A stretch of DNA of 64,000 nt. It comes from Patescibacteria group bacterium. Its GTDB lineage: Bacteria; Patescibacteriota; Patescibacteriia; Magasanikbacterales; GWA2-37-8. The position numbers and the translations under genes were made by a program. The notes beneath the pieces are model-generated. The model was not told where the DNA came from. It ran no database searches and saw nothing but the letters and a program-made list of their open reading frames with translations. The stretch covers positions 62,000-125,999 of the forward strand of contig JBAZKA010000001.1 in the NCBI GenBank assembly GCA_041651015.1. Direction: 5' to 3'. Positions 1 to 64,000 of this stretch are shown here, one piece after another; position 1 is the first letter of the stretch; every line of letters starts with the position of its first letter.

Positions 1-20
1 GGAATTTAAAATAATTTTTT

Positions 21-1595
21 ATGGTTGAAAAGAAAATCAAACCGACAATCTTGGTTATCATGGACGGCTGGGGGTCCGCGCCAATTAAAAATCTGGGCAA
101 CCCGATTAAGCCGGATGTGGCGCCGAATTATTTTTCGTGGTTAAAAAAATATCCGACGACTTTTCTATCTGCGAGCGGCGCAGCGGTCGGACTGACCAAG
201 AACGAAGATGGAAATTCCGAAGCCGGCCATCATAACCTCGGCGCCGGACGCGTAGTCAAGCAAGACAAATTGTTCATTAACGAAGCGATCGCGGATGGAA
301 CGTTTTTTAAAAATCCGGCTTTCATGCAAGCGGTTCATCATATCAAAAAATATAAAACCGCGGCCCATGTAATGGGATTGCTATCTAATCACAATAGCGC
401 GCATTCCTGCCCCGAACATTTATACGCGCTTTTGGAATTGTTGCGTAACGAAGGAATAAAAAATATTTATTTGCATTTATTTACCGACGGACGTGATTCC
501 GGCCAGCATGATGCCCTGCATTTTTTGGGATTGTTGCGCAAAAAAATGTTGAATGGGGAAAAAATCGCCACGGTGATGGGCAGATTTTATGCTATGGATC
601 GTGGCAAAAATTGGGATCGCACCCGCCGCGCTTATGAAGCGATTGTGACGGGTAAAAGCGCCAATCGCACGGCCAAAAGCGCCGAAGAAGCTATTGCGCT
701 TGCTTACAACAGTGGTGAAACTGATGAGTTTATTTCGCCGACCGTTATTACCGGTGATGGGCGTAAACCACTTGCCACCGTGTCTGATAATGATGTGATG
801 TTTTTCTTCAATATGAGGAGCGATCGCGCCCGCGAACTTACCAAGACGTTTGTGCAAAAGAATTTTGAGCACAATGGCAACGGTACAACATTCAAACGCA
901 AATTTGTCCCCAAAAATATTCGTTTTGTCGCCATGACTGATTTTGGTCCGGACCTTCCGAGCGTACTGACCGCTTTTCCTTCACGCGATGTGGTCAATAG
1001 TTTGCCTCGCGTGCTTTGTTCGCGCCCTCAATTGTATATTGCCGAAACCGAGAAATTTGCTCATGTGACATATTTTTTTAATGGTGGTTATGGCCAGCAT
1101 TTTTGCGATGAGCGCTGGATAAAAATTGATTCCATTTCGGTTAAGAGTTATGCCGAGCGTCCCGAGATGAGCGCGTCCGTTATCACGGATATGCTGGCGA
1201 TTGTAATAAAAAAATCCGAATACGAATTTATTTGTGTGAATTACGCCAATCCGGATATGGTCGCCCACACGGGAGATTACGAGGCAACGCGCAAAGCAAT
1301 TAAAGTGGTTGACCGCGAAGTGGAACGGCTGAAAAAAATTGTGGAAAAAGTCGGCGGGCAGATGATTATCACCGCCGACCATGGCAATGCCGAAGAGTTG
1401 ATAAATATGAAAACCGGAGAAGTGGACACCGAGCATTCCACCAATCCCGTGCCGTTTATTTTAATCGGCAAAGATTATTCCAAACGCAAAATGAAATTAC
1501 GCCGAGGCGGAAAATTAGCCGATGTCGCGCCGACAATTTTAAAAATCATGAATGTTGAAAAACCAAAAGAGATGACCGGCCGGCCGTTATTCTAA
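21..1595 (+). CDS. gpmI: 2,3-bisphosphoglycerate-independent phosphoglycerate mutase (iPGM), copy 1
   Basis: 524 aa with MDGWG N-terminus, ASG catalytic-Ser region, DGRD and ADHGN metal-binding motifs typical of the iPGM/alkaline-phosphatase superfamily. Confidence 0.9.
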   Translation: MVEKKIKPTILVIMDGWGSAPIKNLGNPIKPDVAPNYFSWLKKYPTTFLSASGAAVGLTKNEDGNSEAGHHNLGAGRVVKQDKLFINEAIADGTFFKNPAFMQAVHHIKKYKTAAHVMGLLSNHNSAHSCPEHLYALLELLRNEGIKNIYLHLFTDGRDSGQHDALHFLGLLRKKMLNGEKIATVMGRFYAMDRGKNWDRTRRAYEAIVTGKSANRTAKSAEEAIALAYNSGETDEFISPTVITGDGRKPLATVSDNDVMFFFNMRSDRARELTKTFVQKNFEHNGNGTTFKRKFVPKNIRFVAMTDFGPDLPSVLTAFPSRDVVNSLPRVLCSRPQLYIAETEKFAHVTYFFNGGYGQHFCDERWIKIDSISVKSYAERPEMSASVITDMLAIVIKKSEYEFICVNYANPDMVAHTGDYEATRKAIKVVDREVERLKKIVEKVGGQMIITADHGNAEELINMKTGEVDTEHSTNPVPFILIGKDYSKRKMKLRRGGKLADVAPTILKIMNVEKPKEMTGRPLF

Positions 1596-1607
1596 TATAA
1601 AATATTT

Positions 1608-3197
1608 ATGTCATTAAAACATCGTCCCGTCGCTTTGATTATCATGGATGGCTGGGGAGTGGCGCCGGACGGCGAGGGCAATGCCATTGCCAAAGCCAAA
1701 ACCCCGCGCCTGGATGAATTCAAGAAAAATTACCCGGTCATGACCTTGACCGCTTCGGGCGCCGAGGTTGGTTTGTCGTTTGGCGAGATGGGCAATTCCG
1801 AAGTCGGGCATTTGAATATTGGCGCCGGGCGCGTCTATTATCAAACTCTGCCCCGCATTGACACTGACGTACGGAGCGGCGCTTTCCTAAACAATCCCGC
1901 GTTTTTGGCTGCGGCCGAACACGCGAAAAAAAATAAATCAAATTTGCATTTGATCGGCTTGGTTTCGGCCGGTAAGGTTCATGCCAGCGATGAACACTTA
2001 CATAAATTATTGGAGTTTGCCAAAAAAAGCGGTTTGTCCAAACAAACTTATGTTCATGCTTTTCTTGACGGACGCGATACGATTTTTAATTCCGGAAAAT
2101 ATTTTATTGAAGTATTGATTAAAAAAATGGAAGAGCTTAAAACCGGCCGGTTGGCGTCGCTGAGCGGACGGTATTGGGCTATGGACCGGGACAACCATTG
2201 GGATAGGATTGAAAAAGTTTATAATATGATGACGACGGGCGAGGCCGAGCGCACGGCGATTGACCCGCTTCAAGCGATTGACGGCGCGTATGCCAATAAA
2301 AATTATGATGAAGAATTTTTGCCCACAGTCCTAACCGATAAGAACAATAAACCGATTGTCACCATCAAAGAAAATGACGCCGTGATATTTTTTAATTTTC
2401 GTCCGGACCGGGCGCGAGAACTGACCAAGGCTTTTGTTTTGCCCGAGTTTGATAAATTTACCCGCGCGCCAATTAAAAATTTATTTTTTGCCACCATGGC
2501 CGAATTTGAAAAGGACCTGCCGGTGGACAAAATAGCTTATCCGCCCGTGGTAATCATAAACGGTTTGGCGGAAATAGTCAGCCGGGCCGGGCTTAAACAA
2601 TTTCACATCGCGGAAACCGAGAAATACGCTCATATCACTTTTTTCTTGAATGGTACACGCGAAGAACCATTTCCGGGAGAAGATAGAAAAATTATTCCTT
2701 CGCCCAAAGTTTCCTCATACGACCAACAGCCGGAAATGTCGGCGCGCGATGTGGCCAAAGAAACAATCAAAGCGATTGAGAGTGGAAGTTATGATTTTAT
2801 TGCCGTGAATTTAGCTAATTCCGACATGGTCGGGCATACCGGTAATTTGGACGCGACCATCAAAGCTTCGGAAACGGTGGACACTTGTGTTGGGGAAATC
2901 GTGGACCATGTGTTGGCCAAAGGCGGCGCTATCGTAATTACCGCCGACCACGGCAATGGTGAAGAAATAATAAATTTGCAGACCGGTGAGATGGATAAAG
3001 AACACTCCACCAATCCCGTGCCGTTATTTGTCATCAGCGCGGATTTGCTTGGTCAAGCCGGACCGGCGGGCGACCCGCCGGAAGGGGACTTGAGCTTGAT
3101 GCAACCGGTGGGAATTTTAGCCGATGTCGCCCCGACTGTTTTGAAAATGTTAGGATTAGAACAACCGCCGGAAATGTCCGGGCAGAGTTTGGTATGA
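1608..3197 (+). CDS. gpmI: iPGM paralog, copy 2 (tandem with copy 1, about 45-50 percent identical by eye)
   Basis: 529 aa; the same MDGWG, TASG, DGRD, ADHGN motifs are retained, so both copies look catalytically intact. Confidence 0.85.
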   Translation: MSLKHRPVALIIMDGWGVAPDGEGNAIAKAKTPRLDEFKKNYPVMTLTASGAEVGLSFGEMGNSEVGHLNIGAGRVYYQTLPRIDTDVRSGAFLNNPAFLAAAEHAKKNKSNLHLIGLVSAGKVHASDEHLHKLLEFAKKSGLSKQTYVHAFLDGRDTIFNSGKYFIEVLIKKMEELKTGRLASLSGRYWAMDRDNHWDRIEKVYNMMTTGEAERTAIDPLQAIDGAYANKNYDEEFLPTVLTDKNNKPIVTIKENDAVIFFNFRPDRARELTKAFVLPEFDKFTRAPIKNLFFATMAEFEKDLPVDKIAYPPVVIINGLAEIVSRAGLKQFHIAETEKYAHITFFLNGTREEPFPGEDRKIIPSPKVSSYDQQPEMSARDVAKETIKAIESGSYDFIAVNLANSDMVGHTGNLDATIKASETVDTCVGEIVDHVLAKGGAIVITADHGNGEEIINLQTGEMDKEHSTNPVPLFVISADLLGQAGPAGDPPEGDLSLMQPVGILADVAPTVLKMLGLEQPPEMSGQSLV

Positions 3198-3198
3198 C

Positions 3199-3240
3199 GC
3201 GATGCCAATATACGAATGCATACTAATTATGCGAATAAAA
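3199..3240. repeat. ~40-nt intergenic repeat GCGATGCCAATATACGAATGCATAC..AATTAT (copy 1)
   Basis: Near-identical to 8653-8690; both copies start immediately after a stop codon. Confidence 0.6.
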
Positions 3241-3272
3241 AATACTCCGAGATAATCTCGGAGTATTTTAGT
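3238..3272. terminator. Bidirectional rho-independent terminator between convergent gpmI copy 2 and the DHH-like gene
   Basis: Perfect 13-bp inverted repeat AATACTCCGAGAT/ATCTCGGAGTATT flanked by A/T runs. Confidence 0.7.
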
Positions 3273-3278
3273 ATGTGT

Positions 3279-4430
3279 TTAGATTAAATCAGAATAAGGC
3301 AAAGCATTGGTTTTAATTTTTTCCACGGCTTCATGTTCGGCGTCTCTTAATGTCAATCCGGAAATTGTAAATTGAGCCGCGAGTTTTGTCCCACGGGCTT
3401 GGAATGGGGCGGCGAGTTGCAAGGCGTCAAAGTTTTTATCCGTGGTCAGACGGCCGTGAATCAGATTAGGTTCTTTGGCGTCTTCAAATAAGACTAAAAT
3501 CATTTTAGCTTCGGGAGAATTGGCAATTAGCTCGCTGACCAAATCATCTATGTCATTTTCATTGGCGCCGGAACGGGCAAAATCATCACGGGTTAAAGTC
3601 GTCCAGACCAGTCCGGACGCGCCATTGGTTTGCAAATTGGTCAAAGCGTTGCCCCACAATCTGAGTGTGGCAATGGTTTTGGTGCGATAGAGATTATGGA
3701 CGATCTTTTCGCGGTCCGCGCCCAGATCCATCAGTTTGCCGGCCAAGGCCAGCGTCTGCGGGGTTACATTCGGAGTTTTAAAACTACGTGTGCGCGAGAT
3801 CATACCGGTGAGAATGTCTGTCGCGGTTTCGGCATCGGAATTAAAACCCAATTGTTCAAAGGTCCGATAAACAATTTCCGAGACCGAGGTGGCGGTCAAA
3901 TCCACCAAATTTAAATTGCCGAAATGTTCGTTGTTCGCGCGATTATCAATGTTCACAATCGGCGTGCGATAAAACAAATCCGTGTTGTTGAAAAACACAT
4001 TGCCCAGTGATTCCAAGTCAGTCGTGCCGACAACAAAAATCAAATCATATTTGAAACCGGTTTGCAAAGTGCGCAAATCGTTTTTGTTGACTGCGCCCTG
4101 CCGGGGGGTCAGATGAATGGACAGCCAGCCATCTTTGACGTCATAACTCAGGGTATCAATTTTTGTTTTGGAGACATCTACCTTGATGGTGAATTTGTGC
4201 AGATTGGCTAGGTCCCCACGGATGTCTTTGACGCCGTTCAAAAAGGCTAAATGCGCCGGAACAGTAAAATTATCACAAATAATTTCCGCGCGTTTGTGGC
4301 GGATGGCCAAATAATTCTTGAGAGCAATGGCTGCGGCCGCGGCATCGTCATTTTTGCCCGCGCCAAAAACCACGAGCGGGTGTTCGCTCGCTTCAATCAG
4401 TTTATTTAATTGGTCGGTTATTTCTAACAT
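3279..4430 (-). CDS. DHH/DHHA1-family phosphoesterase-like protein (NrnA-like), possibly catalytically degenerate
   Basis: 383 aa; N-terminal GAGKNDDAAAA resembles DHH motifs I/II, but the position of the DHH triad reads IDNR; the DHHA1 GGGH motif is not obvious. Confidence 0.55.
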   Translation of the reverse strand: MLEITDQLNKLIEASEHPLVVFGAGKNDDAAAAAIALKNYLAIRHKRAEIICDNFTVPAHLAFLNGVKDIRGDLANLHKFTIKVDVSKTKIDTLSYDVKDGWLSIHLTPRQGAVNKNDLRTLQTGFKYDLIFVVGTTDLESLGNVFFNNTDLFYRTPIVNIDNRANNEHFGNLNLVDLTATSVSEIVYRTFEQLGFNSDAETATDILTGMISRTRSFKTPNVTPQTLALAGKLMDLGADREKIVHNLYRTKTIATLRLWGNALTNLQTNGASGLVWTTLTRDDFARSGANENDIDDLVSELIANSPEAKMILVLFEDAKEPNLIHGRLTTDKNFDALQLAAPFQARGTKLAAQFTISGLTLRDAEHEAVEKIKTNALPYSDLI

Positions 4431-4587
4431 ATAACTGTTGATTATATCTTAATTGATGATTATTGTCAATAACCGTTTTTTGGCTGACTGTAGCCCATAT
4501 TTTGGTGTTATCCCAGTATATTTATAAATTCTTGACAGATGCCGATTCCTAAAAGGTTGCTTTTTTCGCTAATTTTCATTAAAATAT

Positions 4588-7296
4588 ATGGTAATTGACT
4601 ATAAAATTTTCACCATGAAAGAACTAGATAAGGCCTATGAGGCCAAAAAATACGAAGACGGCATTTATAAAAAATGGGAAGAGTCGGGTTTTTTTGTACC
4701 GGAAAATTTACCGGACACAAAAGGACGATATGTTAATATTTTGCCGCCGCCAAATGCGAACGGCGAAATGCATATTGGGCACGCTTCTGGTTATGTAGTG
4801 ATGGATTTGCTCGGACGTTATCATCGTATGCAAGGGGAAAAGGTTTTGCTCTTGCCGGGTAAGGACCACGCCGGTATACAATCCCAAGTGGTATATGAAA
4901 AGAAAATTAAGAAGGAGCGTGGCATTACTCGGTACGATTTAGGGCGGGAAAAATTTTACGATGAAATCTTTGCCTTTTGTAAAGACCGCGCGCAATATAT
5001 GCGCGGACAAGAAAAAAAGATTGGACTCTCTGCCGATTGGTTTCGTGAAAAATTTACCATGGATCCGGAATTAGTGAACATCGTTTTGGATACATTTGTA
5101 AAAATGTATAACGAAGTGGATGATAACGGCAATAGGATGATTTATCAAGGCGAACGGATAATCAATTGGTGTCCGCGTTGTTTTACGGCGCTCTCTGATG
5201 TGGAAGTGGAACATTCTGAACAAAAAGCGAAATTATATACTTTTAAATACGACAAAGATTTTCCGTTTTCAATTTCCACAACCAGGCCGGAAACAAAATT
5301 GGGCGACACAGCCGTGGCGGTAAATCCGAAAGATAAGCGGTATAAAAAATTTATCGGCAAAATTTTTGAGGTTGATTTTGTCGGCGTACCGCTAAAGATT
5401 AAAGTTATTGCGGATCATGAAGTTGACCAAACGTTCGGTACCGGCGCTTTGGGTGTGACCCCGGCGCATTCGGCTGTGGACTGGGAAATGGCCAGAAAAA
5501 ATGATTTGCCGATAATAAAAGTTATCAATGAAAACGGGAAAATCCATGAGGGTTTTGGCAAATTTAGTGGTATGGCGGTGGGCGAGGCACGGGAAGCGAT
5601 AGTTAATGAATTGCGCGAGAGCAAATTGCTGGAGCAAGAGGAAGACTACCCGAATAATTTGTCGGTTTGCGAACGTTGTAAAACGGCGATTGAACCGCTT
5701 GTGTCCAAGCAGTGGTTCGTGAATGTTGATCACGCGAATTTTTCTTTGAAAAATGCGGCGCGCAAAGCGATTGAAAATGACGAAATAAAAATCTACCCGG
5801 AAAGATTCAAAGATGTAATGTTAAATTGGATAGATAATGTTCGAGATTGGTGCATCTCGCGCCAAATTTGGTGGGGGCCGAGAATCCCGATATGGTACAA
5901 AGGCGAAGAAATAGTTGCGTCGGTTGATTCACCGGGTGAAGGTTGGGAACAAGACCCGAGCACGCTTGATACATGGTTTTCTTCGGGGCAATGGGCGTAT
6001 TCCACTTTGGGTTTTCCGAATGGAAACGATTTTAAAGAGTTTTATCCGAGCGATGTGATGGTGATGGGGCGCGACATCTTGCCGTTTTGGGCATTTCGTA
6101 TGATTATCATGAGTTTGTATCGCACCGGACAAGTACCATTTAAAAATTTATATTTTACCGGTTTGATCCGCGATGAAAAAGGCCAGAAGATGAGCAAATC
6201 AAAAGGCAACGGCATTGATCCAAAAGATGTAATTGATAAATACGGCACCGATGCCGTGCGCCTCTCGCTTTTGATTGGAAATTCTCCAGGCAATGATTTG
6301 AATTTAAGCGAACAAAAAATTGCCGGCTTCAGAAATTTCACGAACAAACTTTGGAACATTTCGCGCTTCATGCTTTTGAATATTGAGAATCCAAAAGAAG
6401 ATATTGCCAAACCAGTTCCAGCAACTGATTTTGATAGGTGGATATTAGTGGAATTAGATATTTTAACAGCACGCATTGATGACTCGGTAAAAAATTATAA
6501 TTTATCCTGTGCTGGGGAATCTTTGCGCCTTTTTACATGGAGCATACTGGCGGATTGGTATTTGGAGGCCGCTAAAATAGAAAAAGACAAAAGCGAAATT
6601 TTGAATTATGTTTTGAATACGATTTTAAAATTATGGCATCCATTCATGCCGTTTGTGACAGAGGCTATTTGGCAGCATATTTATGGGGAAAACGAACTTT
6701 TAATGGTTAATCACTTACCAAAAAGTCCTGTTGTTGCCAGAAATATTTATAAGGATGGTGAGGTGGTTGCGTATAATTGGGAATATCCGAATAAACGCGA
6801 CCAAAAGGAAGCGGGCGAGTTAAAGAATAACATTGGCAAATTGCAGGACATCGTCGGTACTATTCGTGTATTTAGGGCAAATGTAAATATAGAATCCGGT
6901 AAAAAAATAGATGTTTTTATTAGCGCCGGTGACCATGTGGAATTTCTAAAACGAAATGCAGAAATTATTAAAGGTTTGCGAACGGGGATTGGCGAATTAG
7001 TAATTGGAAAAGAAATTGAAAAACCGGAGAATACAGTACGTCTTTATGTGGAGGGCGTAGGGGTCTTTGTTGATACGGGTAATGCAGTCGATAACGCGCA
7101 ACGAAGAGCGAAGGTTGAAAAAGAGATTGCCATGAAAGAGCCATATATAAGGCAACTTGAACACAAATTATCAAATGAAGAATTTAAGAAGAACGCCCCC
7201 CCGGAGGTGGTTATAGGAGAGATGCGTAAATTAAACAATGCAAATGATGAGTTGGACCAGCTAAAAACCGAACTAAATTATTTGAAAAATGTATGA
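4588..7296 (+). CDS. valS: Valyl-tRNA synthetase
   Basis: 902 aa; HIGH-type motif (MHIGHASGY), KMSKSKGN motif, ValRS-like N-terminus (WEESGFF) and C-terminal coiled-coil; an alternative start at 4615 is possible. Confidence 0.92.
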   Translation: MVIDYKIFTMKELDKAYEAKKYEDGIYKKWEESGFFVPENLPDTKGRYVNILPPPNANGEMHIGHASGYVVMDLLGRYHRMQGEKVLLLPGKDHAGIQSQVVYEKKIKKERGITRYDLGREKFYDEIFAFCKDRAQYMRGQEKKIGLSADWFREKFTMDPELVNIVLDTFVKMYNEVDDNGNRMIYQGERIINWCPRCFTALSDVEVEHSEQKAKLYTFKYDKDFPFSISTTRPETKLGDTAVAVNPKDKRYKKFIGKIFEVDFVGVPLKIKVIADHEVDQTFGTGALGVTPAHSAVDWEMARKNDLPIIKVINENGKIHEGFGKFSGMAVGEAREAIVNELRESKLLEQEEDYPNNLSVCERCKTAIEPLVSKQWFVNVDHANFSLKNAARKAIENDEIKIYPERFKDVMLNWIDNVRDWCISRQIWWGPRIPIWYKGEEIVASVDSPGEGWEQDPSTLDTWFSSGQWAYSTLGFPNGNDFKEFYPSDVMVMGRDILPFWAFRMIIMSLYRTGQVPFKNLYFTGLIRDEKGQKMSKSKGNGIDPKDVIDKYGTDAVRLSLLIGNSPGNDLNLSEQKIAGFRNFTNKLWNISRFMLLNIENPKEDIAKPVPATDFDRWILVELDILTARIDDSVKNYNLSCAGESLRLFTWSILADWYLEAAKIEKDKSEILNYVLNTILKLWHPFMPFVTEAIWQHIYGENELLMVNHLPKSPVVARNIYKDGEVVAYNWEYPNKRDQKEAGELKNNIGKLQDIVGTIRVFRANVNIESGKKIDVFISAGDHVEFLKRNAEIIKGLRTGIGELVIGKEIEKPENTVRLYVEGVGVFVDTGNAVDNAQRRAKVEKEIAMKEPYIRQLEHKLSNEEFKKNAPPEVVIGEMRKLNNANDELDQLKTELNYLKNV

Positions 7297-8651
7297 AAAT
7301 AAATACCGATGCAACAAAAGTAAATGAACTCCTGACCCGCGGCGTGGAAAACGTTTATCCCACGCGCGAGTTTTTGGAAAAGCGTTTAAAGTCGGGTGAG
7401 CAGCTATCACTGTATTGCGGTTATGATCCAACCGCGCCAAGTTTGCATATCGGCCACGCCATTACCATGATGAAACTACGCCAGTTTCAGGATTTAGGGC
7501 ATCGAGTGATTATGCTCATCGGCGATTTTACCGGTCTGATCGGCGACCCGACTGATAAAACCGCGACGCGCAAACAGCAGACTCGCGAGGAAGTAGAAAA
7601 GAATTTTGCCGGTTGGAAAAAGCAAGCCGCTTCAATTTTGGATTTTGACGGAGATAATCCGGTGGAAATAAAATACAATAGCGAATGGCATAAAAAATTA
7701 TCTTTTGAGGATGTGTTAAATTTGTCATCGCATTTTACGGTTCAGCGTATGCTGGAGCGGGACATGTTTGAAAAGAGGGTGGCATTTCATTTTCTTTGCC
7801 CCATGGGACATGAGCAAGATATCAAAGAAATCGTTGATGTAAAAACATGGTTGCATAAAGGAAATTTTGGATCGACGATAAAATTTAGACAAGATATTGA
7901 TTGGGTTTTGTGTAATGCCTGTAAAAAGAAGTATGACCTTAACGATCTTCAATATATTCCGCCCAAGCCGATTTATGTACATGAATTTATGTACCCGCTC
8001 TTGCAGGGTTATGATTCGGTGGCCATGGATGTGGACGGAGAAATCGGAGGCAATGACCAGACGTTTAACATGCTCGCCGGACGCGATTTGATGAAAGATC
8101 TAAAGAATAAAGAAAAGTTTGTGTTGACGACCAAACTCCTCGCCGATACCGGCGGTAAAAAAATGAGTAAGAGCGAGGGTAATGCCATATTTCTCACCGA
8201 TACACCCGAGGAAATTTTTGGCAAAGTAATGAGTTGGACCGATGGTATGATTGCCATAGGTTTTGAACTATGTACTTGGTTGCCGATGGATGAAATTAAA
8301 AAAATTATTAAAGAGAATGATAATCCACGCGACCAAAAAGTTCGCTTGGCTTATGAAGTGGTAAAAACATTTACCAATGAAAAATCCGCTGACTCGGCCA
8401 AGGAAAATTTCATCAATCAGTTTTCCAAAAAAGAAATTCCCGAGGATATGCCCGAGGTGAAAGCCGACAATGTTATTGACGCGCTGATTGGCGCGAAGAT
8501 TTGCAAAAGTAAATCCGAAGCGCGCCAGGTGATTGACCAGGGCGGGGTAAAAATTAACGAGAAAAAAGTGGAAGCCGGCGATTATACGGCCGAGGTAAAA
8601 TCCGGCGATATTGTGCAAAAGGGGAGCCGGTGGTTCGCACGAATTAAATAG
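7293..8651 (+). CDS. tyrS: Tyrosyl-tRNA synthetase with C-terminal S4 domain and an internal Cys-containing insertion
   Basis: 452 aa; HIGH motif (LHIGHAITM), KMSKS motif, S4-like C-terminus; start overlaps the valS stop (ATGA), suggesting translational coupling. Confidence 0.9.
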   Translation: MKINTDATKVNELLTRGVENVYPTREFLEKRLKSGEQLSLYCGYDPTAPSLHIGHAITMMKLRQFQDLGHRVIMLIGDFTGLIGDPTDKTATRKQQTREEVEKNFAGWKKQAASILDFDGDNPVEIKYNSEWHKKLSFEDVLNLSSHFTVQRMLERDMFEKRVAFHFLCPMGHEQDIKEIVDVKTWLHKGNFGSTIKFRQDIDWVLCNACKKKYDLNDLQYIPPKPIYVHEFMYPLLQGYDSVAMDVDGEIGGNDQTFNMLAGRDLMKDLKNKEKFVLTTKLLADTGGKKMSKSEGNAIFLTDTPEEIFGKVMSWTDGMIAIGFELCTWLPMDEIKKIIKENDNPRDQKVRLAYEVVKTFTNEKSADSAKENFINQFSKKEIPEDMPEVKADNVIDALIGAKICKSKSEARQVIDQGGVKINEKKVEAGDYTAEVKSGDIVQKGSRWFARIK

Positions 8652-8652
8652 T

Positions 8653-8690
8653 GCGATGCCAATATACGAATGCATACGAATTATACAAAT
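8653..8690. repeat. ~40-nt intergenic repeat (copy 2), between tyrS and argS
   Basis: GCGATGCCAATATACGAATGCATAC identical to 3199-3223. Confidence 0.6.
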
Positions 8691-10376
8691 ATGATAAAGA
8701 GTTCAATTGAAAAAATATTACAGTCCGTTGGTATTACCGGCGAGATAAACTTATCCCTTCCGCCCAAAGTGGAAATGGGGGATTTGGCATTCGCGTGTTT
8801 TGACTTAGCCAAAGCCAAGGGAATGAATCCAGCTGAATTTGCCAAAGAGTTGGCAGATAAAATAAAACCACTTGGCATCGTGTCGCGCGTACAGGCGTTT
8901 GGCCCATATGTAAACTTTTTTCTTGATTCGGGAAAAGTATCCGGTTTGATTATCGCGGAAGTCTTGAAAAATAAGAATAAATTTGGCGCTAATAAAACCG
9001 GCGCGGGCAAGTCTGTACTTCTGGAATATCCGTCCAACAATACTCACAAAGAATTGCACGTCGGGCATTTGCGCAATATTTGCATTGGTAATTCCTTGAC
9101 GAAATTATTTGTCTTGAACGGCTACAAAGCGATTCCAATAAATTACGTGAATGATTTTGGCGCGCATGTGGCCAAATGTTTGTGGGGTATGCAAAAATTT
9201 CACGCCAAGGAAAATTCACCCAAGGACAAACAAAAATGGCTGGGCGAGATTTATGCCGAATCGGCGCGCTATTTGAAAGACCACCCGGAGGCCAAGGATG
9301 AAGTGGCACAAATTCAATTGCAATTGGAAAAGAAAGATAAAAAGATTTGGGCGCTCTATACCAAGACCAGAAAATGGAGTTTGGACGCATTTGCCAAAGT
9401 GTTTAAAGAATTGGGGGTAACTCATAAAAAAACATTTTTTGAACAAGATATAAAAAATATCGGACAAAAAGTCGTGGATGAACTTTTGAAAAAAGGCATT
9501 GCCAAAGTGGGCGAGGGTGGGGCGATTATCGTGGATTTGTCGCCGTATAATTTGGATATTGGTTTGCTTCGCAAGAGTAATGGCGCCGGACTTTATCTTA
9601 CGGCTGATTTGGGTTTGGCTCTGGCAAAAAACAAAGCTTATCCAAAGATTTCAGAAAGCATCCACATTACCGCCAGTGAACAAAATTTTTATTTTCAGCA
9701 GTTGTTCAAAATTTTGGCCTTGGCCGGATATAATTTCAAGATGACGCATATTGGTTATGGTTTGGTCAATTTACCAACCGGCAAGATGTCTTCGCGCGAG
9801 GGGACGGCTGTTCTTTATGAAGATGTGTTTGATTCGGTTTATGAAAGAACTCTAAACGAAACAAAATCCCGCCACGCTGATTGGACGAATACTAAAATTA
9901 CTCAAACCGCTCGCGCGCTCGCTTATGCCGCCATCAAATTTGATTTCCTCAAACACGAATCATCCAAAGTGATTGTTTTTGACCCCAAGGACGCGGTTTC
10001 ATTTGACGGTTTTACCGGTCCGTATGTGCTTTATTCTCTCGCCCGCATGAACAGTATATTATCCAAGGCAAAGAAGACGAAAGTTGGCATAAATTATTCA
10101 GCGCTAACAGAGCCGGAAGAAAAAGCGCTTACTTTGTTTTTAGCTGAGTTTATGTTCGCGGTTAATAAAGCCTTTGCCAATTACAATCCATCGGTCATTA
10201 CCAAATACGCTTTTGATTTAGCGAAACTTTACAATGAATTTTACAACAAACATAGCGTGCTTCAAGCCGCGAACAAGGAAATTGTTCAGGCTCGCCTCGC
10301 TCTTACACTCGCGGTAAAAGTTGTTTTGGAAAACGCGTTGGATATTTTATCTATCAAACCGGTCGCGGAAATGTAA
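8691..10376 (+). CDS. argS: Arginyl-tRNA synthetase (the ORF track starts at 8670; the ATG at 8691 is more likely because 8670 lies inside the intergenic repeat)
   Basis: HVGHLRN class I motif, MSSREG (KMSK-like) motif, DALR-type C-terminus. Confidence 0.9.
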   Translation: MIKSSIEKILQSVGITGEINLSLPPKVEMGDLAFACFDLAKAKGMNPAEFAKELADKIKPLGIVSRVQAFGPYVNFFLDSGKVSGLIIAEVLKNKNKFGANKTGAGKSVLLEYPSNNTHKELHVGHLRNICIGNSLTKLFVLNGYKAIPINYVNDFGAHVAKCLWGMQKFHAKENSPKDKQKWLGEIYAESARYLKDHPEAKDEVAQIQLQLEKKDKKIWALYTKTRKWSLDAFAKVFKELGVTHKKTFFEQDIKNIGQKVVDELLKKGIAKVGEGGAIIVDLSPYNLDIGLLRKSNGAGLYLTADLGLALAKNKAYPKISESIHITASEQNFYFQQLFKILALAGYNFKMTHIGYGLVNLPTGKMSSREGTAVLYEDVFDSVYERTLNETKSRHADWTNTKITQTARALAYAAIKFDFLKHESSKVIVFDPKDAVSFDGFTGPYVLYSLARMNSILSKAKKTKVGINYSALTEPEEKALTLFLAEFMFAVNKAFANYNPSVITKYAFDLAKLYNEFYNKHSVLQAANKEIVQARLALTLAVKVVLENALDILSIKPVAEM

Positions 10377-10459
10377 AATTAACGTGGAAATCTTTATCCA
10401 CACTTCAATTTTTTTATAAAAAGGTGTATTATATCCGTGTTAACAATAATTTATAATAT

Positions 10460-10933
10460 ATGATTTTTAGAAGACAAAATCAAACCGCTGAACCGATTGA
10501 AGAGATGGAAGAACAAATTGAAGAGCAACCGGTCCAGTCCGAAGATAATGTGGATACTGTAGTCGGACCATCGGTAAATGTGGAAGGCGATTTTGCGTCA
10601 GAAGGTAATATCGTGGTCAAGGGTACTGTCACCGGCAGTGTGCACACGAGCAAGAATTTATTGGTGGAACAGGGTGCAAAAATCGTGGCCAATGTCCGTG
10701 CCGGCAGCGCCACTATCGCCGGCGAAGTGCGCGGTAATATGAAAATCAAAGATTATTTGGAGCTCGCTTCTACAGCGCGCGTAGTCGGGGATATTGAAGT
10801 CAAGACGATTGTCATGGAAGCCGGCGCTTTAATTTTTGGCAAGGTGGCTATGCCCGGTCTGGAGGCGGCCGAAACGCGCTCGCGCGGACGTTCGCGAAAG
10901 AATGAGGAAGTAATTGATTCCCAAGATGAATAA
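10460..10933 (+). CDS. Bactofilin (CcmA-like polymer-forming cytoskeletal protein)
   Basis: 157 aa; repetitive beta-helix-like segment VEGDFASEGNIVVKGTVTGSVHTSKNLLV.. typical of the bactofilin domain; acidic N- and C-terminal tails. Confidence 0.75.
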   Translation: MIFRRQNQTAEPIEEMEEQIEEQPVQSEDNVDTVVGPSVNVEGDFASEGNIVVKGTVTGSVHTSKNLLVEQGAKIVANVRAGSATIAGEVRGNMKIKDYLELASTARVVGDIEVKTIVMEAGALIFGKVAMPGLEAAETRSRGRSRKNEEVIDSQDE

Positions 10934-10948
10934 AAGGGGGCGAGATTT

Positions 10949-11716
10949 ATGTATGTTTACCTTTACGACAATTTCCTAAACAATCGGAAATATAATTCCA
11001 TCCTCAAACAGATTGAAGTTCGTTTGGTTGAATTCGGCATTGCCGGTAAAATTCTTCGTCTAAATAATTACATTGACGCAAAGCCGATTATTGATGATGA
11101 AATAAAACGCGGAGCGAAAAATATCATCATCGTGGGAAACGACCGTACTTTCGGTCATATTTTATCCCGGGGCGCCACCTGTGATTGTGTTTTTGGTTTT
11201 CTGCCCATTGGTCCGGATAATGATATTGCCGATGTACTCGGCATCCCCGAGGGCATTGACGCGGCCGATGTTTTGGCTCGCCGGCGCAAACAAAAACTGG
11301 ATGTCGGTTGGTTCAATAATCGTTTTTTTGTTTCGCAACTGCATGTGCCGCCGGCCAAGGTTCGCGTCATTTATGATGAGAAATTCCAAGTGTCAACACC
11401 GTTCAAAATGGAAGTAGTGGTATGTAATTTCCAGCCTTTTTATTGGAAAAGGAGCAATAAGGATAAAGAAGAATTTGTGGTTCACCCCCAGGACGATAAA
11501 CTGGAGGCATTTCTCAGGCCATTGACAAAGACGGGCTGGTTCGGGTATAAATATGAGGACCCGAGTATTTTTCCGTTTGAGGAAATGGAAGTGATCGGGG
11601 AAGACGGCCCGTTTGTGGTGGAGGCGGATGGTAAATCCACTAAAGAAGTTAAAGTGAAAATCAGATTGGCCAAGGACAAAATTGACATGATTGTGGGGAG
11701 GGATAGAAAATTTTAA
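10949..11716 (+). CDS. Diacylglycerol/lipid kinase catalytic-domain-like protein (DAGK_cat / NAD-kinase fold), divergent
   Basis: IIIVGNDRTFGH resembles a degenerate GGDGT motif; overall pattern matches the YegS/DAGK_cat fold. Confidence 0.45.
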   Translation: MYVYLYDNFLNNRKYNSILKQIEVRLVEFGIAGKILRLNNYIDAKPIIDDEIKRGAKNIIIVGNDRTFGHILSRGATCDCVFGFLPIGPDNDIADVLGIPEGIDAADVLARRRKQKLDVGWFNNRFFVSQLHVPPAKVRVIYDEKFQVSTPFKMEVVVCNFQPFYWKRSNKDKEEFVVHPQDDKLEAFLRPLTKTGWFGYKYEDPSIFPFEEMEVIGEDGPFVVEADGKSTKEVKVKIRLAKDKIDMIVGRDRKF

Positions 11717-11717
11717 C

Positions 11718-11801
11718 GCGCGGGTGGCGAAACTGGTAGACGCGCTACTTTGAGGTGGTAGTGGACGCAAGTCCTTGGAGGTTCAAATCCTCTCCCGCGC
11801 A
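11718..11801 (+). tRNA. tRNA-Leu (anticodon GAG), type II with long variable arm
   Basis: Acceptor GCGCGGG/CCCGCGC, D-arm GCGAAACTGGTAGACGC, anticodon stem CTACT/GGTAG with loop TTGAGGT (GAG), T-loop TTCAAAT, long variable arm; CCA not encoded. Confidence 0.85.
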
Positions 11802-11805
11802 CAAA

Positions 11806-11838
11806 AAAATTACTCCGCATTTACGGAGTAATTTTTTT
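11806..11838 (+). terminator. Rho-independent terminator after tRNA-Leu
   Basis: Hairpin ATTACTCCG-cattta-CGGAGTAAT followed by a T8 run. Confidence 0.75.
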
Positions 11839-11870
11839 TGTCTCTGTTTTTGTGATATAATAAACACACT

Positions 11871-13043
11871 ATGCAACAAAAACCACTTTCCATCGTTTTG
11901 CACCAAGGCGTGTACAAGAAAACCGCCACTACGAGCGAGGCCGTATTCATTATCACCGGCATGACCATTGGGGCGGGTATTTTGGGCCTGCCCTATGTAA
12001 TAGCCCGTTCAGGCCTCGCTGTGGGGCTTGTTTTGGTCGTTTTATGGGGTTTGGTCATGTTACTCCTCAATCTTATGCTGGGTGAGGTTGCCGTGCGTAC
12101 ACAGGGCAATTTTCAGCTTCCGGGTTTTGCCGGTAAATACCTCGGCGGGTGGGCAAAGAATTTTCTGGGTATAATTATCGTCTTTAGCGGGTTTGGTTCG
12201 CTCTTGGCATATCTCATTGGCGAGGGTCAAGCGTTGGCGGAAATTTTTGGCGGTCCGGCCATGTGGTGGAGTATTTTCTTTTGGTCAATTGGAAGTTTTT
12301 TTATTTGGCGCGGTTTGCAAACCGTAAAAACTTTGGAAAGAGTTTTGAGTTTAGTCGTAATCATTTTAATTTTGGGTTTATCATTATTTTTACTTCCGAA
12401 AATGAGTTCGGCCAATCTGCATCATTTTGATTTGGCTAATTTCTTTTTGCCGTTTGGTGTAATCTTATTTGCCTTGCACGCGACGCCGTCCATCGCCGAA
12501 GCGCACGCGCTTTTGCCCGGTTCGGAAAAACGTTTTAAAAAAGCGATTATTATCGGTACTCTGATTCCGGTTGCGGTTTATGTAATTTTTTCTTTAGCCG
12601 TGGTCGGATATTTTGGTTTGAATACGTCCGAGCTTGCCACTGTTGGATTTGGACATGCGTTTGGTCCGGCGTTTTCCATCATTGCCAATGTGTTTGCAGT
12701 GCTGGCTATGGCCACGTGTTTTATGGGTATGGGCATAGCTCTGAAGCAAACCCTGATTTGGGATCATAAAATAAGCCGGCATTTGGCTGAGTTTATCGTG
12801 GTGATTGTACCGATATTATTATTTCTTTTCGGCTTCCGAAGCTTTGTGGAAGTTCTGGATGTAGTTGGAGGATTATTTATCGGTCTGGAGTCGCTCATGA
12901 TTGTTTTAATCTGTTACATGGCGCGGCGGAAAGGGGATTTGGATGCGTCGCGCTACGGCCTCAAACATTTTTGGCTCATGGCCGCGCCGGTGATTGTATT
13001 TTTTCTCGCGGCGACGATTTATTCGGCTTTGCGAATATTCTAA
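11871..13043 (+). CDS. Amino acid permease (aromatic/hydroxy amino acid HAAAP-like transporter)
   Basis: 390 aa, about 11 predicted TM helices, N-terminal GMTIGAGILGLP motif typical of Tyr/Trp/Ser permease-type transporters. Confidence 0.55.
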   Translation: MQQKPLSIVLHQGVYKKTATTSEAVFIITGMTIGAGILGLPYVIARSGLAVGLVLVVLWGLVMLLLNLMLGEVAVRTQGNFQLPGFAGKYLGGWAKNFLGIIIVFSGFGSLLAYLIGEGQALAEIFGGPAMWWSIFFWSIGSFFIWRGLQTVKTLERVLSLVVIILILGLSLFLLPKMSSANLHHFDLANFFLPFGVILFALHATPSIAEAHALLPGSEKRFKKAIIIGTLIPVAVYVIFSLAVVGYFGLNTSELATVGFGHAFGPAFSIIANVFAVLAMATCFMGMGIALKQTLIWDHKISRHLAEFIVVIVPILLFLFGFRSFVEVLDVVGGLFIGLESLMIVLICYMARRKGDLDASRYGLKHFWLMAAPVIVFFLAATIYSALRIF

Positions 13044-13087
13044 TAAATAAAAAACAGCCCGGAATGCCGAGGCTGTTTTTTATTTCG

Positions 13088-14854
13088 TTAATTTGTGACT
13101 TTCGCCGATGCAGCCGAGCCTTGGTCCTCGTCCAAAAGTTCATTGGTGACAGCCCCATTCGTCAAAGATAGTTGCTTGCCCACCACATCGTCCTCGGCCG
13201 TGAAAGAAGCAGACTTTACCAATTGAATTATCTTACCGAGTTGAGAAGCGTTCGGAGTCACCGCCACTTCAAAATATAAACCGATTTTCCCATTGGCCGG
13301 CGCCAGATTATAATTCCAGTTGATAGCGCCGGCATCAGACGTAATTTGCGTACCGAGTGTGACGCTTTCTTTGCCGGTAAATTCCACGCCGTCAGCGAGA
13401 ACGGCCGAGAAATTATTTTTGGCAATGGCATTGATGCTGTTTTGTATTTCCACAAAAATCCAGTATTTGGTGGTCTCGCCCACGGTCGGGGGCAGAGGCC
13501 CGCGCCCCAGCTGATCGCCATCGGGCGTGTAATAAACCGGCTTGATTACCCACGAGATTTGCGTGGCTAAGGGCAAACGAATCACATCCGCGCTCTCAGT
13601 GGTTAATTTTTGCCCCGGCATGTCCGGCAGTTCGGCCTCGGTTTTCATCTTGATTTCCATTTGCGAGGCATTATCCGTGGTAAAAAAAGATTTGAGTTTT
13701 AATTTAATTTCAAATTCATCCGACGCGCCGGCCGTGCCATTGCCCAGAGTGGTGCGAGTTTTTTTGTCCGCGACAAGCGTCTGGCCATCAACTGTTAAGT
13801 TATTTTCGCGGGCCGTGGCCGCGAGGTCAACCGTACCCGGGGTGGGAGTAATAATTATCCGAACGTTGTTCAACTTATATTCACTCGCGTTATGCCAATA
13901 TATTCGGAGCGGTATAGTACTGTTCGCGTCAGCATAGGCGCCTGTGTAATTTGACTGCAAACCAGCTTCAACTTTTGGATAAATCACATTTAATTTTTTT
14001 TCCAATGTGAGCAAGCTGAAGGTTGAATTGTTTATGAGAATATTAAAATTAAATTTTTGCATTGATTCTCCGGACGCGGTCGGGGAAGTGACAACGCCGG
14101 CAATGGCTTTGGTTTCACCCGGTTCAAGAGAAATGCCGTTCAAAAGTTTGCCGCTGGCAAAATTTTTGGATTGTTCCGGTGAAATGGTAATGTTTCCCAA
14201 ACGAGTTTGCCCGATATTTTTCAGGGTGAGAGTGGCGGGAATTTCTCGTCCCGGGAAGGTAGATGTGGGCAGGTTGATATCGGCTTGTAAGATTGAACCA
14301 ATAGTCTTGATCATAGCTGCGCCGATTTTTTGTTCGGCGGATGATTTGTTTTCGGGTTTGTAGGTGAGGTAGGCGATAACTTTTTGGTCAATATTTGACT
14401 CGGCAAAAAGCGTGCCCTGAATTTCCAATTGGCCGGTGGCCCCGGGTTTAATTTCACCGATATCGGTCGTAAAATTTTCCGACAAAGTTGCTGTTGGAGT
14501 TTTTGCGCGGTCAATTACAAATCCGCTCGGCAGGTGAACGGCGAGAATGGTATTATTCAAAATCTGTTTGCTTCGGTTGGTATATTCTAATTTTATTGTG
14601 ACCGGGTTACCGCTTAAAATTCGTTCGTTGCCAAAGGTAAAATTTAAATCAATCAGATCTGTGATGGTCGGTTTCCAAAAAAAGAAAAACAACGAAGCGC
14701 CCAGCAAAACAATTGCGGACGCGAGCAGTATTAAATCAAAAGCAAAGAGTTTTTTCGCGTGATGATAAATCCCGTGATAGCGAGTGTGATAGTGGTGTTT
14801 GAGAAATTTAAGCATAGTGCTTCTATTATACCAAAAGCGACAAAAAACCGCCAT
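13088..14854 (-). CDS. Membrane-anchored surface protein with repeated beta-sandwich (DUF11/CARDB-like) modules
   Basis: 588 aa; single N-terminal TM (LILLASAIVLLGASLFFFFW) followed by Thr/Asn-rich repetitive beta-strand-like sequence. Confidence 0.5.
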   Translation of the reverse strand: MAVFCRFWYNRSTMLKFLKHHYHTRYHGIYHHAKKLFAFDLILLASAIVLLGASLFFFFWKPTITDLIDLNFTFGNERILSGNPVTIKLEYTNRSKQILNNTILAVHLPSGFVIDRAKTPTATLSENFTTDIGEIKPGATGQLEIQGTLFAESNIDQKVIAYLTYKPENKSSAEQKIGAAMIKTIGSILQADINLPTSTFPGREIPATLTLKNIGQTRLGNITISPEQSKNFASGKLLNGISLEPGETKAIAGVVTSPTASGESMQKFNFNILINNSTFSLLTLEKKLNVIYPKVEAGLQSNYTGAYADANSTIPLRIYWHNASEYKLNNVRIIITPTPGTVDLAATARENNLTVDGQTLVADKKTRTTLGNGTAGASDEFEIKLKLKSFFTTDNASQMEIKMKTEAELPDMPGQKLTTESADVIRLPLATQISWVIKPVYYTPDGDQLGRGPLPPTVGETTKYWIFVEIQNSINAIAKNNFSAVLADGVEFTGKESVTLGTQITSDAGAINWNYNLAPANGKIGLYFEVAVTPNASQLGKIIQLVKSASFTAEDDVVGKQLSLTNGAVTNELLDEDQGSAASAKVTN

Positions 14855-14858
14855 GCGC

Positions 14859-15209
14859 TTATGACGGTTTTTGAGTATGTTTGGCGTTAGCTTTTTTAAG
14901 CGATTTCGGGTTGGGGGAGTAGAGTGGGTTTTTTATTTTCCACTTTTCCACATATTGCCCGATTCCCCGGCTGGCCATTTTATGTTTGATGGTGGTGTGT
15001 TTTTGCGACCACTTGACCAAGCTTTCAAAATTGATTTTGTAGCGTCCGGCCACGACCGCATAGGTGATTTCTTGAGAAGCGATTGCGCGGCGAACGGTCT
15101 GAGAATTTACTCCAAACAACTTCGCGGCTTCTGAAACAGAAAGTCGTATCATTTCACCCGGTTCCTTATTAGATTGAAAAACCATATTTGTATAGAGTTG
15201 TATATACAA
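14859..15209 (-). CDS. Small helix-turn-helix DNA-binding protein (excisionase/MerR-like HTH)
   Basis: 116 aa; LSVSEAAKLFGVNSQTVRRAIA is a canonical HTH; basic C-terminal tail. Confidence 0.5.
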   Translation of the reverse strand: MYIQLYTNMVFQSNKEPGEMIRLSVSEAAKLFGVNSQTVRRAIASQEITYAVVAGRYKINFESLVKWSQKHTTIKHKMASRGIGQYVEKWKIKNPLYSPNPKSLKKANAKHTQKPS

Positions 15210-15433
15210 ATTATAGCAAGTTTTGTATTTTTGTCAATACCTGCAGTGTATGCGGTTGCCATGCAATAATATGTTGGCCGTGATTGTATTATCTAACCGC
15301 TCACTACATTATATACTTGTTTATCAGGTATTTGTATATACTACTCTATACAAATATATCTAGATTTAGCTTATCTTAGCCAATACGGTATGTATTGCTA
15401 ATAGCAAGTTTGTATAGATAAGTATATACAAAG
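15187..15433. promoter_or_regulatory. Three palindromic operator-like sites: TTGTATATACAA (15199-15210) and two copies of TTTGTATA-N8-TATACAAA (15332-15355, 15409-15432)
   Basis: Perfect inverted repeats in the AT-rich 470-bp gap between the divergent HTH gene and the ECF sigma gene; the first overlaps the HTH gene start. Confidence 0.55.
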
Positions 15434-15559
15434 TTATGTATTTAATGAATAGTATGGTCGATGTTTGTTCTGTCCTTTGGTAATGGATGGAGGCGCGACA
15501 CGTTCGCATGATTTGTTTGCATTCGACAGGTAGGCATATTTGCATCGCATTAGATATAT

Positions 15560-15588
15560 TTGACACCCCTTCATAATTTTGATAAAAT
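15560..15588 (+). promoter_or_regulatory. Sigma70-like promoter upstream of the ECF sigma gene
   Basis: TTGACA, 17-bp spacer, TAAAAT. Confidence 0.45.
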
Positions 15589-15679
15589 GCACTCTATGCT
15601 TTATATATGTGACCGTGAGTTTTGCGGTCTTTTTATAAAGGGCAGGTGTAACATTTTTCCATAATCTACGTCTACTAAG

Positions 15680-16240
15680 ATGTCGGGAAAAATAACAGAA
15701 AAATTACTGTTGTACCGATTACAGACCAAACAGGATCCGGACGCATTTGCCGAACTCTATGATCTGTACGTAAAACGAATTTATCGGTTCGTTTTTTTTA
15801 AGGTATCCGGACACGAGGAAGCCGAGGATATTACGTCCGATGTTTTTCTCCGAGTTTGGAATTACATTGCCGAGGGCAAAGACATAAAAAGTTTTAGCGG
15901 ACTTTTGTATCGCACGGCGAGAAATTGCATCATTGATTTGTATCGTTCAAAATCATACCAAGCGAATCCGCTTTCCATATCCGAACTTCCAGAAGGAATT
16001 GAGCCGAGCGACTTGGGAGTGGCGGCCGATAAAATTACGGCCGGAGCCGATGCCGGTAAAATCATCGCTTCCATAAAAAGATTAAAACAAGAATATCAAG
16101 AAGTGCTTACTTTGAAATATGTTGACGAATTGTCCGTGGAAGAAATTTCCGAAATCACGGGCAAAGGAAAAATTTCGGTGCGGGTCACTCTGCATCGCGC
16201 GCTGAAGCGTTTGAAAATTATAATAGATACGAAGGTGTAA
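15680..16240 (+). CDS. ECF-family RNA polymerase sigma factor (sigma-70 regions 2 and 4)
   Basis: 186 aa; region 2 (YRFVFFKVSGHEEAEDITSDVFLRVW) and region 4 HTH (LTLKYVDELSVEEISEITGKGKISVRVTLHRALKRLK). Confidence 0.85.
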   Translation: MSGKITEKLLLYRLQTKQDPDAFAELYDLYVKRIYRFVFFKVSGHEEAEDITSDVFLRVWNYIAEGKDIKSFSGLLYRTARNCIIDLYRSKSYQANPLSISELPEGIEPSDLGVAADKITAGADAGKIIASIKRLKQEYQEVLTLKYVDELSVEEISEITGKGKISVRVTLHRALKRLKIIIDTKV

Positions 16241-16246
16241 AAAAGT

Positions 16247-17569
16247 ATGGCGAATAAATTGATCGGACAACTTAAAGATTTGAAACGTTCTGATGTGTCA
16301 CCGAGACCCGAGTGGTTAAAATCCAGTCGGGCGCGCTTGCTGTCTCAGATCAAAAATACCGTGCCGACTGAAGAATTGGGTGTGTTGGATAATTTATGGT
16401 TTGGTTTGTCAATTTTAATGCCGCAAAAATTTGTTTTTAATTTTGTCCGTCCTCTGGCCGTACTACTTATAGTGGCTCTCGTCGGCACGAGCGGTTGGAT
16501 TGCCACCGTGGACGCGGCTTATGAAGCTGTTCCGGGCGACTGGCTGTATCCGGCCAAACGCGCGGTGGAAAAAACTCAAATTACCACGGCGGTAATTATG
16601 GGCGCCAAGAACACTGAGACAAAATTGCATTCGGAATTTGCCAAACGCCGAGCCACGGAAATAAAATCCGTGATGAAAAGCGATATGACAGATAAAAACG
16701 AAAAAGTGACCACTGCGGTGTCTGATTTAAAAAATGAAATCAAATCAGTCAGCGATAATTTGGATGAATTAAAATCCAATGGCACGCAAGGCACGGCCGA
16801 GACTGCCAAAGCGGTGCAAAGCAATGCCGAGCAAATTAAAGTTGTGTTGACGGAGATTAAAGATGATTTGAATACCGGCACCTCAACTTTGGAAACAAAA
16901 GTAATGGCCAAAGAAATCGGCGAGGCCAAGGATTTAACCAAAGACGCCAATATAAAGGTGGTGGAAGTTTTGATTGCCAAACATTTGGATGGTGATGTCA
17001 CTAAAGAAGAAGTGACGGCGGCCATTGACAAGACCATGCAAAGCGCGGTGGACGAAGCCAATGTCACCCAGCAAAATGTGCAAAATATGAACACGGCCGT
17101 GACTGCGGCCGGAGCTGTGCCGGGTGTGACCGTGTCATCCAGTCCATCAACCGAAACGATTGGTAGTGTGGCCTCAACCACTGGTGCGGCTGCGGTGAAG
17201 ACTCATGAAGCGGCGGCCGAACTCGGCAAACAAGTGACTGAAATTAAAAGCTTGGTGGAGAGTGGAAATTTGACCGATGCGGTTAATATAATGAAACAAG
17301 CCAATGAAACCAGCAAAGAAATGGATAAATTGCAGGATACCACTTTAGTCGCGGCCCAGACTGTTTTGCCGACTCCGGTGGTAAACGAAGTAAAAAATTC
17401 CACCACAGAAGTGGCGCAAACCATCGGAGCGTCAACTACGATTCAAGTGATTGTGTCCAGCACAACCCAAGCGACTGAGCCGGGTAAATTGCCGGTGACT
17501 GTTATTGTCACCACCACGCCGGCGTCATCCAGTCCGAGCGCGACAGTGTCAAGTACGACGAAGAAATAA
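16247..17569 (+). CDS. Candidate membrane-spanning anti-sigma factor / DUF5667-like protein
   Basis: 440 aa directly downstream of the ECF sigma (7-nt gap); cytoplasmic N-terminal ~60 aa, one TM, long Thr/Ala/Val/Lys-rich coiled-coil-like extracytoplasmic region. Confidence 0.4.
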   Translation: MANKLIGQLKDLKRSDVSPRPEWLKSSRARLLSQIKNTVPTEELGVLDNLWFGLSILMPQKFVFNFVRPLAVLLIVALVGTSGWIATVDAAYEAVPGDWLYPAKRAVEKTQITTAVIMGAKNTETKLHSEFAKRRATEIKSVMKSDMTDKNEKVTTAVSDLKNEIKSVSDNLDELKSNGTQGTAETAKAVQSNAEQIKVVLTEIKDDLNTGTSTLETKVMAKEIGEAKDLTKDANIKVVEVLIAKHLDGDVTKEEVTAAIDKTMQSAVDEANVTQQNVQNMNTAVTAAGAVPGVTVSSSPSTETIGSVASTTGAAAVKTHEAAAELGKQVTEIKSLVESGNLTDAVNIMKQANETSKEMDKLQDTTLVAAQTVLPTPVVNEVKNSTTEVAQTIGASTTIQVIVSSTTQATEPGKLPVTVIVTTTPASSSPSATVSSTTKK

Positions 17570-17824
17570 TAAATTGTTCCTCGTTTTTTCTGAATAAAAA
17601 ATTTGTTCAGAAAAAAGAGAGAGTAATTTGTTTATTAGGTCTTTGTAAAGGTCGAGGGATCATGAGATCTCACCTAGATCTCTGTGTAGCGGGGACGCGC
17701 GGTTCCGACTATTTCTTTAGAAATAATCCGGACTGTGCGAAAACCGCTTAGCCCGTTTTCCGTTGACGTTAGTCCGCCAGCCGGTGGACTGATGCGCATC
17801 GGGCTCGGGTATATAATATTTATT

Positions 17825-20800
17825 ATGTACAACGTTATTAAGAAAGCTTTAACCTTCAGCGTTGTTGCCTCTACCATGTTATGGTCTGTTGGTATCGCCG
17901 CTTTGATCCCGTCTGTGGCTCAAGGTGCGACCTGCCCGACTTTAGCTGCTGGCGACATGATCAAAGTGACCGGTAAAGCGGCCATCTATGCTCTTCGCAA
18001 CGATCTGAAAGTTGTGTATTTCCCGTCAGGTGACGAGTTCAAGTCTTGGAGGCCGACCTATGGTGGTTACATCTCCATCACTCAAGATTGCTTTGATTCC
18101 TTGTCGGTTCCGAGCAACTATCCGGCCGCGGTTGGCTTCCACCCGGGTTCTTACCTGGTGAAGAGACCGTCTTCGGACCAGTTGTATGTTGTTGAACCGA
18201 ACAACACCTTAGCTAAAATCACCAGCGCTCTCGCGACCACTTTGTATGGCACTTCTGCCTACTCTGATGGCGTTGGCGCCAAAGTGATGACGATCAGCGA
18301 TGTGTTCTGGCCGCATTATGTTAACCGCGGTACAGATATCACCACTGCCGTTGCCCACCCGGGTATGCTTTTCAAAGTCGACTCCACAACATACTATGTT
18401 GATGAAGACGGCAAACTTCGCGAGGTTACCGATGCCGGTTTCACCGCGAACAACTTCCAAAAGAAATTTGTCCGCACCCTTACGTCTACCGCTATTGCCG
18501 GTTTGACCGCTGGTACTGCTATCAGCGCTGAAATCGCGTCAGTCACGGACAAGACACAGAGCGGTGGTATCACTACGACAACTGCAGCGGGCACTTTGAC
18601 CGTGGCTTTGTCTTCCGCCACTCCGGGCGCTTTAAGCGTTCCGCAGAATGGCACTCGCGTTCCGTTTACCAATGTCGTTTTGACTGCCGGTTCGGATAAC
18701 GCGATCAATGTTGATGCTATCACTGTGAAGAGAACAGGTTTAAGTGATTATTCATATTTTGCCGGAACAGCTGGCAGTGTTTGGGCGGAAAAAGATGGTG
18801 TTCGCGTCACTTCTCAGTCTGATATGAACAGCTCTGATGAAGTGAACCTGACCTTCTCTCCGATCCTCAACATCCCGGCCGGCACTTCCGTCACCTTGGA
18901 AATCGTCGCCTCTTTGAACAGCGCTGCTGGTAACGGCGCCCTCGGCATTGCTTCCGCTTCTGCGGTGTCTGCCGGTGGTGTGACTGTTGCCGGTTCTTTC
19001 CCTGTGACCGGTAACTTGATGTCCTTCACCAGTTATAATGTGGCGACCGCTTCGGTTGATTATGATACCGCCACTCGTACTCCGAAGGTTGGTGACACAG
19101 CTGCTGAAATCTCCTCTTTTGGAGTGACGCAGACTGCCACTTACTCCAAGGATGTCATCTTCAAATCCATCATGTTGAAGAATTCCGGTGTTGAAGATTT
19201 GGCCACCTCTTTGTCCAATGTTTATTTGGAAAAAGCCGGCGCCCAAGTTTCTTCATACGGCACAATCAACGGTCGTTATATTACTTTCGTTTTGAATGGC
19301 GGCGGTCTCTTGATTGAAAAGGGAGACAGCCTTACCTTCAAGGTAAAAGGTGATATCATGGCCAAGGAAAATGCTTCAACCCCGAGCTTTACTTTCTATG
19401 TAAACAAGGTTGAAGACGTCAACATCGTTGAGAAATCAACCGGTTTTGGCGCCGCTGTCACCAAAGACGCGGATACCAACAATGTCGACATCACTTCCGG
19501 CGCGCTTTCTATCACTAAGAAAAGCACCCAGCCGTCTGATGCTGATGTCACCAAGGGTACCAGCGATACTGTTTCATTGCTCGCGAATATCCGCGCCGAT
19601 GAAGCCATCTCTGCCGATGGTATTAAAGTTGGTTGGGAAGGTACTTATGTATCCACTTCCTTCCAAAATGCCAAAGTGTACTTGAACAGTCATTTGCTCG
19701 GTACATTTGATCCGACGGACGAATCAGACACCAACTACGAAATTGAGACTTCTGTCAACTTTAATAAAGGCGACAATGAGCTCAAAATTATGGTTGGCGT
19801 CAAATCCACCGCCACTTCCAGCGCCAACATCAAATTTAAAGTGGTTGGTACTGAGTTTGTGAACGGTGAGTCCCCGGAATACGTTTCCTCCGGCAATTCC
19901 GTTGATTCCGACGATGTGAACGGCAGCCCGGTCGGTGCGATTATCACCGTGGCCGGCGCTGGTTTGACCATCGCGCGCAATGACGGTTATGCCGCGGATC
20001 GCAGCATTGTCCAGGGCACAACTGATGTTTCCCTCGGCAAATTCAATGTCAAAGCCACGAGCGATACAGTGACCCTCACTTCTATCGAAGTCGCGGCCAA
20101 CAGCGGTACCGGCACCAAGGTGTCTGATTCCTCTGTCTTTGACATGAAACTTATGGTTGACGGCGTCCAGGTTGGTACCACTCGAGATTTCAACTCCTCT
20201 GGTGCTTCCTTCTCTGGTCTCAATGTCTCCATTGCCAAGGATGCCATCAAATCAGTGGAAGTTGTTGCTTCCTTTGACACGATGTCCACCGGCTCCATCA
20301 AGACCGTCCTCTCCTTTAACGGCCAAGACAGCAATGGTAAGACGACCGGCTTGACCGGCCTTACTGGAACCACTGTCAACAACGTCGTTATCGCCGCGGG
20401 CGTTTTGACTGCCACTGCCGGTACCGATACTGCAGATAAATCCATCCTCCTCGCCAAGTCCGGTGTTGAATATTCTGTTGCGACCTTCAAATTGACTTCG
20501 CAATATGATTCCTCCAACATCACCGAAATGACTATCGTCAATTCGTCCACTTTGGCTTCGGATGCGAGAATCTCTTCCGTCAAACTTTATGACGGCAGCA
20601 CATTGTTGGGTACAGATTTTGTGATGAGTAACTCCACCACAATTTCATTGGACACCAACAGCCTGATCGTTCCGGCCAATGGCTACAAGAACGTGACCGT
20701 GAAGGTCGTCTTGAACACCATTGATGATGTCACCCAGAGCAGCAGCACCTTCCGCGCCAACTTGACTCAAATCAAGTACAAGGGCTCGGCTGGTTCAGAA

Positions 20801-21289
20801 CTCACCAAGTCTACAGATTTGTATGGCAATGTCATGCAAATCCGCAAGACCAGACCGGTGTTTGCCAATGTTTCTCTTGGCTCATCCGGCCTTGGCGCCG
20901 CTGAAGAAGAAGTGCTCAAGTTCACTGTCACTGCCGATTCCAACGAAGAAGTCGTGATCACCAGCTTGACATTTACTGAAGAGGGCTCTGTCACATCTTC
21001 GGTGTCAAACTTCAAACTGTATGTTGACGATTCGGAAAAGGCCTCGGTCACCAGTGGTGTTCCGACCTTCACCGGATTGACCAATGTGTCAGTTGCGGCT
21101 GGTCAAACCAGAACGTTCTCTGTCCGCGCCAACACCACTGGTGTTGCCGTCGACAAGACGTATGGCATCAGTTTGGAGAAAACCACAGTTGGTAATGTTA
21201 CTTGGGCCGAATACTTTGTCGGCGGTAACAATCCGGGTGATGCTGAGTACCTCAACACCTTCCCGATGTCCAACTCCAAGAAATACTAA
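17825..21289 (+). CDS. Giant secreted/surface protein with many Ig-like beta-sandwich repeats (ORF track starts at 17735; the Met at 17825 precedes the signal peptide)
   Basis: Signal/TM segment ALTFSVVASTMLWSVGIAALIPSVAQGA; over 1100 aa of Thr/Ser/Val/Gly-rich repetitive beta-type sequence. Confidence 0.6.
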   Translation: MYNVIKKALTFSVVASTMLWSVGIAALIPSVAQGATCPTLAAGDMIKVTGKAAIYALRNDLKVVYFPSGDEFKSWRPTYGGYISITQDCFDSLSVPSNYPAAVGFHPGSYLVKRPSSDQLYVVEPNNTLAKITSALATTLYGTSAYSDGVGAKVMTISDVFWPHYVNRGTDITTAVAHPGMLFKVDSTTYYVDEDGKLREVTDAGFTANNFQKKFVRTLTSTAIAGLTAGTAISAEIASVTDKTQSGGITTTTAAGTLTVALSSATPGALSVPQNGTRVPFTNVVLTAGSDNAINVDAITVKRTGLSDYSYFAGTAGSVWAEKDGVRVTSQSDMNSSDEVNLTFSPILNIPAGTSVTLEIVASLNSAAGNGALGIASASAVSAGGVTVAGSFPVTGNLMSFTSYNVATASVDYDTATRTPKVGDTAAEISSFGVTQTATYSKDVIFKSIMLKNSGVEDLATSLSNVYLEKAGAQVSSYGTINGRYITFVLNGGGLLIEKGDSLTFKVKGDIMAKENASTPSFTFYVNKVEDVNIVEKSTGFGAAVTKDADTNNVDITSGALSITKKSTQPSDADVTKGTSDTVSLLANIRADEAISADGIKVGWEGTYVSTSFQNAKVYLNSHLLGTFDPTDESDTNYEIETSVNFNKGDNELKIMVGVKSTATSSANIKFKVVGTEFVNGESPEYVSSGNSVDSDDVNGSPVGAIITVAGAGLTIARNDGYAADRSIVQGTTDVSLGKFNVKATSDTVTLTSIEVAANSGTGTKVSDSSVFDMKLMVDGVQVGTTRDFNSSGASFSGLNVSIAKDAIKSVEVVASFDTMSTGSIKTVLSFNGQDSNGKTTGLTGLTGTTVNNVVIAAGVLTATAGTDTADKSILLAKSGVEYSVATFKLTSQYDSSNITEMTIVNSSTLASDARISSVKLYDGSTLLGTDFVMSNSTTISLDTNSLIVPANGYKNVTVKVVLNTIDDVTQSSSTFRANLTQIKYKGSAGSELTKSTDLYGNVMQIRKTRPVFANVSLGSSGLGAAEEEVLKFTVTADSNEEVVITSLTFTEEGSVTSSVSNFKLYVDDSEKASVTSGVPTFTGLTNVSVAAGQTRTFSVRANTTGVAVDKTYGISLEKTTVGNVTWAEYFVGGNNPGDAEYLNTFPMSNSKKY

Positions 21290-21329
21290 TCTTTGATTAG
21301 TGTGATTGGCAGAGTGTAAAAACTCTGAA

Positions 21330-21366
21330 TCAAAATCCCCGCCGAAAGGCGGGGATTTTGATTTTG
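21330..21366. terminator. Bidirectional terminator between the giant surface protein gene and cysS
   Basis: AAAATCCCCGCC-gaaa-GGCGGGGATTTT with flanking T/A runs. Confidence 0.8.
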
Positions 21367-21379
21367 GTCATTTGAATAG

Positions 21380-22789
21380 TTATGCCACTTTCGTACCGTC
21401 AGGCGTATCCATTACCGTATAGCCGAGTTTGATTAAACGGTCGCGCAGTTCATCGCTTTTCTTCCAATCCTTGGCCGTGCGAGCTGTATCGCGCTCAGTC
21501 AAAAGTTTATGCACACTGTCGGGAATTTTGGCTTCCAAACATTCTTTGATTTTTAGTCCGAGAATTTTGTCCCAAGCGATTAAAGTTTTTTGACTGATTC
21601 TTTTATTTTTTATTGCCTCCCACATTAGCGCAATGGCATTGGGTGTGTCCAAATCATCATTGATCGCCGCTATGAATTTATCTTTGATTTTTTCTTCCTC
21701 GGCCACGGCATGACGAGAGACTGAAGCCCTCTTGGGTAATTCGCGGGCGATGGCACAGAGATGCTTCAATCCGCTTTGCGCCGCCGTAAGCGCCTCCCAA
21801 CTAAAAGATAATTGTTTGCGATAATGAGTTTGTAAAATAAAATAACGATAGGCGATAGGGTCAACATTTTTTTCTTTGATCGTGTCTATGGTGACAAAAT
21901 TTCCCAGCGATTTGCTCATTTTGTCCTCGCCCATGTTTAGAAATTCATTGTGCATCCAATAATGCGCCGGTATTACTCCTTCGGCCGCTTCGGTTTGGGC
22001 AATTTCATTGGTGTGGTGCACGGGGATATGGTCAATACCACCGGTATGGATATCAAAAGGAATGCCAAGGTATTTGGCGGACATGGCCGAACATTCAATA
22101 TGCCAGCCCGGGAAACCTTTGCCCCACGGGCTGTCCCATTCCATTTGGCGCTGAGCCAAAACCGGAGAAAATTTCCATAAGGCAAAATCTGAAGCATGGT
22201 GTTTGCCACCCATGGCCACGCGGGCGCCGGCGCGGAGTTCCTGTTTGTCTAAACGCGCCAATCGGCCATAGCCGGCCAATTTTTTGGTGTCAAAATATAT
22301 TCCATCCAAAGTGGTATAAGTAAACCCCTTTCGTTCCAATTTTTTTATTAAATTGATTTGCTCCTTGATGTGGTCGGTGGCTCGGCAAACGACTTCCGGT
22401 TCTTTGATATTCAAGTCGTTTAAATTTGCCATGAAGGCTTTGGTATAATATTTGGCAATGTCCCAGGCGGTTTTTTTTTCGCGAGCCGCGCCTTTTTCCA
22501 TTTTATCATCGCCTTCATCACCATCGCCGGTCAAATGCCCAACGTCGGTGATATTCATCACGTGTTTGACTTTAAAGCCATCGGCCTTTAATGTCCGATG
22601 CAAAATATCCCAAGTAATGTATGAGCGCAAATTGCCGATATGCGCGTAGTCGTAAACAGTCGGACCGCAAGCATAAATGCCGACCTTGCCCTCGTGAATC
22701 GGGACAAAATCCTCAATTTTACGCGACATGGTATTGTAGAGGCGGAGAGTCATATATTTGTGTATATATATTAGCTGAAACCTCGTCAT
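21380..22789 (-). CDS. cysS: Cysteinyl-tRNA synthetase
   Basis: 469 aa; HIGN(L) motif, KMSKSLGN motif, CysRS-like anticodon-binding C-terminus. Confidence 0.92.
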   Translation of the reverse strand: MTRFQLIYIHKYMTLRLYNTMSRKIEDFVPIHEGKVGIYACGPTVYDYAHIGNLRSYITWDILHRTLKADGFKVKHVMNITDVGHLTGDGDEGDDKMEKGAAREKKTAWDIAKYYTKAFMANLNDLNIKEPEVVCRATDHIKEQINLIKKLERKGFTYTTLDGIYFDTKKLAGYGRLARLDKQELRAGARVAMGGKHHASDFALWKFSPVLAQRQMEWDSPWGKGFPGWHIECSAMSAKYLGIPFDIHTGGIDHIPVHHTNEIAQTEAAEGVIPAHYWMHNEFLNMGEDKMSKSLGNFVTIDTIKEKNVDPIAYRYFILQTHYRKQLSFSWEALTAAQSGLKHLCAIARELPKRASVSRHAVAEEEKIKDKFIAAINDDLDTPNAIALMWEAIKNKRISQKTLIAWDKILGLKIKECLEAKIPDSVHKLLTERDTARTAKDWKKSDELRDRLIKLGYTVMDTPDGTKVA

Positions 22790-22790
22790 A

Positions 22791-22819
22791 TTTCAAGAGT
22801 GGGGGAGGTATGGTATAAT
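22791..22819 (+). promoter_or_regulatory. Extended -10 promoter upstream of pilM
   Basis: TTTCAA, 17-bp spacer, TGgTATAAT. Confidence 0.45.
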
Positions 22820-22820
22820 A

Positions 22821-22900
22821 AGTTCATAAAGTTATAAAGTTCAAAGTTCGTAAAGTCCTCGCGACTCAGTGACTTTATAACTTTATAACTTTATGAACTT
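22821..22900. repeat. ATAAAGTT-type palindromic repeat array forming a ~26-bp inverted repeat in the pilM leader (family copy 1)
   Basis: GTTCATAAAGTTATAAAGTTCAAAGT ... ACTTTATAACTTTATAACTTTATGAAC; same family at 42168-42258. Confidence 0.65.
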
Positions 22901-22914
22901 TATAAACTTCGTTT

Positions 22915-24063
22915 ATGTTTTCCAAACCCAAAGGCTTTATCGGCGTTGACCTTGGCGCCGGCGGAGTCAAAATTGTTGAATTGCGCGAAGAAAAAAAGCG
23001 TCCGGTTTTGTATACCTATGCCCTGACTTCAGAGTCTCAGGATGTGCATCAGCTGTTGGCCGAAACCCGGGAAAAACTTTTGGCGCCGGAAGCTGTGCAG
23101 ATTGAACAAAAGCAAAATATCCGCGGAGATAAAAAGGCCGCGCCCATGGTTGACGCATCTGACGCCAGAGTACAAAAATACGCTGACACGCTTCATGCCG
23201 CCTGTGTCGCGGCCAAAACTTCATCCAAAATCGCGGTCGGAAGTTTGCCCGTGTCCGCGGTGTTTCATTCTATTGTCACCATGCCGGCGGTTGATGCCAA
23301 AGAATTTTTGGGCATTCTCAAGGCTGAAGTGAAAAAATTATTGCCTTATTCCATTGACGACATGGTTTTGGACTATCAGGTGTTGGAATCATTTTCCACG
23401 GATAAGGTCAAAAAAATAATGGTTAGCGCCGTGCCCAAAGCCATCGTGGAATTTTATTCAAAAGTTTTCCGCCGGGCCGGTTTGACCTTGGAATCATTAG
23501 AGCCGGAATCAATGGCCTTGTCGCGCTCGCTCATCGGCCGGGACCGCGCCGTCACCATGCTGATTGATATGGGCGCCGAGCGGACAAACTTTTTTATAAT
23601 TGATGAAGCCATCCCGATTACCAATCATTCTATTGAATCAGGTGGTAATAAAATCAATCGCTTGATGATGTCCACACTCGGGGTTGAAGAATCCGAGGTG
23701 CCACAAATCAAACACGACCTGTATCAGCGTTCGCTTGCGGGCAACGGCACAATTGACCGTAAAACATTTATTGATTTGCTTATGCCGGTCATTGATCCGA
23801 TTGTCAAACAAATTGAATACAGCTTTGGCGTTTATTTTAACCAAACGGGCAACGAACAAAAGAAGCCCGAGAAAATTATTTTGACCGGCGGTGCGGCCAT
23901 GGTGCCATATCTGGCGGAATATTTGGCTGATTATTTTAAAATTAAATGTTATTTGGGCGACCCGTGGGCGAGAGTAGTACATCAGGACAAATTACAACCG
24001 TTATTAAATGAGATCGGGCCGAGAATGTCTATTGCGATTGGTTTGGCGCTCAAGAATTTATAA
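22915..24063 (+). CDS. pilM: Type IV pilus assembly ATPase-like protein PilM (actin fold)
   Basis: 382 aa; N-terminus FIGVDLGAGGVKIVEL and overall PilM/FtsA-like pattern. Confidence 0.8.
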   Translation: MFSKPKGFIGVDLGAGGVKIVELREEKKRPVLYTYALTSESQDVHQLLAETREKLLAPEAVQIEQKQNIRGDKKAAPMVDASDARVQKYADTLHAACVAAKTSSKIAVGSLPVSAVFHSIVTMPAVDAKEFLGILKAEVKKLLPYSIDDMVLDYQVLESFSTDKVKKIMVSAVPKAIVEFYSKVFRRAGLTLESLEPESMALSRSLIGRDRAVTMLIDMGAERTNFFIIDEAIPITNHSIESGGNKINRLMMSTLGVEESEVPQIKHDLYQRSLAGNGTIDRKTFIDLLMPVIDPIVKQIEYSFGVYFNQTGNEQKKPEKIILTGGAAMVPYLAEYLADYFKIKCYLGDPWARVVHQDKLQPLLNEIGPRMSIAIGLALKNL

Positions 24064-24064
24064 T

Positions 24065-24469
24065 ATGTTAAAGAAAATTCATCAATCCGGTAAAATCCAA
24101 AGCGTCCTTCTGGTTGAATCAGATGAATTTCTGGCCGATATATACGCCAAGAATATTGAGATGGAAGGCTTCCGCGTGGTCAAGGCCGTCAACGGAGAGC
24201 GGGCGTTGGCTCAATTAAAAAATAAAGAAATTGACCTGATTCTTCTCTCGGCCACTTTGCCCGGCATGAATGGTTTTGAAGTGCTGGCTGAACTGAAAAA
24301 TGACAAGAAAACCGCGTTTATACCCGTTATTTTGCTGTCAAAACTCGGAGCCAAAGAAGACGTAGAAAAATCCCGCGAACTTGGCGCCGAGGCCTACATT
24401 ATTAAGTCGCATTTCCGTCCATCCGAGATTGTGGATAAAATTAAGAAAATACTATTCAAAAGGATTTGA
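24065..24469 (+). CDS. Stand-alone response-regulator receiver (CheY-like) domain protein
   Basis: Receiver pattern VLLVESDEF ... DLILLSATLPGMNGFEV ... PVILLSKLG; the ORF track start at 24008 overlaps pilM, and the ATG at 24065 fits. Confidence 0.7.
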   Translation: MLKKIHQSGKIQSVLLVESDEFLADIYAKNIEMEGFRVVKAVNGERALAQLKNKEIDLILLSATLPGMNGFEVLAELKNDKKTAFIPVILLSKLGAKEDVEKSRELGAEAYIIKSHFRPSEIVDKIKKILFKRI

Positions 24470-24523
24470 ATTTGGTATAATGTATCCAACTATGAAAAAC
24501 AACTATCGGAAGGGGGTGAATTT

Positions 24524-24970
24524 ATGAATAGGAAAGGTTTCACTTTGATTGAGTTGTTGGTTGTAATTGCCATTATCGGTTTGTTGTCCACTCTCTCGGT
24601 GGTCGCTTTGGGTTCTGCTCGTCAGAAATCCCGCGACTCCAAGCGTTTATCGGACTTGAAGCAGGTTCAAACCGCGTTGGAATTGTATTACACTGATAAC
24701 AACACATATCCGACCACGACCGTAACCCTCGGTACCACTGATGCCAAATGTTTGGGCACCAATGGTTTCCACGCCACAGGTGGTTGCTCGGGCACCACTT
24801 ATATGGGTCTTGTCCCGACCGAACCGACACCGGGAGGCACCGGTTATACGTATACCGGAGCGTCTACAACTTTCAGCATCACTGCCACGCTTGAGAGCGC
24901 GGTCAATGATTTACGCGCTGGAGGAATTATTGCTACGCAAAACGGTATCGTCAACGCTTCGTCCACCTGA
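24524..24970 (+). CDS. Type IV pilin / pseudopilin
   Basis: Prepilin leader and N-methylation site MNRKGFTLIELLVVIAIIGLL; Cys pair near the C-terminus. Confidence 0.85.
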   Translation: MNRKGFTLIELLVVIAIIGLLSTLSVVALGSARQKSRDSKRLSDLKQVQTALELYYTDNNTYPTTTVTLGTTDAKCLGTNGFHATGGCSGTTYMGLVPTEPTPGGTGYTYTGASTTFSITATLESAVNDLRAGGIIATQNGIVNASST

Positions 24971-24990
24971 TGATTTATAGGTCATAAAAT

Positions 24991-25026
24991 AAAAATCCTT
25001 CAGCCTCGTGTTGAAGGATTTTTATT
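24991..25026 (+). terminator. Rho-independent terminator after the pilin gene
   Basis: AAATCCTTCA-gcctcgtgt-TGAAGGATTT followed by TTTATT. Confidence 0.75.
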
Positions 25027-25079
25027 AACGAGGGATATTATTGAAATTTTAATGGGGTTGGGCTATAATTAATTGTATT

Positions 25080-25862
25080 ATGGACCAAATTGAACTTCTT
25101 CTTAAAGTCATTTCCGCCTTTGTTATTGGCGCTTGCATCGGCAGTTTTATCAACTGTCTGATTTGGCGCCGTAACAACAATATGCGCATTACCAAAGGAC
25201 GCAGTCAATGCGTGCATTGCGGGCGAACTTTAACCTGGTATGAAAATATTCCGGTTTTGAGTTTTTTTTGTTTGCGCGGACAGTGCCGGACGTGCCACAA
25301 GCCGATTCCGAAATATTATGTGATCGTGGAATTTTTTACCGGTATTTTATATGTTTTAGTTTTTTGGCTGGCCGTCTCGCATTATCAAAATGATTGGATT
25401 GTGCTGACGCGAGATTTGTTTTTTCTGTCCGTCCTCATGATAATTTTTGTGGAGGATTGTATTTATCAAACCATCCAGTCAGAGATTGTCTGGTTGGGGA
25501 TTATCGGCGGTTTTATCTTTAATTATTTTCTCGGCGTGTCCGCTCTCAATATGGTGTTTGGCGCGGCCATCGGCTGTGGTTTTTTTCTTATTCAATACAT
25601 TATTTCCAAAGGACGCTGGATTGGCGGCGGCGATGTGCGCATGGGCGGTATGATGGGCGTTTGGCTGTGTGCGCCATCGGCCCTGCTCGCGATTTTTTTT
25701 GCCTATGTCCTTGGCGCGTTTGTTGGTATATTTCTTCTTCTCGGCCGCAAGCGCGGGTGGAATTCGGCTATTCCTTTTGGACCGTTTTTGGCCTTTTCCA
25801 CTTTTTTGGCGTTATTTTTTGGGCAGCCGATGATTGATTGGTATTTGAGATGGTTGATATAA
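25080..25862 (+). CDS. pilD: Prepilin peptidase / N-methyltransferase (A24 family)
   Basis: 260 aa; N-terminal Cys tetrad (CxxC...CxxC) plus polytopic membrane domain typical of PilD. Confidence 0.85.
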   Translation: MDQIELLLKVISAFVIGACIGSFINCLIWRRNNNMRITKGRSQCVHCGRTLTWYENIPVLSFFCLRGQCRTCHKPIPKYYVIVEFFTGILYVLVFWLAVSHYQNDWIVLTRDLFFLSVLMIIFVEDCIYQTIQSEIVWLGIIGGFIFNYFLGVSALNMVFGAAIGCGFFLIQYIISKGRWIGGGDVRMGGMMGVWLCAPSALLAIFFAYVLGAFVGIFLLLGRKRGWNSAIPFGPFLAFSTFLALFFGQPMIDWYLRWLI

Positions 25863-25959
25863 AAAAGCACCGCCTAAGGACGAAACCCTAAGAGGTACAA
25901 TTTTGTATGAATTCCAATTAAATTATAGTCTATAAATTATTTTTTGTCAAGTTCTATTT

Positions 25960-26379
25960 ATGATAATCATGCAGATGATCGTGCAACAATTTGTTGAATG
26001 GACAAAAAAGAAAATTCGGCATCATTCGGAAACAGAGAAAAGAATATATTTTCGTGAGAAAGAAATATGGTGGGCCGCGCTTGGTAAAAATATCGGTTGC
26101 GAGGCGGACGGTAAAAATGAATTGTTTGAAAGACCGGTGCTGATTCTAAAAAAATATTCAAAAGAAATGTGCTTTATATTACCACTGACCACACAAATTA
26201 AGAGTGTGAGACCTTGGTATCAGGCATTAGTTTTGATTGATGGAAAAGATAATGCCATAAATATTTCTCAAGGAAGGGTGATAAGTTGCCGACGATTGTT
26301 GCGAAAAATGACCGTATTGAGCGATGGGGATTATGAAATGGTTTTTGATCAATTTATCAGGTCCTTTAATAAAAAATAA
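25960..26379 (+). CDS. MazF/PemK-family toxin-like protein (no adjacent antitoxin ORF of at least 60 aa)
   Basis: EIWWAALGKNIGCEADGKNELFERPVLIL ... FILPLTTQIK matches the MazF pattern (DIYWVDL..GSEQ..RPVLIV ... VAPITSQIK). Confidence 0.55.
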   Translation: MIIMQMIVQQFVEWTKKKIRHHSETEKRIYFREKEIWWAALGKNIGCEADGKNELFERPVLILKKYSKEMCFILPLTTQIKSVRPWYQALVLIDGKDNAINISQGRVISCRRLLRKMTVLSDGDYEMVFDQFIRSFNKK

Positions 26380-28548
<2,169 letters not shown>

Positions 28549-28549
28549 T

Positions 28550-31500
28550 ATGTCGGAGAAATTCAGACCCATGCCGGAGGAGGCAAGGGGGGAAATAAAA
28601 TCGGAAAAACCGAGTGATATTAAGGTTGAAAAAAATGATAATATTGAAAAGGAAAAATTACCGCAAGTGGACAAAGAGACCGGAATTTATACGGATGAGA
28701 ACGGAGAGGAGTGGGCAACGGTAAGTATGGTCGTAAAGTTGTTGGGTTTAAGCGGCGCTGTATTTACCAAAGAACGTCTCTCAGGTGTCCGCTCAATTCG
28801 CGGGCGTGATGGTACGGGTAAGTCCGTCAATCTATTAAATTTAACTGATATAAAAATTTTTTTTGCAGACCATTTGCGGTTACCTCAAGTAGACAAAGAA
28901 ACCGGTATTTATAAGGATGAAAATGGAGAGCAATGGGCGACAGCGCCAGCTGCTGCCGAGCTATTTGGGTTTGGCGCTGACATGTTATCTAAGGAGCGTC
29001 TCGCCTACGTCCGTTCAATACGTGGACGAAGCAGAAGCGGTAATTTCGTTAATTTGTATAATCTCACCGACCTCAGAAATTATTTTGCAGACCATTTGCG
29101 GTTACCTCAAGTAGACAAAGAAACTGGTATTTATACGGATGAGAATGGAGAGCAATGGGTAACGTTAAAAACGGCATCTGACATTATCGGAGTTTATGAG
29201 GTGATGATTACTAAGAAACGTTTGTCCAAAGTCCGTTCAATTCGTGGCCGCGATAGGGTCGGCCGCGGCCCCAATCATGGTCAGCCGAATAACCTATTTA
29301 ATTTATCTGACCTGAAAAAGTTGTTTGCAGACCATTTGCGGTTACCTCAAGTAGACAAAGAAACTGGTATTTATACGGATGAGAATGGAGAACAATGGGT
29401 AGCGTTAAAAACGGCATCTGACATTATCGGAGTTTACCAGGTGATGTTTACTGAGAAACGTTTGTCCAAAGTCCGTTCAATTCGTGGCCGCGATAGGGTC
29501 GGCCGCGGCCCCAATCATGGTCAGCCGAATAACCTATTTAATTTATCTGACCTGAAAAAGTTGTTTGCAGACCATTTGCGGTTACCTCAAGTAGACAAAG
29601 AAACTGGTATTTATACGGATGAGAATGGAGAGCAATGGGCGACAAAAAGTGCCGCGGCAAAGTTTTTTATGTTAGACGTAAAGTTGTTTACTAAAAAACG
29701 TCTTTTTAGTATACGTGCGATACGTGGCCGCGGTGCTGGAATTAGCTCTCCCGAACCCGGTCAACTGGGCAACCTATTTAATTTATCTGACCTGAAAAAG
29801 TTGTTTGCCGATTATCTACATCTGCCACAAGTGGATAAGGAGACCGGTATTTATACGGATGAAAACGGAGAGCGGTGGGTGGCGCGTGCCACAGCAGCAA
29901 AAATGTTTGGTGTAGACGTCGTAACTCTTACCGCACTGCGCTTGTCTCAAGTACGTTCAATTCGCGGCCGCTATAAGGATGGTCGTGCTCCTGAATTTGG
30001 TCAGCCGAATAATTTATTTAATCTCTCCGACCTAGAAAAAGTTTTTGCCGATTACATTACCCAGAAAAAAGGATCCGCTCAAGACCGCGAACTCCGTGAA
30101 TCATTTGATAAAAAAATTAACGAGATCGCGGACGGAGAAACATTTGACGCGCAAAAATTCCGTTCACTGGTAGATGCTTTTGGCGCGGCGCGATGCGTAG
30201 ATATTTTATATCGTCTTTATCCGGAATTTAAAGGCTTGCCGATTGAGCACATCAAGGGAACAATGGCCGATTATCTCGGGGATTTTTTAATTGCCAAAGG
30301 CGATTTTCATCCGAGAAATTGGGGAGACATTGAACCGTTTTTGTCTGATGTAACTTTTCGCGAGTCATTGTACGAAACCGTCAAGGACCATTGTTTACGG
30401 TATTTTTTTATTAAGAAACGCGAAGAACCGCAGAGAGATAATTTGGAAATAATTTATGAGTATTTGGATAATGCCGCGAGCGAGGTCCAAGGAATTGACA
30501 GTAAAGAGTTGGATGACATAATCCAGAACGTGATTGAGTATTATGATGCGGCCATACGTGATTTTGAAAAACCCGAAGGTTTTAAAGACCGTTTGACGAC
30601 TGACCGGGAATTTCCCGACATCAATCAAAAAATAAACATGAAAGAGCTATCCGACAAGAAACGAATTTTGATTGCCGATGAAATGGGTTTGGGCAAAAGT
30701 GCCTCGGTCATTATGGCCAAAGAACAGCTCGGCGTGGCTTGCGCGCTGGTCACGGCGCCGGCCAATGTGATTGAAACCTGGAAAAAATATTTATCCGATG
30801 AAGACGGCGGGTATTATCTGGAGGGCAAAGCGCCAAAAGTTTTGAGCATAGAAAAGTCCGAAGATTTGGACCGAACGGCGAGTGAACAATTTGATTTCAT
30901 ATTGATCTCGCATGAACGTTTGTCTGCCGGCGCGGATATTGTGGAGAAGTTATCCCTGGCCGGATTTGATATGCTCGTCGTGGATGAAGCGCATAAAATG
31001 AAAAATCCCAAGGGCCAGCGGGCCGAGCAGGCCTTGGAACTCGCGGCTTCGCTTGACCCGGAAACGGGATATTTGGCCCTGTTGTCCGGTACGCCGGTGC
31101 CGAATAAAGTCGGTGATATCGCCATAGCTTTGAAAATGCTATATCCGGATAAATTTGCCGATGTTCCGGCTGAAGAATTGTCCGGCCAAATTATCAGCGG
31201 AGATATTTTGGATCTGCGTAGTTTGCTTATGCCACGAATGCAAATGAAAGATTTGCGAGAGAGTATTGACATGCCCGAGCTGACGGAAACCATTGTGCCG
31301 ATTTCGTTGTCGCCGGAAGAGCGGGATATTTATGAAGCGTTGCTGGAAGACGATGAAGTGACAGCCACGGAAAAAATGAAAATTCTGCGTCAATTTTTGC
31401 TTAATCCCGATTTGGTCGTACTTGACCCGAATTTGGAAAGCTCAAAGATTCGCGCTTGTCGCGAGAGATTAAACGAAGCTTTCGCCGAACACGATAAAGT

Positions 31501-33028
31501 TGTGATGTTCGTAAATAATTATTTGGAAGGCGTAGTCCGAGGGGAGACCGATATATTTGATAAATTAAATTTATCGGATGACATTCGGGTGATTAAGATT
31601 CATGGCAATGTGCCGATGACAGAGCGTAAAAAGATTGAACAAGAATTTAACGAGAGCGGTGAAAAAATATTACTGGTCGTAAGCGGGCAGACAGCCGACG
31701 TGGGCGTGGATTTTTCCAACGGCCAAAAAGTAATTTTTTATAACGAGCCGTGGACCGAGTACCAAAGAAGACAAGAATTGGGTCGCGTTTTTCGTCCGGG
31801 AGTAAAAGATAATTTGGATAGCGAGGTTTTGGTTGCCGAAAAAACCATAGAGCAAGGCATCCATGAGTATATCTGGCGCAAATATAAAGCGGTGGAAAAG
31901 CTTTTGCGCGGCGTACCGATTACTGAATTGGAAAAAACACTGTTAAATAAAACCGAACAAGCCGAAGACCCGGACTTGGAAGTTAATCCGGAGCTGGCGC
32001 GTTATTATCTTTCTTGTTGGGACAAGATGATGCAGTATTTCGGTTATGCCAAAGAACTTGGCGAGGCAAAATTTGAAAAGTTTTTGGCTGATTACGGGCG
32101 CGATTATGCCGAAGGCTACCGTGAGCTCGGCAATCGCAGTTATCAGGCGAACGCGAATAGAATTTCCGGCGCGATGATTGAACATGTTGCCGCGCAAAAT
32201 AAAATATCCGCCAAAGATCTTAAAATATTGGACATGGCCTCTGGTCCGGAAATGCTTAGGCGCCACATCGCGGATGATTTACAAAATAGCGTCGTGAGTT
32301 TGGATATCAATCCACATCATCTGCAGAATGCTTCAGGGGATGTTATAAATGCGAGCGCTCGTAAAACCCCGTTTAAAGATAAAAGTTTTGATTATGTAAA
32401 TTATGCGCTCGCTTGGCACTATGGTAAATTTGTTCCGTCACGAAGCGATTTTGAACGCGCGGAAATTTTGGCCGAAGCCAATCGCGTCTTAAAAAACGAC
32501 GGCCGTTTGGTTTTGAGTTTGATTTACTCGGTAAATGTGGCGGATGAAGAAAAATTCATTGCCGCGGTTAATGAGTTGGGGTTTGAGATTGACTCCGAAC
32601 ACAGTGGGGAAGCCGTCAGCGAAAATGTGTTTCGTTCAAAAATTTATACCCTTAAAAAAGTGCGTGATTTGGATAAATCTCCGGCCGAGGCGGCGTCGGA
32701 GATTAGTCCGGATAATTATCCCGGGATGAAAATTCGCACCGACAAGGGTTCGTTAAAAAATTCGCGTAAAATCGTCGGCGGCTTTACCTTGAACGGTCAA
32801 GAAGTCGCGGTTGATCTGAACAGCGCCGACAAAGAAGCGTTGGACGAGGAGCGAAATGTTAGCCAAGAGATGAAGACGTTGAAAGATAAATTTGAAGGGA
32901 TAAAAAATATTCCGCGAGCAGAGATATTGTCCAATAAGTTCGCGCGCATTTTAATCGGGAAAAAGTTTGCTTTGTTCAAAAAACTGGAACGTGGCAGCGG
33001 CGCGGTTGTTATTAAAGATGAAAATTAA
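28550..33028 (+). CDS. Giant multidomain protein: six tandem ~80-aa N-terminal repeats + SNF2-family helicase + C-terminal class I SAM methyltransferase
   Basis: 1492 aa. Repeats LPQVDKETGIYTDENGEQW...VRSIRGRD...NLFNLSDLKKLFADHLR x6. SNF2_N with ADEMGLGKS and DEAH box LVVDEAHKMKN. Helicase-C VVSGQTADVGVDFSNGQKVIFYNEPWTEYQRRQELGRVFRPG. MTase motif I ILDMASGPE, acidic post-I VVSLDIN, LKNDGRLVL. Start overlaps the ligA stop. Confidence 0.75.
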   Translation: MSEKFRPMPEEARGEIKSEKPSDIKVEKNDNIEKEKLPQVDKETGIYTDENGEEWATVSMVVKLLGLSGAVFTKERLSGVRSIRGRDGTGKSVNLLNLTDIKIFFADHLRLPQVDKETGIYKDENGEQWATAPAAAELFGFGADMLSKERLAYVRSIRGRSRSGNFVNLYNLTDLRNYFADHLRLPQVDKETGIYTDENGEQWVTLKTASDIIGVYEVMITKKRLSKVRSIRGRDRVGRGPNHGQPNNLFNLSDLKKLFADHLRLPQVDKETGIYTDENGEQWVALKTASDIIGVYQVMFTEKRLSKVRSIRGRDRVGRGPNHGQPNNLFNLSDLKKLFADHLRLPQVDKETGIYTDENGEQWATKSAAAKFFMLDVKLFTKKRLFSIRAIRGRGAGISSPEPGQLGNLFNLSDLKKLFADYLHLPQVDKETGIYTDENGERWVARATAAKMFGVDVVTLTALRLSQVRSIRGRYKDGRAPEFGQPNNLFNLSDLEKVFADYITQKKGSAQDRELRESFDKKINEIADGETFDAQKFRSLVDAFGAARCVDILYRLYPEFKGLPIEHIKGTMADYLGDFLIAKGDFHPRNWGDIEPFLSDVTFRESLYETVKDHCLRYFFIKKREEPQRDNLEIIYEYLDNAASEVQGIDSKELDDIIQNVIEYYDAAIRDFEKPEGFKDRLTTDREFPDINQKINMKELSDKKRILIADEMGLGKSASVIMAKEQLGVACALVTAPANVIETWKKYLSDEDGGYYLEGKAPKVLSIEKSEDLDRTASEQFDFILISHERLSAGADIVEKLSLAGFDMLVVDEAHKMKNPKGQRAEQALELAASLDPETGYLALLSGTPVPNKVGDIAIALKMLYPDKFADVPAEELSGQIISGDILDLRSLLMPRMQMKDLRESIDMPELTETIVPISLSPEERDIYEALLEDDEVTATEKMKILRQFLLNPDLVVLDPNLESSKIRACRERLNEAFAEHDKVVMFVNNYLEGVVRGETDIFDKLNLSDDIRVIKIHGNVPMTERKKIEQEFNESGEKILLVVSGQTADVGVDFSNGQKVIFYNEPWTEYQRRQELGRVFRPGVKDNLDSEVLVAEKTIEQGIHEYIWRKYKAVEKLLRGVPITELEKTLLNKTEQAEDPDLEVNPELARYYLSCWDKMMQYFGYAKELGEAKFEKFLADYGRDYAEGYRELGNRSYQANANRISGAMIEHVAAQNKISAKDLKILDMASGPEMLRRHIADDLQNSVVSLDINPHHLQNASGDVINASARKTPFKDKSFDYVNYALAWHYGKFVPSRSDFERAEILAEANRVLKNDGRLVLSLIYSVNVADEEKFIAAVNELGFEIDSEHSGEAVSENVFRSKIYTLKKVRDLDKSPAEAASEISPDNYPGMKIRTDKGSLKNSRKIVGGFTLNGQEVAVDLNSADKEALDEERNVSQEMKTLKDKFEGIKNIPRAEILSNKFARILIGKKFALFKKLERGSGAVVIKDEN
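28658..30050 (+). repeat. Tandem ~240-bp in-frame DNA repeats (6 units) within the 5-prime part of the giant gene
   Basis: Units 29127-29340 and 29367-29580 are about 97 percent identical at the DNA level; the motif TTTGCAGACCATTTGCGGTTACCTCAAGTAGACAAAGAAAC recurs every ~240 bp. Confidence 0.85.
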
Positions 33029-33077
33029 TTTTAATTCCGCTATGCACAAGGCATGGCGGTTTTTTATTTTTTAAATT

Positions 33078-33165
33078 TTATGGTATAATTATTTCATCAA
33101 TTACATCAACTTAATTATTTCGTCGCATTCATCATTTTCATCAACTTCATCATTTTCATCATTCA
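33078..33165 (+). promoter_or_regulatory. Extended -10 element (TGGTATAAT at 33081-33089) followed by four 9-bp CATCAnnTT repeats immediately upstream of the ppsA start
   Basis: TTCATCA at 33128, 33137, 33146, 33155 with 9-bp periodicity, plus one copy at 33094. Confidence 0.5.
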
Positions 33166-33168
33166 ATT

Positions 33169-35637
33169 ATGCCTTCGAGCAAATACATTTCTTGGTTCAA
33201 AGATTTAACAATCAAAGACATTCCGACGGTCGGCGGTAAGAACGCTTCGCTCGGCGAGATGTATGCCAAACTCACAGCCAAAGGCATTGTCGTGCCGAAT
33301 GGTTTTGCTATCACGGCCGAAGCCTATCGCGCGCACATGAAAGAAAACGATTTGGAAGGCAAAATAAAAAAATTAATGTCCGGGTTAAACGCGCGAAATG
33401 TGCGCGACTTGGCCATTGCCGGAAACAAAATTCGTCAGATGATTTTGGCGGAAAATTTGCCTTGGGAAGTGGTGCGCGATGTTAAAGCCTCATATCAGGA
33501 ATTGTGCAAATCCACCGGTAAAAGACAATTAGCCGTGGCCGTGCGTTCCAGCGCGACTGCCGAGGATTTACCTAACGCCAGTTTTGCCGGCCAACAGGAA
33601 ACCTATCTCAATATTCGCGGAGAAAAAGAATTATTGATTGCCGTAAAAAAATGCATTGCTTCGCTTTTTACCGACCGAGCAATTTCCTATCGCGTGGACA
33701 AAGGTTTTGACCACACGGCCGTGGCCTTGTCCGTGGCCGTGCAAGAGATGGTCAGATCAGACATCGGCGCGTCCGGCGTGATGTTTACTTTGGATACCGA
33801 ATCAGGGCACAAGGGCGTGGTCCTAATTAACGCGGCCTATGGCCTTGGCGAATATGTGGTCAAGGGCCGGGTGGTGCCGGATCAATTTTATGTTTTTAAA
33901 GACGGCGTCAAGCGCGGTTTGAATTCAATTATTAGCAAACGGCTCGGCACCAAGCAAGTAAAATTAATTTATGCCAAAAAAGGCGGAACAATTCAAGCAC
34001 CGGTAAATATCTCCGAGCAAAATGTTTTTTGCGTGGACGATAAAGACGTCATCACTTTGGCCAAATGGGGGATGATGATAGAGGAGCACTATGGCCACGC
34101 CATGGATATTGAATGGGCCAAAGACGGTGAGACCGGCAAAATGTATATTGTGCAAGCGCGTTCCGAGACCGTGAAATCCCAAGAGAAAATAAATATCATT
34201 GAAACATATCATTTGGAAAAAAAGAGCGCGGTTTTGGCCGAGGGCGCGAGTGTGGGTCAAAAAATCGGCGCAGGCAAAGTCCGCATCATTGAAACGCCCG
34301 CTAAACTAAAAAATTTCAAAAAAGGCGAAGTGCTGGTGACGCGTTTGACCGACCCTGATTGGGAACCGATTATGCGATTGGCCAGCGCCATTGTCACCGA
34401 GCAAGGCGGCAAGACCTCGCACGCGGCTATTGTCTCGCGCGAACTTGGCATCCCGTGTATTGTGGGAGCGGCCAACGCGCGCAAGCTTTTGAAAAACGGC
34501 GAACCGGTCACCGTGTCTTGCGCCGAAGGCGAGGCCGGCTATGTTTATAAAGGAATTTTGCCGTTCTCGGTCCAGCGTACCGAGCTCAAAGAATTGCAAA
34601 AGACGCGCACCAAAGTAATGATGAACGTGGGCGACCCAAACAGCGCGCTCGCGCTCGCGTCTATTCCCAACGACGGCGTGGGACTGGCGCGTGAAGAATT
34701 TATATTTACGGATTTTATCAAAATTCATCCGTTAGCCTTGGTTAATTTTGATAAACTCAAAGATAAAAAAGCCAAACATAAAATCAGCGAGATGACCGTC
34801 GGCTATAAAAACAAAACCGATTTTTGTGTGGATAGATTAGCCGAGGGCATTGCTTTTATCGCGACCGCTTTTTATCCCAACAATGTGATTGTTCGTTTGT
34901 CGGATTTTAAAACCAATGAATATGCCACGCTTTTGGGCGGGGCAGAGTTTGAACCCAAAGAAGAAAATCCCATGATCGGCTGGCGCGGAGCTTCGCGTTA
35001 TTATGACCCCAAATACAAAGAGGGTTTTCATTTGGAGTGCAAGGCGCTCAAAAAAGTCCGCGAGGATTGGGGGCTCAAAAATGTGATTATTATGGTGCCA
35101 TTCTGCCGGACGCCCGAAGAAGGTAAAAAAGTTTTAGCCACGATGAAAGAATTTGGTTTGGAACGCGGTAAAAATGATTTGAAAGTTTATGTGATGTGCG
35201 AAATTCCGTCCAATGTAATTTTGGCCGACGACTACGCGCAAATTTTTGACGGATTTTCCATTGGTTCAAATGATTTAACCCAATTGACTTTGGGCGTGGA
35301 CCGCGATTCGGCCTTGGTCAGTCATATATATGATGAAAATAACGCCGCGGTCAAAAAATTAATCCGCAGTGTGATTAAAACAGCGCACAATCGCGGACGC
35401 AAGGTTGGCATCTGCGGGCAGGCGCCGAGCGATTATCCCAAGTTCGCCGAATTTTTGGTGGAAGCGGGGATTGATAGCATTTCGCTCAATCCGGACACAG
35501 TGCTCAAAACCCGCCAGAATATTTTATCCATGGAAAAGAAAATTCGCAGTCCGCTCTCGGGCGCGGCTGTGATCGCGGAAACAATTATCATTGTAGCAGT
35601 CGGCCTGATGGTAGCCATGGTAGGGTTGGCATTTTAA
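33169..35637 (+). CDS. ppsA: Phosphoenolpyruvate synthase (pyruvate, water dikinase) with an unusual C-terminal hydrophobic segment
   Basis: 822 aa; ATP-grasp N-terminus, phosphohistidine domain GGKTSHAAIVSRELGIPCIVG, PEP-utilizing C-terminus; last ~30 aa hydrophobic (AAVIAETIIIVAVGLMVAMVGLAF). Confidence 0.9.
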   Translation: MPSSKYISWFKDLTIKDIPTVGGKNASLGEMYAKLTAKGIVVPNGFAITAEAYRAHMKENDLEGKIKKLMSGLNARNVRDLAIAGNKIRQMILAENLPWEVVRDVKASYQELCKSTGKRQLAVAVRSSATAEDLPNASFAGQQETYLNIRGEKELLIAVKKCIASLFTDRAISYRVDKGFDHTAVALSVAVQEMVRSDIGASGVMFTLDTESGHKGVVLINAAYGLGEYVVKGRVVPDQFYVFKDGVKRGLNSIISKRLGTKQVKLIYAKKGGTIQAPVNISEQNVFCVDDKDVITLAKWGMMIEEHYGHAMDIEWAKDGETGKMYIVQARSETVKSQEKINIIETYHLEKKSAVLAEGASVGQKIGAGKVRIIETPAKLKNFKKGEVLVTRLTDPDWEPIMRLASAIVTEQGGKTSHAAIVSRELGIPCIVGAANARKLLKNGEPVTVSCAEGEAGYVYKGILPFSVQRTELKELQKTRTKVMMNVGDPNSALALASIPNDGVGLAREEFIFTDFIKIHPLALVNFDKLKDKKAKHKISEMTVGYKNKTDFCVDRLAEGIAFIATAFYPNNVIVRLSDFKTNEYATLLGGAEFEPKEENPMIGWRGASRYYDPKYKEGFHLECKALKKVREDWGLKNVIIMVPFCRTPEEGKKVLATMKEFGLERGKNDLKVYVMCEIPSNVILADDYAQIFDGFSIGSNDLTQLTLGVDRDSALVSHIYDENNAAVKKLIRSVIKTAHNRGRKVGICGQAPSDYPKFAEFLVEAGIDSISLNPDTVLKTRQNILSMEKKIRSPLSGAAVIAETIIIVAVGLMVAMVGLAF

Positions 35638-35654
35638 ATTCGCATAAAATAAAA

Positions 35655-35696
35655 TTAGCCGCCCTGCATTACGCGAGGCGGCTGTTTGTTTTGGTT
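35655..35696. terminator. Terminator between ppsA and the downstream minus-strand gene
   Basis: AGCCGCC-ctgcattacgcgag-GCGGCT followed by GTTTGTTTTGGTTT. Confidence 0.65.
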
Positions 35697-35700
35697 TCGT

Positions 35701-36171
35701 TTAGAGGATCCCGACGCCAGCGCCAGGAAGCGCTTTCAGAATATCTCCGGCCATTTTAACCAACACAGGATCATTCGGGCGTGATTTTTTTCCATTGTTT
35801 CCGTACAATTTGAAAAGCGTCACTCCGATTACCGCGGTATTTTCGATTTTCATCAATCGTTTGCTTTTGGCCAGCGTTTCGGGAATAAATTTTGTTTCGC
35901 TGATGAAAACAACGTGAATGGTTTGGCAAAAAATTTCCACGTCGTCGATATTTTTGAAACTAATTCTCTCGGTATATGCTTTTCCGTGCGGCGGGTTTTC
36001 ACCCTCAAGCTCCATGCTGAGCCCGAGAGTCATTTTCACCGTGTTGAAAATATTTTTCCAAAAAGGATTTGACGTGACGATTGGAATGAACGTATGCAAC
36101 CGTCGCCCCATTGGATAAAATCCATGTTCTCCCTCTCTCATTGCTTTTTCCTCCGCGTCGCCCCGACGCAT
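35701..36171 (-). CDS. Hypothetical protein
   Basis: 156-aa ORF with no recognisable motifs; convergent with ppsA. Confidence 0.3.
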   Translation of the reverse strand: MRRGDAEEKAMREGEHGFYPMGRRLHTFIPIVTSNPFWKNIFNTVKMTLGLSMELEGENPPHGKAYTERISFKNIDDVEIFCQTIHVVFISETKFIPETLAKSKRLMKIENTAVIGVTLFKLYGNNGKKSRPNDPVLVKMAGDILKALPGAGVGIL

Positions 36172-36248
36172 TAATGATTGCTTTTTACGAAACCAAATTC
36201 AAAGAACTTTTTGCGATTCTATCACTTAATACAATTTATGTCAATGCT

Positions 36249-38039
36249 TTATTGCGCTTTTCGTGAGGCGCGGATACGGTCGTTTTCTGTCAGGTTTTGT
36301 TTGCGTAAACGGACGGCTGTGGGTGTAATTTCCAAATATTCGTCCTCGGCCATAATTTCTAAACCTTTTTCCAAAGTAATTTCTTGCGGAGCGGTGAGTT
36401 GAATAGCAAAATCCGCGCCCGATGAGCGCATGTTGGTTAATTTTTTACCGCGGATCGGATTGACGGTCATATCAAAGCCTTTGGCTGTGTTGCCAATCAC
36501 TTGTCCCTCGTAGATATCAGTGCCGGCCGGAATAAATAATGAACCGCGGTCCTGCAGGGCGGCCAATGAATACGATAAAGCTTTGCCCGTCTCGCCCGAT
36601 ATCATAGAACCGGTGGAGCGTTTTTCAATCTCACCCGCATACGGACGGAAGCCGATTACTTCGGAACATAAAATTCCTTCACCGCGCGTGTCCACGATAA
36701 ATTCATTACGATAGCCCAAAAGTCCGCGCGTGGGAATTTCGTAAATCAAACGGGTGTGGTTTTGTTCCGGATGCATGTTGGTCATCCGGCCTTTGCGTTT
36801 GGATAATTTTTCAATCACCACACTGACGGATTCAGCCGGCACATCTACAGTCGCTTCTTCAAACGGTTCGTGCTTCATCCCGTCAATTTCTTTGACAATG
36901 ACTTGCGGTTGGGAAACTTGTAATTCAAAACCTTCACGGCGCATATTTTCCAAAAGAATGGCGATGTGTAATTCGCCCCGGCCAAAAACTTTGTAATGGT
37001 CAATCGGAGAAAAATCTATTTTCAAACCAACGTTCACTTCCAATTCTTTTTCCAAGCGTTCTTTGATTTGTCGGCTGGTGACGTATTTACCTTCGCGCCC
37101 GGCAAAAGGGGAGTTGTTAACTAAAAAATTCAAAGAGATGGTCGGCTCGTCAATCCTGATGGCCGGCAATAATTCCTGATTTTGGTCCACGCAAATTGTG
37201 TCGCCGATATAAATGTCGGGCAGACCGGCCAGCATGACAATATCGCCCGCGTCCGCGTTTGGCACTTCTTTTTTACTCATGCCTTCAAAAGTATAAATTT
37301 TTGTGATTTGCCCGGGTATAATTTGGCCATCGGATTTTTTTACAAACACGCGTGAACCGGAACCGATCGTGCCTTGCACCACGCGTCCGATACCCATACG
37401 TCCGAGGTAATTATCATAAGCCAGATTAAACGGCTGAAAAGTAAAAGGCAAGGTCGCATCAGCTTGAGCCGGCTCCACTTTTTCCAGAATCGTATCCAAA
37501 AGAGGAATCAGGTTGTCTGACTCATCGGCTAAATTCATTTTGGCAATGCCAAGTTTGGCAATGGCATAAACCGTGGTGAAATTTAATTGCGCGTCAGTCG
37601 CGCCCAGATCCATAAACAATTCCAAGACCTTTTCGTGCGTCCATTCCGGGCGAGCGGCCGGTTTGTCAATCTTGTTGATAACCACAATCGGCTTGATACC
37701 CAGTTCCAATGATTTTTTTAACACAAATTTGGTCTGGGGCATCGGGCCTTCCTGAGCGTCCACCACGAGGAGTACGGAATCAATGGAGCGCAAGATGCGT
37801 TCCACTTCCGAACCAAAATCCGCGTGTCCGGGCGTATCCACGATGTTGATTTTCACGCCTTTATAAAATAACGAAGCGTTCTTTGAGTAAATCGTAATAC
37901 CACGCTCTTGTTCCAGCGCGTTGGAGTCCATACTGGCCGAGTCATCTTTCATCATGCCGGTTTGGCGCATCAAAGCATCGGTCAATTTGGTTTTGCCGTG
38001 GTCCACGTGGGCGATAATAGCGATGTTTCTAATTTCCAT
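36249..38039 (-). CDS. typA: Translational GTPase TypA/BipA (ORF track extends to 38132; Met at 38039 matches the BipA N-terminus)
   Basis: G1 motif [20 protein letters not shown]; EF-G-like domain order; about 596 aa. Confidence 0.9.
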
Positions 38040-38164
38040 ATAATTTTTTTGTTTCCTTTTCATCATTATATAGCGATGAGGTGGAATTGGGCGAGTATAC
38101 ACTAAAAAACGGATGTTGTCAACTGATTGCAAGCAAATATGCGAAGTGTTATAATATTGTCCGT

Positions 38165-39100
38165 ATGCTTAAAGTCATAGTGAAAAAATCCCCAATAGCG
38201 GGCAAGGGTATCTTTGCCGCGCAGAATTTCAAAATAGGTGAAGTGGTTTTTGTTTTACACGGACCGATAATCAAATATCCAACTGTGCCAGACTGGCGCA
38301 ATGGTCAAAATTGGCTTAATATTGCGAAGTTTACTTGGAAAATTCCCGACCATGATAATGTTTGGAATTATATTAATCATTCTTGCCGCCCAAATTCTTT
38401 ATTAACCGGCGGTACCAAAGTAGTCGCCATACGTCCCATTAGTAATGGGGACGAAGTCGTTATTGACTATTCTTGCACGGAAGCGGTCGCCGCTTGGAAG
38501 ATGAAATGCCATTGCCGACAAAAAAATTGTCGCGGCGTGATACGAAGTATCCAGTATTTGCCAAAAAATTTATTTGAGAAATATAAAAATTACATCCCGC
38601 TCTTTTTAAAGAAAGAATATTTGCAACATAAATTTTATTCCGGCCGCGCAAAGAGTGGCAGTCCGGCGATTTTCGCCAAGCAGATGATAATAAAAAATGA
38701 GACCATCTTTATAATCAAGGGACCGGTAATCAAATACACACGTCCGCCCCGTTATCAGATAGGCTATCATTGGCTGGGAATATCCAAAAATATTTGGCTG
38801 ATACCGTTTAGGAACAATCCTTGGTGGCAACTGCGTCACTCTTGCGATCCGAATGTTGGTTTAAAGGATAAAACGAAAGTTGTCGCCATGCGAGATATCA
38901 GAGCGGATGAAGAATTGGTGGTTGATGATTCTATTACGGAAGCCGATATAAAGTGGCACTTTGCCTGTCATTGCGGCTCAAAAAAATGTCGGAAGACGGT
39001 AAAATCAATACAGTTTTTGCCTCAAGCACTATTCAAAAAATACAAGCCATATATTCCTGATTTTTTCCGGCAGGAATATCTAAACAGTCGCAAAATCTGA
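38165..39100 (+). CDS. Tandem double SET-domain protein (putative protein-lysine methyltransferase); ORF track starts at 38081, Met at 38165 preferred
   Basis: Two complete SET modules: INHSCRPNS ... DY ... CHCRQKNCRG and LRHSCDPNV ... CHCGSKKCRKTV, each with GxG start (AGKGIFA) and post-SET Cys cluster. Confidence 0.7.
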   Translation: MLKVIVKKSPIAGKGIFAAQNFKIGEVVFVLHGPIIKYPTVPDWRNGQNWLNIAKFTWKIPDHDNVWNYINHSCRPNSLLTGGTKVVAIRPISNGDEVVIDYSCTEAVAAWKMKCHCRQKNCRGVIRSIQYLPKNLFEKYKNYIPLFLKKEYLQHKFYSGRAKSGSPAIFAKQMIIKNETIFIIKGPVIKYTRPPRYQIGYHWLGISKNIWLIPFRNNPWWQLRHSCDPNVGLKDKTKVVAMRDIRADEELVVDDSITEADIKWHFACHCGSKKCRKTVKSIQFLPQALFKKYKPYIPDFFRQEYLNSRKI

Positions 39101-39139
39101 TACGGGATTATTTAAGAACACCCCGCATGGCGCAGGGTG

Positions 39140-39412
39140 TCACAAACTCCGATAAATATCGTGTTTACCGATAGAGATAAATAAAATATCTCCGTTTGGT
39201 TCGCGTTCAAAAATAATTCTGTATCCGCCGGTAATGGAAATTGACCAAAGACCGTCCAACTTTCCTTGAAGGCCGTGCAAACGCAGGGACGGGTGCAGGG
39301 GATTGCTCTTGAATATATTTTCTTTCTTCGCGGCGAGCGCGATTAGTTCGGGCGGTAATTTTTTTAATTCCGCGACAAATTTTGAAGAATATAAAATTCG
39401 CGCAATGTTCAT
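39140..39412 (-). CDS. RelE/ParE-family type II toxin
   Basis: 90 aa; ...LRLHGLQGKLDGLWSISITGGYRIIFE ... IGKHDIY pattern typical of RelE/ParE-fold plasmid-stabilisation toxins. Confidence 0.7.
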   Translation of the reverse strand: MNIARILYSSKFVAELKKLPPELIALAAKKENIFKSNPLHPSLRLHGLQGKLDGLWSISITGGYRIIFEREPNGDILFISIGKHDIYRSL

Positions 39413-39636
39413 ATCAAATCGGCCAGAGATTTGGCTTTGATTGATTTGCCGGCGCGGTATTCATTACGGGCTTCGCACACATTTTTCAAAAGTTCAGCTT
39501 CGGAAATTGAATCTTTGTCAGTCTGAAATAGATATTTTACATAGGAACTCACCGAAGCATAACCGCGTTTTTTGGCGGTTTGTTTCATTTCCCGCGCGTC
39601 AACCGCGGGCAGAGATAATGACATTATTTGGCGCAT
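39409..39636 (-). CDS. Cognate antitoxin (RHH/ParD-like), overlaps the toxin start by 4 nt
   Basis: 75 aa immediately upstream of the toxin in canonical antitoxin-toxin order; small charged protein. Confidence 0.55.
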   Translation of the reverse strand: MRQIMSLSLPAVDAREMKQTAKKRGYASVSSYVKYLFQTDKDSISEAELLKNVCEARNEYRAGKSIKAKSLADLI

Positions 39637-39648
39637 ATTAATGTGTTA

Positions 39649-39687
39649 TGTATTACAATATAATTGTAATACAGTTGTATTACAATG
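39649..39687. promoter_or_regulatory. Palindromic operator TGTATTACAAT-ATA-ATTGTAATACA plus a third half-site, directly upstream of the antitoxin gene
   Basis: Perfect 11-bp inverted repeat with 3-bp spacer; additional TGTATTACAA at 39676-39685. Confidence 0.6.
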
Positions 39688-39709
39688 TCAAGTCCGTATG
39701 ATCAAAATA

Positions 39710-39919
39710 TTAAAATTCAAACAAATCCTCAATTGTCGTCTTGAGCGCCTTGGCCACGTCATGCGCCAGTTTTAGAGAGGGGTTGTATTTATTCTGCTCC
39801 AAAAATACGACTGTTTCGCGTCTGACCTTCGCGATATTTGCCAATTCTTCCTGAGTGATATTTAGTTTATTTCTAAATTCTTTAATCCGGTTTTTCATAA
39901 GGCAAATTATTTTCTGCAT
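39710..39919 (-). CDS. XRE-family (Cro/cI-type) HTH transcriptional regulator
   Basis: [41 protein letters not shown] is a canonical XRE HTH. Confidence 0.65.
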
Positions 39920-40467
39920 TCAACGCTTGGCGCCGGGAAATCCGGATGGCCATGCTGGACCCAAACGCCCTCTTGGCACATCCAATCATCTTCGCCACTC
40001 AATAATCTCAGGCCGGCCATTATAATCATAATTATAATGACAATGCCGAGCGCGGTAAGTACCTTTCTTTTAATGCTGGTTTTATCCATAACTTTTACGT
40101 TGTTGTAAAAACGGAATATCAAAGCGTAAACGAGCATAAGGAAACAGGTGGAGTAGGCGAGTGCGGCGGCAATGGTTTCATACGCGGGATTGATTTCGCG
40201 CTTGGCATAAAGAAAAAACATCACCGCGACAGCGAACCAGCTGTAGATTTGTATGGCCCAACGCGCGGACGCGCCACCGATTTCATAGTCGCGTTCATCA
40301 GCGATGATTTCTCTAACTCTTCCGCGGAAATAAAAAAGAATTAGATAGGAGGCTGTCACCCCGATAATCGGGAAAATATAATTCCGGCTGGTGACAGACC
40401 AACTACACAGCATGGCGAGGGCTACGACAATCACGATTTTCAGCGTGGTATATTGTTTTAGATTCAT
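39907..40467 (-). CDS. Integral membrane protein (DUF2178-like partner of the XRE regulator)
   Basis: 186 aa, 4 TM helices; overlaps the start of the XRE gene by 13 nt. Confidence 0.45.
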
Positions 40468-40576
40468 ATTTCTTTGTTAGAAATAATTAACATATCCCTA
40501 TGTTATATAATTCTAACATTTTTGTCAAGAGGGGTGTGGATAAAACAAAAAAGCCCTGATGGGCTATTTATTTTTG

Positions 40577-40650
40577 CGGGTCGGACGGGACTCGAACCCG
40601 CAACTTCCTCCGTGACAGGGAGGTGCTCTAACCAGTTGAACTACCGACCC
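40577..40650 (-). tRNA. tRNA-Asp (anticodon GTC)
   Basis: Sense strand GGGTCGGTAGTTCAACTGGTTAGAGCACCTCCCTGTCACGGAGGAAGTTGCGGGTTCGAGTCCCGTCCGACCCG; anticodon loop CTGTCAC; closely resembles canonical bacterial tRNA-Asp. Confidence 0.85.
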
Positions 40651-40681
40651 AAATTGTAAAATGATGTTTTATCCCGACCTT

Positions 40682-40700
40682 GCGTCGGGATTGAACTACC
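40682..40700 (-). repeat. Duplicated 5-prime fragment of tRNA-Asp (TTGAACTACCGACCCAA), 34 nt beyond the tRNA 5-prime end
   Basis: 17-18-nt exact copy of 40637-40653, preceded by a small hairpin ATCCCGAC-cttgcg-TCGGGAT. Confidence 0.5.
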
Positions 40701-40772
40701 GACCCAATTGGCAATTCGTGGATAATTATATATGAATTTACTATTTTTGTCAAATCATTATAGCAAACAAAA

Positions 40773-40858
40773 AAGCCCCTGAAGTGTTCGGGGTAGAGAC
40801 GGAATCGAAGGAGGGGGCGATTCCGCAATACACCAAACACTTTCGGGGCTCTTTATTT
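40773..40858. terminator. Long imperfect hairpin with T-run; probable bidirectional terminator (serves rplT on the minus strand)
   Basis: AGCCCCTGAAGTGTT ... AACACTTTCGGGGCT, ~13-bp stem enclosing ~45 nt, followed by CTTTATTTTT and preceded by AAAAA. Confidence 0.55.
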
Positions 40859-41034
40859 TTAGACGTGTTCACGATAGCACAAATTCCGGTTCTTGTCAAG
40901 CCCCTCATTCAGAGACCTGTGTAATTCGACGTATACAATTTCTATAAATTATCTAATAGAAATTTGATTATTCCGCTATTAATGGTCTCTGAGTGAGGGG
41001 TCAAGAGCTTTTCGTTTATCCACTGTTTAAGCCA

Positions 41035-41379
41035 TTATTTCACGGCCGCGATAATGGCGGAAAAGATTTTTGGATTGGTTTCGGCAATCTCGGCCAAAAC
41101 CTTGCGGTTCAAATTGATGCCTTTCTTTTTCAAGGCACCAATGAATTTGGAATAGGACAGGCCTTCGGCGCGGACTGCGGCGTTGATGTTCACCGACCAA
41201 TTGGCGCGAGCCAAGCGTTTCTTTAAGTGGCGTCCGACTACGGCGTGAGCGCCGGCTTTGCTTCGGGCTGTTTTAGCCAGTTTCATTTTTGATTTACGTC
41301 CCCAGCGATAACCCTTGGTCGCTTTGAGGATATTCTTGCGGTGTTTGGCATGAATCATGCCGCCTTTAATTCTGGTCAT
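41035..41379 (-). CDS. rplT: 50S ribosomal protein L20
   Basis: 114 aa with strong L20 signature (RIKGGMIHAKHRKNILKATKGYRWGRKS...). Confidence 0.95.
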   Translation of the reverse strand: MTRIKGGMIHAKHRKNILKATKGYRWGRKSKMKLAKTARSKAGAHAVVGRHLKKRLARANWSVNINAAVRAEGLSYSKFIGALKKKGINLNRKVLAEIAETNPKIFSAIIAAVK

Positions 41380-41384
41380 AGTGG

Positions 41385-41576
41385 TTAAGCGATATTTTCT
41401 TTAACAAAATGTTCCATTCTCGGGCTAAGCGTCATGTCTGAACGCTTATTGCGTTTCACATTACCGGTTTCTCGGCTGTTGAAATGCGCTTGTCCGCTTT
41501 TGCGTTTGATCACCTTGCCGGTTTTCGTCACGCGGAATCTCTTGGAGATTGACTTGTTGGTTTTCATCTTTGCCAT
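41385..41576 (-). CDS. rpmI: 50S ribosomal protein L35
   Basis: 63 aa MAKMKTNKSISKRFRVTKTGKV..; typical position between infC and rplT. Confidence 0.9.
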   Translation of the reverse strand: MAKMKTNKSISKRFRVTKTGKVIKRKSGQAHFNSRETGNVKRNKRSDMTLSPRMEHFVKENIA

Positions 41577-41613
41577 AACGTTGAATTAATTGTTTGAAAA
41601 TGTAAAAGGTAAT

Positions 41614-42162
41614 TTAGGTTTTGAAAATTGTGGCCGTAATCGTACTACCTTGACGCTCAACTTCCTGATCGTATTTGATGGTAATATCCGCGGTGGCCGA
41701 TTGAATAAATTTTTTGATCATTTCAAAGGCCATGGCTGATTGCTGATTTTCCCGTCCGCGTAAACAAACGTCAACTTTTACTTTGTCTCCGCCGTTCAAA
41801 AAGTTCAAGGTTTGTTTACGGCGAATTTCCATATCATTGGCGCCAATACGTAGAGACAAGCGGACGCATTTTGTCTTGGAGACATGCTGGTGCGCTTTGC
41901 GGATGCGGGAGGCCTTTTCTTGCTGGTATTGGTATTGACCGAAGTTCATGATTTTCGCCACCGGCGGTTCGGTCTTTGGATTGATTTCCACTAAATCCAT
42001 TTCTTGTTCGCGCGCTTTGCGGATCGCTTCGCCGGTCGTCATTACACCCAAACTGGCGCCGGTTGCATCCAAAACTAAAACCTGAAGAGCTTTAATCCCT
42101 TCGTTAAAGAAAAATTCTTTTTTTGGTTCTTCCGGTTTTCTGCGACGATGCGAAATACGCAT
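41614..42162 (-). CDS. infC: Translation initiation factor IF-3
   Basis: 182 aa; IF3 N- and C-domain patterns (EINPKTEPPVAKIMNFGQYQY..., KVKVDVCLRGRE); conserved infC-rpmI-rplT operon order. Confidence 0.9.
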   Translation of the reverse strand: MRISHRRRKPEEPKKEFFFNEGIKALQVLVLDATGASLGVMTTGEAIRKAREQEMDLVEINPKTEPPVAKIMNFGQYQYQQEKASRIRKAHQHVSKTKCVRLSLRIGANDMEIRRKQTLNFLNGGDKVKVDVCLRGRENQQSAMAFEMIKKFIQSATADITIKYDQEVERQGSTITATIFKT

Positions 42163-42167
42163 AAATT

Positions 42168-42258
42168 AGTTTATAAAGTTCATAAAGTTATAAAGTTCAT
42201 AAAGTAATGTGAATTTTGTGAACATAGGGTCGCGAAACTTTACAAACTTTATAAACTT
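42168..42258. repeat. ATAAAGTT-type palindromic repeat array (family copy 2), between the ssrA 3-prime end and the infC start
   Basis: AGTTTATAAAGTTCATAAAGTTATAAAGTTCATAAAGT ... ACTTTACAAACTTTATAAACTT; same family as 22821-22900. Confidence 0.65.
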
Positions 42259-42287
42259 TTTACTTTTAACTTGCCGCGAAGCGGCGG

Positions 42288-42681
42288 TGGAGATGGCGAG
42301 AGTCGAACTCGCGTCCAGATGGCCACGCCACAGCCGTCTACATGCTTAGTTCTCTTATTTTTAACCAAACTGTATTCAGAGAACGAAAATTCGTTTGGCG
42401 TGCCGGCTTTGCCTTTCAATTACTTCACCTCCGGCTCGGTTGGTAATCTACGCCTGATGATTTGCGCCGCGTTTAGTTACCAGGTGTGGCTAAGGCGACG
42501 GAAGCGGCAATTAAGCCGCGACAGGAGCAAAACTCATCGCCGGGCTAAAAGCTCGAGCAATGGATGTTTTGACTTTTGAAAATAAGTTGGCACTTATTAT
42601 TTGGTCCATGTATTTACGAGGGTTGGACCGACCTCGGCATGCGAACTATAACGCCGGTCTCTGTCAAAGCCCGGCATCCCC
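42288..42681 (-). ncRNA. ssrA: tmRNA (ssrA)
   Basis: Minus strand starts GGGGATGCCGGGCTTTGACAGAGACCGG... and ends ...GGACGCGAGTTCGACTCTCGCCATCTCCA (tRNA-like T-arm and acceptor). A candidate tag ORF beginning at nt 91 reads GCC AAC ... GTC GCG GCT TAA (ends ...FAPVAA-stop). Lies 2 nt downstream of the smpB stop. Confidence 0.85.
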
Positions 42682-42682
42682 A

Positions 42683-43126
42683 TTACATATTTTTCAATGT
42701 TCTTTTGACTTCTTTGGCTGAGTCGCGCTTCTTGATTGACTCGCGTTTATCAAATTGCTTCTTACCGCGAGCCACGCCGACCTCAACTTTTACAAAGCGG
42801 TTTTTAGTATACACCTTTAAAGGTACGATTGTCAAGCCCTTTTCTTGTGATTTGGCGCGTAAATAATCAATTTCCTTTTTTTTGAGAAGCAGGCGACGGC
42901 TGTGGGTCGGGTCATAGTCGGGATTGGGGCCGGCCGGCTGATAAGCGCTGATATGGGCGTTGGTGAGCAGGGCGTCGCTCCCGTGAAAGGTGACAAACGA
43001 GCCTTTTAAATTCATATGTCCGGCTTTGGCGGATTTTACTTCGGCGCCGGTCAATACTAAACCCGCTTCCAGTTTTTTCAGAATTTCATAGTCAAAAAAG
43101 GCTTTTTTGTTTTCGGTTAGAGACAT
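42683..43126 (-). CDS. smpB: SsrA-binding protein SmpB
   Basis: 147 aa; conserved SmpB core (NKKAFFDYEI ... GLVLTGAEVKS..., basic C-terminal tail). Confidence 0.9.
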   Translation of the reverse strand: MSLTENKKAFFDYEILKKLEAGLVLTGAEVKSAKAGHMNLKGSFVTFHGSDALLTNAHISAYQPAGPNPDYDPTHSRRLLLKKKEIDYLRAKSQEKGLTIVPLKVYTKNRFVKVEVGVARGKKQFDKRESIKKRDSAKEVKRTLKNM

Positions 43127-43208
43127 AATAAACGAATTTTATCATAATTATTAGCAAAAATCAATCCTATTTATTTATTTTCACTTTTATGCTACATTAT
43201 ATATACTT

Positions 43209-44009
43209 ATGTCTCTTTCAGCGAGAAAATTTTCAGTGCATCCGAAGCTGGCCGCGGCCGTGGATTTATTGTTAAACCTCGGCACGCTTTTATTGTTTCC
43301 CAAATTGACCGGTTGGCAATGGTTCGCCGCTTGGTTTGTGATTCGCGCCGTGCTTTGGGCGCTCTTCATCCGGCTGGTATATTATCCGCCCGAGCTTTCC
43401 CGCTGGCGCCATTTTTGGTCGCTGATATTTTTTAATTTCGGCGTCATTGTCGCGCTGTCAATTTTTATTGAATGGACCGTGGCCTGGTATTTGCTCGCGG
43501 CCGTGTTTGTAATTTTTTCCGCCGCCAGTTTTTGGCTGTTGCCGTCAGGTGAAAGTTTGCTCGCGTTTTATCGCAAACCTTTTCGCCGTTGGTTATTTCT
43601 AATGGACGCATTTGGGTTGGCCGGTTTTTGGTGTGGTATTTTTGCTTTGATGCAATTCCAATTGTGGCAAAATACTTTTTATCCTTTTTTGGAATTTCTC
43701 GGCGCGCTTTTGACCGCGGCCGTGTCGCTTTGGTGGTGGCGCGCTTATGGCATGGAATATTCTCGGCGATTTTGGCTGTCGCTCGCGGTGATTTTTCTTC
43801 TCACCTTTGAACTAGCTTGGATTGTCACCCGTTGGCCGATTGGTTTTATGGTGAGCGGAATGGTAATGATTTGGTTTTGGTATATTTTATGGCTGGTGAT
43901 GAGATTTAATTTATCCAAAGAGGGCATTGATTGGAAAAAGCAAAAATTCTTTTTGGTTTCCAGTGTAATTTTATTTATTTTATTTATGTTACTCGCCCGC
44001 TGGCGATAA
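43209..44009 (+). CDS. Polytopic membrane protein, Trp-rich, about 8 TM helices (hypothetical)
   Basis: 266 aa, highly hydrophobic with many W/F residues; no recognisable catalytic motif. Confidence 0.45.
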   Translation: MSLSARKFSVHPKLAAAVDLLLNLGTLLLFPKLTGWQWFAAWFVIRAVLWALFIRLVYYPPELSRWRHFWSLIFFNFGVIVALSIFIEWTVAWYLLAAVFVIFSAASFWLLPSGESLLAFYRKPFRRWLFLMDAFGLAGFWCGIFALMQFQLWQNTFYPFLEFLGALLTAAVSLWWWRAYGMEYSRRFWLSLAVIFLLTFELAWIVTRWPIGFMVSGMVMIWFWYILWLVMRFNLSKEGIDWKKQKFFLVSSVILFILFMLLARWR

Positions 44010-44016
44010 ATTTACT

Positions 44017-45108
44017 ATGATTCCTCCACATTTACCCAAACCGTCTTGTAATATTGCCGCGCATCAGCGCTGGCTCGGGATTAAAATCATGATGATCGGT
44101 TCCGCTTTTGGTTTGATCGCCGGATTGACCGGCGCGATTATTGTCATTGGTTGGATCTGGCCGGGTTATGGCGGGGGAGACACTTGGGTGGTGTCGCAAA
44201 ATCGTAGCACGGTTTCCTCGGCTTCGCTTGATGAAACGACCAGCCGTGATAGTTCGGATAGAGTGTTTACAATTTATAAAACAACTTCCAAAATAAATGA
44301 ATTGGAATACTTGGCCGCGGAAAATAAATTGGGCGAAGCGGTGGTGATAAGTTCGGACGGCTGGCTCGCGCTGGCGGTAGAAAATAAAAGCGCGTTGACA
44401 AATATTGTCAAAGCTCGCGCTTTAGGTTCTGACGGCGCGGTATTCGCGGTGCAAAAAACAATTTTTGATCCGTATGCAAAAATTTTATATGTCAAAATAA
44501 ATCCGGTCAATCAAGCGGCGGGTGGAACACCGGCCACGCAATTCAGAGTGGCTATCTTTGAAGAAACAATTGCGCCCTATGACCAAATATTTATCCGCGA
44601 GAATAATGAGTGGCGGCAAACCGCGGTGGGGCAAAAACAATCAGACGCCGCGGCGCATTTGGACGGCGCCCCGGGATATTCTTATTCGGTTGACGGACGA
44701 TTTTCCGCCGGTACCGTGGCCATAAACAGCCGTGGGCGAGTAGTTGGCTTAATTGATTCAAGCGGACGTCTTTCACCCAGTATTTTTGTGACGCGCATCA
44801 TGCCGTCCATACTTGGACAGCAAAAAATTTCTTATCCGACTTTTGGCGTCAGCGGTTGGTCATCGGGCGACGCAACGGCCATTGTTTCCAGTTCCGTGGT
44901 TTCCGGCTTTGCGGTAGATGATGTCTGGAGCAAAAAATCCAAATTGAAAAAAGGCGACGTGATTATGGAAATCAACGGGCAAATTGTTCGTGATGAGACA
45001 TTGTGGTATAATATCAGCGGAAAACAAGCGACCGTAACTGTTTGGCGCGGCACTGCGTCTGTGGATTTGATAGTGGATATTTTGGCGGCCGATGCCGGTT
45101 CGTTGTAG
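44017..45108 (+). CDS. Membrane-anchored PDZ-domain protein, HtrA-like but apparently lacking the catalytic serine motif
   Basis: N-terminal TM; ...GTVAINSRGRVVGLI resembles the HtrA substrate-binding loop, but GNSGGPL is replaced by SAGTV; C-terminal PDZ-like GDVIMEINGQIV. Confidence 0.45.
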   Translation: MIPPHLPKPSCNIAAHQRWLGIKIMMIGSAFGLIAGLTGAIIVIGWIWPGYGGGDTWVVSQNRSTVSSASLDETTSRDSSDRVFTIYKTTSKINELEYLAAENKLGEAVVISSDGWLALAVENKSALTNIVKARALGSDGAVFAVQKTIFDPYAKILYVKINPVNQAAGGTPATQFRVAIFEETIAPYDQIFIRENNEWRQTAVGQKQSDAAAHLDGAPGYSYSVDGRFSAGTVAINSRGRVVGLIDSSGRLSPSIFVTRIMPSILGQQKISYPTFGVSGWSSGDATAIVSSSVVSGFAVDDVWSKKSKLKKGDVIMEINGQIVRDETLWYNISGKQATVTVWRGTASVDLIVDILAADAGSL

Positions 45109-45150
45109 GTTTTTTACAAATAAAATTATCAATTATTTTAAATTAAAATT

Positions 45151-45477
45151 ATGCAACCAGATATAATTACCGCGTTTGTGTCTGAACTTTTGAAAAAGGC
45201 CGGCTTGTCTGACGTGCCGAAAAATTTTTATGATGAATACGCCGAGAAAATCGGCGCGGAAGTGCAAAAGCGTTTGGGTGTGGTGGCGATGAACGAGTTG
45301 CGCCCGGATGCCGTGGAAAAATTCGGCGAACTGGTGGCGCGAGACGCAAAGCCTGAGGAATTGGCTGTGTTTTTTCAGGAAAATATTCCGGATTATGAAG
45401 TGAAAATTACTGAAGCACTCAAGGATTTTGCCGATGACTTTTTAGCCTCGGCCGCGAAATTAAAATCCGAAGTATAA
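45151..45477 (+). CDS. Hypothetical small acidic protein
   Basis: 108-aa ORF, plausible gene spacing; no motifs. Confidence 0.35.
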   Translation: MQPDIITAFVSELLKKAGLSDVPKNFYDEYAEKIGAEVQKRLGVVAMNELRPDAVEKFGELVARDAKPEELAVFFQENIPDYEVKITEALKDFADDFLASAAKLKSEV

Positions 45478-45482
45478 ATTTT

Positions 45483-45656
45483 ATGGCGGATAAAAACGGC
45501 AAAGTTGCCGCTTACAAAAAATTGGTGAAAGATTACGGAGAATGGAACTCGCTGATGAATCGTTTGGAAAAAGACGAGTTGGATTTAAGGCGCAAGTTTT
45601 CGGCTGTTTCTGATCAAGCCAAAATGGAAGATGTAAAAAAGAAAATCAAACAATAA
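45483..45656 (+). CDS. Hypothetical small coiled-coil protein (57 aa, below the ORF-track cutoff)
   Basis: ATG at 45483 to TAA at 45654-45656; KE-rich; tightly spaced between neighbours. Confidence 0.25.
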   Translation: MADKNGKVAAYKKLVKDYGEWNSLMNRLEKDELDLRRKFSAVSDQAKMEDVKKKIKQ

Positions 45657-45664
45657 ATTTTGAA

Positions 45665-48600
45665 TTGTCCAATATGCCTAAAAAAATTGAACGGGAATTT
45701 CTGAGCGATGATTTGGAAACTTTGGCCATGACTGATCATGAAGAATTTGGTAAACGTGTCTATTCTATTAGCGATAAATTAGCGGACAAAATGTCTGCCG
45801 CCAGAAAAACTCGCGATCAATGGGCAACTGACGCGCCCAAACAAAAGAAAAGACGCAAAAATTTTTATGAAAAAATGGATGGCGGAGATTTAGTCATGGT
45901 GATTATTAAGGCTAATGACGCGGTTCGGGATTTGATAAGCCTGCAATACTCAAGCAGTTCCAAGCGAGACGCGAATCGTGAGGATGAAATAATCAAGGAA
46001 GCGGTCAAGGCCGCGGTAAATTTGGAAAATGCTCTTCACGAGGCCGAAGAACTTGATTTTGAAAAAAAGATTCCGGCGGGTGAACAATTTAACGAACATG
46101 GTTTCAAGGAAAAATTGGCCGACATGGAAATTGAAGTCACGCGCGGTTCGGCCCGATTGCAAAAATACAAAAATATTCACGCGCAATTCAAGAATACGCC
46201 ATCGTTTGCCCTGTATAGCAATGAATTTGTGCGTCAATTGAATGATTTTGATCACGCGATTAATCAGGCCGAGTCATTGGCCGCTGAATTAAAAACAGAC
46301 ATTGATGACATGAATGATTTGTTGAGCGATGACAACGCGAGTGAAAAAGAACTAAAAGTGAGAATCGCCGATTTAGAAAAGAAGCAAAAAAATATTGCCG
46401 ACGTCGTGGCTAAAATTGAGACGGACACGCCGGAGATGAACAAAGAATACGAACAAAAGTTAAAATTTTACAATCGAATTTTCGGCGCCGCGCGCCAATT
46501 GAATGAATTTAAGAAGGGACCGGATTTTGATCTTTTGCCCAATGGCAGAAAGATTGTCTTTGAATTGTTGCATAGAGCGCAAAAAATCCAAGACCAACAA
46601 CTAACCGATGAAGAAATTCAAGATTTTGAAAACGAAGTGGCTAAGAAAGTTTTTAACGCAGTGGATAAAATAAAGTCCGAACAACAAGCCGTCCGCGAAG
46701 CCGAGGCGGCCAAAACCGAAGCAGATAAAGTGGAAGCGGAAAATCAAAAGGAGATAGAGAAATTATCTACCGAATATAGATTACCCATACGAATTGAAAG
46801 CGACCAGATTAAAAAAATGTCCGAGGAGCTGAAACCGTTGATAAAATTTGCCGAATATGCCGGTTCAACGGCCGGTGCGGATTTGGATATTGATCCGAGT
46901 AAAATCGCGCTGGTAAAGTCGGTGGAACGAAATATTTGGCAGGCCGGTTTAAACATTATGGATTTGTCCGAGGCGTTCTCCGGACAAAGCAAAATGTCGC
47001 TCGCTGAAATTCGCAAACGCATTGCCGATTACGACGCGGAATTCAAAGCGGCGAAAAATAATTTTGACGAAGCCATGGAAATAATTGACGGTGTCCGGAC
47101 ACGAATGGTTCATAATTTACGAGCCGAATTTTCTGCCGTGCGTTTGTCCAAAGAGCATATTACCGACCGTGAAGAAGCCATCTTGCGCGGCTTGGAAGCG
47201 ATGTTGAGAAATACCAAGGATTTAACTTGGCGGGATATTGAAGACGTAAAATTTATCCTGAAGAAGAACGTCTTGGCGCCGATGGGCGAATCCATAAAAA
47301 AATCTTTGGAAGCAGGGGTTGAGACTCAACCAGATTTGGTTAAACCGAAAGCGGAAAAATCCGCGGAAGAAATGTTGACCGGCGCTTTTCCGAAAGACGA
47401 ATCAACACCGAGCAAACCGGAAGAAATAAAATTAACCAGAAAAGAAATTATCGCCGAAATAGGCGAGATGTACAAAAATGAAGGTGTGATCAATCTGAAT
47501 TCTCAAGAAATTTTGGATGTTTTACAACCCAAGGATATTGAGGCCATGATTGAACATTTGCGCGCTGATGCCATGGCCAAGAGCGATGGGAATTCCGGCG
47601 AGTTCAAAAGAATTTTGCGCGAATCTTTGAACAAAGATTTACTCAAATCATTGAGTGATGAAACTCGCGACAAAATCGGCGAAGCCGTGATTGAGCAAAC
47701 ATACGCTTTGCTCAAAGGCGCGGTGGACGCTGAATCGCGCGCGGAAATTTTGCGTTTGCAAACTTCCAAAGCGGAAAAGTTCGCACGCGTGGGAGCGGTG
47801 GGCGCCAGCATCGCCGCGCGGATTGGTCTTGGCGTCGGTTTGGGCGTTGTTTCGGCGCCGGTGGTGGCGGCCACGGGCGGAGCGGCCTCGGTGGTGGTGG
47901 GCGCGGGCATGGTGGGAATGAACAAAGCCATTGATCGTTTGTCGGAGACGGCGCCGGTCAAAAAAATTAAATCTTTTTTTGGAAATTTATTAAAGCGCAA
48001 CAGGCCGGCGATTGATGAAGCCAGAGTAATTGAGAGCACGGCCAAAGCGACCATTACGCCGGAAATGTTGGCCAATGTTTTATCCGGACAATTACGCGAG
48101 AATACCAGCGAGGAATTGCGTTATCGCATAGAAACTTTTTCACAATTAAAGAAATCCGCCGAGCATACCTTATCTCCGGACGCGATAGGAAAATTTGCGT
48201 CATCTTTGGATGATATGTCCAAAGATTTTTACCAAAATAGTTTTGACTATTTGACGTTAAAATACGCCGACCAGAATCTGTCGCCGGAAACAATCTCGGT
48301 GGTGGCCCGATTGATGACGGCTGAAATAAACACCAATCAGAAAAATGAGATGAACACCGCCGAGGCGGCCGAAAAGAAACCAACCGCGGTGAAAGTAATG
48401 GAAAAAATTACCAAAATCAAATCGCACTCGGTCGGCGCGTTTTTCTTTGGCGGCTGCATGTCACTCGCCTTGGCCGAGGGCCCGGCCGTTGCTCGCGTGG
48501 TCGGCGGAGCCTTGTCCGGCGCCGGTCTGGGTTTGATGATTGAAGGACGAATGCGCGTTTCGGCCGATAAAAAAATAATTGATAAAAACAAGGAACTTTT

Positions 48601-49987
48601 GCCGGCTTGGGAAAACATCTCGCGTAAAAGCGGCGGCGCAATCATGAGTAAAGATTGGACAAAATACCAAAACGACATCGCTTTGATGCGTAAAAATTTG
48701 AACGAAGGTAAATTTGACACAGATCCGCTAACCAAAATTCGCGTGGAAAATTTATCATCGCGCTTTGAGCGCATGATGATTGAACGCGGCAAAGTGGGTA
48801 AAAAATTGGTGGCGGAAATTGCCGCGGATTTGAACAAGCAGTTAAGTGATTACAACACTGTCGCCAAAAAACACGAAAAAAGTTTGATGAAAATTTTTGG
48901 CATCAAAGACCGCCGTACGGTTTTCGTTCGGGCCGGCGCGGTGGTAGGCGCAGTTTTTGGATATTTTATGTCCCAAGGCGGTTGGCATAAAATTATGTCG
49001 TTGTTTAATAACGAACCGCCGGTCGGGCAAACGATTGCTTTCAAAGATCAGGATTTACCCGCTTTGCATCGCACTCCGGGCGTATCAATAACCAAAGAGG
49101 AGCAGTTTTCTATGAGGGAAGTGCCCGCTGAGCCGGTTGCCCGTCATCACGTCACGCATCAAACGGCTCGCCGCGCGGAAGAAATTTTGTCTGCACCAAC
49201 GGCCGTTCAGACTGCATCGCCGATTCCGGAAAATCCGTATGGCAATAATGGCGGTAATGATCTGATTGAAGAGGAATTACAAAAAGTAAAAATTTCTCAC
49301 GAGGTTGACTCGGATATTTTTGAACATTTTGATCGTTCGGAGCATCCGCGTTTAAGCGATGAAAATTACCAACGCATGTTGAAAATTTATTCCGAATCCG
49401 GTTCGGAAAAAGCGCGAGATTATTTGGATTCCATTGAACACGGCCGCGGACACGCTGATAGATTGGATTCAATTAAACACAAATTTGGATCACGCATGGA
49501 CGAAGCGGTGAACAAGCAAGCCGAACAAATTAAAAATCAGATGAATGAGTCGCCGAGGAGTGCGACAAATCGTGTTATGTCCGAATTGCCGGTTGAGCGC
49601 GGTACCGAATTTATTATTAATGAGGCTGATGCAGACGCAGATGCCGGAGTCGAGGATGGAGGTGTGGTGGAAACTGATGCGGGCGCTGCTGACGCGCAAC
49701 GCGAGGCCTCGGTAAAAAAAGCCTTGGCGCACGCGCGTGAACAATCCGCTCAAGCGCACTCCATTGCCGAAGATCGTTTTCAAAGAGGGGTAGACCAACT
49801 TGGGTCAAATGCGCATCAGGCTTATGATTGGTTGAATGAGCGGGTGAATGATGCAAATTTAGCCCCGGATCAATCTGTTAAAATAAAGGACTTGATGGAT
49901 CAATTTAAACAGAGTGTCAGAAGTGGCAAAATTTCGCCATCGTTGATGAACGAAATAAATCGCGAGATGACGGCACACGACATATAA
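45665..49987 (+). CDS. Giant (1440 aa) coiled-coil protein with internal Gly/Ala-rich hydrophobic segments (hypothetical)
   Basis: Long K/E-rich heptad-like sequence; hydrophobic glycine-zipper-like stretches (VGAVGASIAARIGLGVGLGVVSAPVVAATGGAASVVVGAGMVG; GGALSGAGLGLMIEG). Confidence 0.5.
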   Translation: MSNMPKKIEREFLSDDLETLAMTDHEEFGKRVYSISDKLADKMSAARKTRDQWATDAPKQKKRRKNFYEKMDGGDLVMVIIKANDAVRDLISLQYSSSSKRDANREDEIIKEAVKAAVNLENALHEAEELDFEKKIPAGEQFNEHGFKEKLADMEIEVTRGSARLQKYKNIHAQFKNTPSFALYSNEFVRQLNDFDHAINQAESLAAELKTDIDDMNDLLSDDNASEKELKVRIADLEKKQKNIADVVAKIETDTPEMNKEYEQKLKFYNRIFGAARQLNEFKKGPDFDLLPNGRKIVFELLHRAQKIQDQQLTDEEIQDFENEVAKKVFNAVDKIKSEQQAVREAEAAKTEADKVEAENQKEIEKLSTEYRLPIRIESDQIKKMSEELKPLIKFAEYAGSTAGADLDIDPSKIALVKSVERNIWQAGLNIMDLSEAFSGQSKMSLAEIRKRIADYDAEFKAAKNNFDEAMEIIDGVRTRMVHNLRAEFSAVRLSKEHITDREEAILRGLEAMLRNTKDLTWRDIEDVKFILKKNVLAPMGESIKKSLEAGVETQPDLVKPKAEKSAEEMLTGAFPKDESTPSKPEEIKLTRKEIIAEIGEMYKNEGVINLNSQEILDVLQPKDIEAMIEHLRADAMAKSDGNSGEFKRILRESLNKDLLKSLSDETRDKIGEAVIEQTYALLKGAVDAESRAEILRLQTSKAEKFARVGAVGASIAARIGLGVGLGVVSAPVVAATGGAASVVVGAGMVGMNKAIDRLSETAPVKKIKSFFGNLLKRNRPAIDEARVIESTAKATITPEMLANVLSGQLRENTSEELRYRIETFSQLKKSAEHTLSPDAIGKFASSLDDMSKDFYQNSFDYLTLKYADQNLSPETISVVARLMTAEINTNQKNEMNTAEAAEKKPTAVKVMEKITKIKSHSVGAFFFGGCMSLALAEGPAVARVVGGALSGAGLGLMIEGRMRVSADKKIIDKNKELLPAWENISRKSGGAIMSKDWTKYQNDIALMRKNLNEGKFDTDPLTKIRVENLSSRFERMMIERGKVGKKLVAEIAADLNKQLSDYNTVAKKHEKSLMKIFGIKDRRTVFVRAGAVVGAVFGYFMSQGGWHKIMSLFNNEPPVGQTIAFKDQDLPALHRTPGVSITKEEQFSMREVPAEPVARHHVTHQTARRAEEILSAPTAVQTASPIPENPYGNNGGNDLIEEELQKVKISHEVDSDIFEHFDRSEHPRLSDENYQRMLKIYSESGSEKARDYLDSIEHGRGHADRLDSIKHKFGSRMDEAVNKQAEQIKNQMNESPRSATNRVMSELPVERGTEFIINEADADADAGVEDGGVVETDAGAADAQREASVKKALAHAREQSAQAHSIAEDRFQRGVDQLGSNAHQAYDWLNERVNDANLAPDQSVKIKDLMDQFKQSVRSGKISPSLMNEINREMTAHDI

Positions 49988-50040
49988 TTTTCCGCAAAAA
50001 TAGTAACAAAAGACGCGCTTCTCAGCGCGCCTTTTTGCTA

Positions 50041-50069
50041 TTGACAATTATTTAAAATTGTGTTATATT
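50041..50069 (+). promoter_or_regulatory. Sigma70 promoter (family member 1 of 4)
   Basis: TTGACA, 17-bp spacer ATTATTTAAAATTGTGT, TATATT (TGt extended -10). Confidence 0.55.
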
Positions 50070-50245
50070 CACTTGCTGTGCGCATTGCGCGTATTAGTAT
50101 TTTGCTCATTACAATTGGTAGGTTTGATATAAATTTTCGTTCCGAATATAGCGAAGAATACATAAATTCTTGGTTGTGTTCGGAACGACAAAGACAAAAC
50201 AAACTGCGCCCGGCTTAAAACGCCAGGCCAAAAAAGGAGAAAAAA

Positions 50246-50848
50246 ATGGATGAAGTTAAAAAACCGACTTTAGGTACGGATGATCCGGAGGTACTCGCCG
50301 CACTCGCCGCGAAAAAGGCCACGACTGGCAAAGGAGGCACTTCGACCAAGACGGTCAAGGATGCGCTACCGTCCGCCGCGTCATCGATGTCGGTACGATC
50401 AAATGCGGTCGCTGGAGTAATTTTAGTGGGCATTGTGTTCGTCATCGTCATGGGCGGCTTCTTCGTCTACAGCGGGGTAAAAAGCATGCGCGCAGAAGAG
50501 TTTACACCTTCTTCCACCACAGTCGCAGGACTGAACAAACCGTCGACGCCCGTCACCGCTTCTTCCGCGGTCAGCATGAAGTTGGTGATGAACAATCGGT
50601 GTGTCTCTTTGTACGAGGGGCAGACCAAGGGCTTTCTACCGACGGACGTCAGCTGCCTGAACGACAAAGAGTTTAACGGCTATCTCGTTCGCGACATCGT
50701 GAACGAAGATCCGAAAAAACTGTCCCTGTTTTGCTACGGACTGTTTCAGGCGGATCGGGCCGCCGGACTCGAGTGCAGCGGTAAGCAATGGGGACAGATT
50801 TATAGCAAGTTGTCCCCGGGCACCTCGTTTCCTTATGCGGCAAAGTAA
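50246..50848 (+). CDS. Membrane-anchored hypothetical protein (start of the higher-GC block)
   Basis: 200 aa; RBS AAAGGAG; N-terminal TM (GVILVGIVFVIVMGGFFVYSGV); Cys-containing C-terminal domain. Confidence 0.45.
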   Translation: MDEVKKPTLGTDDPEVLAALAAKKATTGKGGTSTKTVKDALPSAASSMSVRSNAVAGVILVGIVFVIVMGGFFVYSGVKSMRAEEFTPSSTTVAGLNKPSTPVTASSAVSMKLVMNNRCVSLYEGQTKGFLPTDVSCLNDKEFNGYLVRDIVNEDPKKLSLFCYGLFQADRAAGLECSGKQWGQIYSKLSPGTSFPYAAK

Positions 50849-51086
50849 ACCTACCTTTTTCGGGTGACAGAAAGAATATTCGCATCATTCCGCGAATATC
50901 TGTTGCCCTCCCAATTAACATCCTGATATTTGTCGGGGTGTTTGAGGAAATTAGTTCATTAAAATTCAAAGGTAAAAAATATTTTCATGCAATTTGCGTC
51001 CTTGGTCGATCACCCGAATGATTCGGATGACGCCAAAGGACGTAAACATTTGCGCGTGAATGCGCAACGAAAAAAAGGAAAAGAAA

Positions 51087-52424
51087 ATGAAAAAGAATCT
51101 GATGTCCGTTCTGTTCTTGGTCGTCGTCCTCGGAGCCAACGTCTCCAGCGCCCAACAAATGTCGTCGGTGTCAAATGCCGATAAGTACTGGGCGCCCCAG
51201 GCCATCGCGAACAAAATGTTCGCCGAGGCCCTGTCGTCTCTGCAAACGCAGATGTTGGTCGTGGCGCCGGCCTGCGAAGCGGCAAAGAGCCAAAGCGCGA
51301 GCTGCACTGCGGCCATCAATCAGATGACCGGGCTGAACGAAACGGTTCAAAATACCGCGGCCAAGGTTCGTCGGCGCGACACCGGCCACTTCACGCCGGC
51401 CCAGGAGAAAAGGATCGTGGAGTTGGCGGCGACTGCAAACTCGGCGACCGAGTCAGCACTCATTAGTGCTGACCAAGGCAAGAGCGAGGAAGTTGTTCTG
51501 GCGGCCAAAGATTTGAAGTCCCGTATGGGCAAGTTGGAGGCCAAGGTCGGATCTCTGGATATGAGAGTGACTGACCACGATGAACAACTGGAAGGTCTCC
51601 AGGCAGCAGTGAAAGTGTTGCAAGACAGCGCGGTGGCCAAGGAAGATCCGGAGCTCGCCGAGCAACTCGCAAATCTTTCCGGGAACACAGCCTCAGCCGA
51701 CAAGCAACTCGCGGATCGGATTCTGCTCATCGCCGAACGAGTGCAAGTGATGGAAAACGCGGCCATGACAAAATCCGATTCCACGGTAGACAAGGCGCAA
51801 TTGGATGCGGCCATGAAAGAAATGGCCGGCGCGTTCAGTAGACGAGTCGCTTCGGTTGAGGCGAAGGCGGAAAACGCTGACGCCAAGGCGGAGCGGGCGA
51901 TGTCGCTCGCCCGGACAAAAAATTCCACCGCCATCATATTGGAGGTGGCGGGCATGGGCGGCGCCTGGTCGCCGTTCATTAAGCAAGTCACTTACGGCGG
52001 AGTCGGTGCCTACCTATCCAAGGGATGGTTGAGGCTCGGTGGTTCGTTTGACCCCGGGTTGGCCTATGTGGACGGGGAGGCGACGTTCGCGTTTACGAAC
52101 AAGCTGGAAGCCTGCTACGCGTGGAAATATGCGTGGCTTGGAGTCTTTAGCGGATCGTATGCCCTTGGCCTGCCGTATAGCGACTCGAACGAGAAGTATG
52201 GCTTCTCCTTCGGCGCAATCGCACGGTTCGTCCTCCCCATGGGCAACACCAACTGGTTTTATGGGTTGGAACTCTACGGAGGCCCGGCTTACGAATCCAA
52301 GTGGGTGCCCAAGGGTCCACCCGCGGGAGCCGCGCCCGGCGCGGTGTACGATGATGAAGAATACAAAACCTTCTTCAAACCGTTTACCGGCGGTGTGCGA
52401 GTATTCATCGATTTTAACCTTTGA
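51087..52424 (+). CDS. Secreted protein: signal peptide + long coiled-coil + C-terminal beta-rich domain (paralog of 53730-54818)
   Basis: ORF track from 51060; Met at 51087 gives MKKNLMSVLFLVVVLGANVSSAQQ; C-terminal alternating hydrophobic/Gly pattern ending GGVRVFIDFNL. Confidence 0.5.
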   Translation: MKKNLMSVLFLVVVLGANVSSAQQMSSVSNADKYWAPQAIANKMFAEALSSLQTQMLVVAPACEAAKSQSASCTAAINQMTGLNETVQNTAAKVRRRDTGHFTPAQEKRIVELAATANSATESALISADQGKSEEVVLAAKDLKSRMGKLEAKVGSLDMRVTDHDEQLEGLQAAVKVLQDSAVAKEDPELAEQLANLSGNTASADKQLADRILLIAERVQVMENAAMTKSDSTVDKAQLDAAMKEMAGAFSRRVASVEAKAENADAKAERAMSLARTKNSTAIILEVAGMGGAWSPFIKQVTYGGVGAYLSKGWLRLGGSFDPGLAYVDGEATFAFTNKLEACYAWKYAWLGVFSGSYALGLPYSDSNEKYGFSFGAIARFVLPMGNTNWFYGLELYGGPAYESKWVPKGPPAGAAPGAVYDDEEYKTFFKPFTGGVRVFIDFNL

Positions 52425-52681
52425 ACATTTATCCGGGCGCTTGAATAAAATCCGTATCCTACCTTTACGGAATCAAGCGCCCTCCTCACCTTTGAACATA
52501 AGATTTGTTTTCAGAGGCGAGAGAGAAAAAATATATCAAAAAACTCAGCCATAGCGGCCGAGTTTTTTGTTTGAAGTTTTGTATTTTTACTTTTCAGAAA
52601 ACTTGTGTTGCCACCAGTGTTCTGAAGAGCCGAGGACGAATTCGTGTGAGTGAATTCGTCCTCGCAAAGAGCTTGGCGCCA

Positions 52682-53113
52682 TCACGGCGCGTTGACGAGC
52701 GAGGCGCATTGGTCACGCCCGGGCGTACCGACCGAGCCGCAACACCAGTCAATGGCCTGCAACTCAGTGATGGCCGGCAACCCGCGAGCGGGTCGCGTCC
52801 GCGCTTCACGGAAGCAGGCGACGTACGCGACGTCGTCCGGGTTGACGGTCGCTGCTTGCGGCAGCACCGCGTTCGGTGCCGAAGAGGTTTTTGCCGCCGG
52901 GCAATCGCTGCCGTCGCAGTTGGTTTCGCGGGTAACCATCCCCTTGACATTGTTCATGTCGAGAACGAGTTTGGTGATGTAACGGTACATCCCCGCGTCG
53001 TAGAAGATGAACCCGAAAAGAATCACCGTACACGCCCAAGGGAACACTTTGAGGAACCTTTCCATTATGCTATCTCCTTTGTGTTGTTTGACTTTTGCCG
53101 TTTTTACAAACAC
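52682..53113 (-). CDS. Small membrane-anchored Cys-rich hypothetical protein (uncertain; high-GC region)
   Basis: TM helix FPWACTVILFGFIFYDAGMY then Cys-containing domain; competes with the overlapping plus-strand ORF 52505-53218, which lacks features. Confidence 0.3.
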   Translation of the reverse strand: MFVKTAKVKQHKGDSIMERFLKVFPWACTVILFGFIFYDAGMYRYITKLVLDMNNVKGMVTRETNCDGSDCPAAKTSSAPNAVLPQAATVNPDDVAYVACFREARTRPARGLPAITELQAIDWCCGSVGTPGRDQCASLVNAP

Positions 53114-53328
53114 CTCGCACCGCGCGAGATGTTCACGTTCAACGGCAAAAATTTTAAAGAACAGAATAATATATCACAAATTGGATTATTTGTCAAATGC
53201 CCCGGGCTCGGCAGATAGAGTGAGGGTCTTGCCCCCGTCACCAATAATAAACATCTATTTGCAGAAAAATCGTTACTGACGACGAGTAAATGCAATATGC
53301 AAATATATTCCCAAAATTGGTGAGGGGC

Positions 53329-53357
53329 TTGACAAAACCCTCAAAATGTGCTATACT
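53329..53357 (+). promoter_or_regulatory. Sigma70 promoter (family member 2 of 4)
   Basis: TTGACA, 17-bp spacer AAACCCTCAAAATGTGC, TATACT (TGc extended -10). Confidence 0.6.
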
Positions 53358-53363
53358 GGTTTT

Positions 53364-53470
53364 AATAAAATTCAAATTGACTTTGATTGCGCAACGAGAG
53401 AGGCGCGGTCAAAGCCCGAAAAAGCCTGAAATATATTTATCGGACTCTCTCATTGTAGAGAGTTTTTGTG
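53364..53470 (+). ncRNA. Candidate small RNA: promoter-proximal ~105-nt unit ending in a GAGAGAG/CTCTCTC hairpin plus T-run (copy 1)
   Basis: CGAGAGAGGCGCGGTCAAAGCCCGAAAAAGCCTG...CGGACTCTCTCATTGTAGAGAGTTTTTGTG, immediately followed by a second identical-type promoter; similar cassette at 57479-57600. Confidence 0.4.
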
Positions 53471-53498
53471 TAATATAAGCCAATCAGGAGGTAGAATG

Positions 53499-53527
53499 TT
53501 GACAAAATAGGCAAAATGTGCTATACT
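53499..53527 (+). promoter_or_regulatory. Sigma70 promoter (family member 3 of 4)
   Basis: TTGACA, 17-bp spacer AAATAGGCAAAATGTGC, TATACT. Confidence 0.6.
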
Positions 53528-53729
53528 TTCATGTTAAATTACAAACAGTTTTTCACCCAATCTTGCGCCTTCTAACAGAGCGGACGCAGGCAGAGTCAAA
53601 AACTCTGGCAGTGAAGCTCTTTTTACTTACAAGGCAGGAATAAAATAAAAAACGTTCGCTACAAAATGGCCGGCCACGGGTCGGTCAGGAAAGCCCTGGC
53701 TCATAGAGCGGGGCATAGGAGAGACGAAG

Positions 53730-54818
53730 ATGAAGACGAAATTGGCATTTGCGATTTTCGCGATGGTGATGGTGGCGACGGGGTCGGCAATGGCGCAATG
53801 GGCGCAGGAGCCGATGGACGATCTAAAGACCCTGCAACAGTGCAGGGCATCGTTCAAAAACGTGTGCGCGCCCTGCGCAAGCGTTTTCGCTTCCGGCCAG
53901 CTGAGTGCCACGTGCACCATGGAAAAGGCACAGGCGTGCGGCGAAGTCTACACCGGCATCTGCGGTCAGACCGCGAAAGCCGCTGCGACAACGTCGCCGT
54001 CCGTGCCGCCGAAGTGCGACGACAGATGTAGGGAGCGTCGCAAGGCCCGACAGGAAAAGTGGAATGCGCTCTTCCTGGACATGGCGGACCTGAAGGTCCG
54101 CGTGGCCGCCCTGGAAAGGAGAGCGGACGAGAACGACACACGCGACGCGGCGAATGCCGCGCACGACAGCGACCAGGACAACCTGATTGCTGGTCTTCGC
54201 AAGGACGTGGACGGCCTCCTGGATTGTCATGGTGAAAATCCGAAGGCGGGTTGCCACCAGGCAATTGAGGAGCAGATCGATGAGGCGAAGAAGGAGGCGA
54301 TGGACTACACGGATATGATGTTCATATCCACCGCCTTCAAGTTCGACCTCGGAGCGGTCGTCCTCGGCTCCACGGATTTCCGAGGGGTTGGGATCATAGC
54401 TGGCGGATTGCGCATTGCTCTTGACTTCGGCGCAACCGATCGGTTCCGTCCCGTTTTCCACGCTTCGGTTGGCGGTGGTCACGGACGGTGGGCAAACGTG
54501 GTTTGGGAAGTCGGCACTTCCCAGGAAATTCGTGTTAACGACAAGGGGACTGTCTGGCTAGGGCCGGCGGTCACCTGGTCACACGAAAACGTCCTGGACG
54601 CCAACTACAACACGTTCCTCGGCCTCGGCCTCTCCCTCAGAGTGTTGTTCCCCGAGAGCCACCACGGGTATTTTACCGCGGCGGTCTTCGGCGGTGACAA
54701 CATGTACTTCGTCCCGGACAAAACGGGCGAGTACGATGAGGTCATGGCCCATCACTTCGGAATTGGGATCCAACTCTCGGTTGGATACTCCATTTTCCAA
54801 GACCTCCGCAAGAAGTAG
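53730..54818 (+). CDS. Secreted protein: signal peptide + Cys-containing N-region + coiled-coil + C-terminal beta-rich domain (paralog of 51087-52424)
   Basis: RBS GGAGAG; MKTKLAFAIFAMVMVATGSAMAQ signal peptide; same architecture as 51087-52424. Confidence 0.5.
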   Translation: MKTKLAFAIFAMVMVATGSAMAQWAQEPMDDLKTLQQCRASFKNVCAPCASVFASGQLSATCTMEKAQACGEVYTGICGQTAKAAATTSPSVPPKCDDRCRERRKARQEKWNALFLDMADLKVRVAALERRADENDTRDAANAAHDSDQDNLIAGLRKDVDGLLDCHGENPKAGCHQAIEEQIDEAKKEAMDYTDMMFISTAFKFDLGAVVLGSTDFRGVGIIAGGLRIALDFGATDRFRPVFHASVGGGHGRWANVVWEVGTSQEIRVNDKGTVWLGPAVTWSHENVLDANYNTFLGLGLSLRVLFPESHHGYFTAAVFGGDNMYFVPDKTGEYDEVMAHHFGIGIQLSVGYSIFQDLRKK

Positions 54819-55007
54819 TAGTTCTCCTGTCTTTTACGGTCAGGGTATTCGCAAGAATATCCTGACCGACCTTATCTTGATCAAAAATGGTTTTGGTCAA
54901 GTAGGGGAAAATACTTAGTTAGTTGCTTGACAATTAAATTAAGGGTTAGAAAAACGTTCGTGGACAAAGCCAGCGCGCGGCGTTGGTTTCAAAAAAGGGA
55001 GAACAAA

Positions 55008-56378
55008 ATGAAGAAGTTTTACGGAATGATGATTGTTGCTATGATGGCGGTCGGATGCAACGAAGGCTACGGCATCGGCGATAAGTTTTTCGCTGAAGTC
55101 GACGCCGGTTCGGACACCGACACGGACACCGACACCGATACGGACACGGATAGCGACAGCGACACCGATTCCGATACGGACACGGACACCGACACGGATA
55201 CCGATACCGACACCGATTCCGATACGGACACGGACACCGACACGGATACCGATACCGATACGGATACGGACACGGGCGAGTGCGAGGATGGTGAAGAGCA
55301 GTGTGACGGAAACATGGTTCAGGTTTGCGGCGACGACCACGAGTGGGCGAACTGGGACGAGTGTCTCGCGTCTGCTCACAAGGAGTGTGTCGAGGCCAGC
55401 TCGACCTCCGCGAACTGCGACTGCGTCTCCGGTTACCACCTGTCCGCAGGCAACTGTGTCGCGGACACGGTCGTGATCTGCACCGCTGGCTACGAGGAAT
55501 GTGACACGGATGGAAACGTTCTGGTTTGCAACTCGGCCGGCACTGCGTGGGTGGTGGACGACACTTGCCTCGCCACGAACCATGAAGAGTGTATCGAGGC
55601 CAGCTCGACCTCCGCGAACTGCGACTGCGTCTCCGGTTACCACCTGTCCGCAGGCAATTGTGTCGCGGACACGGTCGTGGTCTGCACGGCCGGCAACAAG
55701 GAGTGCGACACGGCCGGCAACGTTCTGGTTTGCAACTCGGCCGGCACTGCGTGGGTGGTGGACGACACTTGTCTCGCCTCCGCTCACGAGAAGTGCGTCG
55801 AGACCAGCTTGACCTCTGCCTCGTGCCAGTGCGTGGATGGGTACTATCTGTCCGTGGGTGTCTGCATCGCGGACACCGACACTGACACCGACACTTCGGT
55901 CGAATGCACGGACGACGGTGGCGAGTGCGCCTTGGGTTACGAATGTAAGGCGGGGCATTGTGAAATGCCCTGCGACTGGGAGAACCCTTGTGACATGGCC
56001 TCCGGTTTAGAATGCTTTTTGACCGGCAAGGATCCCGACCAGAACTGGAAGTTCTCCGGGATCTGTCTTCCCATGCCGGCGGCAACGGGCGAATTCAGTT
56101 CCGTATGGTACTACGACATGGAACTGGAGAACGATGAGGACACGGGTACGTGTGCGTATTACGATACGTACTCTCCGTCCCCGACGGAGTACTCGTCGCC
56201 AGACACCGCCGCGGCCAGCATCATGTGCACCGATAATTCGTCGGTGCCGTGGGTCATGGAGGGCGAGTTCGAAGATCCGAGCACGTCGTCCGCTCGGACC
56301 CACCTGATCGCCCACGGCGATCATAACCACCAGATGACGACTTTCGGGCGTATCCTGTATACGCCCCCCGTCCTCTGA
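55008..56378 (+). CDS. Lipoprotein with (Thr-Asp/Ser-Asp)n tracts and tandem EGF-like Cys-rich modules (ORF track from 54927; Met at 55008 with GGGAG RBS)
   Basis: Lipobox MMAVGC; ~55 residues of TD/SD dipeptide repeats; two and a half near-identical modules containing CDCVSGYHLSAGNC (CxCxxGYxLxxxxC, EGF-like). Confidence 0.6.
   Translation: MKKFYGMMIVAMMAVGCNEGYGIGDKFFAEVDAGSDTDTDTDTDTDTDSDSDTDSDTDTDTDTDTDTDTDSDTDTDTDTDTDTDTDTDTGECEDGEEQCDGNMVQVCGDDHEWANWDECLASAHKECVEASSTSANCDCVSGYHLSAGNCVADTVVICTAGYEECDTDGNVLVCNSAGTAWVVDDTCLATNHEECIEASSTSANCDCVSGYHLSAGNCVADTVVVCTAGNKECDTAGNVLVCNSAGTAWVVDDTCLASAHEKCVETSLTSASCQCVDGYYLSVGVCIADTDTDTDTSVECTDDGGECALGYECKAGHCEMPCDWENPCDMASGLECFLTGKDPDQNWKFSGICLPMPAATGEFSSVWYYDMELENDEDTGTCAYYDTYSPSPTEYSSPDTAAASIMCTDNSSVPWVMEGEFEDPSTSSARTHLIAHGDHNHQMTTFGRILYTPPVL
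55110..55275 (+). repeat. Hexanucleotide (GACACN/GATACG)n microsatellite encoding the TD/SD tract
   Basis: About 27 consecutive GAYWCN hexamers visible in the sequence. Confidence 0.9.
55357..55760 (+). repeat. Tandem ~200-bp near-identical direct repeats encoding the EGF-like modules
   Basis: 55360-55560 and 55570-55760 align with few mismatches. Confidence 0.8.
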
Positions 56379-56486
56379 CATGTTCTTTGAGCCTCGAATT
56401 CCTTTCGAGGTATATGCCCGGGCAGAGCTTATCTGCCCCAATCATATGGCATCATTTATCTCTCAAATGATCCCAGATGTAAACAA

Positions 56487-56518
56487 AAAACTCCGATTCG
56501 TCGGAGTTTTTTGTTTGG
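56487..56518. terminator. Bidirectional terminator between the lipoprotein gene and the methyltransferase gene
   Basis: AAAAAACTCCGA-ttcg-TCGGAGTTTTTTGTTT. Confidence 0.8.
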
Positions 56519-56525
56519 GAAAAAA

Positions 56526-57344
56526 TTATTTTTTTCTAAATATTACACACTTGGTATCAGTGCATTGCTTTGCGTAATTATTGTATTCATCAATTGTCGC
56601 CTTCGGTTGATACATTAGGTAATCAACATTTTTTATTATCTCAACAGCGGGGGAGACGGCTTCAAAAATTTTATCCCACTCAATGTAATCTTCGGGAAAA
56701 ACGTGGATATCACCTTCGCGCTGGTATTTCTTGTTAATAAATAATTTTATGAAAACCGTTTTGACAAAATCCCAAGTTAAAAATTCACCGGTTCGTAAAA
56801 TAAATTTGGTGCGCTCGGCTTTTGTTTGTTTGGTTTTGGCGTTGTATTCGGCGAGGACAACGTCCGGGTACCAGCGGTGTTCGTTGGCTTCATGGTCAAT
56901 GTATATTAGACCGCCCGGTTTTGCTACGCGGATCATTTCTTTGATCGCGGAAATATAATCGGGAATATGGTGCAGCACCGAATACACGGCGACAATATCA
57001 AAGTGGTCATCTTCAAAAGGTAATTTTTTACCGTCAAATAGTGCAGTCTCTATATTGAGCGCCGAGTATTGGTTTTGTAAAATTTCCAATGAAACTGATG
57101 AGAGATCGCAAGCGATAACCTTGGCGCCTTTTTCCGCAAATATTCTACTGAGATTACCGGTGCCGGCGCCGTAATCTAAAACAACCGGAGAGTTTATTTT
57201 TGTTAAACTTATTACCTCGGCAATAGTCTCCCCCAGACGTCTTTGTTCAACCGGATTGTAAATTTCCGTGTGCTTGGTATTGTATATGTAGGCATTACGG
57301 TCGTGTTGTTTGCGATTTTTTGTGATTATATGCTCGTTGGACAT
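56526..57344 (-). CDS. Class I SAM-dependent methyltransferase (Methyltransf_11-like)
   Basis: 272 aa; motif I VLDYGAGTGNLS, post-I acidic (ACDLS), PGGLIYI motif. Confidence 0.8.
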   Translation of the reverse strand: MSNEHIITKNRKQHDRNAYIYNTKHTEIYNPVEQRRLGETIAEVISLTKINSPVVLDYGAGTGNLSRIFAEKGAKVIACDLSSVSLEILQNQYSALNIETALFDGKKLPFEDDHFDIVAVYSVLHHIPDYISAIKEMIRVAKPGGLIYIDHEANEHRWYPDVVLAEYNAKTKQTKAERTKFILRTGEFLTWDFVKTVFIKLFINKKYQREGDIHVFPEDYIEWDKIFEAVSPAVEIIKNVDYLMYQPKATIDEYNNYAKQCTDTKCVIFRKK

Positions 57345-57449
57345 ATTTAGATATTAGTAATAATTTCACCATATATTATAGCCCTTTTTTCTAAAATACA
57401 AAAGTTTTTGCGCTAAATTTGGTGCGGCAGACGAAAAAGGCGCTTGCTA

Positions 57450-57478
57450 TTGACAAAAACTCTAAAACATGCTATTAT
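57450..57478 (+). promoter_or_regulatory. Sigma70 promoter (family member 4 of 4)
   Basis: TTGACA, 17-bp spacer AAAACTCTAAAACATGC, TATTAT. Confidence 0.6.
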
Positions 57479-57700
57479 ATGATGTTAAAATTAAAGGGAC
57501 AAATGCACGCGATTTGACGGTGAGAGAGCCGTAAAATTCGCATAAATTTGAAAAAACTCTCTCACGGGAGTTTTGTTTGAGTGGAGTTGTCGCTCGGATG
57601 CAAATTGTATCAAAGCGACAGGGCCGCCCCCTCAACATGGGTATATCATAGTCATGTTGAGGGGGTTGCTCTCCCTATGCCTTTGCGTTTTATGCGCGTG
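57479..57700 (+). ncRNA. Structured leader / candidate sRNA copy 2 plus a 13-bp perfect hairpin
   Basis: GTGAGAGAG...CTCTCTCACGGGAGTTTTGTTTG is analogous to 53395-53470; hairpin CCCCCTCAACATG...CATGTTGAGGGGG at 57622-57664. Confidence 0.4.
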
Positions 57701-57817
57701 GCCAAAAGAGTTTCTTTGACAATTTAATTATTGGATTTAGTTAGTTTGAGATAAGGAAAACAACCAAATGCGATTTTGGAAATCGCAAAAGATTCCGGAA
57801 ACGGAATGGAGGAAGAA

Positions 57818-60490
57818 ATGGAAAAGAGATTTTTGTTTTGTTTCGTTGCCATCGTCGCGGCTATCGCGTGTTCGCCGAACACACGAGAGCCCCATCAGTC
57901 GGTAGTGCCGCCGGATTCAGATTCGTCTACGTCCGACACGGATACCGACACCGACACGGACACAGATTCCGACACAGATTCCGATTCGGATAGCGACAGC
58001 GATTCCGACACGGACACGGACACCGACACCGACACGGACAGTGATTCGGATACGGACAGCGACACGGATACGGATTCGGACACAGATTCGGATTCGGATA
58101 CGGATAGCGACACGGATTCGGACACGGACGTGGACGCCGGCACGGATGCCGGCACCGATGGCGGGACCGATGGCGGTCTCGACGGCGGTTCGGATACCGA
58201 CACGGATACGGATAGCGATTCCGATTCTGACACAGACTCGGATAGCGACACGGATTCGGACGCCGGAACCGACGGTGGCGTAGAGCCGACCGAGTGCTCC
58301 AGTGGCGTTTGCTGCGACACGGTGACCGGACTCTTCAAGGACGATACCGTCATTTGCGGGACGTCGTTAGAGTTGAGGTGCGATGACACCGGTTGCAGCG
58401 CTGACGTTAGGAATGCCTACGTCATTACCAGCTGTCCCGGATATTCCGAGGACTGCGAAGGAATAGAGGAGGTGTTTACCAGCAGCGTCGTGGACGACTG
58501 CGGTGACAATGAAACCTGCGAAGCTTCCACCGCTCTCTGCGTCGAATGTGAGTTCGGCTGTGAAGACGATTCCTTTGGAGTCGGAACGTGCAGCGAAGAA
58601 CCCATCGTCATTGACGCCGGAGTGGACTCCGGAACTTCGGACACCGACACCGACACGGACAGTGATTCGGATACGGACAGCGACACGGATACGGATTCGG
58701 ACACAGATTCGGATTCGGATACGGATAGCGACACGGATTCGGATACGGACGTGGACGCCGGCACGGATGCCGGCACCGATGGCGGGACCGATGGCGGTCT
58801 CGACGGCGGTTCGGATACCGACACGGATACGGATAGCGATTCCGATTCTGACACAGACTCGGATAGCGACACGGATTCGGACGCCGGAACCGACGGTGGC
58901 GTAGAGCCTCCGACCGAGTGCGTGGCTGACGACCCGTGCTGTGACAGCGAGGGGTTCTACCTCGCCAACGGCACCGAGTGCGACGGTGGTACTGTGCTCT
59001 CGATCTGCGAGAGCGGGTACTTCTGTGACGGCGTCGGCGATTGCATGCTCGAGTACGTCCCCGCGTCGGACAATAAGGTCTGCGATAGCGATATCGCCGA
59101 CCTTTGTGACGCCGTGGATTACTGCGACGGTAGCGGAGGTTGCCCAGACGCGGTCCTGTCGTACGGCGATGATTGTCATGCATCCGAAGGGGCGTGTGAC
59201 GTTCAAGACATCTGCAACGGGCTCGGCAAGGATTGTCCTGATGAGCTTCTCGTCGGCGATACCTGCCGACCGGCCGTTGTTGGTGGATGCGACATCGCGG
59301 AGACCTGTTCTGGTTCTTCTCCGGACTGTCCGGCTGACGTGGTTGCTTTGGCAACGACTGTCTGCCGTGCGGCATCCGGGGTTTGCGATAAGGCCGAGAA
59401 CTGCACAGGCAGTTCGGCTACTTGCCCGGCGAACACGTTTGAGTCGGCCGCCACAGTGTGCGCGTCCAGTTACGTGTATCAGTGCAACGGCAATCTGTGC
59501 GGGTCCGATGCTCAACGGCGTCTGGTGAGGCAGTATTGTACTGGTAGCGCGGCTGCTTGCAGTGGCACTATCTACTACAACCCCTGGACCACCATCGCCA
59601 ACTGCGACGCATCGGCCATCTGCATTTCCACTTCTACCTCAGCCATGTGTTCCGAGTGCGGTTACGCTTGCCAGGACATCCCGGCAGGGACGTGTGTTGG
59701 TGAAGAAGGACAGCCGTGTGCCGAAGCTCCTTTCGAGGAGTGCGAAAGCGACGACCTGTTCTGCGACACCGACGACGTCTGCAGTGATGCTCCGGACGGC
59801 GGCATTGCCGACGGTGGCGTAGACGGTGGTTCCGATACGGACACCGACGCAGATACCGACACGGACACGGATACGGATAGCGATTCGGACACGGATGCCG
59901 ATGCCGGCCTTGATGGCGGCTCGGATACGGACACCGATAGCGACACGGATTCCGATTCCGACAGCGATGCCGGTACTGACACGGACACTGAGACTGACAC
60001 GGATACCGACACGGGCACCGAAGGAACTTTCTGTCTTGAAAAAGCAGACTGTTCCGAGGGAGAGTACTGCAATCTGGAGACGAGCCTCTGTACGCTCGTG
60101 CCGGAGTTCCCGTTACCTGCGGGACAGTACTTCTATTGCTGGGGATACAACATCACTCATGATCCCAGCAATGTGGTGTCGCAGTGCACGACAAGCTCTA
60201 CTTCCACTTGCACCTACTACGATCCGGCGGCGTCACAGCAGTATTCCGCCACGGTGTCGCTCTACTGCATCTTGGATCAGTACGGCACCACGTCCACCCC
60301 CACCTGTCCCGCGGTGCAGGACATCGGCGAGTGTTGCATCTCCGGGCAGACTGATTTCGTTGCGCGGTACGCCGCGCCGGAAGAATGCAACGACGCTGAC
60401 ACGGACAACGATCCGGTTGGTGGATGTTCTTCCTACCGCCAATGCTTGAGGGGAAGTGATGGTCACTTCCTCGCCGAAGGCCTGTTCTAG
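57818..60490 (+). CDS. Large lipoprotein with three (TD/SD)n-GTDGG tracts and multiple Cys-rich repeat modules (ORF track from 57776; Met at 57818 with GGAGGAAG RBS)
   Basis: Lipobox VAAIACS; Asp-rich dipeptide tracts; ~24-aa Cys motifs (CDxxxxCDGxGxCPD) repeated at least 6 times; about 890 aa. Confidence 0.6.
58021..58905 (+). repeat. Two ~270-bp near-perfect direct repeats (58021-58290 and 58636-58905) inside the lipoprotein gene, each largely composed of GAYWCN hexamers
   Basis: The two copies differ at about one position by eye; a third related tract lies at 59823-60020. Confidence 0.9.
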
Positions 60491-60614
60491 GCCTTTCCCG
60501 CCTTGTTCTAAAAAATCCAATAATCCGTTCATTCCCAAAAATAGCCCCGGACAGTCCGGGGCAATCACCATGAAATCGTCTTGACTCTCTCCTTGACGAT
60601 TTCAGTTGATATAC

Positions 60615-60650
60615 AAAACCCGCTATTAACTTGGCGGGTTTTGTGTTTTT
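60615..60650 (+). terminator. Rho-independent terminator after the lipoprotein gene
   Basis: AAAACCCGC-tattaacttg-GCGGGTTTT followed by GTGTTTTT. Confidence 0.75.
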
Positions 60651-60693
60651 ATAGTATAATAATGAATAGATTGCCGCGGCCTTTGGCCTCGCA

Positions 60694-62214
60694 ATGACAA
60701 AAAATATGAACAAACTATTTCCTCTCAACACCGAAACAAAACGGATTTTGTTTTGGACTATTGTCAGCATCGCGGTCATGTCCACCTATATGATAGCCGG
60801 AATGATTTTCGGGTCATCCATGATAATGCTGCTCTTCGCGCTGATAGTGGTTTTTTTATCCACGGTCATGCACCCGCAAGTTGGCATCTATACAATTTTG
60901 ATTTGTACCATGTGGTTTGAGCGATATTTTACGCTCGCGCCCATCACCATTGGCAGTGTTGTCTATAAAATTTATCCGCTGGATTTTTGTATTTTATTTT
61001 TAGCTTTGAGTTTGGTCGCCAGATTGGTAGAAGGAAAAATTAAATTTAAAACCCAAGCGCTTGACTGGTTTATTTTGGTTTTTGGCGGAGTGTGCACCTT
61101 GAGTTTGTTATCGTCGTATTGGCGCGGGTTGGATATGGCCGTGGCTGTCGGTACCTACAAAAATTATTTTCTTTACGCTGTTTTATACGTGATACTTACT
61201 ATCGTTATGCAGACCAAGGAGGAGTGGGTCAGGCTTCTGAACTGGCTTATCGCGGCCGGCTTTGGTTTATTCTTTTTCCTTTTTTACGGACTAATTGCTG
61301 GCCATGGACTTTGGAGTGAATATACTCCGTTATCCACGTCCGGCGAACGCCTGATCGCCGGCACCCATATTTTTTATTTGATGTTATTTTTATTTTGGCT
61401 CGCGGCCGCTTATCTCTACCGTGAAGTCAAAGAAAAAAATAAATGGCAATCAGTGGCTGTGATTGTGGGCATGTCGCTGGCCGGTCTCGCGCTGGTAGTC
61501 TCGCTTGTGCGCCATCTGTGGTTGGCCGTGCCAACTGTTTTAATTTTTTGGATTATATTTTTACCGACTATGCGCCGTCGGTTAAAATTTTTAATTTTGA
61601 TCGGAATAGTCGGCGCGCTGACCGCGGTGTTGACTTTTATTTTTATTTATTCCGGACGCGTTATTCACGGCTCCAATGCCGGGCAGACTTTTGCCAATAC
61701 ATCGGAGGTTTTGAGTCAGAGAACTGACATAGAAAATGTGACCAGCGGAAACGACTCCAGTTTTTCTTGGCGTTTGGCGGTCTGGAAAGTCGGTTTTTCC
61801 GCTTGGTTAACGCATCCATTTTTTGGTTTGGGATTGGGCCATCGTATCACCGGGTTGATAAATAATTGGCCTTTTGATATCGCCCTGCGCGAGATACACA
61901 ATGATTATCTGGCTATGCTTTACCAGATGGGCGTGGTCGGGTTGATTGCCGTCTTAGAATTCTTGGTTTTCCTTTGGTATATTTTTTTTCACGATAGAAG
62001 TTTCTTACTTGATAATGAATCGCTTGACGGCCGATTGTTCTTTTCGTTTTGGAGCATGGCGATATTATTTATGATTGGTTTTCTTGTCTCGGTTTATTGG
62101 GATGTAAATTTCTTTGTCATTTGGTGGTGGCTCGCCATTGCCGGCCTGCGGTTTGTTTGCATGCGACAACCCGTCACCACCAAAATTTTTTATGAAGATA
62201 CTTCAGATAAATAA
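60694..62214 (+). CDS. O-antigen ligase/polymerase-family (Wzy_C) membrane protein
   Basis: 506 aa, about 12 TM; conserved H...NDYLAMLYQMGVVG motif in a periplasmic loop. Confidence 0.7.
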   Translation: MTKNMNKLFPLNTETKRILFWTIVSIAVMSTYMIAGMIFGSSMIMLLFALIVVFLSTVMHPQVGIYTILICTMWFERYFTLAPITIGSVVYKIYPLDFCILFLALSLVARLVEGKIKFKTQALDWFILVFGGVCTLSLLSSYWRGLDMAVAVGTYKNYFLYAVLYVILTIVMQTKEEWVRLLNWLIAAGFGLFFFLFYGLIAGHGLWSEYTPLSTSGERLIAGTHIFYLMLFLFWLAAAYLYREVKEKNKWQSVAVIVGMSLAGLALVVSLVRHLWLAVPTVLIFWIIFLPTMRRRLKFLILIGIVGALTAVLTFIFIYSGRVIHGSNAGQTFANTSEVLSQRTDIENVTSGNDSSFSWRLAVWKVGFSAWLTHPFFGLGLGHRITGLINNWPFDIALREIHNDYLAMLYQMGVVGLIAVLEFLVFLWYIFFHDRSFLLDNESLDGRLFFSFWSMAILFMIGFLVSVYWDVNFFVIWWWLAIAGLRFVCMRQPVTTKIFYEDTSDK

Positions 62215-63400
62215 ATTTTTTTATCGCCGAGGCGGAGCCGACCATCATTTTATGGATTTGGTTGATTTGTTGCACGAAAAAGGCGAAGGAGTATTTGTCT
62301 TTTCCATGCGCGACAAACGCAATAAGTCGAGCGATTACGAAAAATATTTTGTCTCCAACATTGAATTCGGTAAATTAAATTTGGCCGCTCTTCTGCGTCC
62401 GTTTAGAGTGATATATTCTTTTGAAGCGGCGAGAAAATTGCGTCGTTTAATTCGCGAGGCTCGTCCGGATATCGCGCACGTGCATTTGATTTACCATCAT
62501 CTGTCGCCATCTGTTTTGGCGGTTCTGAAACAAGAAAAAATTCCCGTGGTTATGACGATTCATGATTGGAAACCGCTTTGTCCGAATTATCTGATGTTTA
62601 CCGAAGGCGCGATTTGTGAACGTTGCCGCGGTGGTCATTATGTTCAGGCGGCCAAGCATCGTTGTATCCACAATTCTTGTCCGCAAAGTATTTGGGCCGC
62701 GTTTGAGGCTTATGTTTATCATGCTAAAAATTATTACGAAGAGTATGTGGATTTATATATTGCCCCGAGCGAATTTGTAAAAACAATGTTTATTAAATGG
62801 GGTTTTCCGGCGGACAAAATTCTGGTGTTGCCTCACTTTTTATCGCCGTCAATTGTCCGCGAACAAACCTCAATTACAGCGCCGGCTAAACCGGAGTTTG
62901 TTTTTGTCGGGCGTCTGAACGCGGAAAAGGGGATTATGACTTTGGCAAGAAAATGGGCGAGCGAAAAAATTTTATATCCTCTGCATGTATTTGGCGACGG
63001 GCCGCTCGCGCCTCAACTTAGAAATTTCGTGGAGGACAATCGATTGCGAAATATTATTTTACACGGCGCAGTACCGCGCGAGGAAATCAGCCAACGTTTG
63101 CGCGCCATGACCGCATTGATTGTGCCAAGTGAGTGGTATGAAATTTTTGGTTTGGTGGCGATTGAAGCATGGGCGCAAGGTGTGCCGATTATTACCTCAA
63201 ATTTCGGCGCTTTACCCGAGCTGGTTAAAAATTCCGGCGCCGGTATTGTGATGGATTTTAAAAATGATAAACTTTCCGATGTCCTGTCCGCCATTACCGA
63301 CCAAAAATATCGCGATAACGCCGTATCGTATATGTCCGGCCATCACTTGGCTGATGAATATTACCGAAAATTATTACATATTTATAAAATGGTTGTGTAG
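62192..63400 (+). CDS. Family 4 glycosyltransferase (ORF track from 62114; Met at 62192 = MKILQINKFFYRRGG)
   Basis: GT4/GT-B pattern including EWYEIFGLVAIEAWAQGVPII (E-x7-E); overlaps the ligase gene end by 23 nt. Confidence 0.8.
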   Translation: MKILQINKFFYRRGGADHHFMDLVDLLHEKGEGVFVFSMRDKRNKSSDYEKYFVSNIEFGKLNLAALLRPFRVIYSFEAARKLRRLIREARPDIAHVHLIYHHLSPSVLAVLKQEKIPVVMTIHDWKPLCPNYLMFTEGAICERCRGGHYVQAAKHRCIHNSCPQSIWAAFEAYVYHAKNYYEEYVDLYIAPSEFVKTMFIKWGFPADKILVLPHFLSPSIVREQTSITAPAKPEFVFVGRLNAEKGIMTLARKWASEKILYPLHVFGDGPLAPQLRNFVEDNRLRNIILHGAVPREEISQRLRAMTALIVPSEWYEIFGLVAIEAWAQGVPIITSNFGALPELVKNSGAGIVMDFKNDKLSDVLSAITDQKYRDNAVSYMSGHHLADEYYRKLLHIYKMVV

Positions 63401-63430
63401 GCTGTTCAGGGAGGGGCGTAGAAAATATTT

Positions 63431-64000
63431 ATGTATAAAAGTATTAAAATAAAATTATCAAAATATCTTGCCATTGTTTTGCTACTGGCGATTTTTTTTA
63501 GTGTTGCACCCGCCTCGCCGGCCCGGGCCGCGAACAAATACCCGCGTTTGGCCAATTTTTATTTATACTCGCCGATACGCGAGAGCGAAGTGGCGCAATT
63601 TTCCAAATGGGACGTGTTGATTTTTCACATGCTCGCGACGCAAAATAGCGCCGCGCAAATAAAAAAAATACGCCAGCTTAATCCGGATATAAAAATTTTG
63701 GTTTATCTGGCCTCACAAGAATTTCCCATTGAAGATTATAAATCATGGGATACGATGTCCAATGGCCTGATGAAACAAGAAGTGGCCGGCATCACCGATG
63801 ACATGTGGTTGTTGGATGAAGACGGCGATCACGTGGTATTTTGGGGCAGCAATTGGATGTTGAATATTACCAGTGATCGGTGGACAAATTATCTATCTAG
63901 TTTTGTCGTAGACAAACTTTTGTCCTCCGGACTTTATGATGGTGTATTTTACGATAATTCTTGGTATAACGTGTCTTGGGTAAACGGTGGGGCGATTGAT
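63431..64000 (+). CDS. Secreted hypothetical protein, 5-prime partial (runs off the window), possibly glycoside-hydrolase-like
   Basis: ATG at 63431; signal peptide KLSKYLAIVLLLAIFFSVAPASPARA; open to the end of the window. Confidence 0.4.
   Translation, partial: MYKSIKIKLSKYLAIVLLLAIFFSVAPASPARAANKYPRLANFYLYSPIRESEVAQFSKWDVLIFHMLATQNSAAQIKKIRQLNPDIKILVYLASQEFPIEDYKSWDTMSNGLMKQEVAGITDDMWLLDEDGDHVVFWGSNWMLNITSDRWTNYLSSFVVDKLLSSGLYDGVFYDNSWYNVSWVNGGAID

Follow-up and report, generated by a model that had tools for sequence, protein, structure and literature searches.

The closest described counterparts of the locus reported here come from three systems. In E. coli, ssrA is transcribed from a promoter (TGGTCA-18-TATACT) that outranks all other RpoD-holoenzyme sites of the genome in strength (PMC3946193). 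In Mycoplasma pneumoniae the tag is 27 residues long and is read mainly by Lon, ClpXP being absent (PMC8403727); a specificity switch was proposed by Gur and Sauer (2008), as that work is cited in PMC8403727. An overlap between smpB and ssrA has been described in Carsonella, and the 2014 survey of Hudson, Lau and Williams found such overlap in Carsonella only (PMC4131195). Published tags range from 8 to 35 residues (PMC8012679), and the canonical placement of the tag stop codon is in the loop of helix 5 (PMC1168896).

The locus was analyzed within a 64-kb window, i.e., the whole stretch of 64,000 nucleotides under study, and all features described below lie on its minus strand. We read it, with a probability of about 0.82, as the trans-translation module of Candidatus Magasanikbacteria, in which a canonical smpB is followed after 1 nt by a canonical one-piece tmRNA gene (ssrA); its expression, maturation, and tagging activity we infer. 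The smpB gene (42683..43126, TAA stop at 42685..42683) encodes a protein of 147 aa that scored 170.4 bits against the NCBIfam model TIGR00086 (cutoff 119.1) and 177.6 bits against NF003843 (cutoff 130), and 7966 SmpB homologues with PF01668 were found. Its C-terminal tail reads GKKQFDKRESIKKRD..., and the basic tail GKKQFDKRESIKKRDSAKEVKRTLKNM is present. The best SmpB matches were Candidatus Magasanikbacteria MAGs (81-97% identity), so that the guess of a CPR genome made in an earlier note on this DNA proved right.

The ssrA gene was identified at 42285..42681 using the Rfam covariance model RF00023 (142.7 bits, gathering score 47, E-value 6.5e-56), with an alignment over the full length of the model (positions 1-374 of 374), and at 42286..42681 using ARAGORN, which called a single tmRNA in the window. 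A tmRNA thus lies where the earlier note had put it, and the canonical acceptor and T-arm sequences that it had described were recovered in the RF00023 alignment and in the sequence itself. The acceptor stem is formed by GGGGAUG (42681..42675) and CAUCUCC (42295..42289) with the G3.U wobble intact, the T arm (42312..42296) is GCGAG-UUCGACU-CUCGC, and the discriminator (42288) is A, all as in a tRNA-Ala-like domain. The gene encodes 396 nt up to the CC at 42287..42286, and a G at 42285 takes the place of A76; the 3' end therefore reads CAUCUCC-A-CC-G with the terminal A not encoded, in agreement with the CCG previously noted after the discriminator. The tRNA-Leu and tRNA-Asp genes of the window also lack an encoded CCA, and ACCA was encoded in only 21 of 75 related loci, so that a missing CCA is common in related Patescibacteria. 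From the base after the encoded CC, a short GC hairpin (GCCGC-UUC-GCGGC, 42273..42285) is predicted by folding; no U tract follows it, and it may be a 3' processing or termination element. Hairpins of other sequence occur at the same place, just 3' of ssrA, in two related loci (L082 and L001).

Pseudoknot 1 (tmRNA nt 44-79, 42603..42638) was assigned from the covariance-model alignment and the sequence (GCCGAGG/CCUCG and GGUCCA/UGGACC), and an 11-nt spacer, AAAUAAUAAGU, separates it from the resume codon. The same 11-nt distance is found in E. coli tmRNA. The tag reading frame given by both ARAGORN and the Rfam alignment (42511..42591, nt 91-171) starts at a GCC (42591..42589) and runs for 26 codons to a UAA (42513..42511); its peptide is ANLFSKVKTSIARAFSPAMSFAPVAA, which ends in PVAA. 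In the covariance-model alignment the GCC coincides with the resume codon of the Rfam consensus, and the frame carries an insertion of 45 nt compared with that consensus. The resume codon lies in a hairpin ("helix m," 42581..42598) that the MFE fold forms from AAUAAGU (nt 84-90) and ACUUAUU (nt 95-101) around a GCCA loop. In the RNAalifold consensus of 14 relatives changes on both sides were seen at 3 of the 7 hairpin pairs, and across 116 unique sequences the mean contiguous stem was 5.9 bp vs. 3.5 bp in shuffles. The AUAAGU-GCN motif at the resume codon is conserved, with U at position -1 in 106 of 111 unique sequences. The stop codon UAA lies in the loop of helix 5 (GCGGC-UUAAUU-GCCGC, 42504..42519; Rfam alignment and MFE fold), and the regions of PK2-PK4 were all aligned by the RF00023 model; there the posterior probabilities drop and several of the pairs are non-canonical.

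By direct reading, a single nucleotide, a U at 42682, separates the smpB stop codon from the tmRNA G1 (42681), and it would be position -1 of the RNase P cleavage site. The earlier observation that ssrA directly follows smpB holds, with the gap, previously given as a stop 2 nt before G1, counted here as 1 nt. Since an intact TAA precedes the RNase P cut by 1 nt, the smpB mRNA is not strictly a non-stop mRNA. Among 128 distinct related loci the two genes overlapped in 16, were separated by 0-2 nt in 17 and by 3-20 nt in 27, i.e., 60 of the 128 had an overlap or a gap of at most 20 nt. True overlaps (-1, -8, -11, and -18 nt) were present among the 16 related CPR loci, in which the smpB frame runs into ssrA as in Carsonella; in the window it does not.

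The related loci were also used to place the tag in its lineage. This set comprised 145 loci, with tmRNA ends located by an nhmmer profile, and 109 unique tags, which were called heuristically with some set from ARAGORN or by hand. Tag lengths were bimodal, with 35 unique tags of 9-17 aa and 74 of 19-28 aa. The tag had been described as atypically long and a comparison with related CPR tags had been proposed; the description applies relative to model organisms only, and for the lineage the length is usual, 74 of the 109 unique tags falling in the long class. The CPR tags share the motif ANL[FLY]xK[AV]Kxx.AxAF...FAPxxA, and no published descriptions of CPR tag lengths were found in the literature searched, which is not proof of novelty. 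ARAGORN missed approximately 37% of the smpB-adjacent tmRNAs found by Rfam or nhmmer and mis-started some tags; lowering its threshold (-ps80) gave zero extra tmRNA calls.

A long tag could reflect a switch in protease specificity as in Mycoplasma, with the basic N-terminal extension directing tagged proteins to FtsH or Lon, or to some adaptor, and not to ClpXP. We regard this as possible, at odds clearly below even. The M. pneumoniae precedent speaks for it, as do the peptide-level constraint, which is stronger in the extension than in the C-terminal residues (figures below), and the basic character of the long CPR tags (mean net charge +2; window tag +3), the E. coli tag being acidic. The C-termini of the relatives are diverse (ALA, AYA, AFA, ARA, AHA) and LAA is not kept, and ftsH is the divergent neighbor of smpB in approximately 30 Parcubacteria loci. 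The window tag itself, however, ends in VAA, and a C-terminal AA suits ClpX-type recognition; moreover, ftsH does not adjoin smpB in the window. An amphipathic helix in the extension was considered as a candidate and rejected for lack of statistical support (hydrophobic moment 0.59 vs. 0.43 in shuffles, p 0.08; significant in 5 of 74 long tags), and the Patescibacterium TM7x, at least, has a predicted Clp protease (PMC10768705). A motif scan found none of ClpP, ClpX, Lon, and FtsH among the ORFs of the 64-kb window, a tblastn search of the fetched smpB loci with approximate E. coli queries yielded matches to FtsH only and none to ClpP, ClpX, or Lon, and the literature searched on Clp, Lon, or FtsH in CPR offered nothing decisive.

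The transcription of ssrA allows two readings. A probable sigma-70-type promoter was found within the smpB codons for GLTIVPLKVYT (42806..42835), consisting of a -35 element TTGACA (42835..42830), an 18-nt spacer, and a -10 element TATACT (42811..42806); it matches the consensus at 11 of 12 positions and lies approximately 124 nt upstream of ssrA. Transcription from it would start near 42798-42801 and produce a leader of approximately 118 nt before the tmRNA G1. Alternatively, ssrA might have no promoter of its own and owe its transcription entirely to read-through from the smpB promoter, with TTGACA-18-TATACT arising as a by-product of the SmpB residues GLTxVPLxxYxK and codon bias. The motif does encode conserved SmpB residues, the smpB reading frame dictates its 18-nt spacing, and smpB and ssrA lie too close together to accommodate a terminator, so that read-through must occur.

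Against the by-product explanation stands the distribution of the site: 114 of the 115 unique loci with an adjacent ssrA have it vs. 1 of 12 non-adjacent loci (Fisher p 6e-14), a contrast that is de-duplicated but uncorrected for relatedness and partly confounded with phylogeny, several of the non-adjacent loci being non-CPR. It is conserved across SmpB proteins that are only 45-55% identical. The Leu codon at the site is TTG in 114 of 114 cases, despite TTG making up 25% of the Leu codons in the same genes. At the variable position following Tyr (residues T, N, S, I, A, D, V) the codon nonetheless has T as its third base in 114 of 115 loci. The third-position information amounted to 1.59 bits in the hexamers vs. 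0.40 bits elsewhere, including the spacer. Non-adjacent loci with the same GLT...Y residues use CTC or CTG, by which the match is lost, and 1 of the 12 reaches 10/12. In two loci (L024 and L124) the motif is absent from smpB, and a perfect free-standing promoter is located instead 121 nt before the distant ssrA. Within the window the sigma-70 consensus marks intergenic regions (14 of the 17 matches of at least 11/12 were intergenic). A point against the promoter in smpB is its 18-nt spacer, as the intergenic promoters of the window mostly have one of 17 nt. The conservation next to ssrA together with the fixed synonymous sites thus indicates that ssrA probably has its own promoter inside smpB, and transcription by read-through alone is unlikely. 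For the earlier view of the smpB transcript as the necessary source of the tmRNA this means that 5' processing of a precursor carrying smpB 3' sequence is indeed unavoidable, and that the smpB promoter is not necessarily required, given the conserved internal sigma-70 site. No published description of an smpB-embedded ssrA promoter was found in the literature searched; this is not proof of novelty. Upstream of smpB the consensus scan returned a weaker promoter-like site (TTGATT-17-TAAAAT, 9/12, 43136..43164), in which the scanner flagged a TG before the -10 element; the latter ends 10 nt before the smpB ATG.

The best tag frame of the earlier note, starting with the GCC at nt 91 and adding 26 aa with a ...VAA-stop ending, was confirmed by the agreement of ARAGORN and RF00023, neither of which gave a conventional short tag. 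The shorter internal resume point that had been entertained beside it, e.g., at the GCU of ...ARAFSP..., would leave a true tag of 10-15 residues and turn the upstream codons into untranslated spacer. In its favor, ARAGORN itself reported shorter tags in two relatives, ARAFSPSLNLAPALV in L003 and AMAQAFSANFATALA in L114. The frame of L003, however, extends upstream into the same ANLFNKVKTSI sequence, and of the 9 codons that differ between L003 and the window within the first 17, 8 carry synonymous changes. Across the relatives the variable columns by codon position were 10/10/21 for the whole tag and 4/4/13 for the first 17 codons, and the mean amino acid identity of the tag was 0.72 in frame vs. 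0.47-0.48 out of frame. The dN/dS of the tag frame against relatives was 0.1-0.26; in the first 17 codons it was 0.03-0.19, which resembles the value of smpB itself, the C-terminal 9 codons having a higher one. The difference between relatives with 25 and with 26 tag codons is one clean indel of 3 nt. The third-position substitutions and the low dN/dS of the N-terminal 17 codons lead us to reject an internal resume point, which we consider very improbable; the covariance-model alignment and the 11-nt distance from PK1 likewise lead to nt 91. Nor is there a conserved RNA structure over codons 5-17, as analyzed by RNAalifold with 14 relatives, that could otherwise account for the conservation; apart from the resume-codon hairpin, the consensus contained a single further element, a stem of 3 pairs close to the 3' end of the tag. 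A hairpin in the MFE fold within the extra codons 5-17 was considered as a conserved structure and rejected, as it is not kept in the relatives. The 26-codon frame is, as judged from these substitution patterns, under purifying selection as a peptide over its whole length.

That the gene is a decayed or non-functional copy, e.g., a remnant of island integration, for which tmRNA genes are frequent sites and to which an AT-rich inverted repeat just downstream of ssrA would fit, is practically excluded by the full-length covariance-model match, the intact acceptor stem with its G.U pair, the single copy in the window, and the same arrangement and tag, the latter under purifying selection, in relatives of 69-97% SmpB identity.

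In the favored reading of the locus as a working trans-translation module, ssrA would have two sources of transcript, read-through from smpB and the conserved sigma-70 promoter in the smpB codons approximately 124 nt upstream. From what is known of the family, RNase P would cut after U(-1), removing the leader of approximately 118 nt to make the tmRNA 5' end, and the same cut would trim the smpB mRNA to 1 nt beyond its stop codon. The 3' end would be trimmed and A76 added by the CCA-adding enzyme, as needed for the tRNA-Leu and tRNA-Asp of the window, and the RNA would be charged by AlaRS. SmpB-tmRNA would then enter stalled ribosomes, where translation would resume at the GCC; the stalled protein would gain an Ala and a further 26 residues with -FAPVAA at their end and presumably be broken down by some AAA+ protease.

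As a more tentative extension, which we hold to be somewhat less probable than the protease switch discussed above, one expression unit in Patescibacteria may be made up of ssrA and the 3' third of smpB. The promoter would lie in SmpB codons, RNase P would set the 3' end of every smpB mRNA at the stop codon, or inside it in the 16 relatives with overlap, and the basic tag extension would serve as a clade-specific signal recognized by some protease or adaptor that is not ClpX-SspB. If so, SmpB synthesis would itself become subject to trans-translation, and SmpB would limit its own production.

The locus is a textbook trans-translation module and no new biology is needed to explain it. Overlaps between smpB and ssrA, deemed a peculiarity of Carsonella in 2014, recur in several CPR lineages, and most tags in the Patescibacteria sampled are long and basic (19-28 residues), Mycoplasma offering a precedent for a switch of protease. 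The apparent ssrA promoter in the smpB frame would be a clean case of dual coding. For the annotation of CPR genomes, the tmRNAs missed and the tags mis-started by ARAGORN matter.

Compared with the known systems, the locus shares with the ssrA/smpB pair of E. coli (RF00023, TIGR00086) the G3.U tRNA-like domain, PK1 and, 11 nt further on, an Ala resume codon, helix 5 with the stop codon in its loop, a hydrophobic tag end with AA, an smpB gene immediately upstream, and a 5' end that needs RNase P. It differs in its basic tag of 26 codons, as opposed to an acidic one of 10 in E. coli, in the terminal A of CCA that is not encoded, and in the 1-nt gap, where E. coli has an intergenic spacer with the ssrA promoter (PMC3946193). 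The two promoters have in common the -10 element TATACT and the 18-nt spacer, whereas the E. coli site lies between the genes and the one described here, likely the ssrA promoter, within SmpB codons. With the long tags of Mycoplasma (27 residues) the tag shares a similar length, the context of a small reduced genome, and small or hydrophobic ends; no sequence resemblance was seen, however, and the CPR tags have a motif of their own. As in Carsonella, the two genes are so close that tmRNA maturation must set the 3' end of the smpB mRNA, but in the window the smpB stop codon is intact 1 nt before the cut and the SmpB tail is kept.

A single tmRNA gene was called in the window by ARAGORN (42286..42681, minus strand), and the Rfam model RF00023 matched 42285..42681 of the same strand over its full length (142.7 bits, E 6.5e-56; gathering score 47), which confirms the tmRNA that the earlier note had read after smpB. 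The ORF upstream (42683..43126, minus strand) encodes an SmpB of 147 aa (170 bits against TIGR00086, cutoff 119), and its TAA stop codon (42685..42683) is followed by a lone U (42682) and then by G1 of the tmRNA (42681). The locus is a genuine, canonical tmRNA-SmpB locus. The acceptor stem GGGGAUG/CAUCUCC includes a G3.U pair, and the discriminator A is followed by CC-G; the terminal A of CCA is indeed not encoded, as first noted. The genes for tRNA-Leu(GAG) (11718..11804, plus strand) and tRNA-Asp(GUC) (40574..40650, minus strand) also lack an encoded CCA, with CAA after each discriminator, and post-transcriptional CCA completion is therefore generally required in this genome. A perfect TTGACA-17-TATAAT was observed at 40753..40725, ~75 nt upstream of tRNA-Asp. 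The SmpB was 95-97% identical to three metagenome proteins (P0001-P0003) and 81% identical to the SmpB of L001, a Candidatus Magasanikiibacteriota MAG, with other Magasanikbacteria and Patescibacteria as the next tiers of matches, in agreement with the original guess of a CPR genome.

The resume codon is placed at nt 91 (counted from G1) by four independent lines, namely covariance-model alignment, pseudoknot spacing, an upstream motif and the coding pattern of the whole frame. ARAGORN called the tag ANLFSKVKTSIARAFSPAMSFAPVAA* at nt 91-171, and the covariance-model alignment likewise set GCC (nt 91), the start proposed in the earlier note, on the consensus resume codon, and it counted 45 nt of the tag frame as inserted with respect to the model consensus. 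The distance from the 3' strand of pseudoknot 1 (nt 44-79) to GCC is 11 nt, the same as in E. coli tmRNA. The motif AUAAGU-GCN was kept in related tmRNAs, with U at -1 in 106/111 unique sequences. For the codon comparison five tmRNAs with 26-codon tags were used (the window and the loci L081, L001, L003, and L085), in which variable columns at codon positions 1/2/3 numbered 10/10/21 overall and 4/4/13 over the first 17 codons. The encoded peptides had an average identity of 0.72 in the tag frame vs 0.47-0.48 in the two other frames. Over the complete frame dN/dS (NG86) was 0.1-0.26; in codons 1-17 it was 0.03-0.19, as low as that of smpB itself and lower than that of the last 9 codons. One clean 3-nt indel separated the 25-codon relatives from the 26-codon tag. 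A shorter internal resume point, which had been considered possible, was rejected because the coding pattern spans the entire frame and because the shorter ARAGORN tags for L003 and L114 are mis-starts, the upstream frame running on to the same ANLF... sequence. With the resume codon at nt 91, a stalled protein would gain the tmRNA-borne Ala and 26 encoded residues.

The resume codon lies in the GCCA loop of a 7-bp hairpin, AAUAAGU (nt 84-90) / ACUUAUU (nt 95-101), at 42581..42598 (minus strand), which covaries in the group (AAUACGU/ACGUAUU, GUUAAUU/AAUUGAC, UCAAAUG/CAUUUGG) and was the sole conserved structure detected by RNAalifold in the region of the resume codon and the additional codons. 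It corresponds to 'helix m' of E. coli tmRNA, which is weakly supported there (PMC1168896), and this constraint explains in part why the opening tag codons (ANLF) vary so little. The tag stop codon lies in the loop of helix 5 (GCGGC-UUAAUU-GCCGC).

Searches of 164 fetched loci encoding SmpB relatives (L001-L164) and of the window placed a tmRNA after smpB in 145 sequences, the window counted among them, and these yielded 109 unique tags. Tag lengths were bimodal, with 35 tags of 9-17 residues (e.g., ANLFKTPALAYA) and 74 of 19-28 residues, so that "atypical" holds for the long tag against E. coli only and not within the lineage; published tags range from 8 to 35 residues (PMC8012679), and that of M. 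pneumoniae has 27 (PMC8403727). The window tag type, ANL[FLY]xK[AV]Kxx.AxAF...FAPxxA, occurred in loci labelled as Magasanik-, Moranii-, and Patescibacteria-group MAGs, related forms of 21-22 residues (ANSLVARVK...) in Buchanan- and Doudnabacteria loci, and a second long type with SPYF...DFAFAYA in Parcubacteria. Long tags were basic (mean net charge +2; window tag +3). Only 91 of the ~145 tmRNAs were called by ARAGORN and the remainder only by Rfam or nhmmer profile, a sensitivity gap for CPR annotation. The loci concerned are L003, L006, L008, L012, L013, L017, L022, L114, and ~50 others; in L003, L022, and L114 the tag was mis-started or mis-framed.

Since the tag extension is under peptide-level selection, it is probably recognised by something. 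A protease switch like that of Mycoplasma is a hypothesis for the long tag, less likely than not. The ftsH gene was the divergent upstream neighbour of smpB-ssrA in ~30 Parcubacteria loci (e.g., L015 2150-3274, L042 2150-3274, L025, L041, L057, and L060), most of which carry the SPYF...DFAFAYA type, but the window has no such neighbour, and no ClpP, ClpX, Lon, or FtsH genes were found within its 64 kb. An amphipathic helix in the extension had no statistical support. Two genes upstream of smpB lies a membrane-anchored protein of 363 aa (44017..45108, plus strand) with a weak, sub-threshold match to the DegP/HtrA PDZ region (E 2e-4, 20 bits vs a cutoff of 416); the adjacent membrane protein of 266 aa (43209..44009) matched no NCBIfam family.

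Downstream, a short GC hairpin (42285..42273) starts directly after the encoded CC, and an AT-rich inverted repeat of ~90 nt, composed of AAAGUUUAUAAAGUUU-like units (42257..42168, minus strand), lies between ssrA and infC-rpmI-rplT (fold z -4.8 for the enclosing 161-nt flank). The repeat, which is missing in L082 and L001, may represent a terminator or else a small element of mobile or hairpin type; at its position L081 has a different AT-rich insert. A small hairpin, AUGCGUAUUUCGCAU (42148..42162, minus strand), holds the start codon of infC; it is kept in L081, L082, and L001 and may be relevant to IF3 autoregulation.

The tight smpB-ssrA junction is not unusual for the group. Among 128 distinct loci the gap was 0-2 nt in 17 and 3-20 nt in 27, and in 16 smpB runs into ssrA by -1, -8, -11, or -18 nt (L033, L050, L067, L087, L097, L110, L113, L117, L133, L135, L136, L137, L141, L149, L152, and L157). 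In the common -8 overlaps the smpB stop is the UGA in the tmRNA 5' sequence GGGGGUGA. Overlap is evidently recurrent in CPR; it had been reported in Carsonella only, where the implied feedback was pointed out (Hudson et al., 2014; PMC4131195). At overlapping loci, maturation by RNase P should yield a non-stop smpB mRNA. The smpB stop codon of the window is intact and not overlapped by ssrA, and RNase P cleavage would leave a message ending 1 nt past it.

A consensus scan identified a promoter match inside smpB, TTGACA-18-TATACT (11/12; 42835..42806, minus strand), 124 nt upstream of tmRNA G1; the hexamers of this match encode Leu-Thr and Tyr-Thr in the SmpB motif GLTIVPLKVYTKN. The signal TTGACA-18-TATA[AC]T was present at the same codons in 114/115 unique loci with ssrA at most 400 nt downstream and in 1/12 loci with ssrA absent or distant (Fisher p 6e-14, uncorrected for phylogeny). 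Coding constraint does not account for this match, as several observations show. The Leu was encoded by TTG in 114/114 (TTG use elsewhere in the same genes: 25%) and by CTC or CTG in loci that keep the GLT...Y residues without adjacent ssrA; the codon after the Tyr ended in T in 114/115, though its residue varies (T, N, S, I, A, D, V). Synonymous sites within the signal were fixed; third codon positions held 1.59 bits within the hexamers vs 0.40 bits in the spacer, and position by position the profile, T A T A x T, matches a -10 element. In L024/L124, where ssrA lies 637 nt downstream, the smpB motif was lost (TTGGCG...TTTATA) and a perfect free-standing TTGACA-17-TATAAT stood ~516 nt past smpB, 121 nt ahead of the 5' end of the tmRNA, a distance near the ~124 nt of the embedded promoters. 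The consensus is meaningful in the host, because 14 of the 17 matches of at least 11/12 in the 64-kb window were intergenic and upstream of genes. We therefore infer that ssrA is transcribed from the promoter inside smpB, starting near 42798-42801 with a leader of ~118 nt. Transcripts that read through from smpB must also arise, so that processing of tmRNA out of the smpB transcript, as initially claimed, would be an additional route and probably not the sole one. The best promoter-like site for smpB itself (43136..43164, minus strand) ends 10 nt before the ATG; no Shine-Dalgarno sequence was visible for smpB, and its mRNA may have no leader or almost none.

The 26-codon tag, the 1-nt junction, and the lack of an encoded CCA are the norm of the lineage and within known ranges. 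More interesting than what was first flagged are the predicted conserved ssrA promoter embedded in smpB, the apparent recurrence of smpB-ssrA overlaps in CPR, and the majority that long basic tags seem to form in the group. In E. coli, the promoter of ssrA, TGGTCA-18-TATACT, is the strongest RpoD site of the genome (PMC3946193); the putative promoter of the window shares its 18-nt spacer and TATACT, whereas that of E. coli is intergenic and that of the window lies within smpB.

Follow-up and report, generated by a model that had tools for sequence, protein, structure and literature searches.

The analysed window (the whole stretch of 64,000 nucleotides) belongs to a Patescibacteria group bacterium MAG, and its proteins are deposited as MFA5127466-73. 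Six coding sequences located between 50.2 and 60.5 kb have a GC content of 0.54–0.65, and all six encode proteins predicted to be exported by means of a signal peptide, a lipobox or an N-terminal membrane anchor; five of these six proteins matched no characterised family. The block is situated between a 1440-aa gene and a Wzy-like gene, its neighbours encode a Wzy_C-family protein and a GT4 glycosyltransferase, and the CPR-typical domains DUF5667 and DUF5663 are encoded nearby.

Gene 1 (50246–50848, plus strand, GC3 0.64) encodes a 200-aa protein without a family match, with one membrane span at about residues 47–81 and four Cys in its C-terminal part. Gene 3 (52682–53065, minus strand, GC3 0.77), the sixth GC-rich gene, which the earlier note had overlooked, encodes an N-terminally membrane-anchored protein of 127 aa with seven Cys. 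Secreted proteins with signal peptides are encoded by gene 2 (51087–52424, plus strand, GC3 0.70; 445 aa) and gene 4 (53730–54818, plus strand, GC3 0.74; 362 aa). The former has an Ala/Glu/Lys-rich region that was read as helical or coiled-coil (by reading, not by prediction), and its C-terminal domain, about 165 aa long, is rich in Gly and aromatic residues; the latter has a helical N-terminal part with 10 Cys and a conserved beta-rich C-terminal domain, likewise of about 165 aa. These two proteins had been regarded as paralogous; however, only their architecture is alike, as the BLASTP similarity (E = 0.009) was limited to the N-terminal half, the C-terminal domains showed no significant similarity, and hhalign gave the pair a probability of 0.1%. 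A word-indexed search among 5.8 billion clustered proteins returned only the gene 2 product itself, and the gene 4 product had a single relative, P0130, among 1.84 billion representatives (44% identity, HMMER figure). A search of both C-terminal domains for outer membrane protein barrels gave no Pfam match at E up to 10, the beta-periodicity scores were z = 1.9 and 0.9, and a single-sequence AF2 model of the beta-rich C-terminal domain reached a pLDDT of just 25–32. By eye, eight amphipathic Gly/aromatic-rich strands can be traced, the last of which ends in ...VGYSIF five residues from the C-terminus.

Gene 5 (55008–56378 after correction of the start, plus strand, GC3 0.77) encodes lipoprotein 1, with 456 aa, the lipobox AVGC and a net charge of -85. 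It combines a (Thr/Ser-Asp) tract some 60 aa long with three 68-aa modules of eight Cys each, which correspond to a 204-nt tandem repeat with 86–89% identity, and with a Cys-rich C-terminal domain; a syntenic homologue is present in L006, one of two metagenome contigs of relatives. The lipobox was assessed by a PROSITE PS51257-type regular expression (Cys at 15–35, an uncharged h-region and an N-terminal K/R), which matched both lipoproteins of the block and both of their L006 homologues; the 64-kb window itself contains no genes for the Lgt/LspA machinery that processes lipoproteins. The Asp tracts of the lipoproteins are 34–88 residues long and contain 36–44% Asp, with hexanucleotide-based repeats underneath. 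Thus, the description of two lipoproteins composed of (Thr/Ser-Asp)n tracts and Cys-rich modules was confirmed, with the lipobox pattern in both. The same cannot be said of the EGF-like modules that had been proposed. The motif C-x-C-x2-G-Y-x6-C, which recurs in the latter half of every 68-aa module, does resemble the C4-x-C5...C6 part of EGF, but the match is partial (profile positions 8–29 only) and below the Pfam gathering score of 21.5 (the complete protein scores 20.9 bits, and no single module exceeds about 16 bits), and the L006 homologue mostly lacks the motif. EGF_CA was not among the families listed for lipoprotein 1 at E up to 1, and the modules had no PDB sequence match.

Lipoprotein 2, the product of gene 6 (57818–60490 after correction of the start, plus strand), has 890 aa, the lipobox AIAC, 68 Cys and a net charge of -205. 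It contains three long (Thr/Ser-Asp)/DAGTD tracts, two of which have in common an exact 271-nt duplication, as well as Cys module A, a disintegrin-like core and a Cys-rich C-terminal domain. The core is made up of four repeats of the form C-x5-C-D-x-x-E/D-x-C-x-G-x3-4-C-P-x-D. It should be noted that the match to the disintegrin family PF00200 (28.2 bits) is under the gathering score of 35.1 and spans only profile positions 48–75 of 75; nevertheless, the repeat C-R-x3-G-x-C-D-x-A-E-x-C-x-G-x-S-x2-C-P-x-D is common to the core and to PF00200, ADAM and snake-venom disintegrins, with the full consensus in two of the four copies. In the AF2 model, residues 60–220 containing the repeats had a pLDDT of 86–97, and nearly all of the best Foldseek matches in the PDB were ADAM or snake-venom disintegrin domains (probability up to 0.99, but weak E-values of 0.04–1), the low TM-scores being due to single repeats matching only part of the domain. 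Unlike those disintegrins, the protein carries the repeats in tandem, with no metalloprotease and, by inspection, no RGD-type loop. The core has 221 homologues, which carry PF00200 (best E = 3e-50). Those with a name, only about a quarter of the matches, belong mostly to Myxococcota/'Deltaproteobacteria' and Binatia; a few are from oomycetes, one is from a Margulisiibacteriota MAG, and none is named as Patescibacteria. Four homologue contigs that were checked had a GC content of 0.63–0.72 and carried RND, OmpA and BamD-like genes. The bacterial disintegrin-like proteins occur in GC-rich diderm hosts, whereas lipoprotein 2 is encoded by a low-GC Patescibacterium, and a foreign origin of this protein is plausible; identities of 40–50% at the repeat level pinpoint no donor.

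Near-consensus sigma-70 promoters, defined as sites agreeing with the consensus at 11 or more of its 12 positions, were found 17 times in the window, with five sites inside the block and 12 outside it, the latter including those ahead of the tmRNA and tRNA-Asp genes. The first block site (50041–50069, plus strand) consists of TTGACA, a 17-nt spacer and TGTTATATT with an extended -10 and has about 175 nt of leader downstream of it. Gene 3 has a divergent promoter (53168–53196, minus strand; TTGACA-17-TGATATATT) with a counterpart sequence in L006; this fifth block promoter, at 53196, had escaped the first reading. The promoter of a short RNA, element A (53329–53357, plus strand), shares 26 of its 29 bases with L006 and with the second relative, L008, and is followed by a further promoter (53499–53527), which together with the 200-nt gene 4 leader (53499–53729, plus strand) is kept in both relatives. 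The promoter of RNA element B (57450–57478, plus strand) also has a counterpart in L006. Of the four TTGACA-17-TGnTATAYT promoters described earlier, those at 50041, 53329 and 53499 stand as such, while the one at 57450 is TTGACA-17-TATTAT with TG upstream. A strong host-type sigma-70 promoter thus lies ahead of four of the six block genes, and gene 4 and lipoprotein 2 each have an extra upstream promoter driving a short RNA. Directly ahead of gene 2 and of lipoprotein 1, no near-consensus promoter was detected; the conserved leader ahead of lipoprotein 1 contains the motif TTGACAATTAAATTA (54927–54941, plus strand), which has no good -10 downstream and resembles motifs ahead of lipoprotein 2 and in L006. 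Promoters of this kind had been described as absent elsewhere in the window; the 12 near-consensus sites outside the block indicate instead that those inside it are host-type signals.

The anomalous composition is a property of the coding sequences. GC3 was 0.64–0.77 in the six block genes and 0.42–0.57 in the 31 other genes, and GC1 and GC2 were likewise higher, which bears out the expectation that GC content and codon usage differ from the flanks. The shift in GC3 implies that codon usage is involved and not amino acid content alone. However, a continuous GC-rich block of about 10 kb does not exist: every intergenic spacer is AT-rich (GC 0.35–0.42), and the shift ends exactly at the ends of the coding sequences, with a switch at each start and stop codon, six times. 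The class I SAM methyltransferase gene located among them (56526–57344, minus strand), which had been counted as part of the cassette, has native composition (GC 0.40, GC3 0.43), is missing from the syntenic position in L006 and is not a member of the cluster. Since the spacers have host composition and the sigma-70 promoters are of the type present throughout the window, the view that the block has expression signals of its own finds no support. Compared with the remaining genes, two-fold codons changed strongly in the block (TTC from 0.21 to 0.72, AAC from 0.31 to 0.74, and TAC from 0.28 to 0.74), whereas the shift at four-fold sites was weak (from 0.65 to 0.73). The G-ending codons AAG, GAG, CAG, ACG and TCG also increased, and Arg usage spread to the rare codons AGG and CGG. 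The block pattern is absent from the genes for IF3, which has native GC3, for bactofilin and for an 1184-aa surface protein, which has its own promoter and a bias towards T- and C-ending codons, unlike the block genes.

The only two relatives found, L006 and L008, are short metagenome contigs that hold only the cluster and cover genes 3–6; genes 1 and 2 lie outside both. On them, this inner part shows the GC mosaic of the window and the order gene 3 (minus strand), RNA element A, gene 4, lipoprotein 1, RNA element B and lipoprotein 2, which is the same in L006 and partly so in L008. An ORF homologous to gene 3 was recognised at the matching site in L008, and the start of one in L006; both were assigned from their location and by eye, without a score. 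The cluster proteins were 42% identical to those of one relative (dS 1.4–1.8, dN about 0.55–0.60), in agreement with the view that they evolve fast, and the noncoding promoters and leader RNAs were about 80% identical to those of the relatives. High GC3 was retained in the two lineages despite the near-saturated dS.

These data bear on the way in which the mosaic arose. Joining of GC-rich reads of another organism into an AT-rich contig during assembly or binning has hardly any probability: short-read assemblies do break at TD repeats, but three assemblies (the NCBI MAG contig, Logan and ENA) were 100% identical across the junctions, the GC switch occurs six times at start and stop codons, and the same mosaic was present in two unrelated metagenomes. 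A recently acquired island bringing its own strong promoters, a reading close to the laterally acquired cassette of the earlier note, is consistent with the clearly atypical coding GC and GC3, with genes that are orphan or have homologues in other phyla and with the clustering of five strong promoters in the block. We nevertheless consider it quite unlikely. Within the window, no integrase, transposase, phage family or PHROG match was found; the block flanks have no repeat of at least 11 nt in common (the longest is 10 nt); no tRNA adjoins the block, and 7.5 kb separate it from the nearest tmRNA, whose 3' end points away from the block; and viral contigs had no matches to the cluster. In addition, the spacers have host composition, a native methyltransferase gene lies inside the block, the same promoter type occurs at 12 sites elsewhere, and genes 3–6 with their GC mosaic are common to relatives at dS 1.4–1.8. 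Because the relatives carry the covered part of the cluster, it would be an old cell-surface, probably attachment, module and not a fresh island.

A less easily dismissed alternative, although still a doubtful one, is that the genes are native and that gene-specific forces raised their GC3 without horizontal transfer, the candidates being translational selection, if the genes are very highly expressed, and GC-biased gene conversion, if they are surface-antigen genes that recombine often. Strong promoters suggest high expression, the shift is centred on two-fold codons, in line with selection favouring codons that end in C, high GC3 was maintained in both lineages at near-saturated dS, and the internal repeats with the exact 271-nt duplication show ongoing recombination. 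However, optimal-codon selection does not predict the rise of G-ending codons and of the rare Arg codons AGG and CGG, GC1 and GC2 are also raised, the pattern is missing from IF3, from bactofilin and from the 1184-aa surface protein despite its promoter, and the disintegrin-like repeats are distributed in GC-rich phyla. The explanation to which we assign a somewhat better than even probability is that of an old, lineage-specific cell-envelope cluster of a small Patescibacteria clade, at least partly foreign and served by native promoters. The GC-rich coding would then reflect a transfer for which we infer both the age (before the split of the three sampled lineages) and the direction (from GC-rich diderm lineages of Myxococcota/Binatia type, at least in the case of the disintegrin-like lipoprotein); the taxonomic evidence of transfer concerns gene 6 only. 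The spacers may afterwards have become native regulatory DNA or have been kept as such. A strong two-fold and weak four-fold shift is not what simple amelioration predicts, and the persistence of high GC3 at dS 1.4–1.8 fits only if the donor GC3 was at least 0.9 or a maintaining force is at work, so that gene-specific pressure may help to hold it high.

The cluster encodes six exported, Cys-containing and presumably disulfide-bonded proteins. Two of them are small and membrane-anchored, two are secreted, with a putative helical N-terminal part and beta-rich C-terminal domain, and two are lipoproteins. Each lipoprotein would be lipid-anchored through its N-terminal Cys, and its polyanionic (Asp-Thr/Ser)n tract may form an extended stalk projecting the disulfide-rich binding modules (the disintegrin-like repeats of lipoprotein 2 and the eight-Cys modules of lipoprotein 1) past the wall or S-layer. 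These modules could then attach to a partner surface, for which the host cell of the presumed episymbiont is the most plausible candidate. Disintegrin-type repeat modules serve protein–protein recognition in ADAMs and snake-venom proteins. Alternatively, the products may not be adhesins and may act as polyanionic envelope proteins that bind cations or interact with minerals, or as structural spacers of the wall or S-layer, which would be compatible with either origin of the genes. The extreme net charges (-85 and -205), the high Asp content of the tracts (36–44% over 34–88 residues) and the envelope-polymer context suggested by the Wzy_C-family and GT4 neighbours agree with such a role, which we nevertheless judge improbable, as no match to a calcium-binding family (EGF_CA, EF-hand or thrombospondin type 3 repeat) was obtained, disintegrin-type disulfide-rich modules are typical of protein–protein recognition, and the fast divergence of the proteins agrees with an interaction surface.

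Two groups of described proteins resemble those of the cluster in part. Large Cys-rich extracellular proteins of CPR Peribacteria, with a mean size of 1655 aa and a weak resemblance to Cys-rich repeat proteins of myxobacteria, were proposed to serve attachment (Anantharaman et al. 2016, PMC4736985). A CPR host, signal peptides, Cys-rich export, weak myxobacterial likeness, proposed attachment and strain variation are features in common, the comparison being one by description and not by sequence homology. The block proteins, in contrast, are 127–890 aa long and are distinguished by lipid-anchored polyanionic Asp-Thr/Ser stalks, a syntenic cluster, anomalous coding GC and conserved leader RNAs. 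With the staphylococcal Sdr and Clf proteins, the lipoproteins share a long X-Asp dipeptide tract that separates the functional domains from a membrane or wall anchor. The Ser-Asp tract of ClfA is a wall-spanning stalk, and Sdr proteins bind Ca2+ through their B repeats and not through the SD tract. The lipoproteins differ from them in the N-terminal lipid anchor, in tracts that are mainly Thr-Asp and in having no A or B domains, and no C-terminal LPx[TSA]G motif of the LPXTG type was found in any of the six block proteins. Matches to MSCRAMM families of NCBIfam scored 35–140 bits against cut-offs of 999–2500, were confined to the dipeptide tracts and were compositional; together with the lack of an EGF_CA match, this leaves the suggested calcium binding through cbEGF-like modules and Sdr-like tracts unsupported.

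Two attenuator-like leader RNAs with GAGAGAG and CUCUCUC segments were found as a by-product. In element A (53358–53475, plus strand), a hairpin with a GAGAGAG loop is followed by CUCUCUC in the 5' half of a terminator hairpin and by a U-run; element B (57479–57582, plus strand) has a hairpin with the same loop and a CUCUCUC terminator hairpin. Neither the elements nor the leaders had an Rfam match at the gathering score, and matches elsewhere in the block were at chance level (E up to 1). As in transcription attenuators, the promoter-proximal GAGAGAG can pair with CUCUCUC of the terminator to give two mutually exclusive structures, which suggests an attenuator-type switch ahead of gene 4 and lipoprotein 2. 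Unlike known attenuators, both elements lack an Rfam family and are followed by a second promoter-like site; hence, they may instead be stand-alone small RNAs. The switch model was built on five sequences, whose shared helix showed no compensatory change, and element B has an L006 homologue with one apparent compensatory stem change from A-U to C-G, seen by eye and unconfirmed by RNAalifold. A 34-nt core of element A is identical across the three lineages.

The GC content of the window in the 1-kb profile was 0.55–0.60 at 51–53, 54–56 and 58–60 kb versus about 0.44 elsewhere, and the per-gene GC3 was 0.64–0.77 in six genes of the block (approximately 50.2–60.5 kb) versus 0.42–0.57 in the 31 other genes of the window; thus, the shift is one of codon usage. 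At a resolution of 200 bp, it started and stopped at each start and stop codon, and all spacers of the block had a GC content of 0.35–0.42. The gene of a class I SAM methyltransferase located between the two lipoprotein genes (56526–57344, minus strand) also had the native composition (GC 0.40, GC3 0.43). Consequently, the block is a mosaic and not a uniform island, and the GC-rich block described in the earlier note was confirmed for the six coding sequences, in which both GC and GC3 are raised, but not for the spacers or the methyltransferase gene. The codon shift was found mostly at two-fold codons, with the frequencies in other and block genes being 0.21 and 0.72 for TTC, 0.28 and 0.74 for TAC, 0.31 and 0.74 for AAC, and 0.22 and 0.66 for AAG, whereas the GC content of four-fold sites changed little (from 0.65 to 0.73); the usage of Arg codons in the block genes was widened to AGG and CGG. 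The TD repeats or the amino-acid content alone were rejected as the cause of the shift, since GC3 was raised in all six genes, including four without repeats.

Export signals were predicted from the sequence in the products of all six genes. Gene 1 (50246–50848, plus strand) encodes a protein of 200 aa with a single membrane span, and gene 2 (51087–52424, plus strand) encodes a protein of 445 aa with a signal peptide, a long Ala/Glu/Lys-rich region and a C-terminal domain (about 165 aa) rich in Gly and aromatic residues. Gene 3 (52682–53065, minus strand; 127 aa, an N-terminal anchor and 7 Cys) had been overlooked and has to be added to the earlier gene inventory. Gene 4 (53730–54818, plus strand) encodes a protein of 362 aa with a signal peptide, a helical N-terminal part with 10 Cys and a beta-rich C-terminal domain. 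The proposed paralogy of genes 2 and 4 was not demonstrable (BLASTP E = 0.009 for the N-terminal half only, hhalign probability 0.1%); their C-terminal domains had no significant similarity, and the two proteins are alike in architecture only. By eye, both C-terminal domains look like eight amphipathic Gly/aromatic-rich strands, the last of which in gene 4 ends with ...VGYSIF five residues from the C-terminus; a beta-strand periodicity test gave no clear signal for or against a barrel. For the 362-aa protein, AlphaFold2 with the single sequence gave no usable model (pLDDT 39), a Pfam search at E up to 10 with both beta domains and both small proteins revealed nothing meaningful, and a word-indexed homologue search with the 445-aa protein returned the self-match only.

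The strong promoters reported at 50041, 53329, 53499 and 57450 were confirmed, each having a TG extension and matching the consensus at 11 of 12 positions, and a fifth one was found at 53196 on the minus strand. The statement that such promoters occur nowhere else in the window was wrong: a scan of the whole window revealed 17 sites in which 11 or more of the 12 positions matched, and 12 of these sites, including perfect 12/12 sites and sites preceding the tmRNA and tRNA-Asp genes, lay outside the block. Their supposed near-identity is limited to the hexamers and the A-rich spacer. The block promoters are host-type, of the same kind as across the window, and not expression signals of the block's own. 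It should be noted that a TTGACAATT(A/T)AATTA-like motif lies upstream of each lipoprotein gene (54927–54941 and 57716–57730, plus strand), with no -10 element that could be recognised and with TTGACAATT-containing sequences at the matching places in the related contig L006 (about 1804 and 3640); this motif could be a regulator site or an alternative-sigma promoter, and an ECF sigma factor is encoded in the window.

An exhaustive HMMER comparison of the gene 4 protein with 1.84 billion representative proteins revealed exactly one relative, P0130 (E = 1.7 × 10−59; identity 44% per HMMER and 42% in the MAFFT alignment). The 4-kb metagenome contig encoding it, L006 (JGI 3300037067), is syntenic with 53.0–58.0 kb of the window and contains, in order, the start of the gene 3 homologue (minus strand, with its own divergent promoter), a promoter with RNA element A, a promoter with a leader, the gene 4 homologue, a conserved leader with the lipoprotein 1 homologue, a promoter with RNA element B and the lipoprotein 2 homologue, within the TD repeat of which the contig stops. 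No methyltransferase gene was found between the two lipoprotein genes of L006; therefore, the cluster excludes the methyltransferase, which the earlier note had counted as a member and which was either gained in the window lineage or lost in the L006 lineage. A third lineage, represented by contig L008 spanning gene 3 to the start of gene 4, was found in a metagenome scan with a 20-mer of RNA element A, the other two of its three matches (L007 and L009) being chance matches within GC-rich contigs. The L006 and L008 contigs reach genes 3–6 only, genes 1 and 2 lying outside their span.

The same mosaic was found in L006, where the GC content was 0.60–0.66 in coding sequences and 0.35–0.47 in spacers and GC3 was 0.78–0.83. 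Between the window and L006, gene 4 had a dS of 1.81 and lipoprotein 1 a dS of 1.37, dN was 0.55–0.60 and protein identity was 41–42%, whereas the promoter and leader DNA was about 80% identical. Judging from these comparisons, the regulatory DNA is constrained much more strongly than the proteins. The deep divergence together with the shared mosaic indicates that the cluster of genes 3–6 and its composition are older than the split of the lineages. The coding-only GC mosaic, which recurs in the sole relative with a contig spanning several genes, is an unusual feature of the cluster, and so is the good conservation of its leader RNAs.

An assembly chimera was excluded by the GC switches at the edges of coding sequences, by the identity of the assemblies (the window DNA was 100% identical in the Logan assembly of SRR8542065 and the ENA assembly ERZ27247363) and by the mosaic in L006. 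A recent genomic island, corresponding to the laterally acquired cassette proposed earlier, is disfavoured: the promoters and spacers are host-type, the inner part of the cluster is kept in the relatives, and neither mobility genes nor viral matches were found. In particular, the flanks of the block contained no att-like repeats, the PHROGs search gave nothing relevant, and scans of viral contigs with RNA element A and the 362-aa family gave no match. Selection of codons linked to expression could possibly have raised GC3, but this is not favoured, as G-ending and rare Arg codons rise too and the pattern is missing from IF3 and from the 1184-aa surface protein encoded elsewhere in the window. 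We prefer an old transfer from GC-rich diderm donors, at least for lipoprotein 2, after which the genes would have been domesticated under native signals. This reading does not explain why GC3 is still high at near-saturated dS, nor the different responses of two-fold and four-fold codons; a maintaining force, either selection or biased gene conversion, may keep GC3 high. The sharp mosaic of coding and non-coding GC is a directly testable feature and bears on old transfer, or on compositional forces acting on particular genes, in reduced genomes. The earlier finding is real, but it was over-interpreted, and the function of the cluster is one that we infer.

In lipoprotein 1 (gene 5, 55008–56378, plus strand), a lipobox is combined with a (Thr/Ser-Asp) tract of about 60 aa and with three eight-Cys modules of 68 aa. 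Lipoprotein 2 (gene 6, 57818–60490, plus strand) has a lipobox and three long acidic tracts; the tract lengths of the MAG contig are provisional, as both short-read assemblies (Logan and ENA) are interrupted within the TD repeats. The modules of lipoprotein 1 are encoded by a 204-nt tandem repeat with 86–89% identity. Lipoprotein 2 contains 68 Cys and has a net charge of −205; two of its tracts share an exact 271-nt duplication (58017–58287 and 58638–58908) comprising an acidic tract and the start of a Cys module. Matches to MSCRAMM families (NCBIfam) were only compositional (35–140 bits versus cut-offs of 999–2500), and no LPXTG motif was found in the six proteins. The EGF-like modules claimed earlier were not borne out, the match of lipoprotein 1 being under the Pfam gathering score and EGF_CA having no match, nor does any family match back the suggested calcium binding; in Sdr proteins, calcium binding maps to the B repeats and not to the SD tract.

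The core of lipoprotein 2 consists of four repeats C-R-x3-G-x-C-D-x-A-E-x-C-x-G-x-S-x2-C-P-x-D, two of them degenerate and two matching the consensus in full. The core, when used alone as the query, gave 221 homologues (E down to 3 × 10−50), and PF00200 was present in all core homologues listed; those named belonged to Binatia, Myxococcota/'Deltaproteobacteria', one Margulisiibacteriota MAG and oomycetes. The four homologue contigs inspected had a GC content of 0.63–0.72 and contained diderm genes (RND efflux, OmpA, BamD-like). The AlphaFold2 model of the core (72-sequence alignment) had a pLDDT of 86–97 across the repeats, and its best Foldseek matches in the PDB were nearly all disintegrin domains of ADAM or snake-venom proteins, with weak E-values (0.04–1), as would be expected for a short repeat that matches part of a domain. 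PF00200 in the homologues and the Foldseek matches suggest that the modules of lipoprotein 2 are disintegrin-like rather than EGF-like. Sequence searches of the PDB with both lipoprotein cores and the module profile, as well as a word-indexed homologue search with the Cys-rich part of lipoprotein 1, revealed nothing, and a literature search gave nothing relevant that links Patescibacteria with disintegrin.

Two promoter-proximal RNA elements precede gene 4 and lipoprotein 2, namely, A (53358–53475, plus strand; 215–338 in L006 and 675–800 in L008) and B (57479–57582, plus strand; 3434–3545 in L006). Both follow a strong promoter, and in both GAGAGAG lies in a hairpin loop, while the 5' half of a terminator hairpin is made up by CUCUCUC. 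Within the window, the pattern GAGAGAG-N25-55-CTCTCTC was confined to these two elements, whereas chance would give no occurrence, and the folding z was about −3 for both. In the RNAalifold analysis of five copies from three lineages, the GAGAGAG:CUCUCUC helix was the sole shared structure, kept in all five without compensatory change. In the predicted structures, this pairing and that of the terminator would be mutually exclusive. The shared helix is consistent with a switch between terminator and antiterminator or with a small RNA; no Rfam match was found for the leaders at the gathering score or at E up to 1, and A and B may represent a family of attenuators or small RNAs not described before. 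Across the three lineages, the 5' leader preceding gene 4 (200 nt; 53528–53729, plus strand; 380–599 in L006 and about 840–1090 in L008) was about 80% identical, whereas the protein was only 42–44% identical. Leader RNAs far better conserved than the proteins downstream are a directly testable feature. The gene 4 leader also holds a conserved CAGAG-N7-CUCUG hairpin, and the gene 4 ribosome-binding site GGAGAGA is also complementary to CUCUCUC.

To our knowledge, host attachment and exploitation by ultrasmall Patescibacteria are poorly understood, and most of the few candidate surface factors lack annotation; the cluster is a concrete candidate set, with its inner part conserved in three lineages. 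The lipoproteins would be tethered via the N-terminal lipid, and their terminal disulfide-rich modules would mediate binding. By analogy with ClfA, in which the SD region spans the wall, the polyanionic X-Asp tract may function as an extended stalk. In CPR Peribacteria, a role in attachment has already been proposed for large extracellular proteins rich in Cys (PMC4736985). The cluster encodes Cys-rich surface proteins of the kind known from CPR bacteria, with a repeat type common to Myxococcota and Binatia; lipid-anchored polyanionic-stalk proteins with disintegrin-like repeats otherwise typical of these groups are directly testable. A joint reading, improbable as a whole in our estimation, is that an episymbiotic Patescibacterium took a host-contact apparatus from GC-rich diderm bacteria. 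The helical proteins of genes 2 and 4 would end in eight-stranded amphipathic beta-barrel-like domains inserting into the outer membrane of the diderm host, since the symbiont itself is expected to have none; the ligands would be the disintegrin-like and eight-Cys modules displayed by the two polyanionic lipoproteins; attenuator RNAs of the GAGAGAG/CUCUCUC type, a family not described before, would gate production; and selection or biased gene conversion would keep the coding GC high.

Gene calls of ENA and JGI picked antisense ORFs within the GC-rich genes. In the ENA contig L002 (reverse complement of 46526–58264), antisense ORFs of 339 and 144 aa were called inside lipoprotein 1, and the 362-aa gene was split into 245 and 121 aa; because of the antisense calls, neither lipoprotein is represented in the collection of 15 billion proteins. 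Miscalling or under-reporting may thus be systematic for GC-rich genes of AT-rich CPR genomes and would make such genes seem to be orphans more often than they are. The proteins of the window are identical to those deposited for a MAG named 'Patescibacteria group bacterium' (MFA5127430-73, locus tags WC457_*; contig of 286,515 bp).

Directly downstream of the cluster (60694–63400, plus strand), a Wzy_C (O-antigen ligase/O-oligosaccharyltransferase-type) protein and a GT4 glycosyltransferase are encoded with native composition. In staphylococci, glycosyltransferases modify the SD repeats; by this precedent, glycosylation of the Thr/Ser-Asp tracts is conceivable. Directly upstream, a 1440-aa protein (45665–49987, plus strand) also has native composition. 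Two scans of species-representative genomes, with the 1440-aa and the Wzy-like proteins, revealed no relatives, and the former had no family match; by eye, it contains hydrophobic Gly/Ala/Val-rich segments. In the same organism's Logan and ENA assemblies, an exact copy of it, called as 1437 aa, is found next to the cluster. The surrounding genes, which are housekeeping and characteristic of CPR, include those of aminoacyl-tRNA synthetases, LigA, PPDK, BipA and IF3, type IV pilus genes, DUF5663, tmRNA and two tRNAs. One unit at 15680–21289 (plus strand) encodes an ECF sigma factor (15680–16240), a DUF5667 protein and the 1184-aa surface protein, which has a signal peptide, is Thr/Ser/Ala/Val-rich and has a strong T/C-ending codon bias (four-fold T 0.37, C 0.38) unlike both the background and the cluster. 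Two tandem full-length genes of cofactor-independent phosphoglycerate mutase (524 and 529 aa) were found at 21–3197 (plus strand). The tmRNA gene (42285–42681, minus strand) has a near-consensus promoter upstream at 42835, and its predicted tag peptide, ANLFSKVKTSIARAFSPAMSFAPVAA, is unusually long.

Follow-up and report, generated by a model that had tools for sequence, protein, structure and literature searches.

In the window, by which we mean the whole 64-kb stretch of DNA that was analysed, putative regulatory RNA elements flank a beta-barrel gene and two giant lipoprotein genes. For the product of 53730-54818, a signal peptide, long helices and, at the C terminus, an 8-stranded beta-barrel are predicted, the barrel resembling NspA, OmpW, Ail and OmpX (Foldseek E 2e-5, TM 0.64 to 1p4t); the pLDDT of the model is 70-86 in the barrel and low elsewhere. 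Patescibacteria are generally thought to lack an outer membrane, and an outer-membrane-type barrel is unexpected in a metagenome-assembled genome with the label Patescibacteria, which may be loose. The two lipoproteins (55008-56378 and 57818-60490) have long Thr/Ser-Asp repeats and Cys-rich modules. Elsewhere in the window are type IV pilus genes (PilM, pilin, prepilin peptidase; 22915-25862) and a gene for an ECF-type sigma factor (15680-16240) that has its own consensus promoter at 15560 and is followed by a DUF5667 gene (16247-17569); the products of the latter two may be a sigma/anti-sigma pair.

Only four relatives of the beta-barrel protein were found among 5.8 billion proteins. The contigs of these four, together with one reached via the neighbouring methyltransferase gene, gave four further metagenome lineages: L002 (with L003 and L031) from ENA, L004 and L032 from JGI and L030 from Logan. 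Comparisons were made across these 4-5 closely related lineages, and the loci in all four further lineages are syntenic with the window. The large lipoprotein gene contains an exact 271-nt direct repeat (58017-58287 / 58638-58908) in its Thr/Ser-Asp region, which is likely a hotspot for length variation; its orthologues have 522 aa in L002 and 569 aa in L003, and the L002 assembly has an N gap there. The features of the locus are as follows.

53329-53357, forward strand: P1, promoter of c1 (-35 TTGACA 53329-53334, TG 53349-53350, -10 TATACT 53352-53357; conserved in L002, L004 and L032)
53364-53468, forward strand: c1, a predicted free-standing RNA of ~105 nt (start placed from the -10 element; fold z = -3.6)
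53381-53414, forward strand: hairpin HP1 of c1, a 12-bp stem (53381-53392 / 53403-53414) with the loop AACGAGAGAG
53444-53467, forward strand: weak terminator of c1, hairpin 53444-53463 with CTCTCTC as its 5′ arm and T5 at 53463-53467 (-9.4 kcal/mol)
53499-53527, forward strand: P2, promoter of c2, extended -10 type
53499-53729, forward strand: P2 and c2 (leader of gene 53730-54818), related to c1 and c3 but more diverged (UUGCGC...AGAGC...GCUCU)
56447-56475, forward strand: utr2, 3′-UTR hairpin of lipoprotein gene 55008-56378, loop AUCUCUC
57450-57478, forward strand: P3, promoter of c3, extended -10 type
57485-57578, forward strand: c3, a module with the same architecture as c1 that opens the large-lipoprotein leader
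57517-57520 / 57529-57532, forward strand: stem of hairpin HP1 of c3, loop TGAGAGAG, extendable to 57509-57541
57553-57578, forward strand: weak terminator of c3, hairpin 57553-57574 with CTCTCTC(AC) at 57557-57565, then TTTTGTTT
57579-57817, forward strand: structured leader from the c3 terminator to the lipoprotein ATG (57818)
60571-60604, forward strand: utr3, 3′-UTR hairpin of lipoprotein gene 57818-60490, loop UUGACUCUCUCCUU

The units c1 and c2 were found in L002, L004 and L032, and c3 in L002, L004, L032 and L030. An exact-pattern scan for GA...CU...terminator over 185,579 species-representative genomes found the family in none of them; the two matches, in Prevotellaceae and Oscillatoria, lie inside coding DNA and are attributed to chance. 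A metagenome scan with the neighbouring methyltransferase returned 23 loci, all with at most 51% identity and none with the cassette, and more distant methyltransferase homologues sit in unrelated glycosylation clusters. Two scans of viral contigs gave no match, which argues against c1 and c3 being a phage element, and no sign of mobility or phage origin was seen at either.

The three promoters are near-identical (TTGACA-N17-TATACT/TATTAT with an extended -10 TG) and have the form TTGACAAAA-N5-AAAAYRTGCTATWMT. Their common 29-nt pattern has three matches in the window against 0.02 expected. P2 begins 23-31 nt 3′ of the c1 terminator in four lineages, which bears out the claim that the first copy is directly followed by a promoter of the same family. 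With nine TTGACA-N14-TGN-TATNNT sites in the 64 kb, near-consensus promoters are widespread in the genome and the promoter alone is not special. An A/T-rich block at +1 to +20 (TGTTAAAATTAAA-like) is common to four promoters of the locus and hints at a common operator or 5′ element. The fourth is a divergent consensus promoter on the reverse strand (53196-53168) that would drive the gene for a 127-aa Cys-rich membrane protein (53065-52682); the leader of this gene (53196-53066, reverse strand) has kept its nucleotide sequence in L004 and L032 and, over the first 20 nt, is similar to the A/T-rich beginning (TGTT..AAAATT) of c1, c2 and c3. It could be argued from these observations that the locus has no function at the RNA level, the strong promoters having terminators behind them that are incidental or act as insulators, or the conserved blocks being operator sites on the DNA: near-consensus promoters are many, and the A/T-rich block at four of them could be such an operator.

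The original prediction had described a duplicated cassette, and the cassettes at 53329-53468 and 57450-57578 each indeed consist of a promoter, a hairpin with GAGAGAG, a terminator with CUCUCUC and a T-run. In c1, GAGAGAG occupies 53396-53402 and CTCTCTC 53445-53451, with 42 nt between them, and a 30-nt linker separates HP1 from the terminator hairpin. In c3 the heptamers are at 57522-57528 and 57557-57563, 28 nt apart; an A-rich linker is followed by CTCTCTCAC within the terminator hairpin. The heptamers had been taken for a long stem enclosing ~35 nt. Their presence was correctly seen, the spacing was not; the stem itself has only one-sided, pair-preserving changes and none that is compensatory, and in the lowest-energy nested fold GAGAGAG lies in a hairpin loop instead. 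Both terminators are hairpins followed by a U-run and are thus intrinsic terminators by definition (7-8 bp and U5-6 in c1, 8-9 bp and U4GU3 in c3).

The c1 RNA is the most conserved sequence in the locus. Between the window and L002 it is 94.3% identical (99/105), whereas the methyltransferase gene has 85.5% DNA identity and 63.5% at fourfold-degenerate sites, and the beta-barrel gene 68% DNA identity; to L004 the identity of c1 is 81%. Conservation spans the whole 105 nt. For c3, identity to the window is 90% in L030 and 72% in L002, as compared to 56% at the fourfold-degenerate sites of the methyltransferase gene between the window and L030. Both units are under purifying selection, c1 most strongly. 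With a promoter and a terminator of its own, and with 94% identity against 64% at neutral sites, the independent transcript of about 105 nt that had been proposed for c1 is credible. A 62-codon open reading frame overlaps c1 (53290-53478), starts upstream of the promoter and lacks its start in L004; the differences between the window and L002 within it comprise one synonymous and four nonsynonymous changes. To judge from this, c1 does not look coding.

The original prediction was to be abandoned if the paired regions were not conserved in homologous loci; they are conserved, the stems covarying around invariant heptamers. The fourth pair of the c3 HP1 stem is A-U, U-A or C-G depending on the lineage, the outer stems are wholly different (GCGA/UCGC, AAUUU/GAAUU, GCUG/CAGC), and the loop between them is UGAGAGAG or UGGGAGAG. 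Hairpin and U-run are kept at c1 and c3 in all lineages, but they have been rebuilt. The c1 terminator of L004 and L032 retains a hairpin with a different loop and pairing register, and in the c3 terminator of the same lineages the stem is ACCU/AGGU and the CUCUCAC block lies in the loop and not in the stem. Since this block was shifted into the loop and yet kept, it must be conserved for more than the terminator stem. Covarying stems around fixed loops are a signature of RNA structure; together with conservation across all 105 nt of c1, terminator hairpins that L004 and L032 have rebuilt in another register, and GA and CU heptamers that are complementary in every copy, they make a locus of promoters or operators without any RNA-level function highly improbable.

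How closely c1 and c3 are related is a separate matter. Hairpins with G[AG]GAGAG in the loop are found only at c1 and c3 on both strands of the 64 kb, and each is followed after 28-42 nt by CTCTC. GAGAGAG occurs ten times on both strands of the window against 1.7 expected, and 4/10 are in the two cassettes. The combined pattern has exactly two sites and none in shuffled sequences, a comparison in which the pattern was written post hoc and is not independent. c1 and c3 can be aligned only over ~40 nt of promoter and in the motifs; their HP1 stems carry the same loop heptamer but have unrelated sequences. When five c3 sequences were made into a covariance model, it found only c3 in the window and did not detect c1 at E <= 10, so that homology of c1 and c3 is not demonstrable by the model. 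The proposed small RNA family therefore holds for motifs and architecture and fails where the c3 model misses c1: as far as the sequences tell, it is a family by shared architecture and motifs, not by homology demonstrable over the full length.

The two heptamers are invariant, and GA and CU are complementary in every copy. In c3 all eight long-range GA:CU pairs are intact in 5/5 sequences; six of the eight never vary, two vary on one side and none changes on both sides. The four changes seen in c3 (A to G in the loop; AC to GU and C to U after the CU block) are transitions that keep the pairing via G-U. With neither heptamer varying, there are no compensatory double changes. RNAalifold gives the GA:CU helix as the consensus of c3. 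This duplex of 7-9 bp (-10 to -21 kcal/mol) shares bases with the terminator's 5′ arm. The terminator hairpins of c1 and c3 amount to -5.6 to -10 kcal/mol, as compared to -24 and -22 kcal/mol for the gene-end terminators at 54837 and 60611. Eight of nine sequences have hairpin plus terminator as their nested-folding minimum, and termination is thus likely the default. As in an attenuator, the alternative GA:CU pairing would sequester one arm of the terminator. It could form with HP1 kept: an H-type pseudoknot of loop and CU block appears geometrically feasible, with a loop 1 of 1-3 nt, a loop 2 of 0 nt and an A-rich loop 3 of 24-30 nt as read from the sequence.

Further evidence comes from the region downstream of c3. 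From the c3 terminator to a TTGACAATT box at 57716, a stretch of 140 nt, 8/36 predicted pairs are compensatory across five lineages. We found no promoter-like site between P3 and 57716, and RNA of this covarying leader would accordingly come from P3 across the c3 terminator. We infer that this terminator is probably read through, be it leaky or conditional, and an attenuator upstream of the large lipoprotein gene, suggested originally for the second copy, is credible for the same reason. The argument would be weakened if the conserved TTGACA box at 57716 were an unrecognised promoter, which it might be; however, a consistently spaced -10 was not found for it in the five lineages, and its half-spacing varies between 9 and 16 nt among lineages, which is not like a -35/-10 promoter. 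The box, TTGACAATT...GG(G/A)TT(T)AG, is conserved 80-100 nt upstream of both lipoprotein starts (54927-54950 and 57716-57740). The leader also has a 13-bp hairpin (57627-57665), which other lineages keep as a pairing but with another sequence, and the block GCUCUCCC (57668-57675), which is invariant; in L004 and L032, the c3 loop GGGAGAGC is complementary to this block.

On these grounds c1 and c3 probably control transcription termination or RNA pairing. The reading we prefer, with a probability of roughly 45%, is that they are lineage-specific, promoter-proximal RNA modules acting as switchable intrinsic terminators. Each would consist of a strong sigma-70-type promoter, a hairpin that exposes GAGAGAG and a weak terminator that carries CUCUCUC. 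In the default state hairpin and terminator would form and an RNA of ~95-105 nt would be released. In the alternative state GA loop and CU heptamer would pair (H-type pseudoknot or antiterminator), thereby removing the 5′ arm of the terminator so that RNA polymerase reads on. GA loop and terminator 3′ arm would thus compete for the CU heptamer. c3 would gate transcription into the long, structured large-lipoprotein leader; for c1 the default product would be the 105-nt RNA, and read-through would add transcription across P2 and c2 into the beta-barrel gene. What tips the balance could be a protein, a ligand or a further RNA. This reading is supported by the same architecture in otherwise unalignable paralogs, kept in every lineage in which they were found (four for c1, five for c3, window included), and the weakness of the terminators relative to the GA:CU duplex energetically favours a switch. 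Against it stands the presence of P2, a full consensus promoter, behind c1 in every lineage, since the downstream gene does not need read-through from P1. Moreover, that two old paralogs have identical heptamers suggests an outside partner common to both and not pairing in cis alone.

Candidates for such a partner are CU-loop hairpins in 3′ UTRs of the same cluster, which, like a third relative, c2, go beyond the original prediction. The c2 leader is conserved in four lineages (53534-53729 in the window, 267-462 in L002, 387-599 in L004 and 1493-1701 in L032). Like c1 it has UUGCGC...GGCGC hairpin arms around a purine-rich loop, and its local CAGAG/CUCUG hairpin adjoins a AAAAACUCU block like the one in c3. 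The c2 helix AGAGC:GCUCU reads AGGGC:GUUCU in L004 and AGGAC:GUCCU in L032, the latter with two compensatory pairs; RNAalifold favours a competing helix, GCGGACG:CGUUCGC, with one compensatory pair. A U5 run at the end of c2 is seen only in the window copy. The leader has in addition a covarying hairpin directly 5′ of the ribosome-binding site.

The loop of utr2, AUCUCUC, is invariant in five lineages on a stem with two compensatory pairs, and is followed by an invariant CCCAGAUGUAAACAAAAAA and a covarying terminator (56485-56512). In utr3 the window and L002 have the same 14-nt loop, UUGACUCUCUCCUU, and the stem also has two compensatory pairs. Each of the two loops has 6-7 nt of complementarity to the GA loops, and on the forward strand of the window all intergenic CUCUC-loop hairpins lie within this 7-kb cluster. 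GAGAGAG at 52519 and a CU-loop hairpin within the coding sequence (54768-54786) were dropped since they are not conserved in L032 or L004.

A serious rival to switchable terminators is that c1, and maybe the terminated c3, is a small RNA that acts in trans; the GA loop, exposed on a stable hairpin, would pair with other CUCUC elements of the cluster, loop to loop (kissing) or loop to strand, the internal complementarity being secondary. The CU-loop hairpins utr2 and utr3 and the c3 terminator would be candidate targets, and the effect would be on mRNA stability or termination. By sequence c1 is an independent unit, with its own promoter and terminator and P2 directly behind. The reading accounts better for the free-standing nature and the strong conservation of c1 and for heptamers that are the same in both paralogs despite their divergence, as if all partners had to stay compatible; the invariant CU loops on covarying stems in both lipoprotein 3′ UTRs, with direct complementarity of 6-7 bp, are also in line with it. 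YUNR U-turn motifs occur in antisense-RNA recognition loops, and the utr3 loop starts with UUGA, which we take to be a motif of this type. On the other hand, there is no loop-to-loop covariation, and a search for contiguous complementarity between c1 and leaders or start regions gave only the shared GA/CU motifs and terminator tails (unrestricted RNAduplex runs of c1 against leaders returned meaningless full-length duplexes). Five-nucleotide CUCUC loops also occur by chance in coding DNA, and a function in trans leaves unexplained why the CU heptamer always adjoins the module's own terminator. We regard it as somewhat unlikely, yet as the main rival reading. Switchable terminators and a small RNA acting in trans are compatible with each other. 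A more far-reaching proposal, which we consider rather doubtful, combines them into an RNA-RNA circuit in which c1, c3 and the degenerate c2 address their own terminators and the 3′-UTR CU loops via one heptamer code.

If this circuit were true, it would coordinate the expression of envelope or attachment proteins and would be the first riboregulatory circuit described for the phylum; small RNA loops that address 3′-UTR loops would be unusual. Since Patescibacteria live attached to host bacteria, the way in which they control their surface proteins is central to their biology. What limits the significance is a very restricted distribution, five metagenome assemblies. Still, the locus offers a concrete, testable set of regulatory RNAs around the beta-barrel gene and the two giant Cys-rich lipoprotein genes, in a group (Patescibacteria, the Candidate Phyla Radiation) whose gene regulation was called "virtually unknown" in a 2024 perspective (PMC11665869).

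The Rfam search that had been suggested as a check gave no match for c1 or c3. At the gathering threshold, Rfam 15 retrieved from the whole window only the tmRNA and two tRNAs, and permissive searches on c1 and c3 gave sub-threshold chance matches only. One of these was the manA-II motif (RF04315), a riboswitch candidate of Leptotrichia (PMC11109978), with 17 bits against a gathering score of 100 and E = 0.53; it was seen only in the window copy and is absent from c1 of L004. The tmRNA (42286-42681, reverse strand) encodes an unusually long tag peptide of 26 residues, ANLFSKVKTSIARAFSPAMSFAPVAA. Just upstream of tRNA-Asp (40650-40576) lies a candidate for an unannotated small RNA (40899-40770, reverse strand), with a promoter that has TGAGGGGCTTGACAA upstream as at P1 and a ~95-nt imperfect hairpin (GAGCCCCGAAAGUGUU...GAACACUUCAGGGGC, -42.5 kcal/mol) followed by U6; it has no match in Rfam, permissive thresholds included. 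A partial copy of the 5′ part of tRNA-Asp (GGGTCGGTAGTTCAATCCCGAC...) directly precedes the tRNA at ~40710-40680 (reverse strand).

Among known systems, the pyr attenuators of Bacillus (PyrR, RF00515) come to mind, in which a hairpin with an AGAGAG(G) loop, an antiterminator and a terminator compete. By analogy, the GA loop could be the site of a PyrR-like attenuation protein; the bound hairpin would be an anti-antiterminator that lets the terminator form, and c1 would serve as one more regulated unit or, as a decoy, would titrate the protein. PyrR attenuators share this topology of hairpin, antiterminator pairing and terminator; the strict invariance of the loop is typical of protein recognition, and the c1 loop region CGAGAGAGGCG, with its core (C)AGAGAGG(C), resembles the core of the PyrR site consensus ARUCCAGAGAGGYU (PMC7430163). 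Unlike PyrR sites, however, c1 (CAACGAGAGAGGCG) matches only 10/14 positions of this consensus and c3 fewer, namely AGAGAG, and RF00515 did not match on 121 nt even at E <= 10. The genes downstream are not pyr genes but encode the beta-barrel protein and the Cys-rich TD/SD-repeat lipoproteins, which are surface proteins; neither PyrR nor another PRTase-like protein, nor ANTAR, CAT or other RNA-binding regulators were seen among the scanned window ORFs of at least 150 aa; and the c1 copy is free-standing with a promoter right behind. Binding of such a protein is thus distinctly unlikely.

In the preQ1-I, fluoride/crcB and ZTP riboswitches the 5′ arm of a terminator doubles as the 3′ partner strand of a hairpin loop, this strand has an A-rich linker in front of it, and termination is the default, all of which would apply to switchable terminators at c1 and c3 as well. 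In contrast to these riboswitches, c1 and c3 match no Rfam riboswitch model, have no evident conserved ligand pocket, precede genes that do not suggest a metabolite, and are restricted to one narrow lineage and one cluster. They match no RNA family described and are lineage-specific. The antisense RNAs RNAI/RNAII of ColE1 and CopA/CopT have in common with c1 and c3 short stable stem-loops with loops of 6-8 nt complementary to the loops of the target; c1 and c3 differ from such kissing-loop RNAs in that they are not antisense to their targets, which would be the 3′-UTR hairpins. As in the case of SreA/SreB of Listeria, the terminated leader product could also act in trans.

Follow-up and report, generated by a model that had tools for sequence, protein, structure and literature searches.

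Two neighbouring genes of a Patescibacteria (CPR) MAG, here called lipoprotein A and lipoprotein B, carry the repeats described below. Positions refer to the window, i.e., the whole 64,000-nt stretch of DNA that was analysed, and the features are as follows:

55008-56378, + strand, gene for lipoprotein A (456 aa; ORF call)
55113-55274, + strand, the A tract, (D[TS])27, from 27 in-frame hexamers of 7 types with at most two identical neighbours
55160-55258, + strand, perfect 48-bp unit repeated 2.06 times in the A tract
55362-55769, + strand, two tandem 204-bp (68-aa) Cys-rich modules of A, 89% identical
55770-55895, + strand, partial third module of A (74% identical over 107 nt, 55770-55876) with a short (DT)4 tract
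55872-55895, + strand, the (DT)4 tract itself, directly after the partial module
57818-60490, + strand, gene for lipoprotein B (890 aa from ATG; the ORF opens at TTG 57776)
57935-58138, + strand, B tract 1, 34 hexamers of 12 types
58017-58297, + strand, copy X1 (end of tract 1, 18-residue linker, tract 2, 11 residues)
58193-58264, + strand, further B tract, 12 hexamers
58298-58637, + strand, short Cys-rich domain A of B, a unique segment between the X copies whose translation starts CCD..G.F
58638-58921, + strand, copy X2 (one mismatch in 269 bp; 3-bp insertion at 58907-58909)
58640-58759, + strand, further B tract, 20 hexamers
58814-58885, + strand, further B tract, 12 hexamers
58907-59821, + strand, disintegrin-like Cys-rich repeat region of B, motif C..A.G.CD.AE.C.G.S..CP.D
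59834-60012, + strand, C-terminal acidic-tract group of B, ahead of the C-terminal domain (two tracts and 13 residues up to 60012)
59834-59905, + strand, further B tract, 12 hexamers
59924-59971, + strand, further B tract, 8 hexamers

Lipoprotein A consists of a signal peptide with the lipobox MAVG/C, an Asp-Thr/Ser tract, Cys-rich modules, and a Cys-rich C-terminal domain. In lipoprotein B the lipobox AIA/C is combined with six acidic tracts, which make up 196 of its 890 residues, two disintegrin-like stretches (a short domain and a long repeat region), and a Cys-rich domain at the C-terminus. Read by eye, the N-termini of the two proteins (MKKFYGMMIVAMMAVG/C, and 17 residues followed by /C in the second) are signal peptides ending in a lipobox of the form [LVI][ASTVI][GAS]C. 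The corresponding lipoboxes are ...VMASG/C and ...IFAAG/C in a related organism and ...LVAVG/C and ...VVSS/C in a third lineage (L023); signal peptide, lipobox, and tract are conserved in the three lineages, the A orthologs of the other two retaining both signal peptide and lipobox. Neither lgt nor lspA was found in the window. Differences from the orthologs were enriched at third codon positions in the called frame, and dN/dS of the non-repeat parts was 0.15 for A and 0.17 for B. A and B are real plus-strand genes whose non-tract parts are under purifying selection, a constraint at odds with antigen-like diversification. Their translated sequences suggest that both are lipoproteins probably exposed at the cell surface.

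The tracts are built of hexamers of the form GAY-(ACN/TCN/AGY), roughly half of them encoding Thr instead of Ser. An earlier note on this DNA had placed about 27 such units at 55110-55275 and several tracts within 57925-60020; we found 27 in frame at 55113-55274 and six further tracts from 57935 to 59971. Scanning for a six-fold GAYNNN pattern gave 90 matches in the window, all within A and B (0 expected from 100 shuffles), and TRF described 55113-55273 as period 6, with 26.8 copies and 80% matches. The note's term for them, hexanucleotide microsatellites, does not fit their codons, which are scrambled: tracts contain 7-12 hexamer types, more than two identical hexamers never adjoin, and there are 4 pairs of adjacent identical hexamers where synonymous permutation predicts 4.5. 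These are cryptic repeats, a conserved dipeptide written in shuffled synonymous codons, and not true microsatellites. Order is present over longer distances. The longest perfect tandem repeat is the 48-bp unit in the A tract. Shifted by 48 bases, this tract matches itself exactly over 51 nt, and in the related organism a shift of 66 bases gives an exact match over 63 nt; in each case 0 of 2000 synonymous permutations equalled the match. The 48-bp unit is the mark left by a recent segmental duplication. In a more distant relative we observed a near-perfect GACACGGACACC tract, with a contig that ends inside it.

Longer repeats occur in both genes. In B, a 269-bp direct repeat (58017-58285 and 58638-58906) differs at one position (58123 C, 58744 T), matches for 12 more bases past the 3-bp indel, and has its starts spaced 621 bp, or 207 codons, apart; this confirms the two copies of about 270 bp, roughly one base different, reported previously with coordinates 2-5 bases off. 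In A, the modules at 55362-55565 and 55566-55769 have 182 of 204 bases in common (89%), so that the repeated modules of about 200 bp proposed earlier are present but were described as more alike than they are. All sequences used are short-read metagenome assemblies, and for the window three of them show 100% identity in their overlaps. The same sample had also been assembled independently with MEGAHIT at k=141, with 100% identity to the window. In that assembly one contig ends at 58264 (58123 + 141) and another starts at 58768 (58908 - 140), the exact points at which 141-mers cease to distinguish X1 from X2. These contig ends imply that both X copies are real and not the artefact of one assembler. 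The 27-unit A tract was likewise the same in two independent assemblies of the sample. The single domain-A unit of the window could be a collapsed count.

Against the A modules, the Pfam EGF model (PF00008) scored 20.9 bits, just under its gathering score of 21.5, and searches with A found no homologs beyond orthologs. The disintegrin-like region of B gave 228 homologs at 40-50% identity; the 120 listed all carried precomputed PF00200, and those with a source name came from Myxococcota, Binatia, Deltaproteobacteria, oomycetes, and a green alga. A profile of 24 of these sequences matched snake-venom disintegrin domains in the PDB (atragin, catrocollastatin, and bothropasin; E 8e-8 to 2e-6, best 8e-8), and the direct PF00200 score of B was 28.2 bits, below the gathering threshold of 35.1. 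Judging from these sequence matches, the central region of B is likely homologous to the disintegrin domain. It has the motif C..CD..E.C.G.S..CP.D in common with PF00200 and with Myxococcota Cys-rich repeat proteins; B differs from disintegrin proteins in being without a metalloprotease domain, and from the bacterial homologs of this region in having acidic tracts. Among 128 proteins (the 120 listed homologs and 8 proteins of the window's gene cluster), none had a D[TS] tract, and the only comparable one was a single (DG)n run. The short domain A of B is similar to the last part of the long Cys-rich region.

The syntenic locus of the related organism encodes proteins of 59-89% amino acid identity, and synonymous sites between the two species are saturated (dS 0.9-2.1). 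The earlier note had proposed comparing repeat numbers across strains or metagenomic bins. Between the two species copy number differs for every repeat class, always by multiples of three. Hexamers in the A tract number 27 in this genome and 20 or 31 in the related one; A has two 204-bp modules here and one there (one extra 68-aa module in this genome), and the ~620-bp unit of tract plus domain A occurs once here and at least twice there. Module counts in the relative's B tract region are lower bounds, since each scaffold contains a 100-N gap in it and the resolved parts differ by 13 mismatches. The units and indels (6, 48, 66, 204, and 618-624 bp) all lie within coding sequence and are all multiples of 3. 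An X-domain-X arrangement with the same short domain A is also present in the relative. Within this genome the X copies share 99.6% of their bases, and within the relative 92-100%; identity between the species is only 76-83%, a pattern indicating that the copies evolve in concert. Within the relative, the 20-hexamer tract was found in 2 samples and the 31-hexamer tract in 3; contigs of the two alleles (L021 versus L022) align at 100% except in the A tract, in the B gap, and at a few mismatched bases next to the indel, and 1984 bases upstream are identical in all allele contigs (5 samples). These short-read scaffolds are suggestive of a polymorphism between samples, the short allele being the long allele minus one 66-bp loop, a product that an assembler could also output. 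Around the genes, 11 kb are identical between samples.

Our preferred reading, to which we assign a probability of roughly 0.6, is that A and B are two conserved Cys-rich surface lipoproteins whose acidic stalks are resized in frame by recombination between longer repeats, and not by hexamer slippage. The Asp-Thr/Asp-Ser tracts would be extended, negatively charged spacers holding disulfide-rich binding modules, EGF-like in A and disintegrin-like in B, off the membrane; these spacer and adhesin roles are suggested by analogy. Since the codons are shuffled beneath a conserved dipeptide, slippage of single hexamers is not favoured, and length would instead change through misalignment or recombination between longer repeats, the units of exchange being tract segments of 48 and 66 bp, the 204-bp module, and the ~620-bp unit that the 269-bp copies flank. 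As all of these lengths are multiples of three, spacer stretches or whole modules could be gained or lost with the frame intact, and the 269-bp copies may be homogenised through gene conversion or unequal exchange. Both this route of recombination and whatever adaptive value the variation may have are inferences. The slippage and recombination put forward earlier therefore survive in part: surface-type lipoproteins do change length in frame, but the events observed measure 48, 66, 204, and ~620 bp.

A classical contingency locus, with frequent hexamer slippage and rapid, reversible variation in repeat number within a clone, seems improbable. The strong periodicity of 6, the breaking of short-read contigs inside tracts, and the near-perfect tract of the more distant relative would suit it, and such loci in Haemophilus and Neisseria also have repetitive DNA in surface-protein genes. 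However, the repeats here are impure, lacking the uninterrupted identical short units of those loci; with 7-12 hexamer types per tract and two identical neighbours at most, hexamer order is indistinguishable from a random synonymous permutation, and the differences found are blocks of 48-66 bp or larger, not single units. The repeat unit is a multiple of three and every indel is coding and in frame, leaving no expression switch by frameshift or promoter spacing. Variation within a population may be reflected in the 20/31 alleles from 5 samples of the relative, seen in short-read scaffolds. The 27-unit tract was the same in two independent assemblies of our sample. What the earlier note had called contingency-locus-like is thus better described as size variation with no on/off switching. 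The variation may also be neutral turnover without a useful role, namely ordinary duplication and deletion in disordered, low-complexity linkers with no functional effect and nothing tuned for variability. We regard this as possible, if rather unlikely: the tracts of three lineages all measure 20-31 units, the heads and other non-tract parts are under purifying selection, and the mechanism observed is generic, but a pure D-[TS] tract has been kept across saturated synonymous divergence, the 269-bp copies are actively homogenised, and the changes are confined to these genes within surroundings identical over 11 kb between samples. These last points fall short of proving adaptive value.

That the near-identical 269-bp copies or the between-sample alleles stem from misassembled repeats is highly improbable. 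The data are short reads, all scaffolds of the relative have 100-N gaps in gene B and disagree inside repeats, and its short allele equals the long one with a loop skipped; yet the window's assemblies agree completely on their overlap, the k=141 contig ends lie precisely k bases away from the sole sites that tell the two copies apart, the X-domain-X layout recurs in the relative, and both the extra 204-bp module and the tract differences between species sit in gap-free sequence and so cannot result from assembly. Recent import of the cluster from a diderm of high GC content, for instance a myxobacterium, with repeats and composition inherited from the donor, also seems improbable. GC3 is 0.64-0.77 in cluster genes versus 0.42-0.54 in neighbouring genes, the named relatives of the disintegrin-like region are those given above, and the neighbouring 362-aa protein is modelled as an OMP-like 8-strand barrel. 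Nevertheless, the GC3 excess is restricted to coding sequence, with AT-rich spacers, in three lineages at saturated divergence, implying that it is old and maintained; a methyltransferase gene inside the cluster is host-like, as are the promoters; the listed homologs and cluster proteins offer no D[TS] tract; and searches with A and the 362-aa protein found no relatives outside this small group. A more ambitious reading, which we hold unlikely, is a conserved Patescibacteria surface cassette of A, B, two secreted coiled-coil proteins (one with the predicted OMP-like barrel), and a small-RNA-like leader unit, with coding-only GC3 of 0.7-0.8 against 0.45-0.5 for the genome held over saturated divergence, in which recombination between intragenic repeats would retune stalk length and module number for host-cell attachment. 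If this holds, the lineage would have its own attachment apparatus, with modular variability built in, and a composition rule that is specific to these genes and for which no cause is known.

The locus resembles the staphylococcal SD-repeat adhesins and a Gracilibacterium PTD-repeat protein. As in the R region of Clf/Sdr proteins, a long Asp-Ser tract is encoded by degenerate units (6/18 bp in staphylococci), and the window tracts are Ser-Asp dipeptide repeats of that type; the position of the staphylococcal tract between anchor and binding domain and its varying length between strains are further likenesses. The staphylococcal tract forms a stalk that spans the wall and is O-glycosylated by SdgA/SdgB (PMC3794999, PMC8561734); comparison of the neighbouring GT4 enzyme with SdgB gave no specific similarity. 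NCBIfam models of ClfA, ClfB, SdrC, and SdrD match solely through their repeat regions (E 1e-37 to 8e-41 for B), with whole-protein scores far below cut-offs (139.5 versus 2500 and 135.4 versus 1150 bits). LPXTG is absent from both translations (ending ...AEGLF and ...TPPVL), no Pfam match to a Clf/Sdr A domain was found in the window proteins, and on these grounds we rejected true MSCRAMM membership. Here anchoring is by an N-terminal lipobox and not a C-terminal LPXTG, Thr and Ser are equally common, and the heads are Cys-rich, EGF-like or disintegrin-like, in place of IgG-like A domains. The Gracilibacterium (CPR) surface protein of Sieber et al. 2019 has an N-terminal anchor, an extracellular part, and a PTD repeat conserved at the protein level through several synonymous nucleotide variants, at which assembly broke and Asp codon usage was atypical (PMC6851277). 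CPR host, N-terminal anchor, synonymously varied Asp/Thr repeat, assembly break, and atypical Asp codons all recur here. Its 9-bp (tripeptide) unit forms blocks of perfect repeats, with read-level heterogeneity reported (PMC6851277), whereas our locus has a dipeptide unit without perfect runs, several Cys-rich domains, and module gain and loss seen by comparison. Mycoplasma Vlp, Vsa, and Vpma are small-genome lipoproteins with in-frame tandem repeats that give size variants (PMC6080569), as here; together with the Gracilibacterium protein (PMC6851277), such variable lipoproteins show that the feature is not out of place in a reduced genome, contrary to the earlier note. The Mycoplasma systems also involve multigene families and true phase switching, driven by site-specific inversion or by homopolymer tracts in promoters; the A/B locus showed neither a switch element nor a gene family. 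In streptococcal M protein and the yeast FLO/ALS adhesins, recombination between intragenic repeats changes protein length in frame (PMC2187625, PMC3537727), modules being gained and lost as in A and B, although the organisms, domains, and anchors are unrelated and the functional consequences are known there.

The window lies on a contig of 286,515 bp that belongs to a Patescibacteria MAG whose proteins are numbered MFA51274xx at NCBI and whose locus tags begin with WC457_. The two lipoprotein genes studied here, A and B, lie in the window as follows:

55008-56378, plus strand: gene A, lipoprotein of 456 aa counted from ATG; the mechanical ORF opens at TTG 54927
56526-57344, minus strand: class I SAM methyltransferase gene, separating A from B
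57818-60490, plus strand: gene B, lipoprotein of 890 aa; the ORF opens at 57776

The signal peptide of A, which reads MKKFYGMMIVAMMAVG up to the Cys, terminates in a lipobox, and so does that of B. Gene callers overlook both genes, as they systematically do with genes that are similarly rich in repeats and high in GC3. In the JGI/ENA calls, two antisense ORFs of 339 and 144 aa (54939-55958 and 56007-56441, both on the minus strand) overlie A, and the same observation is listed for L001 (1824-3326); A, B, and their orthologs were absent from a collection of 15 billion proteins. Since differences from the orthologs in a sister species carrying the syntenic locus (the relative) are concentrated at third codon positions of the plus-strand frame, and the dN/dS values are 0.15 (A) and 0.17 (B), the coding strand is settled and the heads, i.e., the non-tract, Cys-rich parts of the proteins, are under purifying selection.

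The repeats that the earlier note had described in A and B were confirmed, with small corrections to their coordinates. Downstream of its lipobox, A carries 27 hexamers that encode, in frame, (D[TS])27, i.e., Asp followed by Thr or Ser (55113-55274). Two 204-bp modules downstream (55362-55565 and 55566-55769) are 89% identical and a third, partial copy is 74% identical, so that their description as near-identical ~200-bp modules was overstated. B contains six D[TS]-type tracts, together accounting for 196 of its 890 residues, and a 269-bp direct repeat (58017-58285 and 58638-58906; the large copies) with one mismatch. After a 3-bp indel, the large copies share 12 further matching bases, and 621 bp (207 codons) separate their starts. 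A six-fold GAYNNN pattern matched 90 times in the 64-kb window, with all 90 matches inside A and B and none expected by chance.

The tracts had also been taken for hexanucleotide microsatellites, a reading that their codon usage does not bear out. Each tract is a scrambled series of synonymous codons, comprising 7-12 types of hexamer with no more than two identical neighbors. When synonymous codons were shuffled among positions encoding the same amino acid (2000 permutations), the A tract was found to hold 4 adjacent identical hexamers compared to 4.5 expected, and the other tracts behaved similarly. A 51-nt exact self-match at an offset of 48 (a perfect 48-bp unit repeated 2.06 times, 55160-55258) nonetheless exceeded all 2000 permutations. 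The tracts are therefore ancient repeats at the protein level in which the codons have since diverged, interspersed with occasional block duplications. For repeat scans in general, the lesson is that codon-scrambled protein repeats resemble microsatellites on inspection, yet slippage of the microsatellite kind is not to be expected of them. Selection for codon scrambling was also considered, as GAC:GAT is 124:107 in the tracts vs. 157:82 elsewhere in A and B (Fisher p 0.009), and was not relied on because these counts include the duplicated copies.

To what extent the large copies of B are supported by reads was judged from two further assemblies of the same material, ENA ERZ27247363 (MEGAHIT, k=141) and the Logan assembly of SRR8542065, both with contigs that match the window at 100% throughout their overlaps with it. 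The k141 contig arriving from the left ends at 58264, which is 141 bases beyond 58123, the sole base that distinguishes the two copies, and the one from the right begins at 58768, 140 bases ahead of the 3-bp insertion at 58907-58909. An assembler loses uniqueness at exactly these points when two copies with different flanks are present, and the reads therefore contain a real duplication.

Contigs of the relative were recovered from at least seven samples of an ENA project labelled GROS21-1. Orthologs of A were found solely through its upstream neighbor, a 362-aa gene (53730-54818) with 54% identity in the relative; the methyltransferase, tried as a synteny anchor in GTDB genomes, led to 16 loci in unrelated taxa at ≤57% identity and without synteny. 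The window and the relative share the gene order 362-like, A, methyltransferase, B, Wzy_C, GT4, and GHL15/FG-GAP, at 59-89% amino-acid identity and with saturated synonymous sites (dS 0.9-2.1). A third contig, L023, is more distant and derives from a metagenome that a landfill study mentions; its A-like protein combines a lipobox with a D[TS] tract of ~22 units and with Cys-rich modules in tandem. The next gene on L023 (B-like, 3732-3999) has a lipobox followed by a nearly perfect GACACGGACACC (DTDT) tract, inside which the contig ends; this tract is much nearer to a true microsatellite.

Between the window and the relative, copy number has been altered in every repeat class, invariably in frame. 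The A tract has 27 hexamers in the window and 20 or 31 in the relative, the latter two differing by one vs. two copies of a 66-bp block whose duplication has a GATGCC junction, and the A of the window has exactly one 68-aa module more. B in the relative has the same layout, a Cys domain between near-identical tract-linker copies, with at least two such Cys-domain units in at least one sample vs. one assembled in the window, and a unit anchor spacing of 618 bp compared to 624 bp in the window. The in-frame length variation through repeats proposed by the earlier note is thus borne out between species for tract, 68-aa module, and ~620-bp unit. The flanking copies of B are 99.6% identical within the window genome, 92-100% within the relative, and 76-83% between species; since synonymous sites are saturated and yet the copies are alike within each species, these results indicate concerted evolution, i.e., continuing sequence exchange between copies.

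Within the relative, two samples had the 20-unit A-tract allele (L021 and L025, from SAMEA9560560 and SAMEA9560946) and three had the 31-unit allele (L022, L024, and L026, from SAMEA9560935, SAMEA9560955, and SAMEA9560957); L030 and L031 provided no further alleles. The initial 1984 bases are identical across all five scaffolds, and over the remainder of ~11 kb L021 and L022, compared pairwise, are 100% identical outside the tract, apart from a few mismatches beside the indel and a 100-N region in the B tract. Hypervariable repeats on a clonal background would be expected to look like this. However, the short allele is also what an assembler could give on skipping one loop of the long allele. 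In addition, gene B is interrupted by 100 Ns in all scaffolds of the relative, and between scaffolds the repeat parts that are resolved do not fully match; the difference between 20 and 31 units is probably, if short of proof, a real polymorphism.

The non-repeat center of B (58907-59821) has 228 homologs with identities of up to 40-50%, and the 120 of these that were listed all carry the disintegrin domain PF00200; those named among them include Myxococcota, Binatia, 'Deltaproteobacteria', and oomycetes. B itself scored 28.2 bits against the Pfam disintegrin model, under its threshold of 35.1 bits, but a 24-sequence profile built from the homologs matched PDB entries of snake-venom metalloproteinases in their disintegrin domains (E 8e-8). 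A Cys-rich domain of similar character, though shorter, fills the segment between the large copies. Co-inheritance of tract and disintegrin domain was considered and rejected, as none of 128 proteins checked (the 120 homologs listed, together with 8 proteins of the window cluster) had a D[TS] tract and just one had any acidic dipeptide tract, a (DG)n run. The 68-aa modules of A are EGF-like, at 20.9 bits vs. the Pfam cut-off of 21.5 bits. A without its tract had no homologs in a set of 5.8 billion, merely four weak Cys-rich matches in an exhaustive representative search, and zero matches in a JGI metagenome scan.

For each protein we propose a design in which an extended acidic spacer lies between the lipid anchor and a head rich in disulfides. 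Misalignment or recombination between repeats of 48 bp to ~620 bp would alter spacer length and module number, and conversion would homogenize the 269-bp copies. In model bacteria, recombination between direct repeats that are a few hundred bases long and a similar distance apart occurs at ~1e-6 to 1e-4 per generation. In ClfA of S. aureus, the Ser-Asp region needs a minimum length for display of the binding domain beyond the wall. That A and B are exposed at the surface and that their tracts act as spacers is inferred, as would be any benefit of the variation.

In its working, the locus most resembles the Ser-Asp stalk of the Clf/Sdr adhesins (PMC3794999, PMC8561734) and the size-variable, repeat-containing surface proteins (PMC2187625, PMC3537727). 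Membership of A and B in the Clf/Sdr family is denied by the absence of an LPXTG signal and an A domain and by scores far under the cut-offs, the NCBIfam ClfA, ClfB, SdrC, and SdrD models matching solely through Ser-Asp repeat regions. Within this radiation, the closest precedent is the PTD-repeat surface protein of a Gracilibacterium, which has codon-scrambled repeats and atypical Asp codons (PMC6851277). Of the three features that define a contingency locus, two are lacking, namely a pure run of identical short units and an effect of repeat number on expression; for the third, frequent and reversible variation within a clone, the 20- and 31-unit alleles of the relative are suggestive. Nor is the feature unexpected in a reduced genome, as repeat-variable lipoproteins are a hallmark of the small-genome mycoplasmas (PMC6080569).

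The main value of the locus lies in testable candidates for CPR attachment and in the composition of the cluster. A life attached to other cells is assumed for CPR/Patescibacteria, and to our knowledge their attachment proteins are almost unknown. The locus offers concrete, conserved candidates of a recognizable design (lipid anchor, acidic stalk, disulfide-rich head), with comparative evidence that stalk length and module number vary in frame. Length heterogeneity is therefore directly testable in existing samples with long reads or amplicons.

GC3 is 0.64-0.77 in the coding sequences of 50246-60490, the methyltransferase excepted, vs. 0.42-0.54 in other genes:

50246-50848: high-GC3 coding sequence
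51060-52424: high-GC3 coding sequence
52682-53113, minus strand: high-GC3 coding sequence
53730-54818: high-GC3 coding sequence (362-aa gene)
55008-56378: high-GC3 coding sequence (A)
57818-60490: high-GC3 coding sequence (B)

Between the genes, the DNA is AT-rich, at 38-47% GC, and the methyltransferase gene embedded in the block is host-like. Two-fold codons flip between the cluster and other genes (TTC 0.69 vs. 0.15, AAG 0.68 vs. 0.20, AAC 0.74 vs. 0.29), while Ala, Gly, and Pro codons are unchanged. The coding-only excess recurs in the relative (0.71-0.76, including L025) and in L023 (0.78-0.84), and since it does so despite saturated synonymous divergence, it is maintained and is no fading trace of recent import. 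High expression as its cause is weakly countered by a type IV pilin gene (24524-24970) with a GC3 of just 0.55. Integration of an island at the tmRNA (42285-42681) or tRNA-Asp was rejected, as both lie at least 7.5 kb from the block with host-like genes between.

Several neighbors were also noted. The nearest relatives of the methyltransferase (≤57% identity) are patchy (Bacilli, Methanoperedens and other archaea, Saccharibacteria, Bacteroidales), which suggests that this gene moves between distant lineages. At 53329-53472, a strong promoter (TTGACA-17-TATACT) precedes a ~105-nt unit at 53358-53472 ending in a hairpin and U-run, a candidate small RNA or attenuating leader. Its counterparts in L021 (~75-221) and L023 (~185-330) are ~97% and ~85-90% identical, compared to merely 42-60% for the adjoining protein across the same lineages. 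The unit folds at -31.1 kcal/mol (z -3.4), and the GAGAGAG at its 5' end is a potential competitor of the terminator stem CTCTCTC/GAGAG. Upstream of B lies a look-alike (57450-57590; promoter 57450-57478, unit at ~57479-57575, stem GTGAGAGAG...CTCTCTCAC, U-run), followed at 57620-57672 by a conserved GGGCCGCCCCCTC/GAGGGGG hairpin; both are kept in the relative (85% mean column identity, ~470-nt leader). No Rfam family matched these conserved units.

The gene at 53730-54818, and probably also that at 51060-52424, encodes a secreted protein. The N-terminal half of this protein (Cys/coiled-coil) is variable, and its C-terminal half is strongly conserved and predicted at moderate confidence to be an 8-strand beta-barrel (pLDDT 60-82; whole model 52). 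The best Foldseek matches of the predicted barrel were NspA, OmpW, Ail, OmpX, and OmpA; Patescibacteria are usually described as having no outer membrane, and such a barrel is unexpected there. After B, in both species, follow Wzy_C (O-antigen-ligase-like), GT4, and GHL15/FG-GAP genes (60694-63400, continuing in L029/L004). Wzy_C enzymes include protein O-oligosaccharyltransferases, and one may speculate that the adjoining Wzy_C/GT4 pair glycosylates the Ser/Thr-rich stalks; the GT4 protein (62192-63400), considered as an SdgB-like glycosyltransferase, matched generic GT4 structures only. At the other end of the window, 21-3197 encodes two cofactor-independent phosphoglycerate mutases in tandem, paralogs of 524 and 529 aa.
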